Below are positions 1 to 41,584 of a stretch of DNA of 41,584 nt, in pieces (position 1 is the first letter of the stretch; every line of letters starts with the position of its first letter). The notes below the pieces were generated by a model. That model did no database searches. It had not been told where the DNA came from and was given only the letters and a program-made list of their open reading frames with translations. Origin of the DNA: a virus. Lineage: Duplodnaviria > Caudoviricetes. The stretch is taken from the IMG/VR virus record IMGVR_UViG_3300037782_000169, positions 1-41,584 of that record, one strand, 5' to 3'. A program made the position numbers and the translations under genes.

Positions 1-35
1 TCAGAAGGTCGGAGGTTCGAATCCTCTCACCCCGA
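1..35 (+). tRNA. 3' half of a tRNA, probably tRNA-Pro; att core
   Basis: TCAGA (anticodon stem 3' strand) AGGTC GGAGG-TTCGAAT-CCTCT (T arm) CACCCCG A. The acceptor strand would pair with 5'-CGGGGTG; C1-G72 and A73 are typical of tRNA-Pro. No CCA encoded; the anticodon is outside the window. Confidence 0.85.
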
Positions 36-1434
36 TTTCAATCCTCTTGCCTGCAGATCGCGGCAAGTCACCAAAAGATGCGGGAGAACCGAGTCGATGA
101 TGATCGTCAGTCGGCCCTGGAGGTTCAATCCCGCATGGATTGGTGATGGTTTTGTTTTCAGACGCTTGGCCTGACTGACGATCACTCACAGTATCGGTCA
201 TCCTCTGAATTGAGTCAAGAGGATTCGTTATATTTTTTTTTGAGATCAACGCGCCGAGCGCTTCTGCAACGCCCACCTGGTCCGATTCCTGAACATCGTT
301 GTAGTGCTTGAGTGTTGTCACCACGGTGCTGTGCCCGAGTCGCTGCTGGACAAGTTTTGGGTCCGTTTTCATGCGCAAGAGTTGGGTCGCGTGCAGCCTA
401 CGAAAGCAGTGGAATCCGAGGTTTCGACCCAACGGATCAACCGCGGGAACGCCTGCTTTTTCAGCGTCGCGGAGCAGCACACGGTGGTGGGGGCGCGTGA
501 ACGCGAGATCGTCAGGTCCTAGGTTTCTCGGGTGATTCTCGAAGTAAGAACGCAAGATTTCTCTGTCGTGCTCGCTGATCACGATCGTGCGCTCGCGTGA
601 GTTCTTCCCCGAGTTGAACGCTGGGATCTGCACCTTGGGAACATCGTCGTCGAGCAGGATGTGCTTCACGCGAAGATGCTCCGCCGTCGAGATCCGGATG
701 CCGGTGCACAGCAGGATCCAGTAGAAACCTGAACGCACCACCACGGATCCGTCCGCGTGCTTCGTGCTCGGGTTCGCTGATTGCTCGTCGGCGCGTGCGG
801 CCTCGAAGATCGCGATCGCCTCGTCGAGCTTGAGTGCTCGAGCCTGCTTCTGCTGGACTTTCGCGTGATCGATATCCCTGCATGGGTTCGCCCAGCTCGC
901 GGGCACGCGTTCGTTCTTCTTGCACCACTCGAAGAAGTTGCGCAGCCCACAGGTGTAGTTGTTCATGGTCTTGGCGCTGATCGGCTTGCCGCGTGTGCCC
1001 TGCTCCGCGAGATCACTCAGATACGCCCGGACCATGTCCGCGTCGAGCTCGTGGATCAGCTCGACGCCGGCATGCGTGCGGAGCCGATCGAGCAGACGGA
1101 CCACCTTCGGGATGTACTCCGGGCTCCGGCGAAGCATCCGCGCATTGGACTCCCAAGCCTCGACCACCTGATCCCAGGTGAAGGCGCATGGAGCGACACG
1201 AGATGTCTGTGTGTGCATGGGTATCGGCTCATGAGTGGAGGCGTCCATGCCGTGCCCTGATACACCCAGCGTATCTCGCCCGCTGTCGTCAGTCCAGCAA
1301 AACTCGATGTTCACAACGCCTTTCGATACAAGGCGTTGCGGCGTCTTGCCGTCCATCAGGACGATCACCGTCGGTATCTCGGTCTGGACAGAATCATCGC
1401 GCACGGACATAAACGCCCGTTCTCGCGTCTCCAC
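1..1434 (-). CDS. int: Tyrosine recombinase / phage integrase
   Basis: SAM-like N-terminal part (SAKTMNNYTCGLRNFFEW) and catalytic motifs TGIR, GK, FHCFRR, LGHS, KHY; exact start uncertain. Confidence 0.95.
   Translation of the reverse strand: METRERAFMSVRDDSVQTEIPTVIVLMDGKTPQRLVSKGVVNIEFCWTDDSGRDTLGVSGHGMDASTHEPIPMHTQTSRVAPCAFTWDQVVEAWESNARMLRRSPEYIPKVVRLLDRLRTHAGVELIHELDADMVRAYLSDLAEQGTRGKPISAKTMNNYTCGLRNFFEWCKKNERVPASWANPCRDIDHAKVQQKQARALKLDEAIAIFEAARADEQSANPSTKHADGSVVVRSGFYWILLCTGIRISTAEHLRVKHILLDDDVPKVQIPAFNSGKNSRERTIVISEHDREILRSYFENHPRNLGPDDLAFTRPHHRVLLRDAEKAGVPAVDPLGRNLGFHCFRRLHATQLLRMKTDPKLVQQRLGHSTVVTTLKHYNDVQESDQVGVAEALGALISKKNITNPLDSIQRMTDTVSDRQSGQASENKTITNPCGIEPPGPTDDHHRLGSPASFGDLPRSAGKRIEIGVRGFEPPTF
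190..241 (-). promoter_or_regulatory. Sigma70-type promoter inside the 3' end of int, pointing towards att
   Basis: Minus strand TTGACT (218-213), 17 nt, GATACT (195-190), with an upstream A-tract (UP-like). Inverted repeat ATCCTCT (200-206) / AGAGGAT (218-224) overlaps the -35. Confidence 0.65.
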
Positions 1435-1447
1435 GAAGCCAGGCAGA

Positions 1448-1786
1448 TCAGATACTGAAACTCATCTGCAGTGCTGCAGCAGGGAACTCGTCGCCGGGCC
1501 ACGCGGTGTGCCACTGCTCACCGTCGAACCAGAACACGAGCGCATCAGCGGTCGTCTCGACGCTCTGGCACTGCATCAGGTCGAACGCGTACGCGGCTTG
1601 AGCGGCGGTGATGCACGGCTCGCTCCCATCGCACGCCTTGATCGCCTTCTGATAGGCGGCGCACGCGTCGTCGTAGCAATCGATCTGAGCCTGCGATGCG
1701 TCCTGCGGTGGGGCCTCGCACGGGACCTCCGGCGAGCCGATTGGACCCATGGTGGATGTGAGAACAAGAGTAGCGAGAGTGAACAT
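1448..1786 (-). CDS. Small exported Cys-rich protein
   Basis: Hydrophobic N-terminus, 6 Cys in helical spacing, AGAGGA SD upstream. Confidence 0.7.
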   Translation of the reverse strand: MFTLATLVLTSTMGPIGSPEVPCEAPPQDASQAQIDCYDDACAAYQKAIKACDGSEPCITAAQAAYAFDLMQCQSVETTADALVFWFDGEQWHTAWPGDEFPAAALQMSFSI

Positions 1787-2046
1787 TGGGCAGTCCTCTT
1801 TTGGCGTCGGAACTCCTTGCTCCGACTGGATTTGTGAATAAATCCAGTATTGCCAGAGGACAGAAATAGCGCAAGAGCAAACTCAGCAAAACGCCGAAAA
1901 TGGGGCTTTGCCTCATGCTGATTTGCTGTATCGGACTTCGCCATAAATCTCACTCCCACAGGTACAGCGCACGCCGACCCCGTTTCGTCACCGACGAATC
2001 TGAAAAAAGTCACTTTGTGGATAACCGTGTGAGGATGGGTAGTTTG

Positions 2047-2075
2047 TTTAGATCACGCGCGTTATGCCCTATAAT
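2047..2075 (+). promoter_or_regulatory. Probable promoter giving a leaderless ECF sigma mRNA
   Basis: TTTAGA, 17 nt, TATAAT (2070-2075); ATG at 2082. Confidence 0.5.
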
Positions 2076-2081
2076 CACAGG

Positions 2082-2552
2082 ATGACGAGTGGAATACACG
2101 ACTCTTGGTTCGCGTCGGTACTCGGCTCGGAGACTTGGAAGGGCAAGATCCGTGCATCGATCGGACGCAGCCTGCGGCGTGATGTTGATACAGTGGATAT
2201 CCAGTCTGCCTCGATCTTCCGATTACTCAAACGGGATCTGATTCGCATGGGATTGTCCAGGGATGAAGCCAAGCGGCTGCTGTACCTCGAAAGCCAGCGA
2301 GAAGCGATCGACCGTGGTCGCAAGCGCAGCTCGCAGAACCGCATCGAGAACGAGCTCGCGGATATCAAGAGTGAATCGATCCCGCACATCGATCCGATTG
2401 AATACACAGTGGACGAGACGGACAGCATGATCCTCAAGATGCTCGGCGCCGGTCACACGAATGCCGAAGTCGCACGGCGGACCGGGTTGTCGGAGTCCGC
2501 GATCTCGAGCAGGATCCATCGGCTCAAGAAGAAACACAAGACTGGGACATGA
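2082..2552 (+). CDS. ECF-type sigma factor-like protein (degenerate region 2, region 4 HTH)
   Basis: DTVDIQSASIFRLL (region 2-like), GHTNAEVARRTGLSESAISSRIHRLK HTH; ATGA overlap with the kinase gene. Confidence 0.72.
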   Translation: MTSGIHDSWFASVLGSETWKGKIRASIGRSLRRDVDTVDIQSASIFRLLKRDLIRMGLSRDEAKRLLYLESQREAIDRGRKRSSQNRIENELADIKSESIPHIDPIEYTVDETDSMILKMLGAGHTNAEVARRTGLSESAISSRIHRLKKKHKTGT

Positions 2553-4402
2553 TCATGAGTTACTTTTCTCAGCTCGAACAATGCCCCTGCACGATCGGCG
2601 ATCTTGTGCGGGTCTTCGATGGGTGCAAGCCGCACCAGGACGCGGAGATCGCCGACTCGCTGGCGCTCGCATTCAGCAAGAACCCATCGCTGAGCATGAT
2701 GGATGTCGCGTCGGTCATCCCGCGCCTCACGACCATGCCCGAGTCCTCGGAGATCTGCATCAAGCACATGATGTACGGGCACCCCGAATCGGTCACAGCC
2801 GACGAACTCTGCAAGCAGTTCCCTGAGATCTCCGAGCGGATCACACTCATCGACACGCTGTACAACAATCTCGCGGTCGTCGCGAGCAGCAAGGAGGACG
2901 AGGAGACGCTGCCCCGTGCGTTTGGCTCGAAGCTGAACAACGGCGTCCAGCGATACCAGCTCACGGAGAAGATCGGCAGCGGCTCGCAGGGCGTCGTGTA
3001 CAGGGCGACGGACCTCATGTTCGAGACGCGCCCACAGGTCGCGGTCAAGATCTTCCGCACGCCCGGTGTGCGCGTCGCAGAAGCGAACGCGACATTCCTC
3101 TCCAAGCATCCGGGCGTCGTCGAAATACTCGAGCACGGGAGCGTCGAGGGACAGGGCTACGCCGTGTACGAACTGCTCGATGGCGAGGGGCTGGACACCT
3201 TCATGCCGGTCAATCCTCAGCTCGACTGGCGCGACAAGGTGAAGATCATCCTGCGCGTGTGCGAGACTGTGGTGAAGGTGCACGCCTGCGGCATCCTGCA
3301 TCGCGATATCAAGCCCAAGAACATCATGATGACCGAGAGCCGCGGCCCGGTGCTCACGGACTTCGGCGTCGCGATCGAGCGTTCGTATTCCTCGAGCGAT
3401 CTGCCAGGTGGATCGGTGTGCTTCGCAGCGCCCGAGCAGTTCAACGATCGAGCGACACCCGCGTCCGATGTGTACGGACTCGCCGGCGTGCTCTACTGGA
3501 TGATCACGCGGCACCCGCCAAACAGCGAGAGCCCGGAGATCGCGGTCCAGAACCTCAAAGCCAGGAAGCGTCCGGTGACGCACGACATGCGTTGCCCCGA
3601 CCGACTCAAGGCTGTGCTCGATCGCGCGCTTGACCCGGACCAGTTCAATCGAACATCGAGCGCGGCAGAGTTCGCGGACGATCTCCGCCGTGTGCTCGCG
3701 CACCGACCGATCAACTGGATGGACAGCTCGGCGTTCGCGCGGACAAAGCTCATGATCCGTCGGAGCCCCCTGCCGATTGCTGCCTGCATCGGTGCTGTGC
3801 TGCTCGTCGGCGCCGGGTACATCGCACAGAATCATCGCGAGCAGCAGAGGGCGGACGAGCTCATGAGCGGGCTCGCCAGCGTCGAGTCTGATCGCGATTC
3901 GATCCAGGAGCAGCTGTCGGCGGAGATCGAGCGGCTCATCGCTGAGAAGGAAAAGAAGGACAAGATCATCGAGGGGATGAACTATTACGCGAAGCTGGCA
4001 TCGGAGCGGATGAACTCGCTGGCGATGAGTCATTTGGTCAGGCCCGGTGTGGATCCTCAAGAAGCGCTCAAGATCGGGCTGTACCTGGAGGAGCTCTATG
4101 CTGCCGTCCCTGGGATGCGTGAGGCCGACCTGGACCAGCAGCTGCGCATGGCACAGGAGGCGGTCGTCGCGATGCCCGATGACACGCGCCCGGAGGATCT
4201 GGCGACAGCGCACATGACCGTCGCTCGGATCGCGCAGCTCGCAGACAGTCTCGAGTACATGGGCGAGCAAATAGCGCACTGGACCGCAGCGAGGGATCTC
4301 TGGGCCGAGATCCTGCCAGCCGATGCCCCGATCCTCGCTCGTCTGGATCGCTACTCGATCGAGGCGGGTCGTGCGGCTTCCGTGGACACCGCCGAGCCCT
4401 GA
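2549..4402 (+). CDS. Hanks-type Ser/Thr protein kinase with a TM helix and helical C-terminal domain
   Basis: GSGSQG, VAVK, HRDIKPKN, TDFG, APEQ, SDVYGLA motifs; hydrophobic PLPIAACIGAVLLVGAGYI segment. Confidence 0.95.
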   Translation: MIMSYFSQLEQCPCTIGDLVRVFDGCKPHQDAEIADSLALAFSKNPSLSMMDVASVIPRLTTMPESSEICIKHMMYGHPESVTADELCKQFPEISERITLIDTLYNNLAVVASSKEDEETLPRAFGSKLNNGVQRYQLTEKIGSGSQGVVYRATDLMFETRPQVAVKIFRTPGVRVAEANATFLSKHPGVVEILEHGSVEGQGYAVYELLDGEGLDTFMPVNPQLDWRDKVKIILRVCETVVKVHACGILHRDIKPKNIMMTESRGPVLTDFGVAIERSYSSSDLPGGSVCFAAPEQFNDRATPASDVYGLAGVLYWMITRHPPNSESPEIAVQNLKARKRPVTHDMRCPDRLKAVLDRALDPDQFNRTSSAAEFADDLRRVLAHRPINWMDSSAFARTKLMIRRSPLPIAACIGAVLLVGAGYIAQNHREQQRADELMSGLASVESDRDSIQEQLSAEIERLIAEKEKKDKIIEGMNYYAKLASERMNSLAMSHLVRPGVDPQEALKIGLYLEELYAAVPGMREADLDQQLRMAQEAVVAMPDDTRPEDLATAHMTVARIAQLADSLEYMGEQIAHWTAARDLWAEILPADAPILARLDRYSIEAGRAASVDTAEP

Positions 4403-4476
4403 TTTCTCTTGCAAAGCGTCTGAGCGATTGGTATTTTGGGACGGTCTGTTCCCCTTGGGATGGATAGATTTGAAAT

Positions 4477-4513
4477 GCTGCCCCTCCATCGTTTGGAGGG
4501 GCGGTTTTTTTTT
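4477..4513 (+). terminator. Rho-independent terminator after the sigma-kinase operon
   Basis: GCTGCCCCTCCA-TCGTT-TGGAGGGGCGGT followed by a T-run. Confidence 0.85.
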
Positions 4514-4734
4514 ACGGCAGTATGCGGTTGGCGCAATGGCGGATTCATCGTCGGATTATTCCATTTCATATTCCAGACCCTCGATTCAGACCTTTGGGGG
4601 GCGATTGTGGGCCGACAACTAGCTAGGGATTTGCGTCAACTACACACTTCCGTTTAATCATGTGCTGATCGCGGATCGTTCTGAAAACTGCACTCCTCGC
4701 GCGCGCGTATCCATACCGGGCGACTGAATCCAGC

Positions 4735-4763
4735 GTGACAAGTCTGATCGTCCGTGGTAGTAT
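4735..4763 (+). promoter_or_regulatory. Putative late-operon promoter
   Basis: GTGACA, 17 nt, TAGTAT with an extended -10 TG. Confidence 0.55.
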
Positions 4764-4871
4764 CTCATGCAGACGAGCTCACGAAGCTCGCCAGAGGGCA
4801 ACATGCCCGCTCATGGCAACACGCCAGCAACTCTCCGTTGTGGTGTGCCTGAGTGGGGCGAGTAAGCCGCC

Positions 4872-4904
4872 GTTGGTAGGACACCATCAACCCCGATGGA
4901 GTCC
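4872..4904 (+). promoter_or_regulatory. AGGAC-loop hairpin / SD-sequestering switch (CsrA-type site 1)
   Basis: TGGT-AGGAC-ACCA, or alternatively GGAC.CCATC (4879-4888) pairing with GATGG.GTCC (4895-4904) over the GGAG SD. Confidence 0.6.
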
Positions 4905-4907
4905 CCC

Positions 4908-5189
4908 ATGCGCTGGCCCGCCGAGCTGATCGAACTGTTCAACAACAACCGCGACCGCGTCACACAGCTTGTGAGCCGCGGCGTGTATGTCGTGATGTCC
5001 TATGTGCTCGGACGCATCACGGTGGCGCCGCCGGACGCGGATTCCACGATCAAGGACAACGCCGATCTGATCGCCGCCGGCATCGTCGGTGTGCTCGCTG
5101 TCGCGCTCGACCTCTGGCTGCACCGCAAGAAGCGGGGCGGCGTCATCGAAGACAACCCCGAAAAAGTGAAAACCAAGGAGAAATCGTGA
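4908..5189 (+). CDS. Small membrane protein, holin-like
   Basis: Two hydrophobic segments and a charged C-terminus (HRKKR...EKVKTKEKS); first gene of the late operon. Confidence 0.55.
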   Translation: MRWPAELIELFNNNRDRVTQLVSRGVYVVMSYVLGRITVAPPDADSTIKDNADLIAAGIVGVLAVALDLWLHRKKRGGVIEDNPEKVKTKEKS

Positions 5190-5767
5190 TGAAAACGACC
5201 ACGCTATCGCTCTGTCTGCTCCCGATCCTGCTGCTCGCTCTCGGTGGATGCACCGCGACGATGCCCTCGACCTCGAGCTCGTTCGTCGCTCCGGATGGGA
5301 CGCTCGACACGAACAACGGGCAGAACGCACAGTTCTGGGCAACCGGCGACGGACAGACGGGCGCCGCACAGCTCGACTCGGGTGTGATCAGCTCCGATGT
5401 CACCAACTGGCAGGGTACCGGGCTCAGCAACATCCTCGCGCTCACGAAGAACGGCGCCCAGGTCAAGAACTCGGGCGACCTGACCGCCGACACGCTCAGC
5501 ATCCAGTTCGGCGAGCCATACGCCGACGGTGACGGGCAGACGATCGTGCCGATCCAGTCGATCGAGATCGCGGGGCTCGTGAACAATGTGTCCGCGCCGA
5601 TCGATTCGCTGACGAGTCAGGTCGGTCTCTGGGTGTCGGTGCTCGCCGAGATCAGCGAGGACCAGCGTGACCAGGTGATCGCCGCGCTCGAGCGTGACAA
5701 GGTCATCACACAAGAGACCGCCGGCCTCGTGCGGGCGGCTCTGGAAGCAGTAAGCCCCGCGCCATAA
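5189..5767 (+). CDS. Lipoprotein (possibly lysis/spanin-related)
   Basis: Signal peptide II with lipobox LALGG-C; AAGGAG SD. Confidence 0.7.
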   Translation: MKTTTLSLCLLPILLLALGGCTATMPSTSSSFVAPDGTLDTNNGQNAQFWATGDGQTGAAQLDSGVISSDVTNWQGTGLSNILALTKNGAQVKNSGDLTADTLSIQFGEPYADGDGQTIVPIQSIEIAGLVNNVSAPIDSLTSQVGLWVSVLAEISEDQRDQVIAALERDKVITQETAGLVRAALEAVSPAP

Positions 5768-5776
5768 ACCAACTCG

Positions 5777-5810
5777 CGCCTGCCCTCGGAATACGGGGGT
5801 GGGTGTTTTT
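5777..5810 (+). terminator. Possible terminator/attenuator hairpin
   Basis: CGCCTGCCCTCG-GAATA-CGGGGGTGGGTG followed by TTTTT; many G-U pairs. Confidence 0.45.
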
Positions 5811-5829
5811 CTGTGAACGGAGCCCATGC

Positions 5830-6393
5830 TTGATCTCGCACACCATCCAAACGCATCCAGACCTCGAGGGGGTGGGGCTCGCAGAGTTCCTCGACTTCTA
5901 CTGGAAGCACTCCGTCGATGGCGCTGCGCTCGTGGACAAGAACAATCGTTGGGTCTCGCCGAATCCGAAGATCTGCTCACTTCTCGGGCATCCCGCGAGC
6001 AAGCTCGAACAAATGACCTGGATGGATGTCACCATCGAGCCGGATCGCAAGGAAGATCTCGACGCTGTTCGCGCCGTGATCGCCGGCGAGATCAGTCACT
6101 ATGTGATGGACAAGACCTACATCACGCGGATGGGCAACCAGATCCGTGCGCGCCTCACCGTGTACCCGATCCGCACGCCCACAGAGGACTTTGGGATGTT
6201 CCTCTCGCAGATCCAGGAGATCGACGGCGTGCCGGTGGTCGCCGAGGACGAGCTCCGCGTCGTGTGGAGATTCGCGGACAAGCACAAGAAGGCACTCGTC
6301 GTGTTCCTCGTCATGTGGGCGTTCGCCGGCGGCACATTCGTCGAGTCGATCCCCGATGCAATCGCGTTCATAGCCGGGCAGTTTGGAGGCTGA
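5830..6393 (+). CDS. Stand-alone PAS-domain protein with a C-terminal TM helix
   Basis: PAS S-box pattern (SVDGAALVD..NPKICSLLGHPASKL..WMDVT.EPD..KTYITRMGNQI); TM LVVFLVMWAFAGG; TTG start chosen from the GGAG SD. Confidence 0.8.
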   Translation: MISHTIQTHPDLEGVGLAEFLDFYWKHSVDGAALVDKNNRWVSPNPKICSLLGHPASKLEQMTWMDVTIEPDRKEDLDAVRAVIAGEISHYVMDKTYITRMGNQIRARLTVYPIRTPTEDFGMFLSQIQEIDGVPVVAEDELRVVWRFADKHKKALVVFLVMWAFAGGTFVESIPDAIAFIAGQFGG

Positions 6394-6397
6394 AACC

Positions 6398-8269
6398 ATG
6401 ACCGCGCCGTCGTTCACGCTCAACACCATCAAGCCGACCACGCTCATGGGCACCGTCAATGTCGGTGTGCATGTCAACATGGACACGCTCACGACCGGAG
6501 ACGACACGCCCAAACACAAAGCAGTGTTCTGGTGGTATCTCACGGCTCGCACAGGCTCCAGCCTCGACTCGATCCCCGATCGTCACCGCTACGCACTCGA
6601 TCGACGGCTCGGGACCGCCGCGGGCATCGTCAATCTCGCGGGGCGCGTGGTCAACACGCTCGTGGACCTGCTCGGTGCTGCATCAGGACGGGCGCGAACG
6701 CTTATCACCGGCTTCTCGCACTCGTATGTGCTCACACCCGGCGACTGGACCGTGCACTGCGTCGCGATGAACGAGGGTGGGGAGACGACGGAAGTGACAG
6801 AGGACATCTCGGTGTCGTCTGCGGCGTATACGACCAACACGCTCGCGACATCGGGCGGCGATCACGACAACCTCGAGGACGCGTTCAGCTGGATCAACGG
6901 CGGCGACGCACGAAAGCTCATCATCGACAACGATTTCGACGGCACAGCCGACACCTTCCTGCAGCTGCAGCGCAACAACCTGCTGGTGACGACGACCGAT
7001 CCGGACTCCGCGACGAAACCAAAGATCCGTCACAACGCGACCACCGGCAACACAACGCGTCTGCTCGAAGCGCTGCAGGGTTTCGAGTGCATCATCGTCG
7101 AGGGACTCGAGTTCAAGGGCTCGACGCGTTCGGCGGCGAACAACACCATGGCCTGGAGATTCCGGGGTGACAACTGCGCGTTGATCGGCTGTTCTTGCCC
7201 GGACGATCCGGACAGCGAATCGGCGTACTTCCCCAAATCGTTCTACTTCGACACCAACAGTCAGGCGATCAACGCGAATCTGCTGCTCAACTGCGACTCC
7301 AAGGGCTCGGGCGGCGGCACCGGGAACTACACGATCGCGACCGCCGGCACCAACACGGACACGATGAGTCATGTGTACGGCGGCGACTACGAGGAATCGG
7401 CGAACGAATCGATCTACCGCACGACGACCTCCAACGCGGCGCAGTACCCGAAGAACCTGCTGGGGTATTACAACAACACGGAGTCGTCGAGCAAGTCGTG
7501 CATCCGCTACACGAAGGTGGATTGGGGGGACATTGTCGATGTCTACTGCATCGACGGAGATCTCTGGATCGGTTCGGCAACCGGCGCGCAGAGCACGCTC
7601 CAGGTCAACGGCGTCGCTGTGCGTGGTGGGTGGTTTATCGGCGTGAGCTCGATCGGCAGCAATGTGTCTGTCAAGGACGCTGCGCAGAATGTGGTGTTCC
7701 TGAACTGTCGCATCGGCGCGGCGGGCATCGCGATGGGCACGGGCACACAGGGCGCCGATCACAACGCCAACGACAACATCTCGGTGATCAACTGCACGAT
7801 CGAGGGCATCCTCAACTCGGGTGGACGCTCGGACGCGGGATCAACAACCGGGTGCGAGATCATCGGCTGCATCATCAACGGCGATATCGACATCGTCGCG
7901 AGCCTGTTCACCGCCAACGGCGTGAAGGACAATGTGCTCGGCGGATCCGTGCAGCTCGACGGTGTGAACGAGGAGGATCCGGCGACGCTCAACGCCAGCA
8001 GCATCGGTCTGAACAATGTCGCTGGTCCTGTGACGCTCGGCGACAACCTCTATCCGAGCACGGATGAGACGGTCACCCGCGTCGGCGCGAACCAATCGGA
8101 TATGTGGGGCTACAGCCGCGCGGCAACAACGCAGGTCGGTGCGGTCGGTGCGCTCGTCGAGGATCCGGGTGAGTCATCAGGGGGCAGCGGCAGCGGCGGC
8201 GGCAGCTCGTCGAGTGGTCGCGGGCGCCGCGGTCGTGCACGAGCACGCAGATACAGGAGAATCACATGA
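6398..8269 (+). CDS. Right-handed beta-helix protein (tailspike/depolymerase-like) with Gly/Ser linker and Arg-rich C-tail
   Basis: Asn/Gly/Thr-rich repeats (IIVEGLEF, VVFLNCRI, ISVINCTI, EIIGCII). Confidence 0.6.
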   Translation: MTAPSFTLNTIKPTTLMGTVNVGVHVNMDTLTTGDDTPKHKAVFWWYLTARTGSSLDSIPDRHRYALDRRLGTAAGIVNLAGRVVNTLVDLLGAASGRARTLITGFSHSYVLTPGDWTVHCVAMNEGGETTEVTEDISVSSAAYTTNTLATSGGDHDNLEDAFSWINGGDARKLIIDNDFDGTADTFLQLQRNNLLVTTTDPDSATKPKIRHNATTGNTTRLLEALQGFECIIVEGLEFKGSTRSAANNTMAWRFRGDNCALIGCSCPDDPDSESAYFPKSFYFDTNSQAINANLLLNCDSKGSGGGTGNYTIATAGTNTDTMSHVYGGDYEESANESIYRTTTSNAAQYPKNLLGYYNNTESSSKSCIRYTKVDWGDIVDVYCIDGDLWIGSATGAQSTLQVNGVAVRGGWFIGVSSIGSNVSVKDAAQNVVFLNCRIGAAGIAMGTGTQGADHNANDNISVINCTIEGILNSGGRSDAGSTTGCEIIGCIINGDIDIVASLFTANGVKDNVLGGSVQLDGVNEEDPATLNASSIGLNNVAGPVTLGDNLYPSTDETVTRVGANQSDMWGYSRAATTQVGAVGALVEDPGESSGGSGSGGGSSSSGRGRRGRARARRYRRIT

Positions 8270-9069
8270 GCATCCATCCGATCATCACCAGCGCCGTGAC
8301 GCCGTGTATCCTGCTCTGCCTGGTCCACAACTCCCCCGAGGAGATGAAGCACCACGAGACGATCAACGAAGCGATCGCTGAGTCGCCGCTCGCGCCGTTC
8401 GTCAAGGACCGCGTGACGCAGGTCAACGGCGGGTACACCACGCCCACGCCGCTGATCCTCAAGCGAACCGAGCTTCTGCTCGCCGACGACCCGGACTATC
8501 CGGAGACGGTGTTTCCTTCGCTGTGCAGGCGGCGATACGACGAGCAGAAGGGTGGGTACGCCTACTTCAACTACGAGCCCGAGAGCGGCGTGCGTTCCGA
8601 TCGCTTCGACGCGTGCGTGCGGCCGTACACGACCGCCGAGCTCAGCTTCACGGCACGCTGCGTGAGTCAGATGCGGAGACTGGATCCGACGCGCAAGCTC
8701 GGGATCTGGAACTGCCCGCACCTGATCAGCAACGCGGACTGGGACGCGGCGCGGATGATCCGCGGGGTGTCCTACATCAACTGGTCGATCTATAACGCGT
8801 ACCACGCGGATCCCATGCGTGCGATCTACGACTACGGCAAGATCGATCGCGAGTTTGATCACGAGGTCAGCATTGCGATCAAGCCCACATTCGGAACCGA
8901 GTGGGTCGATACGCAGACCGCGATCAACTTCGGTCGTGTGATCGGTCACGCAGCTCGTGAGCGCGGCGGCTCGGGGATGCTCTATCTGCCTGCTGGACTG
9001 TTCAAGGACGGCGTGCCTCCGCAGTTCAATGCCTGGCTGGGTGGGCTTGCAGAGGGGCTTGCTGCATGA
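8266..9069 (+). CDS. Hypothetical protein
   Basis: ATGA-coupled on both sides, AGGAG SD, typical codon usage; no recognised motif. Confidence 0.7.
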   Translation: MSIHPIITSAVTPCILLCLVHNSPEEMKHHETINEAIAESPLAPFVKDRVTQVNGGYTTPTPLILKRTELLLADDPDYPETVFPSLCRRRYDEQKGGYAYFNYEPESGVRSDRFDACVRPYTTAELSFTARCVSQMRRLDPTRKLGIWNCPHLISNADWDAARMIRGVSYINWSIYNAYHADPMRAIYDYGKIDREFDHEVSIAIKPTFGTEWVDTQTAINFGRVIGHAARERGGSGMLYLPAGLFKDGVPPQFNAWLGGLAEGLAA

Positions 9070-11138
9070 TCCAGACCGCTCTCGCAATCCTCGCACTGGC
9101 TGTGTTCCCGCCGAGTTTCAATCCATCAGCACCCATCGAAGAAATCCGTCAACAGGTCCGAAGCTGGACCACTGCAAAGGACAAAGCCATGACCGCAACA
9201 CTCATCCAAGCACCCGATGCCGAGACAGTTCCGGACGGGACCACAGCGACCGCTGCAAACTCGGGGCTCGAGGGTCTCGATGAAACAGGGACCTGGGAGA
9301 CACTGCCCGACGGACGACGGTACATCAAGAAGCCTGCGGGCGCGTCCATGACGCTCAAGCTCCTCGATGCGTCAACCATCGACGCGGCAACGCACTTCGC
9401 GTATCAGCTGCCGATCCAGTACCTGCTCGCCGAGGGCGAGGACTGGCCGGCGGACGATTCGCACTTCTTCATGAACATCAACTCGGACGGCACGCAGCTG
9501 CGTGTGCTGCATCGTGCGAATCCGGCTTGGGAGGGGCTTCAGGTGCAGCTCCAGGACTTCGACAACCTCGAAGGATCTCAAGTCACGCGACCCAACGGCA
9601 AGACCGTCGAGCAGGAGGAGATCGATCACGGCGCGTACTTCTTCCACGACGCAAGCGGATTCCTCGGATACACACTCGACGGGCAGGTGATCGAGCATGT
9701 GGACGGCGCGGATGTCGCGGCGGTGACTTCGATGGAGCGTTTCGGATGGCTCACCCCGATCGACGACGCGAACATCGAGGCCCGCATCATCTTCCCGATC
9801 AAGTATTGGACCGACGACAGCTATCAGAGCGAGATGGTCCCCGATCGCTCTGAGGACAGCGCGTACGGACACAAGGCACGCTGGACGGATCAGATTACTC
9901 CAACGATCGGGCCGTTCGAGACGACAAGCGGCACTGTCAACTACACCAAGTACGCGACGGGCGGCATCCGACCCGATCGTCAGCGTGCGGTTGCCTCGGG
10001 TGGTGACGCGACGATCGAGCTCCGCGATGGGCATGAGTTCGGACAGCTCCAGACCTTTGCCGACGGGCGCGCTGCGCTCGTGCTGCCGCATTCATATCTG
10101 ACAAGCGGGAAGTCAGCGCGTTTCCGTGCGGGCAAGACTGTTGTGGATGATGTCATCGATCTGCTGTTCGATGGGACGAGCGGGACAGCCGGGGCCCGTG
10201 AGATCAAGATCGGCGGCGTCGCGACCGGGTTGACCTACGACCAGGCTGATCGTTATCAGCTGATCATCATCTTCGACGAGACACCCGGAAAGAGTGCGCT
10301 CATTCTGCAGAACCTGTCCGAGGACTCCAATAGCGTCCGGCGTCAGAGCGTGGTCGCGTGGGAGGGTGTTGGCGAGATCCCCGAGATCAACAAGATCACG
10401 ATCGACCTGACTGGCGCCGATGCGGAGTTCGAGGGTCCGCTCAACCCTGACGGCGTCGATATCATCATCACTTCGTCGTACAACTGCACGGAGACCACGA
10501 TCAGCGGTGAAGCTCCGATCCAGTCCAAGAGCCGAATCAGCAACGGATGGAACGCGTACCCCAATCCGGGCAGCCGTCGCGACACAGGCATCTGGTCCTA
10601 CAACCCGCACGCTCGATCGGGTCACGGGCTCACGCATATGGTCGCTTCGTTCGGTGGCGACTACGCGGACTTCGTGCATCTGCGCGGTGTGCGTCTAGCG
10701 TTCATTGAGTGGCAGCTGAACAACGACGCAAACATCAACACGATCATGGGTGTGTTCGAGCCGATGACTCGGGCTGCGATCGACGCGCAGATGCGGATCC
10801 TGTACTGCACGGCGATCCCTGTGCCGACGACTGGCGATACACCCGAGTACACCGAGGCGTTCCAGGCGCAGCAGCGGACGCTCAACAAGCGGGGCAAGAC
10901 CTTCCTCGAGCGCATCCAGAAGAACGGGCTGATCGAGATCGCGGATGTCGCGCGTCTGTACACGAATAGCGAGGGCGTCGCTGCGTTCTACAACCCACCT
11001 GCTGACGATGTGCACTTCGATCCGGACGGCGACGAGCTCTATCCGCAGAAGGTCGTGAGCACGATCAAGACGCTCCCGGGGCTCAAGCACGCAGGCCGGC
11101 GCCGTGTTCGTCGATCGGGTTCCCGCCGGCGATTGTGA
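9066..11138 (+). CDS. Large protein with beta-rich N-terminal part, C-terminal SGNH/GDSL-hydrolase-like domain and Arg-rich tail
   Basis: NPHARSG, QLNND and DDVHFDPDG (DxxH) blocks; alternative start ATG 9189 with AAGGA SD. Confidence 0.6.
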   Translation: MIQTALAILALAVFPPSFNPSAPIEEIRQQVRSWTTAKDKAMTATLIQAPDAETVPDGTTATAANSGLEGLDETGTWETLPDGRRYIKKPAGASMTLKLLDASTIDAATHFAYQLPIQYLLAEGEDWPADDSHFFMNINSDGTQLRVLHRANPAWEGLQVQLQDFDNLEGSQVTRPNGKTVEQEEIDHGAYFFHDASGFLGYTLDGQVIEHVDGADVAAVTSMERFGWLTPIDDANIEARIIFPIKYWTDDSYQSEMVPDRSEDSAYGHKARWTDQITPTIGPFETTSGTVNYTKYATGGIRPDRQRAVASGGDATIELRDGHEFGQLQTFADGRAALVLPHSYLTSGKSARFRAGKTVVDDVIDLLFDGTSGTAGAREIKIGGVATGLTYDQADRYQLIIIFDETPGKSALILQNLSEDSNSVRRQSVVAWEGVGEIPEINKITIDLTGADAEFEGPLNPDGVDIIITSSYNCTETTISGEAPIQSKSRISNGWNAYPNPGSRRDTGIWSYNPHARSGHGLTHMVASFGGDYADFVHLRGVRLAFIEWQLNNDANINTIMGVFEPMTRAAIDAQMRILYCTAIPVPTTGDTPEYTEAFQAQQRTLNKRGKTFLERIQKNGLIEIADVARLYTNSEGVAAFYNPPADDVHFDPDGDELYPQKVVSTIKTLPGLKHAGRRRVRRSGSRRRL

Positions 11139-11147
11139 GGTGCGTCA

Positions 11148-11645
11148 TTGGCGTTCGATCCCGATGTTTTCGACGAGGTCTGCGCGGCTGTGATGGACGG
11201 CGGGCTGATCAAGAACCTTCTGGGTCAGGGACGCCCGGAGGCTTGGCCGTCGAAGCGCACCTGGTACACCTGGGTGGCGAGCGAGAAGCTGATCGAGGAG
11301 CACGATGTGCGCGCGAAGTTCGATTTCGCGCTCGATGTTCGCACGCAGGGGTGGGCGGAGGAGATCATCGAGATCGCGGACAATGCCGGTGTGCTCGTGG
11401 AAGTTGAGCGATCGGACGGTTCAGTGTTCTCAACCAAGGAGATCACGAAGGAGTCAGTCTCAATGGCCGCGAACCAATGCAAGGTGCGCATGTGGGCGGT
11501 CGAGAAGTGGATGCCGCGGAAGTTCGGCAAGCTCGTGAGCGACAAGGACGACGGCAACGACCGACGGACGAACCTCAAGGTTGTCGAGATGTATCCGGAC
11601 ACGACACCGGAGCAGGTCGCCGGCGAGGGGGCGAGTGATGGGTGA
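11148..11645 (+). CDS. terS: Terminase small subunit
   Basis: AEEIIEIADN...RMWAVEKWMPRKFG pattern of Sf6-type TerS; directly upstream of terL. Confidence 0.8.
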   Translation: MAFDPDVFDEVCAAVMDGGLIKNLLGQGRPEAWPSKRTWYTWVASEKLIEEHDVRAKFDFALDVRTQGWAEEIIEIADNAGVLVEVERSDGSVFSTKEITKESVSMAANQCKVRMWAVEKWMPRKFGKLVSDKDDGNDRRTNLKVVEMYPDTTPEQVAGEGASDG

Positions 11646-13173
11646 ACGCAAGTTCCAGCTCGTCGGGCCGTACGCGGATATCTACCGCGAGCTCATGAGC
11701 CATGATCCGGACTGGCGAGCTCCGGAGATCGGCGAGGACGAGGATCTCGATGAGGATCTGCCCTTCTACGAATACTCACTCGAAGGCCCGGCGGGAACGG
11801 GCAAGACCTTCTTCGAGGGTGTGCTGCTCGAGGATCTGCACGCGCGATACCCGCGATTCCGTTCGGTGGTCATCCGCAAGACACGCGTCTCGCTGAGCGA
11901 TTCATGGATGCAGGTGTTCGAGGACGATGTGCTCGGCCCCGAGCACCCGATGCTCCGCAAGGGTCCGAGCCGGGCGCACAGGACCGAGTACAGCTGGGAT
12001 GTTCGCCAGGGCCAATCGGTGACGCGGATCGCGGGTATGGACAACCCGACGCGTCTGTTCTCGACACAGTACGATCTCGCGCTTGTCGTCGAGGGCATCG
12101 AGTTCAACGAGGATGACTACCAATCTCTGTTCCGCGCGATGCGGAACAATGGCGCTCCGTTCAAGGTGGTCATCAGCGACACGAACCCCGGGAACATCAA
12201 TCACTTCCTGAACCGTCGTCCGGATCGCCCGGGCTCGACCATGAAACGCGTGCTCACGCGGCACCATCACAATCCGGCGTACTTCAACCCCCGCACGGGC
12301 AAGATGACCGCGCGCGGGCGCCAGTACATGAAGATCCTGAACCAGCTCTCGGGGGTGATGCGCAAGCGGCTGCTGCTCGGGCAGTGGTGTTCGGCTGAGG
12401 GCGCGATCTTCGAGCACTTCAATCGTGATGTGCATGTGTTCGATCCGGGTGATCCGGGACCGGGCAAGCCGTTCGGTGTGAACTGCCCGGACTACGAATA
12501 CTTCATCGCGGGCATCGATTTCGGCTGGCACGACTGTAAGTGCCTCCAGGTCTGGGGTGTCACGAGCGATCGGGACACCGATATGCTCGCGGAGTGGTAC
12601 GGCACGCGCGTCCCGCTTGAGAACCTCGCGAAGTGGACGATCGCGGCGCACAAAGAGTTTGATTTCGTGCGTTGCGTCGCGGACCACGAACCCGAGTCGA
12701 TCGAGTACCTGAACGACAAGCTGGGTTGGCGGGGCGGTCGGAATGGCTCCAGTCTCGTGATGAAGGCGCAGAAGGGCAAGGGGAGCGTAAAGCCGCGACT
12801 CGAGCTCGTGATGGATCTCCTCGGGAACAACCCGGAGACCGATCTGCCGACCAAGATCCGATTCAGCAGCAGGGCGCAGCGCTACAAGTGTCCGTATCTT
12901 GAGGCCGCGGGTCTCCCCCAGGGGGTGGTTGACGAGATACCCGGATATGTGTGGGCGGAGCAGAAGGAAGACAGGCCGGCAAAGAATGAGCCGGACCCGG
13001 GTTCGATCGATCATGGCTGCGACACGACGGGCTATGTCCAGACAGAGATCTGGAAGACTGATTTCCGCACCAAGAAAAACACGCTCAAGCCCGAGGATGT
13101 CTTCAGCGGCAAGGCTTCATACACCATGACCGCCGAGGAGTTCGAGGAATATGTCGATGAGTATGCAGACTGA
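11638..13173 (+). CDS. terL: Terminase large subunit
   Basis: Walker A EGPAGTGKT, IRKT, VVEGIE, DTNP coupling motif, nuclease GIDFG and DHGCD. Confidence 0.95.
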   Translation: MGERKFQLVGPYADIYRELMSHDPDWRAPEIGEDEDLDEDLPFYEYSLEGPAGTGKTFFEGVLLEDLHARYPRFRSVVIRKTRVSLSDSWMQVFEDDVLGPEHPMLRKGPSRAHRTEYSWDVRQGQSVTRIAGMDNPTRLFSTQYDLALVVEGIEFNEDDYQSLFRAMRNNGAPFKVVISDTNPGNINHFLNRRPDRPGSTMKRVLTRHHHNPAYFNPRTGKMTARGRQYMKILNQLSGVMRKRLLLGQWCSAEGAIFEHFNRDVHVFDPGDPGPGKPFGVNCPDYEYFIAGIDFGWHDCKCLQVWGVTSDRDTDMLAEWYGTRVPLENLAKWTIAAHKEFDFVRCVADHEPESIEYLNDKLGWRGGRNGSSLVMKAQKGKGSVKPRLELVMDLLGNNPETDLPTKIRFSSRAQRYKCPYLEAAGLPQGVVDEIPGYVWAEQKEDRPAKNEPDPGSIDHGCDTTGYVQTEIWKTDFRTKKNTLKPEDVFSGKASYTMTAEEFEEYVDEYAD

Positions 13174-13182
13174 GCGGATCGG

Positions 13183-13246
13183 TGGTATGATTGAGTAGCG
13201 AGTACACACAGGCAGGACGCCATAGGATCAAGGACGAAGCGCTGTG
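13183..13246 (+). promoter_or_regulatory. Extended -10 promoter and GGA-rich leader of the csrA-like gene (CsrA-type site 2)
   Basis: TG-G-TATGAT (13183-13191); GGC-AGGAC-GCC hairpin (13211-13221) and further GGA at 13225 and 13232, the last in the SD. Confidence 0.6.
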
Positions 13247-13594
13247 TATAAAACGAAACTCGCACCGGATGAATCCGTTTGTGTTCGCATTGACGGAACA
13301 AGAACATTCGTCAAAGCGAAGCTGACCAAGAGCTCGCAGAGCTCCAAGATCGAGCTCGCGATCGAAGCCCCGAACAGTGTAACGATCGAGCGGAACCCGA
13401 AAGCGGGCGAGGCTCATCTCTGGCCTGATCACGGACGCAAGAATCGTGAAGCCGAAGCGCTGCGGAGCCGCGAGAAAGCGGAGCAGAAGCGCAAGCGTGA
13501 AGAGCGTGATCGGAACGAAGTGAACCAATCCCCAAGCGGGCAAGACGCCACAAGCACCAGCGAGGTGACAAGTGGCTCTGAGTCAGAAACCTGA
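13244..13594 (+). CDS. Divergent CsrA/RsmA-like RNA-binding protein with a charged C-terminal extension
   Basis: DESVCV...KIELAIEAPNSVTIER aligns by eye with CsrA GETLMI...QVRIGVNAPKEVSVHR, including the R44-equivalent; beta-1 strand divergent; GTG start. Confidence 0.65.
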   Translation: MYKTKLAPDESVCVRIDGTRTFVKAKLTKSSQSSKIELAIEAPNSVTIERNPKAGEAHLWPDHGRKNREAEALRSREKAEQKRKREERDRNEVNQSPSGQDATSTSEVTSGSESET

Positions 13595-15368
13595 TAAGCT
13601 CTGGCGCGAGGTACGCCGCGCGATCGATGACCGCGATGATGTGCTCAAGGGATTCGACAAGGCGATCCGTCGCATGCACGGATCCGGCTACGGCAGCGAA
13701 ACCGACGGCGAAGAAACGACCGTGAATCATGCAGTGGCGTGGCTCAGTGTCATGCTGCCGAAGATGATTCATCGGAACCCGAAGTCCATCGTGCGGACAC
13801 GTCGGGCGATCGATGGGCAGCAGAGCGAAGTTGAGCAGGCGGCGGACTCCATCCAGGCGTTCTTGAATGTGTGGGTCAAATCGGTCGGGCTTGCCAAGAC
13901 GCTCAAGCTCTGCGCACGCGACTACTCGTTCCACTGGTGCGCCGCGATCGTGACGCGGAGGAAGCACGCGGGCGATCCGACACAAGACACGGAAACCGAG
14001 CGGTGGCTGCCCGAGGTTCAGCGTGTACCGCTCTGGCGTTTAGTAATCGATCCCTACTGCGAGTGCCTGGAGCAAGCGCGGTATGTCGGTCATGTGTGGC
14101 ACGCGGACAAAGAAGACCTAGTCGAGATCGCGAAGAACGCCGACGAGGATGATGGATGGGTGCTCGAAGCGATCGAGGCATCGGAGCCGGGCGAGAGTTC
14201 GGTGCTCAACGATGAGCGTGACGAGAACAGCCGCACGGTTGATCGCGAGGAGCTCGTCTGTCTCGACCTGTGGGTGCCTGAGAAACTCCACGACGAGCAG
14301 GTCGGTCCGGAGGACGGATTCCACGGCACGATCCTGACGATGAGCATGAACGCGGAGGAGGAGAAGCTTGCGTTTATCCGCAAGCCGCGTCCGTACTACG
14401 GACCCCCATGTGGACCATACGCGGTTGGTGGGTATCTCAATGTGCCGAAGAAAGTCTGGCCGCTCGGACCGCTCGCTGTCACACACGGACACGAGGATCT
14501 ACTGCGGAGGATGACCGATCACGCGAACAAGGCATGTGCGGAATACCGCAAGGTGATGTTCGTTCCGATGGGAACAGGCGCTGAGGAAGCCGCGAAGAAG
14601 GCGGCGGTCGGAAACAACATCATCATCCCTGTTCGGGGTCTCGCTTCCGATGCGGCGCCCGTCACGCTCGAGATCGGCGGGCTGACCGATCAGCAGATCA
14701 AGCAGATGTCGCACGCTGAGCGTCAGCTGTCGCTCATGAGCGGGCTCGACGCCGCGCAGCAAGGAGAGGTCAGCGGCGACGGCACCGCGACGGAGCACGC
14801 GATCGCGGACTCTGCGATGCAGACTCGGAGCGGCCATATCGTGGACAACTTCCATGAGTTCGTGAACGCGATCCTGAAAAAATCCGCGTGGTACGGATTC
14901 CATGATGAGCAGGTCCGGCTTGAGCTCAGCGAGGATATCGAGGGACTGGAGGGCATGGAGTCTCCAGAGTTTGTGGGTGGTCCTGGTGGGCTCGACTCCA
15001 GGGCGTTCGACGCGATGAGCATCGATATCGAAGCGATGAGCATGGAGCGGACGAGCGATGCGCTGCATCAGCGCCGGATGCTGCAGGCAATGCAGATCAT
15101 GGTGCAGCTTGCGCCGGTGATCAGGCAGTTCCCGGAATGGAAATGGAAGCAGATTCTGGGATTCCTCGGCGACGCGCTGAACATCCCCGAGCTTGACAGC
15201 ATGGTGGACTTCGATATGGCGTCTCAGCTCATGAATGTCCCGGTCGGTGGGCAGGAACAGCAGCCTGCGATCGGGATCGAGACCGGATTCGGAAACGACA
15301 CGCGTGAGGCACGCGAAGTGGTTGGGCGCATCGCGGGCGCTGCGTCCGGTGTGCAGGGGGTTGCGTGA
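13572..15368 (+). CDS. Portal protein
   Basis: 598 aa, located between terL and scaffold/capsid; SGL..AQQG...TATE motif of podoviral portals. Confidence 0.85.
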   Translation: MALSQKPDKLWREVRRAIDDRDDVLKGFDKAIRRMHGSGYGSETDGEETTVNHAVAWLSVMLPKMIHRNPKSIVRTRRAIDGQQSEVEQAADSIQAFLNVWVKSVGLAKTLKLCARDYSFHWCAAIVTRRKHAGDPTQDTETERWLPEVQRVPLWRLVIDPYCECLEQARYVGHVWHADKEDLVEIAKNADEDDGWVLEAIEASEPGESSVLNDERDENSRTVDREELVCLDLWVPEKLHDEQVGPEDGFHGTILTMSMNAEEEKLAFIRKPRPYYGPPCGPYAVGGYLNVPKKVWPLGPLAVTHGHEDLLRRMTDHANKACAEYRKVMFVPMGTGAEEAAKKAAVGNNIIIPVRGLASDAAPVTLEIGGLTDQQIKQMSHAERQLSLMSGLDAAQQGEVSGDGTATEHAIADSAMQTRSGHIVDNFHEFVNAILKKSAWYGFHDEQVRLELSEDIEGLEGMESPEFVGGPGGLDSRAFDAMSIDIEAMSMERTSDALHQRRMLQAMQIMVQLAPVIRQFPEWKWKQILGFLGDALNIPELDSMVDFDMASQLMNVPVGGQEQQPAIGIETGFGNDTREAREVVGRIAGAASGVQGVA

Positions 15369-15595
15369 TGATTCGAACGATGCTCGCTTGTGCTGGCACG
15401 ACTGAACCTGTGAAAGTGCGCGGGTGCGCGTATCGCAGGAATGATCCCAAGCCAGATATGTGGGAGATCATCAAACGCGCGCATGAGGCAATCAAGTTTG
15501 ATTCGCTCGATCCGAGCGAGGTTCGGATGTGGTTCAAAGGTAGATTTGTGCCCGTCGATCAGGTTGTCAAGGAGTTTGCCAATGCCGGAATATGA
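15365..15595 (+). CDS. Hypothetical protein
   Basis: Overlap-coupled to the portal gene and the next gene. Confidence 0.55.
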   Translation: MMIRTMLACAGTTEPVKVRGCAYRRNDPKPDMWEIIKRAHEAIKFDSLDPSEVRMWFKGRFVPVDQVVKEFANAGI

Positions 15596-15893
15596 GTTCT
15601 TCGACGAGGACGGGAACCACGAGACTGTGTTTTTCCCGATGTCACAGGCGCCGGCGATCGGTGAGCTGGTCGAGCACGAGGGACGGGTGCTGCGCCGGGT
15701 CGCTTCGATGCCAGGCGTGAACATGGGATTCCGTCCGTTTGCGAGCTACTCGCTGCCCAAGAACGATCCCAACGCGCGGGAGTTTGATTCCGCGGGGCGT
15801 CCGTGCTTCAACACAGAGCGATCCGTGCGCGAGTTCATGGCACGCAACAACGACAAGCCCGGAGCAGAAAAACTCGGCTGGAAGGGTGACTAG
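15582..15893 (+). CDS. FmdB-like (MPxYE) small protein lacking the Zn-binding cysteines
   Basis: MPEYEFFDEDGNHETVFFPMSQAP...LRRVASMP; AAGGAG SD. Confidence 0.6.
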   Translation: MPEYEFFDEDGNHETVFFPMSQAPAIGELVEHEGRVLRRVASMPGVNMGFRPFASYSLPKNDPNAREFDSAGRPCFNTERSVREFMARNNDKPGAEKLGWKGD

Positions 15894-15934
15894 GACAACG
15901 ATTTCGAGTACCCTTATTGCACAACACGACACGC

Positions 15935-15977
15935 GGCAGGACGCTCAAACGATCAAGGAAGATCACAATGAGCGACC
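15935..15977 (+). promoter_or_regulatory. AGGAC hairpin / start-codon-sequestering switch (CsrA-type site 3)
   Basis: GGC-AGGAC-GCT; GG.CGCTCA pairs with TGAGCG.CC over the ATG; inner GATC-AAGGAA-GATC hairpin. Confidence 0.6.
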
Positions 15978-16999
15978 AAGCCAACAACGACACAACCCCA
16001 GAAACTCCCACCAACGAGGTCGAGACAACGACCGACGCGGCTGTCGAATCGAACGACACGCCCGAGATCGATCCTGTTGACGCGGTGATGGACGAGATCC
16101 TCGACGGCGACACGGACTTCGAGGACGAGGAGCCTGTCGCGCCCAAGGCCGACAAGAAGGGCAAGGAAGCCGAAGCGAAATCCGACGACGCCAAGGACGG
16201 CGAGACCAAGGACGGCGAGGACAGCACGGACGCTGATTGGGCTGCCGCGACTTCTGCATTGATCTCGATGGGCATGAGCGCCGACGAAATCGCGGCGATG
16301 CCAAAGGATCTGGTGCTCAAGATGGGAGCTCGTCTTGCTGCGGATGCTGGTCAGAGTTCTGCCGGATCGGATGATCCAGAGGCCGAAGCCGAGTCCGAGG
16401 ACTCAGCAGACAAACAGCCAAAGGCAAAGCCGGAAGCGAAGAAGCCAGCGGTCGAAGCCGACGCTGAATCCGTGGACCTGGATTCGATCGGTGAGGAGAT
16501 TGTCGCGAGTCTGATCGAGGACGGCGGATTCGACGAGACCGAGAGCAAGGCGATCAGTGGCGCCGTGACCAAGGCGATCGGCAAGATCCAGGGATCGCTC
16601 GGATCGGGATTCGATGCTGACCGTTTCGCGAACATCGAGCGCACGGTGCAGGCGATGGAAGCGATCCAGACCCGACGGATGATCGACGACGAATCGAGCC
16701 GGCTCGCAGATATCTACCCCGAGATCGACGCCGAGGGTGGACGGGAGAAGCTCGAAGCGAAGGCCGGCGAGCTCTACCAGCAGGGCGTGAAGTTCAAGGA
16801 TGTTGGCGAGCTCGTGCGCGCCGCTGCACTCACGCTCTGGGGCGCGAACCGCACGGCGGAGATCAAGGAAGCAACGAAGAAGGTCAACAAACTCAAGGCC
16901 AACGGGACCACGAGTTCCGGCAAGCCAGTCTCACAGGACGACGGACCCAAGGACGCATTCGATGCCGCGTTTGACGAGGCATATGAGGCGTCTCGCTGA
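15968..16999 (+). CDS. Capsid scaffolding protein
   Basis: Very acidic, low-complexity, helical; directly before the major capsid gene. Confidence 0.75.
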   Translation: MSDQANNDTTPETPTNEVETTTDAAVESNDTPEIDPVDAVMDEILDGDTDFEDEEPVAPKADKKGKEAEAKSDDAKDGETKDGEDSTDADWAAATSALISMGMSADEIAAMPKDLVLKMGARLAADAGQSSAGSDDPEAEAESEDSADKQPKAKPEAKKPAVEADAESVDLDSIGEEIVASLIEDGGFDETESKAISGAVTKAIGKIQGSLGSGFDADRFANIERTVQAMEAIQTRRMIDDESSRLADIYPEIDAEGGREKLEAKAGELYQQGVKFKDVGELVRAAALTLWGANRTAEIKEATKKVNKLKANGTTSSGKPVSQDDGPKDAFDAAFDEAYEASR

Positions 17000-17033
17000 G
17001 ACTGACTCGCCCCCGCGTGCGGGGTGAACAACG

Positions 17034-17072
17034 AAACCGTGGCAGGACGCTCACCGTTTGGAAGGAGCGTCC
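17034..17072 (+). promoter_or_regulatory. AGGAC hairpin / SD-sequestering switch (CsrA-type site 4)
   Basis: AAAC.GTGGC-AGGAC-GC.CAC.GTTT, or alternatively a perfect 8-bp stem GGACGCTC (17045-17052) / GAGCGTCC (17065-17072) over the AAGGAG SD. Confidence 0.65.
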
Positions 17073-17075
17073 GAC

Positions 17076-18281
17076 ATGGATGTTATTGAGCTCTATAACC
17101 GGACTACAGAGTCCACTTCGGTCGCGTTTGACAGCGGCCCGAAGAAGTTCGTCAACGATATCGCCAAGCAGAACTACATCGCCGATCACCTGCTCGCGGG
17201 CAAGGGCGACAAGGAGATCTACGCGGGCGGACCCCGGATCAAAGACCGCTTGCTGCTCGAAGAGCGCAAGGCGCTGATCCGCGCACGGCCCGGGGTGAAG
17301 CGCGAGATCAGCAACCCGACCAGCCATGTGAACCACAGCCTGCACTGGGCGTTCTATGTGGGCGATCTGCGCTGGGACGAGGTTGAGATCGCGATGAATG
17401 TCAACCCCACGGGGATGACGAAGTCGGGTCTGAAAACCTATGTCAAGGATGTCATGGAGCAGAAGGAGCAAGACCTTGCTGCGAACATGATCAACGACTT
17501 CGATGATCTGTTCTTCGCGACCCCCGACGCGGCGCTCATGGAGCACCTGGATCAGTCCGACGGCGAGAGCCCGATGATGCTGTCGATCCCGGCGGTGGTC
17601 AACGAGGAGACGAACGGTCTCTACTCGGGCTACGACAACACCAACGGCGACTTCACGACGATCATGGGCATCAACCCAGAGAACTACCCGAACTGGGTGC
17701 CCCGACAGGTTGAGTACGACGCGAGTAGCGCGAACATCGCGGATATGTCGGTCGATGACAACCTGCTCGCTCAGCTCGAACTGCTCTACATGCGTCTCGG
17801 TTTCGAGCCTCCGCGCTCGATCCCGATGGCGAACGGGCACTTCGATCCGAAGACATCGATCGCGAAGCATCTGCTCGTGACTGGTGAGTCCGGCGCAGTT
17901 GCCCATCGCAATGTGCTCCGCTCGAACGGCGATATGTTCTACCCGGACCGTCCGAACGACGGTTCGTTCATGAGCACGCTCGTTGGCGGCGTCCCGGTCG
18001 TCCGCTACCCCGATCTGGATTCGATGAATCTGTACGCTCCGAGCTCGGGCTCAAGCCTGACCACTCAGGACCAAGCGGCGAGCCCTGGAGCACGCTTCTA
18101 CGCGTTGAACATGGACTACATCGTGCCCAAGTTCTACTCCAAGAAGTTCTTCCAGAAGGGCAGGGTCAAGGAGCTCGAAGGCACCGACGGCGCGTTCCGT
18201 CAGGCGGTGCAGGTGTGGTGTCAGACCTGGTACCGCTCGCGCAAGCGTCACGGCATCCTGTATCCGAAGACCCCGTCGTAA
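17076..18281 (+). CDS. Major capsid protein
   Basis: About 400 aa after the scaffold gene; GG..I.., GVPVV..D, YALNMDYI features seen in HK97-fold capsids. Confidence 0.8.
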   Translation: MDVIELYNRTTESTSVAFDSGPKKFVNDIAKQNYIADHLLAGKGDKEIYAGGPRIKDRLLLEERKALIRARPGVKREISNPTSHVNHSLHWAFYVGDLRWDEVEIAMNVNPTGMTKSGLKTYVKDVMEQKEQDLAANMINDFDDLFFATPDAALMEHLDQSDGESPMMLSIPAVVNEETNGLYSGYDNTNGDFTTIMGINPENYPNWVPRQVEYDASSANIADMSVDDNLLAQLELLYMRLGFEPPRSIPMANGHFDPKTSIAKHLLVTGESGAVAHRNVLRSNGDMFYPDRPNDGSFMSTLVGGVPVVRYPDLDSMNLYAPSSGSSLTTQDQAASPGARFYALNMDYIVPKFYSKKFFQKGRVKELEGTDGAFRQAVQVWCQTWYRSRKRHGILYPKTPS

Positions 18282-18351
18282 ACCGCTCGGTTGATCGGCA
18301 CTGACTGAATCGAAGCAAGAACACAAACCGCGGCCAGAGGCCGCAGGAGAA

Positions 18352-18849
18352 ATGAACATGTTTGGAAACGCAACCGGGCAGCTCGAGATTGGAGTCGAGC
18401 CTTGGAAGGCCCAGTGTGATGTGATCAAGCGCGGAGGCGCTGGTGTGAAGGGATATGTCTACGCGTTTGATCTCTCGAACGCGGATGGGGATGTCACGAA
18501 CAATGTGCCCGGGGATCGGGCATCGGGCTTCGCGAATGTACGGGCGCCGGTGTCGGCTGATCTCAGCTATGGGCAGTTCTGCGTGCTGGAAGACGACTGC
18601 GCCGACAACGCTCGCGTGAAGGCAACCTATCGGGGTGCCGTCAATGCCTTTGTGATCAAGGGCAGCGGAAACATCGCTAAGGGCGATCCGCTGACCGTGA
18701 GCACGGGCGGCGTGTTCAATGCAACGCTCGCCGCTGGCAACAAGATCGTTGCGCGTGCGCTCGAGGATGTGACCGCTCCGGGCGCAACGCCTACTGCGTG
18801 CAAGGTTGCCTTTGAAGGCATCCACGCAATCGGTGTACAGACTTCATGA
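18352..18849 (+). CDS. Capsid decoration/cement protein (DUF2190-like)
   Basis: Small Ala/Gly/Val-rich protein after the capsid gene; IAKGDPL...KIVARALED. Confidence 0.6.
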   Translation: MNMFGNATGQLEIGVEPWKAQCDVIKRGGAGVKGYVYAFDLSNADGDVTNNVPGDRASGFANVRAPVSADLSYGQFCVLEDDCADNARVKATYRGAVNAFVIKGSGNIAKGDPLTVSTGGVFNATLAAGNKIVARALEDVTAPGATPTACKVAFEGIHAIGVQTS

Positions 18850-18865
18850 TCCGTGTCCTGTGTGT

Positions 18866-18896
18866 GGTGCGCCGGTGAGGGCCGGCGTGCCGTTTT
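18866..18896 (+). terminator. Terminator-like hairpin after the head genes
   Basis: GGTGCGCCGG-TGAGGG-CCGGCGTGCC followed by GTTTT. Confidence 0.55.
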
Positions 18897-19607
18897 ATGA
18901 CGCTCACTAAGCAGAACCTGATCGATCTGATCGACCGCGATATCGGGGATGTCGAGGTGCTGTCTGCTGTCCAGGTGATCAATCAAGCGGGGCGTGCTCT
19001 GGCGATGGCGCGTGCGTGGACCTGGACGAACCGCGCGAGTGTGCTGCTTGATCTGACAGCGACCGAAGCGTTCATCGATCTGCCGGGTGATCTGCTCCGC
19101 ATCGTGGCGATCCAGCCTGTGAGCATCAACGAGCGTGTGGTCTTTGTTGACCGCGATTCGTTCATGGACTTCAAACACGCCGGAGCGAATCCGAGCGGCT
19201 ACTACGCAACACTCGGCGCGTCGATCGATGGGACGACCGGCGTGATGACCGAGCGGATCCTGATCTATCCAGAGCCCGCGGAGTCCGCGTCGGGCGTGAT
19301 TGAACTGGACTATCGCGGCGGGTGGAACGCGATCGCAGATGGTGATGCCGGGACGAAAGCGATCTCGATTCCTGACTGGATGGAGCCGCTCTATCTCGAG
19401 TATTTCCGCGCGTACTACATGGGTCTTGAGGAAGACGGAAACGGCGGCGTGACCGATCGGCTCAACCGGATCAGGGCTGGCGTGATCTTCAACGATGCGG
19501 TAACTGTCGATGTCAACCGTCAGCCGTATCACTCGCCGATCCCGGGCAGCTCGGGTGTCCGCGCATTCTCTCCGCAGCACACATACCCGGATATCGACGA
19601 TGCGTGA
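18897..19607 (+). CDS. Head-tail adaptor protein
   Basis: INQA...WTW, IDLPGDLLRI, ILIYPEP patterns of podoviral adaptors; position. Confidence 0.7.
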   Translation: MTLTKQNLIDLIDRDIGDVEVLSAVQVINQAGRALAMARAWTWTNRASVLLDLTATEAFIDLPGDLLRIVAIQPVSINERVVFVDRDSFMDFKHAGANPSGYYATLGASIDGTTGVMTERILIYPEPAESASGVIELDYRGGWNAIADGDAGTKAISIPDWMEPLYLEYFRAYYMGLEEDGNGGVTDRLNRIRAGVIFNDAVTVDVNRQPYHSPIPGSSGVRAFSPQHTYPDIDDA

Positions 19608-20460
19608 CACCGTGCTCTATTTCGGGACCGGCGATCCCCAGTACACAGGGGTTGCTCAGCGCTACGCCGACAAGCTCGGGCTGCGCTTCGCGTGGGTTGG
19701 GCGCGACGCCAAGCCGTGGAGAGCGGGGGGCAGGAGCGAGGGCGTCACCGATATGCTGCGCCGCGCGGCGTTCGTGCTGATCTGGAACGGGCTGCAGGAC
19801 AAAGCGCCGCTCGCGGCAAGATACTGCCGGCGCCGCGGTGTTCCGCACGCGTTCATGGAGTGGGGGATGCTCCCCCAGAACGAGACCTTCATGGTGGACC
19901 CGCGCGGGTTCTGCGGCGACTCGGTGCTCTGCGGCGATCTCGGCTGGGTCACTGATCAAGATATGCAGCTGCTCGGGCATGTCCGCGAGCAGTTGCGCGA
20001 GGATCACCCGATCTCGGACAACGGCGATGTGCTTGTGCCCATGCAGATCTTCGACGACACCCAGGTGCTCTATCACACCCCCTACGACACGATGCAGGAG
20101 TTTGTCGAGCACCTGATCGAGATCTTCGGACGCGACAAGCTGTTGATCCGTCCGCATCCCAAGGGCGGCGCCGACTACTCGGAGCTCGGCGTCCGCGTGG
20201 ACAATCCCAAGACACCGTTCCTGGAAAGTGCGTGCCGGGCGCGGTGTGTGGTCGGCTTGACCAGCACATGCTTGCTGGAGGCCGCGGTGCTGGGGAAACC
20301 CGTTCTTGCGCTCGGTGATGGGGCGCTCCGGGTTCACCCCGCATCGTTGCATGATCGCGTCGCTGCTGGCGCGCTCGCCCTGACCTTCCGACGAAAGAGC
20401 GGCGATCTCTCGAGCGTGCTCGATCGATTCGGCATCCGTCCTCTGGTGGTGGACTCATGA
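19600..20460 (+). CDS. KpsS/KpsC-like capsular polysaccharide glycosyltransferase
   Basis: MEWGMLP, VLVPMQIFDDTQV, LIRPHPK, TSTCLLEAAVLGKPVLALG motifs. Confidence 0.78.
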   Translation: MRDTVLYFGTGDPQYTGVAQRYADKLGLRFAWVGRDAKPWRAGGRSEGVTDMLRRAAFVLIWNGLQDKAPLAARYCRRRGVPHAFMEWGMLPQNETFMVDPRGFCGDSVLCGDLGWVTDQDMQLLGHVREQLREDHPISDNGDVLVPMQIFDDTQVLYHTPYDTMQEFVEHLIEIFGRDKLLIRPHPKGGADYSELGVRVDNPKTPFLESACRARCVVGLTSTCLLEAAVLGKPVLALGDGALRVHPASLHDRVAAGALALTFRRKSGDLSSVLDRFGIRPLVVDS

Positions 20461-23400
20461 TCCGAGCAACACGCATCCCGTTCCCGCTCGGCGGCGTCAG
20501 CGACCAATGGGCGAATCAGGACCAGGAGCCGGCGACCACGGCGCACGCGGTGAACATGCGCTCGCTCGATCCGATCTCCGGACGCAAGCGAGGCGCTCAG
20601 CGCGGGGGGACCGCGAAGTTCGTGCCCGACAAACTCGGTGACGACTTCGTGCAGGACCTGATCACGATCAACAAGGATGTGCGGCTCGCGACCTACTCGG
20701 CGCGGGAGGATTCACCGTCGATCGAGTGGTCGCTGGAAACACCTTCGGGGATCAAGGCCCGCGATCTGGGGCTCACACCCGGCGGCGATATCTGGTGCAT
20801 CTCCGGCGCGAACATCTTGGTGAAGTACAACTCGACGGGACGCGAGATCCTGCAGGTGCAGCTCCCGCTCACGATCGCAAACGAGGAGGCGCGGAGCATC
20901 GCGGTGTCCCCGGACGGAGCGGTGTTCGTGTCCACGGCGACGACCACTGATCAGTACGGCGGCAAGGTGTTCCGCTACGAGCCGAGCCCGACCGATCCCG
21001 ACGAGCTCGATCTGATCTGGACCTTCAACGCGCAGGGGCGCGTGCCGTCGATCGCGTACAACGCGGGCGTGCTCTATGTGATCATCAACAAGAACGGTGA
21101 GAGCGAGCTGCGTGCGCTGGGCGATCTGACCAGTGACGAGCCGACGACGCTTGATCAGCGGCCTGTGCCGAATCCGTCCTCGCAGCTCACGATCAACTCG
21201 GGCGGCGATATCCTCGTCGCGTCCGAGCCCAACGACACCCGCGACGATGTGATCGATGTGGATACATGCGGTGTGAAATCAACGGACTGGGAGCCCGGCG
21301 AGCTCGGCGGGCGCGTGCGTTCGTGGCTCGATGCAGGGACGCTCGCGGACTTCGCGGACAACGAAGCGGTGGATTTCTGGTTCGATCGCTCGGGAAACTC
21401 ACGCAATGTCTGGGCGGCGAACAGCGGCGAGGGTCCGGGGTCCGCGAACGCGACCTACGGCGGCAAGTTCATCAGCTCGGCGCTGTGCGGCATGGCCGGC
21501 GTCCGGTTCGATCGTCAGAACAACGGCGACGGTCGGCGCCCCGGGTTCACTTCTGGTGTGGGCAGTCAGGCGTTGATCCCGTCGGGCAACGAGCCGTGTT
21601 TCTACGCGATGCTCGTGGTGTCGCGTGCTGGTGATCGCGATACACGGGGCAAGCTGTTCGAGCGAGGGGGGCAGCCGTACCACGCGATGTGGCAGAGCAC
21701 CAACGGACGAAACTTCGCGTTGGAGTACAACTATCCGGCGCCGACGGACAACACAGGATCGAGCGGCGCCGATCAATCGGTAGGGCCTGAGCTGAACAAC
21801 GCGAGCATCGACAACGGCGATCTGATCGGGCTGCTGGTGGTGGCGCAGGATCCGAGCGGTGATCGCGAGGGCAGCTTCTTCCGACTCAACGGCGCGACGA
21901 ACAACCAGTTCACGCTCAACGATGTCGCGGATCCCGGACAGAACAGACTCGGCTACTCCGTCTGGGGCAACGAGCGGTTCGATGGTGATCTCATGGAGTT
22001 CATCTGCGTCACCGACGAGTTCACCTGGCCTACCGACTTCACAGGGAGCGGTTCCGGGTTCAGCGGTGCGCCGTCGAGCGGCGCGGGTCCATCGGAGATC
22101 GAGCTCGTCGAGGGGTATCTCGCGCACAAGTACGGCGTGCAGTCGATTCTCCATGCTTCTCATCCGTACAAAGCAAGCCCGCCGGCGGCGGCGTCTGGCG
22201 GATCGTCGAGTGGTTCATCGAGTGGTCCTGCATCGGGCTTCGTTGATCTGCTCAAGAGCACCGAGGGCATTACGAGCAAGTATTCGCCGGCGGCGCTGCA
22301 GCTGCGTTGGGCGATCGCTGGCGCGGGCATGGGGTACGCGGTCGCCGTCGATGATGACGACGGTGTGTACACCTGCGGCCCGACTGGGCCGACGAGTGAT
22401 CCTGCCGATCAGTACACCATCCGCAAGCTCGTGGACGAGGGGTTCGATGTCTCCGAGGACGATTCGAGCGGTGGCGGCGCCTGGATGGTGTCGGGTGATG
22501 TGCCGTTGGTGCCGGGCATCCGCATGGCGGTGGACTCTGAGAAGAACCTGTATGTGCCCGCGAACGAGGGAGATCTCGAGCCGACGATCTACAAGTTCGA
22601 CGCCGACGGTGTCGAGGAGTGGCAATACTGGACGACGCCCGGGACAGTCGGGCTCGCCGTCGCGATTGACACCATCGCGACAGACTTCGGTGACGACTCG
22701 ATCGGTGAGCCTGAGTTCATCTACCTGGCGACGGACGGGAACATCAACGGCGACGGCACACACACGCTCTACAAGCTGCGTTTGGTGGATGTGGAGGTCG
22801 CGGTCGGCGCTCCACGCGAGAATGTGCATGTCGGCGTCTGCGAGGGCAATGTGCGTCGTCTGGTGCCGGACGCGGCGAGCCCGAACAGTGTTGTGACGGT
22901 GACCAACGGCGCCGGCGCGCTCAACGCCGAGAGCCGGATCGTGCGTTCTGTGCTCGCGCAGGGCAAGATCTACTACATCGACGGCGAGCAGGAGAAGGTG
23001 TACGACCCGGACACGGACACGGTGAGCGACTGGGAATCGATCGGCGCCGGCACGCTGCCCAAGCGCCCGCGATTGATCGAGACCTGGAGGGATCGCGTGG
23101 TGCTCGCGCGGTGCGAGGGCGAGCCGCAGAACATCTACGCGAGCGAGCAGAGCAACCCCGAGGGCTGGGACCTGTTCCCTGCCACACTCAAGGCAACGAG
23201 CGCGTGGGCGCTGGCGACCCCGAACAGCACGACCGGGCAGGTGCCCGATGTGGTGAACTGCATGATCCCGTACTCCGACGATCTGCTGATCATCGGCGGC
23301 GATCACACGATCCATGTGCTCTACGGCGATCCACTGAGCGGAACGCTCGATCCGGTGCGTGGTACATTCACCCCCGGTCAGATCAACCTGGTCAGCGACA

Positions 23401-24488
23401 CGATCGGCATGGCCTTCGGGCGTCCGTGGTGCAAGGACGAGTCGGGGATGGTGTATTTCTACGGCTCGCGCGGAGGCGTGTACCGCATGGCGCCGGGGTC
23501 GGCGCCGCAGAAGATCAGCGAGAAGATCGATCAGCGGATGCTCGATCTGGATCTCAACTATTTCACGGTGCGGATGCAGTGGAGCGCCGAGGAGCGGGGG
23601 TTCTATGTGTGGTTCGTGCCGATCGATGTGGTGCCGGCGGCGAGCGGAGGGTCGAGCGGTGGATCGTCCGGGTCATCGGGCTCGGGATCTGCGAGCGGCT
23701 CAGGATCAGGATCGGGCAGTGGTTCCGGGTCGGCATCTGGTTCTGGGTCGGGGTCTGGATCGGGGAGCGGTTCGGGCTCAGGCTCTGGATCCGGCTCTGC
23801 TTCTGGGAGCGGTTCCGGGTCGGGCAGCGGGAGCGCAAGCGGATCGGGCTCTGCGTCGGGCTCCGGATCGGGAGGGTTGTCGAGCGGTTCGCAAGTCAGC
23901 GGACCAGACGACCAACTCGGCGGTCCCGGGACGGAGGTTGGGAACAACAACCCCCGAGAGTCGGCGGAGAACAACGAGCCGATCCTGCACTGGTTCTGCT
24001 TCGTCGAGGACGGATCATGGTGGCCTGATCGGTTCCCGGTTGCGAGCATGGACCCCACGGCGGTGTCCGTTGCCGACGGAGACGAGATCGACGATCGGGT
24101 GATGCTGATTGGTGGCGCCGACGGCTATGTGCGCTACCGCGACCTGGACGCGAAGAACGACGACGGGCAGGCGATCAGCGCGGTCGTGACGATGGGGCCT
24201 GTGTCGCCCAAGTCGTTGGAGGAGCGCGGTCGTTTCAGCAACTTCCGTGTGGTGCTCGCGAGCGATCAGGACGGCGCAACGGCGCGGCTGTACGCGAGCG
24301 ACGAGGCGGACTCGCTGGGCAATGCGCGTGCAATGCGGGTGATGACCGCCGGGCGGAATCCGTCTTGGCGCAAGCGTGTGCGTGGACAGGCTGTGTGGAT
24401 GCAGCTTGCGAACGAGGAGATCGACGAGCGGTTCGCTGTCGAGAGTGTGGCGGCGGATGTGGTGTCCGGCGGTCGGGTAAGGGATTAG
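20457..24488 (+). CDS. Tail nozzle / packaged-DNA stabilisation-like protein with inserted beta-propeller and LamG-like domains
   Basis: N-terminal FPLGG..NMR..RGG, propeller repeats, [27 protein letters not shown] and EGYLAHKYG boundaries; follows the adaptor. Confidence 0.65.
23643..23891 (+). repeat. (Gly-Ser)n coding repeat of about 80 aa
   Basis: [24 protein letters not shown]...; codons are heterogeneous. Confidence 0.95.
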
Positions 24489-24497
24489 GAGGTCGGA

Positions 24498-25169
24498 ATG
24501 CTTGGATCACTGTTTAGTGCGGGTGGAAGTCTGCTCGGTGGGCTGCTCGACGGCGATGGTGGTGTGGGAGAAGCGAACGCGGCGAACGCGGCGCTGAACC
24601 GTCGCATCAATCAGCTGTTCCAGGAGATGGGGCAGCGTGAAGCGCTCCGGTTCCGTGAGGCAACCGGGCTGTTTCAGAATCGTCTGGATTCGGTGATGGA
24701 CACGCTCGATCGCGCTGACGCGTCGGTGGGGGGTGCGGAGCGTTCGGCTCAGCGCGCAGCGACCACACGACGCGATCAGAACTCTGCGAACCTGCAGCAG
24801 CAGCTCCAGAGCAGCGGATTCAGGAACTCGACGATCGCGGCCAACGCGCAGCGTGGGGTGAATAACGACTACGAGCGGACGCTGGGCAACATCTCGGCGC
24901 AGGCCGGGCAGCAGCGCGCGGGGCTCGCGACGCAGCGTGCGGGTTTCCAGTCGTCGCTCATGGGCGACCTTGCGAATCTGCCCCTGCTGCGCAACTCGGC
25001 GGAGACGAGCCGTTTGCAGAACTTCGCGTCGGCGCTCGAGAAGCAGTACCACACACCGAGCGGTGAGAAGGGGGGCTTCGGTGATCTGTTCGGAGCACTC
25101 GGCGGAGCGATGGGCGAGTCCGGATCGATCAGCAACTTCTTCGGCAGTTTGGGTGGGTTCTTTAGCTAG
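24498..25169 (+). CDS. Internal virion / DNA ejection protein
   Basis: Gly-rich amphipathic ends and a Gln/Ala coiled core; AGGAGG SD; position after the nozzle. Confidence 0.65.
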   Translation: MLGSLFSAGGSLLGGLLDGDGGVGEANAANAALNRRINQLFQEMGQREALRFREATGLFQNRLDSVMDTLDRADASVGGAERSAQRAATTRRDQNSANLQQQLQSSGFRNSTIAANAQRGVNNDYERTLGNISAQAGQQRAGLATQRAGFQSSLMGDLANLPLLRNSAETSRLQNFASALEKQYHTPSGEKGGFGDLFGALGGAMGESGSISNFFGSLGGFFS

Positions 25170-25178
25170 GGGTAGGTC

Positions 25179-26375
25179 ATGCCAGCGATTATTGAAAAAG
25201 GGACGAGCCAGCTCGGACGCGCCGCTGCAGGAGCAGCGCAGGCGTTCTTTCAGCATCAACAGCGTCAGGACCGACTCAACAGCGAGGCAGCAGATCGTGC
25301 GTATGCCGACGAGCTCCTGCAGTTCCGCAAGCAGCAGGCCGACCGTTCGTATGGGCTCCAGCAGAACGCGGATCAACGCGCGCAGCAGCAGCTCGAACAA
25401 CGGGGCGCGATCTTCGAGCGTGATCTCGCGCAGCAGGACGCCGACGCGGGGTTCTATCGCGGGCTGGCGATCGAGCACGGCGCGGATCCGGCAGAGCTCG
25501 AGGGCATGAGCGCCGAGGGTGTGCGTCAGGCGGCGAATGTCATGATGCACCGTCAGCGCGTGCAGCAGCGAGCGCAGTCAACCGAGCGGTTCGCCAGCGA
25601 TGTGTTCGCGATGCTCGGCATCGAAGCGCCCATGCAGCAGGGCGAGGCGGCGCCGGGTCAGGGCATGGGGATCGAGCAGCCCGGAGCGGGTGTGCAGGCG
25701 GCGCCGGCGGATCCGTTCGCTGCGACGATCGCGACGATGATGCAGAACGCGACGACGGAGGAGGACTTCGAGCAGGTCGAGGCCATGCTGACGAGGGCGA
25801 TGCAGACTTCGCATCAGGCACGTCAGGATGCGGAGGAGCGGATGCAGGCGGCGCCGCTCTATCAGGGCATGGTCGCGCGGTATGTGGGGGCGCTGCCCAA
25901 CGACGACGCGAGCGAGCTGGCGACGGCGTACTCGCTGTGGGAAATGGGCAGGCTGAGCGATACGCAGCTGACCAAAGCGATCAACATGGCCGCGGAGCGT
26001 GTGGAGAAGTTCAAGCAGGGCGGCACGAGCAGGCCCGATCCGATCATGCAGGCGCGGATCGATTCGATCGTCCGCGATTCGATGCTCTCCGCCGACGAGA
26101 AGGACGCGAAGCTGCGAGCGCTGCAGGGCGGGAGAGCGCCGGCGTCGATCGAACCGGAAGCCGAACCCGAGCGGACGCGTTTGTCGTTCCGCAAGGTGAA
26201 GAAACTGATCGGATCGCAGAACGCGGAGTCGCTGCTGCGTGATCTGCCGAAGGTTCCCGAGGATCAGCGCGAGGACTTCGCTCTGCGGCGTCTGTCGCGC
26301 ATCGCGCTCGAGGAAGATCTGAGCGAGGAGCAGGTGCTCGATCTTGCTGAGTCGTTCCTGGACAACATCAACTGA
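25179..26375 (+). CDS. Internal virion / DNA ejection protein
   Basis: Gln/Ala-rich helical protein between the small ejection gene and the giant gene. Confidence 0.6.
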   Translation: MPAIIEKGTSQLGRAAAGAAQAFFQHQQRQDRLNSEAADRAYADELLQFRKQQADRSYGLQQNADQRAQQQLEQRGAIFERDLAQQDADAGFYRGLAIEHGADPAELEGMSAEGVRQAANVMMHRQRVQQRAQSTERFASDVFAMLGIEAPMQQGEAAPGQGMGIEQPGAGVQAAPADPFAATIATMMQNATTEEDFEQVEAMLTRAMQTSHQARQDAEERMQAAPLYQGMVARYVGALPNDDASELATAYSLWEMGRLSDTQLTKAINMAAERVEKFKQGGTSRPDPIMQARIDSIVRDSMLSADEKDAKLRALQGGRAPASIEPEAEPERTRLSFRKVKKLIGSQNAESLLRDLPKVPEDQREDFALRRLSRIALEEDLSEEQVLDLAESFLDNIN

Positions 26376-26385
26376 GGAGTTCCAC

Positions 26386-29300
26386 ATGGAACAGTCAACG
26401 GATCGTCGTGCGCGACTCGCGGAGAAGCTCCGGAGCGGTGGTCTCGCTGTGGCGGAGTCAGGGACGCGTCGAGCTCGTCTGCAGGAGAAGCTGCAGGCGC
26501 ATCGCGAGGAGTTTTCGCTCAAGAAGATCCCACAGGCGGCGGCGGTCGGCACGCTCGGCATGGCCAGCGACGCGGTGCTCGGAGCGGGTGTGCAGGGACA
26601 GCGTGCGCTTGATTCTGCTGGGGCAGCCGGACGGCATCTGGTGCCTGGGCAGCTCACACGAACCGATCGCCCGGGTGTAGCGATGAGCGCGTCAAACGGG
26701 CTCGAGTTGCACAGCGGTGTTCGTGCGTCGATTCTCCCGCCCGGGGACAAGCAGCCGATCGATGCGCCTGAGGGCGCGGGGTTCCGTGAATCGCACAAAC
26801 CCGATGAGAAGCAGGTGATCGCGGCCGCTGCGCGCGTCGCCGATCAGATCCAGCAGGCGGCAGCGGAGATCGGGTATGTGCCCAGCCGTGGGTTCGCGGC
26901 TTCGGTCGTCGAGGGCGCTGCGCAGTCTGCTCCGCACTTCGCGGGTGGTATCGGCGCGAGCGTTGCGGGAGGAGCTGTCGGCGGTCCCGTCGGCGCTGCG
27001 GCAGCGGGCGCCGCGTACTTCGGCGCGAGCGAGGGGCTCACGCACACGGCGGATGTCTACAAGCGGATGATCGAGGAGGGCGCGACGCAGAACGAAGCGA
27101 TCCAGACCGCGTCGAACTCCGGGGTGCTCTACGCGGGCGCGTCTGGGCTGCTCGAGTACGCGGGTGTGCGGTCGATCATGAGTGGCACGCGTTGGGGCAA
27201 GGCGCTGGACAAGGCATCGACGAATCCGCGATGGTTGCAGGCGGCGGCGAACACGGCGCGTGCGGGCGCTGGTGAGGGAACTACGGAGGTCCTGCAGGGT
27301 GTTGTGGGCGAGGCGCTGGCGTCGATGGCGCTCGAGGACTGGGACGAGTTCAAAGCCAAGTACACCGAATCGGACGAGCCGGCGAAAGAGTTTCTGAGCG
27401 CGATGCTGCTCGGCGGTGGTGTGCGCGGTGCGGGTGAGGTCCTGAACCCAGCGAACTACAAGTCGCTGACGGAGTGGAAGAAAGCCAGCGGTGCGCCGCT
27501 GAATCCGAGCGTGAGTATCGCGGAGGGGCTTGGGGTAGAATCGGGTGATGCTGCAGAGACCAGTGGACAGACTGAAAACGAAGAAGGCGCTGAAGGCGTT
27601 CAGGTCAGCGCACCCCTACCAGCAGACAATCGTCATGGGGAACCCGTTTCTCAGGGCACGCATCGAGAAGTACTTGGAGTACGAACAGGAGTCGATGCGG
27701 AGCAATCCGTCCAACGCTTCCTCCAAGCCAACGGTACAACCGGCGCCGCTGTCGAAGCCGAGACCGACCAACAGCGACTGATTCAGCAGGACGCCGCCAA
27801 GCGTGGCATCACGGTCCAGTATGTGCGTGGTGATTCGCAGCTCCAGCGTCCCGGAGCAAACCCCGAGCCCGGGCTGATCCTGCTCGATGCCGACGCGACA
27901 CCCGGGCGTCAGCTCGACGCGCTGGCGTGGCACGAGACCGTGCACGAGATCGAGAAGCAGAACCCGGGTGCATGGATGCAGCTGCAGAACGATCTCGCCG
28001 AGATCGCTCCGGAGCTCATGAAGCTCGCGGCGGAGACCTACGCCGAGAACTGGCAGCGCGTCACGGGCGAGGAGATCAGCGGGGATCGTCTGTCGCTCGA
28101 GGGGCCGAGTGTTGCGGCGGAGCTCGTGATCGACTTCATCATGGCCGAGCAGAGCAACCCGGGAACGCTGGGGCGTGTGCTCGCGCAGAAACCCGCGCTC
28201 AAGGAGCGGATCATCGACGCAATCACGGCGATGCTCCGCCGGCTTGGATTGAGTACGGGGCTCGCGAAGCTGGAGCAGGCTCGTCGAACCAAGGAGGCGG
28301 CGTCCGCGGCTGGTCTGATCATGGAGGCGGTCGGTCAGCTCAAGGGGTACGCACCGACTGCCCAGACGCAGCGGGTGGAGCGATCCGGGCGTGACGATAA
28401 TGCTCAGGAATCGCAGCAGGTTCGCACGAAAGACACAGCGGAAACAACCGATCCGGGCGTGACGAATACTGAAGAAGCGCAGGCCCCGCGTCTGGTGCTC
28501 CCGCGCAACAAGAAGAACGGCGAGTTCTCGAACCGTGATCTCCGCCGTCGTCTGCGTCGGCACGCCGAGGAAGCCGGGTTCGATCTGACAGAAGGCAGCG
28601 GTGCGCTCGACTCCGCCGAGCGTGAGTTCGAGGGCGAGCTCGGTGGGCAGCCGATCGATTTCAACTTCGATGGGCCGCTCCCGAGCGAGATCCGCGACGC
28701 GCTGAGCGGCAAGAACCGTGCGGTCAAATCCATGTTCAAGGGCAACACACCCGGCGCGACCGGCGCCGACACGATGGGCGCGATCGGTGCGGACAAGATG
28801 GTGGAGGTCGCCCAGCGGATGCACGAGACCGGGGATGTCGGGCTCGACAAGTTCATCGATCAGGTGGGTGACGACTACGCCGATATCGGGATGCTCCGTG
28901 TGGTCGAGGGTCTGCGTTCCGGGCGGATGGTCAGGGACCTGGACCCGATCGAGGTCATTGACGAACCAGGCGATCTGCCGGACGGCGCGACCTTCGAGAT
29001 CGAGGGGCACGAGTTTGTGGTGTACACAGCGGACAACGGCGGCAAGCGTGCGAGCGACGGTCAGCGTGATTTCTCGATCCAGATCGAATCGATGCCGATC
29101 ACCAAGGGCTCGCTCAAGAAGCGGGCCGATGCGGAGGTCCCGGAGGCGGCGCTGGATATCCCGTTCGCTGTTCGTCTCTCAGATGTGGGGCAGAGTGTGT
29201 TTCACGAGACCCGCGCAGACAACGCACTCGCTTTGCTTCCGTATGAAAACACAATGCAGGATGTGCAGGGCCTATATGTAGCATCGAGCCCGGAACTCGC

Positions 29301-32300
29301 AATCGGGCAAGGGTCAAGCAGGGGGGTTCTGTTCGAGTTTGATACTGCTCAGCTTGAGGGATACCGGGTATCAAAGCCAGGGCTCGACTTTACAGAATCG
29401 GTTGGTGCCGGGACAGAGTTTGAACTCGCCCCGATCAGGGGGAGCCAGACTGTGCTGCGTGACGCGGTGCGATCGGTCACCATCAAGGCTGACGCAAAAA
29501 TCGACCCTGTGATGCGGCGGCGGCTTCCGATAGCACTTCGAAGATTGGAGGAAAACGGATGGGCTCCTGCTAGACAGCCTGACGGGTCAGTCAAGTACAC
29601 AAATCCGACGACGCATGAACGGCGAGGTATTCCGTTCGCGATCCGTCGCGATCGGCCCGACACGGGCGTGTTCGGTCAGCCCACATTCGATCCGGTGACA
29701 GGCAAACAGAACGCGTTGTTCGCGGATCAGGAGCAGGGCGAGAGCGAGCTCGATCGTGAGCTCCGCGAGAAGGCCGAGCGTGAGCAGAAGCGGATCGGCG
29801 ACGATCCGGACCAGGGGATGCTGTTTGCGGTGCGTGATGAACGCGTGGAGCGTGGCGAGCCGCTCACTGACTTCGACACACCCGAGATCATCGCGGCACG
29901 CAAACAGGCGTACGAGATCGAGGAGACGATCGATATCGACACACCCGCGCGGCGACGCAAGCGCCGGCGCGTCGAGCGCAAGCTGTACGGCGACGGCGCG
30001 AAGAACAAGGACCGTGTGGCGGTGATCGTGCTCGGTCCTCCCGGGGCTGGCAAGTCGTCGGCGATCGCCGAGCCGATGCGTGACCGGATCGGTGCGCTGC
30101 TCATCGATTCGGACGATGCGAAAAAAGAACTCCCCGAGTACGCCGGCGGGCTCGGCGCCATGGCCGTACACGAGGAGAGCGCGTTGATCGCAAACCGTGT
30201 GCTCGATCGAGCGATCGACGCGGGCGACAACATCGTTCTGCCGCGTGTCGGTAGCACGCTCGGATCGATCCAGATGATCGGCACGGACCTGGTCGAATCC
30301 GGCTACACGGTGCATGTTATCAGACTGGATCTGCCGGTTGAGGAGACCGTGCAGCGTGTGATTCAACGATTCCGCGAGGAAAACCGATTCGTTGATCCGG
30401 ATTATGTCGTCAACACAGTGGGTGAGAACCCGCGCAGGGTCTATAATGAACTCCGGAAAGAAGGTGCATATGCCTCATACTCCGAATACTCCAACCTCGT
30501 CGAACGCGGGCAGCTCCCAATCTTCCTCAGCGGAGAAGGAGACGCGATCCGTGTCCCCAGCCAAGACGCTGCGCGGGACGGACTACAAGCAGATCGTGAA
30601 CAAGACCGAGCGGTCGGAGATCGAACAGCTCAGCGCGATGCGCGAACGCCGACGGACGAAAAGAGCAGCGGACCAGGGCAAGTAGATCCTGACGACGGGA
30701 TGCTGTTTGCGGTCTCGCCGCCCGTCAACTCGCATAAGTTCCGCAAGTGGTTCGGTGACTCGAAGGTGGTGGACGAGCAGGGCAAGCCGCTCGTGGTGTA
30801 TCACCAGACGAGTAAGGAAAACGAAAATAGTATCTATGAGAGCGGAGGCTTCCGTATTGATCAGCCCCTCGCTCGCAGATCCGATGAAGGGGTGCCGGAT
30901 GGTGTGTTCCTCAAGCCACACGATCGGGATATCGGTCTAGGTGCGGCGATGTCGAAAGATGTTGCCCAGATGCCTTTGTATGCGTCAATCCAGAATCCTT
31001 TGATTGTTCGGGACCGCAACGAGTTGATTGATTCGTACCGGCGTCTTGATGCTGAGTATCGAGAGCATGTCAGAAACGCCAGGATCGCCGATCAGCAGAC
31101 AGCAGCAAAGTACGATCAGTCAGAAAAAGCGTTCGCATCATTGCCAGCAGAGGACAAAACAACGGAGGCATGGTATGAGCAGATTGATATCGAGGAGAAG
31201 ATCCTAAGAGATGGTAAAGCACAGGTTCATCTGCACGCGACAAGCGCTAGAGCTCGCCTCACGGGGCTGATCCGCGAAGCGGGTTACGATGGTGTGATTA
31301 TCGAGAACGATGTCGGGTCGATGGGTAGATCCACAAAAACAATCGTGGCACTAGAACCAACGCAGGTCAAATCCATCAACAACTCCGGCGAGTTCAACCC
31401 GGAGAACCCGGATATCCGCTACGCGATCCGCGGCGATGACGCCCAGGGCGATCTCGGGTTTGCGCCCGTTGGTCAGCAGCGGATCACCCCCGACGCACGA
31501 CCGGATCTCGCCAACCCCGGGCGCACCGATGACGCACGCGGCTTTGTCAACACTGTGGATCAGCTCCGTAACGCATCGGGTGACCCCGAGCGTGTGTCCG
31601 ATGATGTGGTCGAGCAGAAGGCCGACGCGATGCTGCGCGTGGGCAGCGATGCCGTCGAATCCAGCATCCGGCAGAAGGTCGAGCGCGGCGAGCTGCTCGA
31701 TGATGTGGAGACCGTCGCGGCGCAGCGCATCGTCAACGAACGCGCGATGGCAGCACTCCGAGAGGACAACCGCGAATCGTACAAGCAGGCGCTCATGACG
31801 ACCGACGCGTATCGGCAGTCGGGCACGCTCGCGGCTCGTGCGTTCCGTCAGCGACGCGACCAGACCAAGGGACCGCGTGAGCGATACCGCGAGGCGATCA
31901 TGGGGGCGCTGCTCGAGCCCGATGCACGCGTGCGCGAGCAGCTTGCCAAGATCCGCGACACGATCATGGATCCCGGGGTGTCCGATCGCAAGAAACGCAG
32001 AGCACGGCTGCAGCAGGACGAGCTGTTCGAACGCGAGGCCGATCGGATCACGAAGGTGCGCAAGGATCTTGCCAAAGCCGGCATCGATCCGCGGCTGATC
32101 AGCGAGCGGACGATGCAGGATCCGGTGTTCGCGTCTGCGGTGGTGGACACGGCACGCCGGAGCCGGACGAGCCTGCACGATGCGCTCTACTGGGTGTGGA
32201 TGAACTCGATCCTGTCGGGTCCGCTCACGCATGCGGCAAACATCTTCGGCAACGCCGTGAATCTCGGGTACCGCTTCGCGGGTCTCAAAGGCATCGAGGC

Positions 32301-34032
32301 GGTCGCCGGATCGCTGCACAAGCGCACGGGTGGGGATCCGGACTTCACTGTCGGTGATTATGTGCATATGTGGCGCACGCTCGGGCCGGCGCTCGCGGGC
32401 GGGTGGACGAACATGGTGCGGGGGTTCGCGACGAATCGCCAGGTGTTCGACGAGCAGATCCTCGGCGAGCCCGTGCCGCTCAATCAGATCAAGGGGGAGA
32501 GCACGCAGCTGCCCGATGCGGGTCCACGGAGCAAGGTGCTGCGCACGATGGGGCTCGGTGGGTATCCGCTCAAGCTGCTCATGGCCGAGGATCAGTTCTT
32601 CAAGACGATCGCCGGCGTGATGGAGGCCCATGCGCTCGCGCATCGTCAGGCCGTGCGTGAGGGGCTCACGGGCGAAGCACGCGACGCTCGGATCACCGAG
32701 CTGCTCGCGCCGCGTCAGGAGCTCTTTGGGGAGTCGCTGGATACGGATATCTGGCGTCAGTCGCTCGAAGAAGCGAAGAAGTCTGTGTTCCAGGACGACC
32801 CGAGCGTGATCGGTCGGACGGCGTTGGATCTCCGCAACGGCGCGATGGGTCCGGTGCTCAAGTGGATCATCCCCTTCGTGAGGACGCCGGATCGCTTGTT
32901 TGTTCGCGGGATCGAGTCGAGTCCGATCGGGGCTCTTGTATCGATCGCGCAGATCGCTTCCAAGAGCACGGACAAAGTGGGGCTCGGTCGGTTCGAGAAC
33001 TCGCAGAGCAGGGCCGCGGATGCGGCGATCGCGGTCATGACGATCGGGATGCTCGCGGCGGTGCTCGGGCTGAAAGACGACGAGGACGGGATGCCCCGGA
33101 TCACGGGCAGCCGCTCGCCGAACTGGCGCGATCTCCCTGAGCAGTACCGAACGGCGCCGCCGATGAGCATCCGCATCGGGGGCAAGTGGTATTCCTACGC
33201 TCGCATCGAGCCGCTCTCAACGGGGCTCGCGCTGACGATCGATATGCTCGACCGCGTTGAGCGGGGCGACGATCCGATCGAGTCACTCCTCGGCTCGGGT
33301 GACACGCTGATCAATCTCATGCAGGACAAGACCTTCCTGCGCTCGATCGGGCAGCTCATGGAAGCGCTGCAGGATCCTGACCGACGCGGCGAGTTGCTCG
33401 CCCGGCAGGTCCGATCAACGCTGATTACTGGGTGGGTGCCCAACCTGTTCAAGCAGACGGTCCGCGCCGCGAACCCGGAGATCGTGGACAACCGACCGAC
33501 GGCGGACGGCGGATTCTGGAGCAAGCAGCTTGCGCAGGTACCCTATGAGGCGCTGCCGACTCGCAAGCTCGCGCCGGTGCCCCGATACGATATCTGGGGT
33601 CGCCCGATCGAGCGGGATGATCCGTTCGGTGGTGGTGCCGCGGGCTTCTTGTGGAGGCTCGGTGTGCCGGTGAATGTGTCCGATGCTGATCTACACCCGA
33701 TGGACCTTCTCGTGTGGAACTACAACCGGCGCGTGCAGGCCGGCGAGATCGACCGAGCGCTCGATGTGACAGGCGCGGACTCTGCTGGAGAGATCCATCC
33801 GAAGCCGCCGGCGCGGTACTTCACACGCGAGGGACAACGCATCAATATGACCGCCGAGGAGTACCAGTCGATGGTCAGGAACGCGGGCGAGCGCGCGAGC
33901 GAGCGCCTACTGAGTATGGGTCTGGATGTCGAGAACCCGGGACCGAGCGATGCGCGGCGCGTGCTCGATGTGTTCAAGCGTGAGTATTCGCGTGAACGCA
34001 ACCGGATCTATCAGGAGCGTCGATCAGAATAG
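26386..34032 (+). CDS. Giant polyvalent ejection protein (about 2548 aa): HExxH metallopeptidase-like, ART-like, zeta-toxin-like kinase and helical C-terminal (LPD38-like) regions
   Basis: GAGGAG SD; HETVH at 27931; GPPGAGKS..IDSDDAK..VHEES; FRKWFGDSKVVD..PLVVYH..GYDGVI; KWYSYARIEP and RYDIWGRPI. Confidence 0.85.
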   Translation: MEQSTDRRARLAEKLRSGGLAVAESGTRRARLQEKLQAHREEFSLKKIPQAAAVGTLGMASDAVLGAGVQGQRALDSAGAAGRHLVPGQLTRTDRPGVAMSASNGLELHSGVRASILPPGDKQPIDAPEGAGFRESHKPDEKQVIAAAARVADQIQQAAAEIGYVPSRGFAASVVEGAAQSAPHFAGGIGASVAGGAVGGPVGAAAAGAAYFGASEGLTHTADVYKRMIEEGATQNEAIQTASNSGVLYAGASGLLEYAGVRSIMSGTRWGKALDKASTNPRWLQAAANTARAGAGEGTTEVLQGVVGEALASMALEDWDEFKAKYTESDEPAKEFLSAMLLGGGVRGAGEVLNPANYKSLTEWKKASGAPLNPSVSIAEGLGVESGDAAETSGQTENEEGAEGVQVSAPLPADNRHGEPVSQGTHREVLGVRTGVDAEQSVQRFLQANGTTGAAVEAETDQQRLIQQDAAKRGITVQYVRGDSQLQRPGANPEPGLILLDADATPGRQLDALAWHETVHEIEKQNPGAWMQLQNDLAEIAPELMKLAAETYAENWQRVTGEEISGDRLSLEGPSVAAELVIDFIMAEQSNPGTLGRVLAQKPALKERIIDAITAMLRRLGLSTGLAKLEQARRTKEAASAAGLIMEAVGQLKGYAPTAQTQRVERSGRDDNAQESQQVRTKDTAETTDPGVTNTEEAQAPRLVLPRNKKNGEFSNRDLRRRLRRHAEEAGFDLTEGSGALDSAEREFEGELGGQPIDFNFDGPLPSEIRDALSGKNRAVKSMFKGNTPGATGADTMGAIGADKMVEVAQRMHETGDVGLDKFIDQVGDDYADIGMLRVVEGLRSGRMVRDLDPIEVIDEPGDLPDGATFEIEGHEFVVYTADNGGKRASDGQRDFSIQIESMPITKGSLKKRADAEVPEAALDIPFAVRLSDVGQSVFHETRADNALALLPYENTMQDVQGLYVASSPELAIGQGSSRGVLFEFDTAQLEGYRVSKPGLDFTESVGAGTEFELAPIRGSQTVLRDAVRSVTIKADAKIDPVMRRRLPIALRRLEENGWAPARQPDGSVKYTNPTTHERRGIPFAIRRDRPDTGVFGQPTFDPVTGKQNALFADQEQGESELDRELREKAEREQKRIGDDPDQGMLFAVRDERVERGEPLTDFDTPEIIAARKQAYEIEETIDIDTPARRRKRRRVERKLYGDGAKNKDRVAVIVLGPPGAGKSSAIAEPMRDRIGALLIDSDDAKKELPEYAGGLGAMAVHEESALIANRVLDRAIDAGDNIVLPRVGSTLGSIQMIGTDLVESGYTVHVIRLDLPVEETVQRVIQRFREENRFVDPDYVVNTVGENPRRVYNELRKEGAYASYSEYSNLVERGQLPIFLSGEGDAIRVPSQDAARDGLQADREQDRAVGDRTAQRDARTPTDEKSSGPGQVDPDDGMLFAVSPPVNSHKFRKWFGDSKVVDEQGKPLVVYHQTSKENENSIYESGGFRIDQPLARRSDEGVPDGVFLKPHDRDIGLGAAMSKDVAQMPLYASIQNPLIVRDRNELIDSYRRLDAEYREHVRNARIADQQTAAKYDQSEKAFASLPAEDKTTEAWYEQIDIEEKILRDGKAQVHLHATSARARLTGLIREAGYDGVIIENDVGSMGRSTKTIVALEPTQVKSINNSGEFNPENPDIRYAIRGDDAQGDLGFAPVGQQRITPDARPDLANPGRTDDARGFVNTVDQLRNASGDPERVSDDVVEQKADAMLRVGSDAVESSIRQKVERGELLDDVETVAAQRIVNERAMAALREDNRESYKQALMTTDAYRQSGTLAARAFRQRRDQTKGPRERYREAIMGALLEPDARVREQLAKIRDTIMDPGVSDRKKRRARLQQDELFEREADRITKVRKDLAKAGIDPRLISERTMQDPVFASAVVDTARRSRTSLHDALYWVWMNSILSGPLTHAANIFGNAVNLGYRFAGLKGIEAVAGSLHKRTGGDPDFTVGDYVHMWRTLGPALAGGWTNMVRGFATNRQVFDEQILGEPVPLNQIKGESTQLPDAGPRSKVLRTMGLGGYPLKLLMAEDQFFKTIAGVMEAHALAHRQAVREGLTGEARDARITELLAPRQELFGESLDTDIWRQSLEEAKKSVFQDDPSVIGRTALDLRNGAMGPVLKWIIPFVRTPDRLFVRGIESSPIGALVSIAQIASKSTDKVGLGRFENSQSRAADAAIAVMTIGMLAAVLGLKDDEDGMPRITGSRSPNWRDLPEQYRTAPPMSIRIGGKWYSYARIEPLSTGLALTIDMLDRVERGDDPIESLLGSGDTLINLMQDKTFLRSIGQLMEALQDPDRRGELLARQVRSTLITGWVPNLFKQTVRAANPEIVDNRPTADGGFWSKQLAQVPYEALPTRKLAPVPRYDIWGRPIERDDPFGGGAAGFLWRLGVPVNVSDADLHPMDLLVWNYNRRVQAGEIDRALDVTGADSAGEIHPKPPARYFTREGQRINMTAEEYQSMVRNAGERASERLLSMGLDVENPGPSDARRVLDVFKREYSRERNRIYQERRSE
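27548..27781 (+). CDS. Candidate nested +1-frame small gene inside the giant gene
   Basis: G/C-ending codon bias shifts to this frame; TAGAAT at 27536-27541 just upstream of the ATG. Confidence 0.5.
   Translation: MLQRPVDRLKTKKALKAFRSAHPYQQTIVMGNPFLRARIEKYLEYEQESMRSNPSNASSKPTVQPAPLSKPRPTNSD
29803..30713 (+). repeat. 29-bp direct repeat (26/29 identical) flanking the zeta-toxin-like module
   Basis: GATCCGGACCAGGGGATGCTGTTTGCGGT (29803-29831) and GATCCTGACGACGGGATGCTGTTTGCGGT (30685-30713). Confidence 0.9.
30470..30685 (+). CDS. Candidate nested +1-frame small gene after the zeta domain (alternative GTG start at 30551)
   Basis: TATAAT at 30442-30447; GAAGGT and AAGGAG SD-like sequences; codon bias shifts to this frame. 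Confidence 0.5.
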   Translation: MPHTPNTPTSSNAGSSQSSSAEKETRSVSPAKTLRGTDYKQIVNKTERSEIEQLSAMRERRRTKRAADQGK

Positions 34033-34380
34033 CAGGGTGCCGAGCTTCATCATGCTCCAGAGCGCTCCGAGCGCGCCGTATCCCAGGAGCAGGATCATCG
34101 CGATGCCCTTGATCCAGTCTCCGGGTCCGAGGCTCCGAAACATCCTCCGGTACCAGCGGAACCGGACGAGCAGCAGGTCGGGCATGAACGCTGCTGCCAT
34201 GATCACGAAGGACACGGCGAGTGCTGCGAGCGCTCCAACCCAGGGAGGGACGATTTCGCGCGGCATCTGCTCGATCCATCCGTAGAGCGAGACGCCCCTG
34301 GAGTTGAGATAGACCGCCAGGGCGATCGCTCCGCCAATCACGGCGTAGGTGCCCCAGGGTGTTGGTTCGCGTACAGTCAT
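34024..34380 (-). CDS. Small membrane protein (about 3 TM)
   Basis: Three hydrophobic stretches. Confidence 0.7.
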   Translation of the reverse strand: MTVREPTPWGTYAVIGGAIALAVYLNSRGVSLYGWIEQMPREIVPPWVGALAALAVSFVIMAAAFMPDLLLVRFRWYRRMFRSLGPGDWIKGIAMILLLGYGALGALWSMMKLGTLLF

Positions 34381-34417
34381 GGGTCTCTAGTATCCTCCAA
34401 ACGCACGGGAGTATCCA

Positions 34418-34765
34418 ATGAAATATTGCATCGCGGCACTTGTCTTGGTCCTCATTGTTGGTTGCGGCGGCACGCCGCTGGTGGAGAAGCACCAGAGCAC
34501 GCTGCTTGAGCTCGAGCCCGGTGTGACGACGATCGAGGAGTTCCGAGCGAAGATGCCCGAGGCGACGCTCGGGGGCCAGAACAGTGTCAACGGTAAGCGT
34601 GTCGATGCCTTTGAAATCAAGCAGCGTCGATATGAGATTGAGGTCGATCGTTTTATCACTGAGCGCCTTTGGTTCTATTTCCACGACGATCGCCTAGTGC
34701 GCTGGGGGCAGCCGAACGACTGGCCGAGCGAGGCAGATATTACAGTGGAGTGGCGGGATCGCTGA
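34418..34765 (+). CDS. Lipoprotein, SmpA/BamE-like fold possible
   Basis: Lipobox LIVG-C; LEPGVTTIEEF...LWFYFHDDRLVRWG. Confidence 0.7.
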   Translation: MKYCIAALVLVLIVGCGGTPLVEKHQSTLLELEPGVTTIEEFRAKMPEATLGGQNSVNGKRVDAFEIKQRRYEIEVDRFITERLWFYFHDDRLVRWGQPNDWPSEADITVEWRDR

Positions 34766-34967
34766 GCGCTCCTTCCTCAGCCGGCTCGATTTCATTCCAG
34801 GCTTTGCCGTTCTTGATCGCGCTGATCGCCCCAGGCGTGACTTCGAAGGCGTGTGCGAGCGATGAACATGATTCGCCCAGCTGTAATCGGCGCTTGATCT
34901 GCGCGACTCTCTCGGGGTCCAGCTTGGATCCTCGCCGATAGTGCGATGTTGGCATCTTCGTTTTCAT
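34740..34967 (-). CDS. Small HTH protein
   Basis: SKLDPERVAQIK..GES..LAHAFEVTPGAISAIKNGKAW, like the HTH tails of HNH homing nucleases. Confidence 0.7.
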   Translation of the reverse strand: MKTKMPTSHYRRGSKLDPERVAQIKRRLQLGESCSSLAHAFEVTPGAISAIKNGKAWNEIEPAEEGALSDPATPL

Positions 34968-35206
34968 CTCGTTCCTTTCACTTTGTTGATTCGCTTGCCC
35001 GCGTAGTACAGCGGGCACTCCTGGACAGGGATCTCGATGGGCGCCGGCACGACCGCGTCGAGCTCAACCACGAGCATGCCCGGCGCCAGCGCGTTGGACC
35101 CCGCGCCGTCGAACGCCTCGTGGTCTTTGTTCACGGGAATGCAGTACGCCGAGCCGTTGCGGATCTTGGTGATGACCACACGGATGTAGGTTTCGCGACC
35201 GATCAT
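34964..35206 (-). CDS. Hypothetical protein
   Basis: ATGA-coupled on both sides; GGAGG SD. Confidence 0.6.
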   Translation of the reverse strand: MIGRETYIRVVITKIRNGSAYCIPVNKDHEAFDGAGSNALAPGMLVVELDAVVPAPIEIPVQECPLYYAGKRINKVKGTR

Positions 35207-36309
35207 ACTGATCCCTCCAAAATCTCGTCCGCGATCGCGATGCGCTGCCCGATCCAGCTCATGACATTCACGGCCATGCTGTTGCCCAGCGCCTTGTATC
35301 GCGGGCCATCGGCGGCGGGCTTGCCCCGATACTCGATCGCGGTGTAGTCGTCGGGGAATCCCTGTAGGCGCTCGCACTCGCGCGGTGTGAGCCGCCGGAC
35401 CGATTGACCGATGACGATGTTTCCGGGATCACCGTTTCTTCTGGTGATAGGAGGCGCTTCACAGTAACTGATGCCTAGATTCGTCGCTCCAGCAGTGTTC
35501 GCAAAGGCGAGCACCGGCGTCTGCCCCTCGTCAACGGTCGAGTCGATCCCCTTATGCATGCGGCGTGTCATGCAGTTGGCGACTGGGAACGGCTGGGCAA
35601 CGATGTGTCCTGAGTATGCGTCCTGTCCGTTGAAGCCGCCAGGGTGAGCGCCCGGGTTAAGGCATCCGGCAGCTCTTTGCCCCGATTCGCGGCGCGGCGG
35701 AGGATGCCCCTGCATGCTTTCGCGCTCAAACAATACCGCTCCAGCTCCTCCCCATCCTCGAGCACATCCGACAACGAACACACGGCGCCGTCGTTGGGGG
35801 ACGGCGTGAGGGTGTGATTCCACTCGGACAAACTGAGCGTCCAGCGTTCGGTAGGACCACCCATACCCGAGTTGCTCCAGCGCCCCGAGGAAGGCGCCAA
35901 AGTCCCGTCCCTCGTTCGATGACAGGACACCGGGGACATTCTCCCAGACCACCCACCGGGGCCGGAGCTGGTCCACAAGTCCCAGATAGACGAGCGCCAA
36001 GTTACCACGCGGGTCATCCAGTCCCTTGCGGAGTCCGGCGACGGAGAAGGATTGACAGGGGGTGCCCCCCACGAGAAGGTCGATTGCTCCGTGCTCATCT
36101 GTTGCTTCCTTGCAGTTGATCGCGGTCATGTCGCCCAGGTTGGGCAGGTCCCAGTGGTGATCAACGACCGCGGCGGGGAACGGATCGATCTCGCTCGTCC
36201 ACGCGCAGCGCATCCCCAGCGGATTCCATGCGCAGTGCGCCGCGCCGATGCCGTCGCACACGCTCGCGTAGGTGAGTGTCGTTTTTCCGGATTCAATAGC
36301 GCCGATCAT
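35203..36309 (-). CDS. DNA (cytosine-5) methyltransferase, alpha chain
   Basis: CDGIG (motif I), GGTPCQSFS (IV), WENVPG (VI), QRRRRVF (VIII), RRLTPRECERLQGFPD, YKALGNS (X). Confidence 0.95.
   Translation of the reverse strand: MIGAIESGKTTLTYASVCDGIGAAHCAWNPLGMRCAWTSEIDPFPAAVVDHHWDLPNLGDMTAINCKEATDEHGAIDLLVGGTPCQSFSVAGLRKGLDDPRGNLALVYLGLVDQLRPRWVVWENVPGVLSSNEGRDFGAFLGALEQLGYGWSYRTLDAQFVRVESHPHAVPQRRRRVFVVGCARGWGGAGAVLFERESMQGHPPPRRESGQRAAGCLNPGAHPGGFNGQDAYSGHIVAQPFPVANCMTRRMHKGIDSTVDEGQTPVLAFANTAGATNLGISYCEAPPITRRNGDPGNIVIGQSVRRLTPRECERLQGFPDDYTAIEYRGKPAADGPRYKALGNSMAVNVMSWIGQRIAIADEILEGSV
35568..36098 (-). CDS. Alternative-frame methyltransferase beta polypeptide (M.EcoHK31I beta-like)
   Basis: Nested ORF with CSLSDVLE..ERYCLSAKACRGILRRA..RGKELP..L..AL. 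Confidence 0.7.
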   Translation of the reverse strand: MSTEQSTFSWGAPPVNPSPSPDSARDWMTRVVTWRSSIWDLWTSSGPGGWSGRMSPVSCHRTRDGTLAPSSGRWSNSGMGGPTERWTLSLSEWNHTLTPSPNDGAVCSLSDVLEDGEELERYCLSAKACRGILRRAANRGKELPDALTRALTLAASTDRTHTQDTSLPSRSQSPTA

Positions 36310-36641
36310 GGCGACCGCCAATCTGCCGGGCAAAGCTCCGGGTAACACTCATTGATCATGTCGAGAACCACTGCAGGATCTTCGTCATTGCTGAACTGAA
36401 CAATGAGCACTGAGCCGTCGGGGCATGTTTCGATGTCCTCCTTGAGCGATTCGATGTCTACAGGTGTTCTGAGTGAGTCGTACCACTCTTGATGGTGCTG
36501 GATCGAGAGATACTTTTCCGAATCAGGTGTCCCGTATCTCGTGTAGCGGTTCCAGTGATCGGTCATCCAGTTGCATCCATCGTCGCGCCATCGGAAGTAA
36601 GGTGATGTCGTAAAGATCAAGAAAAGGATTTCAATGTTCAT
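36306..36641 (-). CDS. Hypothetical protein, lower GC
   Basis: ATGA-coupled on both sides. Confidence 0.6.
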   Translation of the reverse strand: MNIEILFLIFTTSPYFRWRDDGCNWMTDHWNRYTRYGTPDSEKYLSIQHHQEWYDSLRTPVDIESLKEDIETCPDGSVLIVQFSNDEDPAVVLDMINECYPELCPADWRSP

Positions 36642-37165
36642 GCTGTCATCCCCGCACGCTTGTACAGCCGACCATGGTTGATCCACCAATCACCGAGCAT
36701 GATCGCGTCGCTTGTATCGCCGCCGCGGTCCTTCGACTCGATCTGGGGTGTGTACACCTTGCCATGCAGCAGACGCGCGTGCTGCTGGCGCTCTTCCTTG
36801 GATCGCTTGCGGATCCATCTGTTCTCCTCGATCGCGTGCACGCGGTTGTGCCCGTAGCGCGTGCACGCCCACTGATAGAACGCGCCGACCGCCATGCCGT
36901 AGAGCGCGAGGCCCGCGCCCTTACCGCCGTGACGATTGCTGGTGTGCCCGCTGGTGACTTCGATGACGATCTCGCTCGCCTCGCTGATCGGCTCGTCCGC
37001 GATCTTCGTGATCAGGCTGTCGATGCGCTGGCACGCCGTGGTCTTACGCCCAGCGAGCGAACCCCGCGGCGTGTGCCAGCCGCAGCGGAGTAGTTCGTCG
37101 TTGTCGAAGTATGCCCAGCCGGTCCTTGTGAGCGATGGGTCGAGGGCGAGGATGGGGGTGGTCAT
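36638..37165 (-). CDS. RuvC-like Holliday junction resolvase
   Basis: ILALDPSLTRTGWA, IVIE, DTSDAI acidic motifs. Confidence 0.8.
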   Translation of the reverse strand: MTTPILALDPSLTRTGWAYFDNDELLRCGWHTPRGSLAGRKTTACQRIDSLITKIADEPISEASEIVIEVTSGHTSNRHGGKGAGLALYGMAVGAFYQWACTRYGHNRVHAIEENRWIRKRSKEERQQHARLLHGKVYTPQIESKDRGGDTSDAIMLGDWWINHGRLYKRAGMTA

Positions 37166-37596
37166 GCTGTCCCCCTCTGCGGCGCGATTGATTCATCCGG
37201 GCTCAGGTAGCGAGGACCATTCATCCCGACGAAGCCGGGCATTTGGTTGTGCTTAAAGCACCAGAGAAAGAACGCATTGGATGGATCAACAACATCCGAG
37301 TCCGGTGGGAAGATTTCGTAGCCGTACCAAGCCTCGCCCGCGACTTCATTCTTGATCTGCTGAAACTCTCTCCAGTCGCGCCGTGCGCTTTGGTCAGCAT
37401 TTACAATCATGACTGAACAAGCGCTGCAGCTCCCCACATGGTGGACTGTTACAGAATAATGCTTGTTCTCATACCGGATACACCAACCGTTTTTGAATCG
37501 GTTGCTTTTGCCCTGATCAGTTCTGCGCAAGGGTTCCCATGGTCGCGGAGCCGGATCGTCGGTGTTGATTCCAGGTGTATTGTTCCAGCGGTTCAT
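37162..37596 (-). CDS. Conserved phage hypothetical protein
   Basis: DWREFQQIKNEVAGE..YEIFPP.S.VVD.N..FLW pattern; ATGA-coupled. Confidence 0.7.
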   Translation of the reverse strand: MNRWNNTPGINTDDPAPRPWEPLRRTDQGKSNRFKNGWCIRYENKHYSVTVHHVGSCSACSVMIVNADQSARRDWREFQQIKNEVAGEAWYGYEIFPPDSDVVDPSNAFFLWCFKHNQMPGFVGMNGPRYLSPDESIAPQRGTA

Positions 37597-38270
37597 GCCG
37601 CCTCGCTTTCATAGTGTCGTGTGATCATGTCGCGAGCGATGTTGAGCTTGCGCATCACTTCCTCGGAGCCGCCCTGTCTGTCGGGGTGGGCGTTCATCGC
37701 GGCGATCCGGAACAAGTCTTTGAACAGACGGATGTCCTCCAGAATCAGCAGTCCGGCTTCTTCTATGTCATCCTCGCCCACGACCTGCGCGATGTGCTGA
37801 GCGGCTGCATCGAGCGTCCTGAACTCGCCGACCACGATCGATGTGCTCGGCAGTTGCTTCCATCCGCTGTATTGCTCGCCGCGCTGCGTGACTCCGTAGC
37901 GGTCCACGCCTCGAAGATGATTCAGGGTCAGCGAGATTGCGCGAAGGTTTGCCCACAGTCTCCTGAACTTCCAGCAGGGCATCGAGATCGGGCCTTGTGT
38001 TGGATGCTCGAAGGTGAGGATCACGCGACCGCTCCGCGGGCTTGCATTCGCTCGCAGCTTTCCGTCGAGTCGGATGTCGCGATCGGCAACATCAACCTGG
38101 AACATCGCCTTCTTCACGCCAATCATCGCCAGCTCGCACGCGAGATCGCTCTGGACCTGGCCGTTCGAGATCCGGAACGGATCGTTGTGTTTCTCCGGAC
38201 CTCTGCCGCCGGTCCATTCAGCGATCGGCTTGTACTCGAACTCAACATGTGCGGGGTGGATCTTGCTCAC
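37593..38270 (-). CDS. Phage protein with a C-terminal J-domain
   Basis: AMNAHPDRQGGSEEVMRKLNIARD (HPD motif). Confidence 0.8.
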   Translation of the reverse strand: MSKIHPAHVEFEYKPIAEWTGGRGPEKHNDPFRISNGQVQSDLACELAMIGVKKAMFQVDVADRDIRLDGKLRANASPRSGRVILTFEHPTQGPISMPCWKFRRLWANLRAISLTLNHLRGVDRYGVTQRGEQYSGWKQLPSTSIVVGEFRTLDAAAQHIAQVVGEDDIEEAGLLILEDIRLFKDLFRIAAMNAHPDRQGGSEEVMRKLNIARDMITRHYESEAA

Positions 38271-38307
38271 GCTCTTGTCCTTCCTTGGTGTGATGGTTCT
38301 GTCTGAG

Positions 38308-39270
38308 TCAGTCGATCCGCGCTGCCATATCTCGGGCGAACTCCTCGTCCGCCGGCGGGTTCGTTGGTTCGGGTTCTGCCGCGACAGGCTCGCGTTTCAC
38401 GCCCGCATCACGCATTTCTTGGATGCGGTTTCTGAGCGCGTTGGCCTCCGGCTCGCCGGCGTGCTGGGGCAGCGCGTTGCGTCCGGTGCTGTTCGAGAAT
38501 TCGTAGCCGTCGCCGTCGTCGCTGATCGCGATGCCCTCGCTCGCGATCGGATCGAGCACAAGCCACTTGCTCATGTTGCGCACGGTTGTTTTCTTCGCCA
38601 TTTCCGCGAAGTTCCACTTCCAGGGGCCGTCCTTTTGCTTGGACGCGTTGCGTGCGATCTCCAGTTCCTTGCGGCTGAGCGTGACGAACTTCTTGATCCC
38701 GCTCTTGAGTGTGGCGACCGCGTACGCAGCGATGATGTGCTGCGGGTTGGTCTTGTCCGCGTTGCGGATATCCATGTCGGGCTTGTGCGTGATCCGTTGC
38801 TCGGTGCCCTCGAGCACTTCGAACTCCTCGCCCTGGTACACGACCTGCGGCGTGATATCCAGCACATCGCCGTTGCGGGTCATCAGGGAGATCAGTCCAC
38901 CGTAGCCGATCGTGAGCTTGAGCTCGGTCACGCCGCGCTTGTTGTCTTTGTAGGGGAGGAAGTGCGCGCTGTTGCGCTCGCCCGTGGGGTCGAGCCCGAG
39001 CCGTGCTGCGTTGGTGATCGCGAGGATGATTGACGGCCCCGTGCAGTTCGCGATATCCGGGTTGCGTGCCATTGCCGTGGCGAATGTGCGCCGGATCATG
39101 CTGTAGTCGATGCCCTCGGCACAGTAGCCGGCGATGTTGTCCTGCTTGGTGTCGAGCCATTTGAGCAGCGAGTGATCATTCGACTCGCTCTCCTGCTGTT
39201 TGCTCTGCTCATTCGGATCGATGACCTCGGGCTCGGGATTGATTGGCTTTGTGTTGTGCTCTGTGCTCAT
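38308..39270 (-). CDS. recT: RecT-family single-strand annealing protein
   Basis: CTGPSI..AARLGLDP..AHFLPY..IGYGGL..VVYQGEEF..PWKWNFAEMAKKT. Confidence 0.93.
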   Translation of the reverse strand: MSTEHNTKPINPEPEVIDPNEQSKQQESESNDHSLLKWLDTKQDNIAGYCAEGIDYSMIRRTFATAMARNPDIANCTGPSIILAITNAARLGLDPTGERNSAHFLPYKDNKRGVTELKLTIGYGGLISLMTRNGDVLDITPQVVYQGEEFEVLEGTEQRITHKPDMDIRNADKTNPQHIIAAYAVATLKSGIKKFVTLSRKELEIARNASKQKDGPWKWNFAEMAKKTTVRNMSKWLVLDPIASEGIAISDDGDGYEFSNSTGRNALPQHAGEPEANALRNRIQEMRDAGVKREPVAAEPEPTNPPADEEFARDMAARID

Positions 39271-40316
39271 GATGGTGCTCCGAATGTGTGGATGGGTGCT
39301 TCCTCGCGCTGCGCCCATGTGGGCAGCCCGGTCGGGTTGGTGTTGGGCATCCATGCCGGCTCCTCGGCGATGCCGAGCAAGCGGTACTTGAGATAGCGGC
39401 GCATGCCCAGCTCGATCAGGTCGCTGTAGCACTGCTCCAGGTGACTCACGGGCGCCGCGTGGATCGTCGCCAGGTGGATGTCTGATCCCTCCGCGATCGG
39501 GTCACGCTCAACAGCGATGATCGGGTAGGGCGCTGGTGGTGGGCGCCCCAGATCGTCGGGCTTCATGAGACCGAGCGCGAGGCATCCGCTTGTGTAGAGT
39601 CCGCCGCTGATCAGCCAGCCCATGTTGTGCGCTTGGCGCTCGAACTCGCGGGGCTCGATGTCCCCGGTTACTTTGAGATCCGGGATGCACTGCACGCCGG
39701 GGTTGAACAGGTCGAGACGCGCTTTGCACGGGATCATCATCGTGCGGCCCGCGATCGTCATGGGCATGTGCCAGATCAGCGTGACCTCACGCATCGCCGC
39801 TGGATCACTGACGAGCACGCTTGCGTCCGGGTGCTTCATGATCGCGTCGTGGATCCGTTCGATGCGCTCGGCCCAACCTGTGTGCAGGATGATCTTGCCC
39901 GGGTGCTTGTCCTGCGCCTTCTTGTGCGTGGACCACGCGCAGCCGTCGGCGAGCTCCTTGCCGCCCGTTCCCTTGGCGGTGATCGCACGCTCGGCGTAGT
40001 CGTCGGGCTCGAACAGCCGTGCGTGGCACGCGGTACCGAACAGCATCGCGTTGCTCGGCGGTCCCTGCTCCTGGCTGAGATACGCTTCACCGTGCAGACC
40101 GGACTTCATGAACTTCTTGCCGGTGCTCGCGTTGAACGCGTCGATCTTGTGGTATTCGTCCATCGTGTACTCGTCTGGGTACACGCCGGGCGCTGGGCAC
40201 GCGAGGGTGTTGCGTTTGACGGCGATCATCTCGGGCACACCGTGCTCGTCGAGCTCGATCGCGGCGATGAGATCGGCGATGGATTCGGGGTCGGTGATGG
40301 TGGGGGATGCGATCAT
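39267..40316 (-). CDS. RecE/exonuclease VIII-like PD-(D/E)XK nuclease
   Basis: FGTACHARLFEPD, CKARLD, DLK; upstream of recT. Confidence 0.88.
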   Translation of the reverse strand: MIASPTITDPESIADLIAAIELDEHGVPEMIAVKRNTLACPAPGVYPDEYTMDEYHKIDAFNASTGKKFMKSGLHGEAYLSQEQGPPSNAMLFGTACHARLFEPDDYAERAITAKGTGGKELADGCAWSTHKKAQDKHPGKIILHTGWAERIERIHDAIMKHPDASVLVSDPAAMREVTLIWHMPMTIAGRTMMIPCKARLDLFNPGVQCIPDLKVTGDIEPREFERQAHNMGWLISGGLYTSGCLALGLMKPDDLGRPPPAPYPIIAVERDPIAEGSDIHLATIHAAPVSHLEQCYSDLIELGMRRYLKYRLLGIAEEPAWMPNTNPTGLPTWAQREEAPIHTFGAPS

Positions 40317-40669
40317 GAGTTGCCTTTCGCTTTGGTGAGTCGGTATTCCCAGAGCCCGTCGGCGCCGGTGCGTCGGCGTTTCTCTCCGGTGAGCTCGGGG
40401 TAGTGGTCGGTGTCGTTGAGATCACGCCAGCGGGCGCTGATCGACGCCTCGCTCGCACGCTTGCCGAATCGGTCTCTGATCTCGCGGCTGATTTCTTCGA
40501 GCGTTTTGAACCGCTCGCCGGTGAGCACGACGCGCACCATGTCGAGCTGACGCACAAGCCGCTTGCCGTCCTTCTTCGCGTCGAATGTCTCGCCGTGGAA
40601 CCGGGGCTTGGCCTGCATGAGCGGATCGCCCGATGACTTGCGTGTGTCGAACAATGTCTCCTGGTTCAT
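40313..40669 (-). CDS. Winged-helix-like DNA-binding protein
   Basis: TLEEIS..ASEASISARWRDL..KRRR..GLWEYRL; AGGAG SD. Confidence 0.65.
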   Translation of the reverse strand: MNQETLFDTRKSSGDPLMQAKPRFHGETFDAKKDGKRLVRQLDMVRVVLTGERFKTLEEISREIRDRFGKRASEASISARWRDLNDTDHYPELTGEKRRRTGADGLWEYRLTKAKGNS

Positions 40670-40845
40670 CGTGCTCTCCTCTTGCAGAGCCCACTTCGCA
40701 CCTTGTCCCAGCCCTTGCGGTAGCCGCGTGCGTAGTCGCTGTCCTCGTCGTCGCGTACCCTGGGCGAGCAGCGGAGCGAGCGGGCGTCGATCGCGCCGTC
40801 GGTCATCCCGCGCAGGAAGTCCGCGTTTCTTCTGAGCATGCTCAT
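40666..40845 (-). CDS. Small hypothetical protein
   Basis: ATGA-coupled; DF.RG..DG / DYARGYRKG repeats. Confidence 0.55.
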   Translation of the reverse strand: MSMLRRNADFLRGMTDGAIDARSLRCSPRVRDDEDSDYARGYRKGWDKVRSGLCKRRAR

Positions 40846-41271
40846 GACAGGATCTCCTCTGGTCTTGGTGCCCATGACGGCCAGCGCAGACCAGTCGCTT
40901 CGTACTCCGCGATCCACTTCGTGAGCTCGTAAGTTGGTCCAGGCACGCCACGCCCGGCTTCGTAGAAGCCTGCGATGTATGGGCGCGCCCAGTCGTTCGG
41001 TTCGTGTAGCAGAGCGATCTCTGGATCAACGCGTGCTTGAACACTGAGGTGACAACGCTGGCAGAGCGCCATGAGATTCCAGCGTTCGTTGTTGCACTTG
41101 TCGCCGTCGAAGTGGTGAACAGTCAGACACTCACCGTCTGCCGGCAGCCCGTCAGGGCACGAGCATCGCACGCAGCACAGTTGTGCGTCGAGTTTCACTC
41201 GTCGGGCGATTTCCGCCCAGTCATCCGCGTATGTTCCTCGCTGCTTCGCCGGGCTCATGACAGGATCTCCT
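40840..41271. repeat. Perfect 19-bp direct repeat flanking the HNH gene
   Basis: GCTCATGACAGGATCTCCT at 40840-40858 and 41253-41271. Confidence 0.95.
40842..41258 (-). CDS. HNH endonuclease
   Basis: CVRC..LTVHHFDGDKCNNERWNLMALCQRCH. Confidence 0.9.
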   Translation of the reverse strand: MSPAKQRGTYADDWAEIARRVKLDAQLCCVRCSCPDGLPADGECLTVHHFDGDKCNNERWNLMALCQRCHLSVQARVDPEIALLHEPNDWARPYIAGFYEAGRGVPGPTYELTKWIAEYEATGLRWPSWAPRPEEILS

Positions 41272-41584
41272 GCCGTGCGATCCACGGGTGTGTGCCGATC
41301 GCGTGGTGATGGACCAGCATCTCGAGCTCGTCGTCGTGTGAGGCGGCGCAGTCGATCCGCGCTTCGATGCAGTAGTCCATGAACTGCTCGATCTGCTCGT
41401 CGCTTGAGAGCGTGAGCCGCTCGATGCGGTCGAGCTTGGTCTCCAGTCTCCGCTTGAACTCGGCGCCCGTGTTGAACGAGAGCATCGCTCTGTTGTTGCG
41501 CTCCAGCGTGTCCGCGTGGATCTTCGCGAGACGCTCACGGAGTTGGTTCGGAGCAAGGCGGACGGTGTCGGTGGTCGTGCTCAT
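41255..41584 (-). CDS. Hypothetical protein
   Basis: ORF coupled to the HNH gene; ends at the window edge. Confidence 0.65.
   Translation of the reverse strand: MSTTTDTVRLAPNQLRERLAKIHADTLERNNRAMLSFNTGAEFKRRLETKLDRIERLTLSSDEQIEQFMDYCIEARIDCAASHDDELEMLVHHHAIGTHPWIARQEILS

What the first reader, a model, noticed from the sequence alone, without database searches (positions are those of the whole stretch)
4872..17078. Candidate phage CsrA-operated translational switch: AGGAC hairpins that refold to bury the RBS of late genes
Seen: four late-gene leaders carry a hairpin with the same AGGAC loop: TGGT-AGGAC-ACCA (4874, first late/holin-like gene), GGC-AGGAC-GCC (13211, csrA-like gene) and the identical 13-mer GGCAGGACGCTCA before the scaffold (15935) and major capsid (17041) genes. 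In three leaders the GGAC arm is also complementary to the initiation region: 4879-4888 with 4895-4904 (SD), 15939-15947 with 15969-15977 (ATG), and 17045-17052 with 17065-17072 (SD, 8/8). The stems differ in sequence but keep the same architecture. Known: CsrA/RsmA proteins bind GGA in hairpin loops and usually repress translation. Inference: binding here would trap the small hairpin, free the RBS and activate capsid, scaffold and lysis translation. That would be a protein-triggered RNA switch timing late expression, which I do not know to be described in phages.
Basis: partly seen in the sequence, partly recalled or inferred. Interest (0 to 1): 0.9.

Follow-up and report, generated by a model that had tools for sequence, protein, structure and literature searches.

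The report
Phage CsrA-like late-gene translation switch
Five late genes of this temperate phage carry the same small RNA box about 30 bases before their start codon, predicted to fold back and block translation, and the phage's own CsrA-like protein likely binds the box and opens these messages, which would give phage CsrA genes a testable job.

Summary
Observation confirmed and extended. All four hairpins and three occluding helices are present. A fifth site, with an AAGAC loop, precedes the portal gene. The loops lie 30, 30, 30, 30 and 32 nt before the start codons. A relative with 53% capsid identity keeps the box at all five orthologous leaders; the first-late helix shows three in-register compensatory pairs. 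A more distant relative has AAGAG loops before its capsid gene. Locking the hairpin lowers the predicted cost of opening the initiation region by 4-9 kcal/mol (window Fisher p 5e-5). ORF 13244 is probably CsrA-fold: best PHROG, Pfam and PDB-sequence hits are all CsrA, but all weak, and the fold searches were inconclusive. Against: the small hairpin is 3-11 kcal/mol uphill; only three related phage lineages were found; the scaffold and csrA-like leaders also carry a repression-type site on the SD. Nothing is shown experimentally. The mechanism has precedents (E. coli CsrA-ymdA; phage Mu Com-mom), so a protein-triggered phage RNA switch is not new. A multi-gene late regulon run by a phage CsrA-like protein was not found in nine literature searches. 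This scan reported similar systems on other phage DNA.

The parts
4874..4886 (+). Site 1: TGGT-AGGAC-ACCA hairpin in the leader of the first late gene (U-A closing pair; loop 30 nt before ATG)
   Evidence: kept in the G001 phage as GGT-AGGAC-ACC (L028:17975)
4879..4904 (+). Occluding helix of site 1 (4879-4888 with 4895-4904, covers the SD)
   Evidence: 9 of 10 pairs; 3 of 9 shared pairs changed on both sides in register in the orthologue
4908..5189 (+). First late gene, 93 aa, small hydrophobic protein; holin role not verified
   Evidence: 35% identical to L028:18010; no PHROG hit; one hydrophobic segment
13211..13221 (+). Site 2: GGC-AGGAC-GCC hairpin in the leader of the csrA-like gene (30 nt before GTG)
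   Evidence: kept in L002 and L005
13228..13237 (+). Second site UC-AAGGAC-GA (ANGGAN hexaloop on the SD) in the csrA-like leader; candidate autorepression site
   Evidence: present in the window and the G001 phage, not in L005
13244..13594 (+). Divergent CsrA-like gene (N-terminal about 60 aa), between large terminase and portal
   Evidence: PHROG CsrA-like regulator E 0.0048; Pfam CsrA E 0.03-0.1, below cut-off; only PDB-sequence hit is 1t3o CsrA, E 0.61; AF2 model pLDDT 87.7 with five strands; syntenic in L001-L006, and directly before the portal in L020; 6 of 7 strain differences in codons 46-61 are at third positions
13539..13579 (+). Site 3 (new): GGC-AAGAC-GCC hairpin 13539-13549, whose 3' arm pairs with the portal GTG region; lies inside the 3' end of the csrA-like ORF
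   Evidence: the orthologue in the G001 phage has an AGGAC loop and pairs with the SD
13572..15368 (+). Portal protein
   Evidence: PHROG portal E 1e-4, Pfam SU10_portal E 7e-5
15935..15977 (+). Site 4: GGC-AGGAC-GCU hairpin (15935-15945), inner GAUC-AAGGAA-GAUC hairpin on the SD (15952-15965), outer helix with ATGAGCGACC
   Evidence: same layout in L002
15968..16999 (+). Probable scaffold protein
   Evidence: inferred from position before the capsid gene, pI 4.2, 24% D+E; no family hit
17007..17028 (+). G+C-rich hairpin just upstream of site 5; a similar hairpin precedes the orthologous leader; role unknown
17041..17078 (+). Site 5: GGC-AGGAC-GCU hairpin (17041-17051); 17045-17052 pairs 8 of 8 with 17065-17072 (SD)
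   Evidence: box kept in L002 and, with AAGAG loops, twice in L020
17076..18281 (+). Major capsid protein

Best explanation
Five late-gene leaders carry a GY-ARGAY-RC box 30-32 nt before the start codon whose loop and 3' arm are predicted to pair with the SD or start codon and keep translation off, and the phage's own CsrA-like protein (ORF 13244) likely binds the box in its small-hairpin form and so would free the initiation region. Shown in sequence: the box, the fixed spacing, the complementarity, and conservation with changed sequence in relatives. Predicted: the occluded form dominates without protein, and locking the small hairpin lowers the opening cost. Inferred: ORF 13244 has the CsrA fold and is the ligand; capture is at least partly co-transcriptional, because the small hairpin is too unstable to win at equilibrium; the bound protein sits just upstream of the ribosome footprint, so capsid, portal and first-late translation rise once the protein accumulates. 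Also inferred: the extra SD-embedded hexaloop in the csrA-like and scaffold leaders gives negative feedback at high protein levels.
For: (1) Spacing from loop to start codon is 30, 30, 30, 30 and 32 nt in the window and 26-35 nt in 7 leaders of relatives. (2) The box is kept at 5 of 5 orthologous leaders of the G001 phage (capsid 53% identical). (3) First-late helix: 9 shared pairs, 6 the same and 3 changed on both sides at identical offsets. In the capsid and portal leaders the arm changes sequence and partner register yet still covers the SD or start codon. (4) Small stem across 13 sites: G-C in 13 of 13; closing pair C-G in 11 and U-A in 2. (5) Cognate arm and initiation-region pairs are stronger than swapped ones (mean -13.6 against -10.1 kcal/mol, permutation p 2e-5, 11 leaders). 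(6) Gain in opening energy on locking the hairpin is 4.1-8.7 kcal/mol in the window against null means of 0.7-2.5; p<0.05 in 3 of 5 window leaders and 7 of 12 in all; Fisher p 5e-5 for the window. (7) GC-AGGAX-GC is the layout of RsmZ SL3, a solved RsmE-binding hairpin (PMC4005645, passages). (8) ORF 13244: weak hits all point to CsrA; the L020 orthologue hits PF02599 at E 1.7e-4 within its genome. (9) The window portal leader (AAGAC) has no GGA between box and start codon, the L020 loops are AAGAG, and the G001 capsid leader has no second GGA. GGA-to-AGA is the mutation used to remove E. coli CsrA site BS2 in ymdA. This favours a phage protein of altered specificity, and a single site outside the ribosome footprint favours activation. 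(10) The box is in the capsid leader of 3 of 3 lineages that carry the gene and of 0 of 10 more distant relatives.
Against: The free small hairpin has P<0.01 in the full window leaders and costs 2.9-11 kcal/mol to lock. During simulated elongation it reaches P>=0.8 in only 4 of 12 leaders, about 0.3 in 2, and <=0.13 in 6. Pentaloop sites bind RsmE only at low micromolar affinity and buried GGA at millimolar, so equilibrium opening is doubtful. After locking, 3-9 kcal/mol of opening cost remains. Per site, the portal, scaffold and csrA-like arms pair no better with their own initiation region than with 8-11 of 18 other genes, and box-less genes reach -19.6 kcal/mol in this 62% G+C genome. The L005 csrA-like leader shows no gain (p 0.59) and the G001 scaffold leader little (p 0.20). 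A strain difference at 13239 breaks one predicted pair of the csrA-like helix. The small-stem covariation score is not significant (41 of 500 shuffles). The fold is not proven: Foldseek found no CsrA in the PDB and RsmN ranked 9th at Z 2.8. The N-terminal arginines of host CsrA are not kept, and the Arg44 equivalent is R or K in about 5 of 9 homologues (read by eye). Only three related lineages were found, and the three with the box are the closest kin, so co-occurrence is one event; a gene this divergent could be missed in the distant relatives (the family search missed it in G001 itself). The L020 phage has the box only at the capsid leader, not at portal, scaffold or csrA-like leaders. All 26 of 26 host-order genomes searched have canonical CsrA.
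Confidence: 0.52

Rival explanations
1. The phage CsrA-like dimer is mainly a repressor. It binds the upstream box and bridges to a GGA in the SD, capping its own, scaffold and capsid synthesis; the long helix only sets a low basal rate.
For: An SD-embedded UC-ANGGAN-GA hexaloop is present in 4 of 5 csrA-like and scaffold leaders, the high-affinity layout for RsmE. 10 of 12 leaders have a further GGA before the start. In L005 the terS start codon lies inside a box, and in the G001 phage a box sits in the first terS codons. Repression is the usual CsrA mode.
Against: The window portal and G001 capsid leaders have no second GGA. Repression does not need the box arm to be the strand that covers the SD or start, yet that is conserved with compensatory change. 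The box lies upstream of the usual ribosome footprint (general knowledge).
Confidence: 0.2
2. Host CsrA, not the phage protein, is the ligand, coupling late translation to the host's metabolic state.
For: Canonical CsrA is in 26 of 26 genomes of the host order searched, often as two paralogues. AGGAY loops closed by C-G match RsmZ SL3. The phage protein has lost some basic residues.
Against: AAGAC and AAGAG loops lack GGA. The box was found only in lineages with the phage gene (3 of 3 against 0 of 10), and the gene's own leader carries it in 3 of 4 lineages.
Confidence: 0.12
3. No protein is needed. The helices are static or kinetic brakes on translation, opened by upstream ribosomes or by folding delay, and the shared box is an anti-SD sequence reused by duplication.
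For: The portal leader lies inside the translated 3' end of ORF 13244. GGAC and GCUC are natural complements of purine-rich SD regions. The small hairpin is barely populated in predictions.
Against: The 5' arm (GG-Y) and the loop are conserved although not needed for occlusion, and the closing pair switches from C-G to U-A. The first-late, scaffold and capsid boxes lie outside upstream ORFs. The partner region changes while the box stays.
Confidence: 0.09
4. The box is a DNA element, such as a late promoter box for the phage's sigma-like protein (2064-2552), at a fixed distance from short leaders.
For: Fixed spacing; near-palindromic GGCA-GGA-TGCC; the phage encodes a Sigma70_r4/HTH protein.
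Against: G-U and U-A substitutions keep RNA pairing. Gene-specific extensions pair with each gene's own initiation region. No second conserved box is visible upstream. Boxes overlap terS starts in relatives.
Confidence: 0.05
5. Chance in a G+C-rich genome.
For: The motif was defined after the fact. A blind scan for box plus SD gave 12 new loci, none a recognisable homologous leader.
Against: Fixed spacing at five genes, conservation at five orthologous leaders, and in-register compensation.
Confidence: 0.02

Closest known systems
CsrA activation of E. coli ymdA (Renda et al. 2020, PMC7492729; abstract, one results section and discussion read)
   Same: A CsrA-type site is partly buried in a hairpin that sequesters the SD; binding destabilises it and activates translation.
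   Different: Host global regulator, one gene, two GGA sites. Here a phage-borne divergent protein, five leaders at fixed spacing, mostly one upstream site, and loops that tolerate AGA.
Phage Mu Com-mom (Nowacka et al. 2019, PMC6483171; passages read)
   Same: A phage protein binds a hairpin loop next to a translation-inhibition structure that holds the start codon, and activates translation.
   Different: Com is a zinc-finger protein acting on one mRNA. Here a CsrA-like fold and a multi-gene head, portal and first-late set.
RsmE-RsmZ SL3 and hexaloop RBS complexes (PMC4005645; passages read)
   Same: 5-nt AGGAX loop closed by C-G then G-C (the upstream box); ANGGAX hexaloop on C-G/U-A (the SD-embedded second site).
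   Different: Those are decoy or repression sites; the pentaloop binds only at low micromolar affinity.
Phage 'CsrA-like regulator' genes (PHROG 8397 and 9500; 30 of 2517 phages in PMC7366521; JC1 gp47 in PMC9144972; passages read)
   Same: Small csrA-like gene in the head module (JC1: portal gp45, CsrA gp47, capsid gp48).
   Different: Those papers treat it as a moron gene acting on the host or as unknown, and the passages read name no phage mRNA target. This family is below the Pfam cut-off and occurs in phages of Phycisphaerales.
Earlier reports of this scan on other phages (e1-9750656, e1-5948519, e1-6480964, e1-5867588 and others)
   Same: A csrA-like gene plus a GGA-loop box in late leaders that can fold back on the RBS.
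   Different: Different genomes; no look-alike of this DNA or protein was indexed. These are unchecked AI notes, not independent evidence.

Membership tests
CsrA/RsmA protein family (PF02599) | Profile score above the Pfam cut-off (27 bits) | tested here: not met
   12.9-14.6 bits for ORF 13244; 17.9 for the L020 orthologue; 15.5 for P0015
CsrA/RsmA protein family (PF02599) | Remote sequence homology | tested here: inconclusive
   PHROG CsrA-like regulator E 0.0048; only PDB hit 1t3o E 0.61; profile-profile 42%, 19 columns; all confined to the last two strands
CsrA/RsmA protein family (PF02599) | Five beta strands followed by a helix | tested here: met
   AF2 model pLDDT 87.7: strands 2-6, 11-16, 19-24, 36-40, 47-49, then a 3-residue helical turn rather than a full helix; the CsrA topology itself is recalled
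CsrA/RsmA protein family (PF02599) | Three-dimensional fold match | tested here: inconclusive
   No CsrA in Foldseek PDB rows; RsmN 4kji Z 2.8, rmsd 2.9, 42 aligned, rank 9; a phage 'Carbon storage regulator' at rank 5, E 0.47. A monomer model of an intertwined dimer is a poor query.
CsrA/RsmA protein family (PF02599) | Intertwined homodimer | not tested
CsrA/RsmA protein family (PF02599) | RNA-contact residues (Arg44, basic beta1) | tested here: inconclusive
   R50 aligns with host R44; R or K in about 5 of 9 homologues; host R6 is not kept (read by eye)
CsrA-type RNA site | A(N)GGAX loop on a stem closed by C-G | tested here: met
   AGGAY loop in 10 of 13 sites, C-G closure in 11 of 13; definition
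CsrA-type RNA site | Invariant GGA | tested here: not met
   3 of 13 sites have AGA (window portal; two in L020)
ymdA/Com-type translational activation | Binding site overlaps a helix that sequesters the SD or start codon | tested here: met
   Predicted folds in 5 of 5 window leaders; prediction only
ymdA/Com-type translational activation | Protein binding opens the RBS and raises translation | not testable with these tools
   Needs footprint, toeprint and reporter assays
Known RNA families (Rfam) | Match at gathering score | tested here: not met
   0 matches in the window

The most novel reading that the evidence does not exclude
A phage-encoded CsrA offshoot with shifted specificity (ARGAN pentaloops, orthogonal to host CsrA) acts as a dedicated translational activator of the virion programme. 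It captures one box placed 30 nt before each of several late start codons, unlocks capsid, portal and first-late translation, and limits itself and the scaffold through a second site on the SD: a self-contained post-transcriptional late switch that explains why phages carry csrA beside head genes.
Probability: 0.35. Interest if true: 0.85.

Novelty: new variant of a known kind. Interest (0 to 1): 0.66.

Why it matters
Phage csrA genes are known, but in the papers read they are described as morons of unknown benefit (PMC7366521, PMC9144972, PMC8310193; passages). This locus names concrete phage mRNA targets, a sign of regulation (activation) and a spacing rule, so the question becomes testable with short reporter fusions. 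If true, it adds a translational layer to late-gene timing and head-protein stoichiometry in temperate phages. It would keep capsid and possible lysis genes silent on leaky transcripts, show that CsrA specificity can be rewired away from GGA, and offer a compact orthogonal protein-operated translation switch.

Tried and rejected
A protein search with ORF 13244 alone found only itself. A single-sequence fold was poor (pLDDT 53). No cultured phage relative of the capsid protein was found. Homodimer prediction could not be run, so the dimer is untested. Foldseek PDB and the wide aligner gave no clear fold match. A blind pattern scan of viral contigs for box plus ATCAAGGAM returned 15 loci: 3 already known and 12 new, none of the 12 a recognisable homologous leader, so the short sequence alone is not a specific marker. 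A sixth box on the minus strand (1340-1350, 33 nt before an in-frame GTG of the integrase) is not present in the G001 phage integrase leader and is left as possibly chance. No Rfam family matched. Sigma-70-type promoter hits were at chance level (4 against 3.8). No RNA run was listed among 13 holders, which says nothing on expression. Searches of order, family and class samples (401, 301 and 401 genomes) gave only distant capsid relatives besides G001; their capsid leaders lack the box (0 of 10). Contigs of other close capsid homologues (P0002, P0004-P0006, P0008, P0009) were not retrieved. Literature searches found no paper showing a phage CsrA acting on phage late mRNAs; the library omits most subscription journals, and no supplements were read. 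PMC13418256 (passages) concerns chromosomal csrA-tldR loci and is not this system. PMC12038007 (passages) only annotates a phage csrA.

Full report
Setting. The window is a whole 41.6-kb virus record, 62% G+C. It has an integrase, RecT and exonuclease genes, a terminase, an SU10-type portal and adaptor, and a giant internal-virion-like protein: a temperate podovirus-like phage. Capsid homologues lie in Phycisphaerales assemblies, so the host is inferred to be a planctomycete of that order. ORF 17076 is the major capsid protein. ORF 15968 is inferred to be the scaffold. The role of ORF 4908 is unknown; 'holin' is not verified.

Observation. Only 6 of 98 AGGAC copies sit on a stem of three or more pairs, and 4 of them are these leaders. 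I found a fifth site, GGC-AAGAC-GCC at 13539, before the portal gene. The loop-to-start distance is 30, 30, 30, 30 and 32 nt. The post-hoc motif GGCARGAYGCY occurs 5 times against 0.29 expected; the fifth copy is on the minus strand in the integrase region and is not conserved.

Two states. In all five leaders the predicted minimum-energy fold uses the loop or 3' arm of the box to pair with the SD or start codon. Forcing the small hairpin lowers the cost of opening positions -14 to +3 by 4.1-8.7 kcal/mol. With the box, SD core and start codon fixed and the rest shuffled, null gains average 0.7-2.5. Individual p values are 0.056, 0.088, 0.008, 0.012 and 0.016, combined 5e-5; 7 of 12 leaders including relatives pass 0.05. 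Cognate arm and initiation-region pairs beat swapped pairs (p 2e-5). However, the portal, scaffold and csrA-like arms pair as well with 8-11 of 18 other genes' initiation regions, and strong predicted occlusion is common in this genome. What is specific is that the conserved box supplies the occluding strand.

Relatives. Three other lineages were retrieved: the G001 prophage (L002, L028; L001 and L003 are near-identical and not counted apart), L005/L006 (terminase 51%, fragments without a capsid gene) and L020 (capsid profile E 1e-89). The G001 phage keeps the box at 5 of 5 orthologous leaders. In the first-late leader (proteins 35% identical) the occluding helix has 9 shared pairs, 3 changed on both sides at the same offsets: true compensation. 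In the capsid and portal leaders the arm sequence and the register of the partner both change, but the SD or start codon stays covered. That is conserved architecture rather than strict covariation. L005 keeps the box before its csrA-like gene and over its terS start, but not before its portal. L020 has two GC-AAGAG-GC boxes before the capsid gene, the second pairing GGCCAU with AUGGCC, and none at its portal, scaffold or csrA-like leaders. Ten more distant capsid relatives lack the box, and no csrA-like gene was detected in the DNA fetched for the eight of them that were scanned. That test is weak: the loci are partial, the gene is divergent, and the positives are the closest kin.

The protein. 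ORF 13244 lies between terminase and portal in the window, L002 and L005, and its L020 counterpart lies directly before the portal. A profile search found 10 proteins, 9 of them small homologues. One lies 7 locus tags from a capsid homologue in another assembly. Differences in a related strain fall mostly at third codon positions in the domain (6 of 7). Evidence for the CsrA fold is consistent but weak: Pfam E 0.03-0.1, PHROG CsrA-like regulator E 0.0048, 1t3o as the only PDB-sequence hit (E 0.61), hhalign 42%, and a confident five-strand model. Structure searches were inconclusive and the dimer was not tested. I put the CsrA fold at about 0.8.

Sign of regulation. For activation: the box lies about 22 nt or more upstream of the start, its arm is the occluding strand, and two leaders have no second GGA to bridge to. 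For repression: the scaffold and csrA-like leaders carry a UC-AAGGAM-GA hexaloop on the SD in 4 of 5 cases, a string found only three times in the window and matching the high-affinity RsmE site layout. Boxes also overlap terS starts in two relatives. The reading that fits both is activation through the upstream box with negative feedback at the csrA-like and scaffold genes. The main physical objection is that the small hairpin is 3-11 kcal/mol uphill and is well populated during elongation in only 4 of 12 leaders, while pentaloop sites bind RsmE weakly. The switch therefore needs co-transcriptional capture, induced fit, or a tighter phage protein. Host CsrA is present in 26 of 26 genomes searched and may contribute, but the AGA loops argue against it as the main ligand.

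Comparison. Phage csrA genes are recorded (30 of 2517 phages, PMC7366521; JC1 gp47 beside the capsid gene, PMC9144972) without a phage target in the passages read. Nine searches found no paper on a phage CsrA controlling late mRNAs. This scan has reported the same kind of arrangement in other phages (8 notes shown); none shares sequence with this one, and I did not test them. Two of them gave me paper leads (ymdA; Bcep22-like phages).

Verdict. A real, conserved RNA element (about 0.85). Most likely a late translational switch operated by the phage's CsrA-like protein, activating for most targets (0.52). New variant of a known kind. Interest 0.66: it makes the function of phage csrA genes directly testable, but rests on predictions and three related lineages.

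Noticed in passing
window 2064-4402 (+), terminator 4477-4505: A Sigma70_r4/HTH protein directly followed by a Ser/Thr kinase and a strong terminator: a sigma-factor and kinase pair carried between the integrase and the late genes.
   Followed up: no
window 26344-34032 (+): A 2562-aa protein with internal-virion-protein, Zeta_toxin and ART-PolyVal hits: a polyvalent-type protein probably delivered from the virion.
   Followed up: no
window 5803-6393 (+): A PAS-domain protein with a hydrophobic C-terminus among the first late genes.
   Followed up: no
window 1340-1350 (-): A sixth GGC-AAGAC-GCC box, 33 nt before an in-frame GTG (1314) of the integrase and followed by a helix over that start; not seen in the G001 phage integrase leader.
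   Followed up: partly
L005:284-294; L002:3006-3016: In relatives the box overlaps the small-terminase start codon (L005) or its first codons (G001 phage); no such box was found at the window's terS. Possible repression of packaging.
   Followed up: partly
window 17007-17028; L002 about 9932-9949: A G+C-rich hairpin with a GCGUG-like loop just upstream of the capsid leader in both phages; possible processing or stabilising element.
   Followed up: no
L020:14203-14220: Tandem CAAGAGG-CAAGAGG copies in the L020 phage away from any long ORF start; could be a decoy site or chance.
   Followed up: no
genomes of the G001 order: 18 of 26 genomes carry two canonical CsrA paralogues of distinct types.
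   Followed up: no
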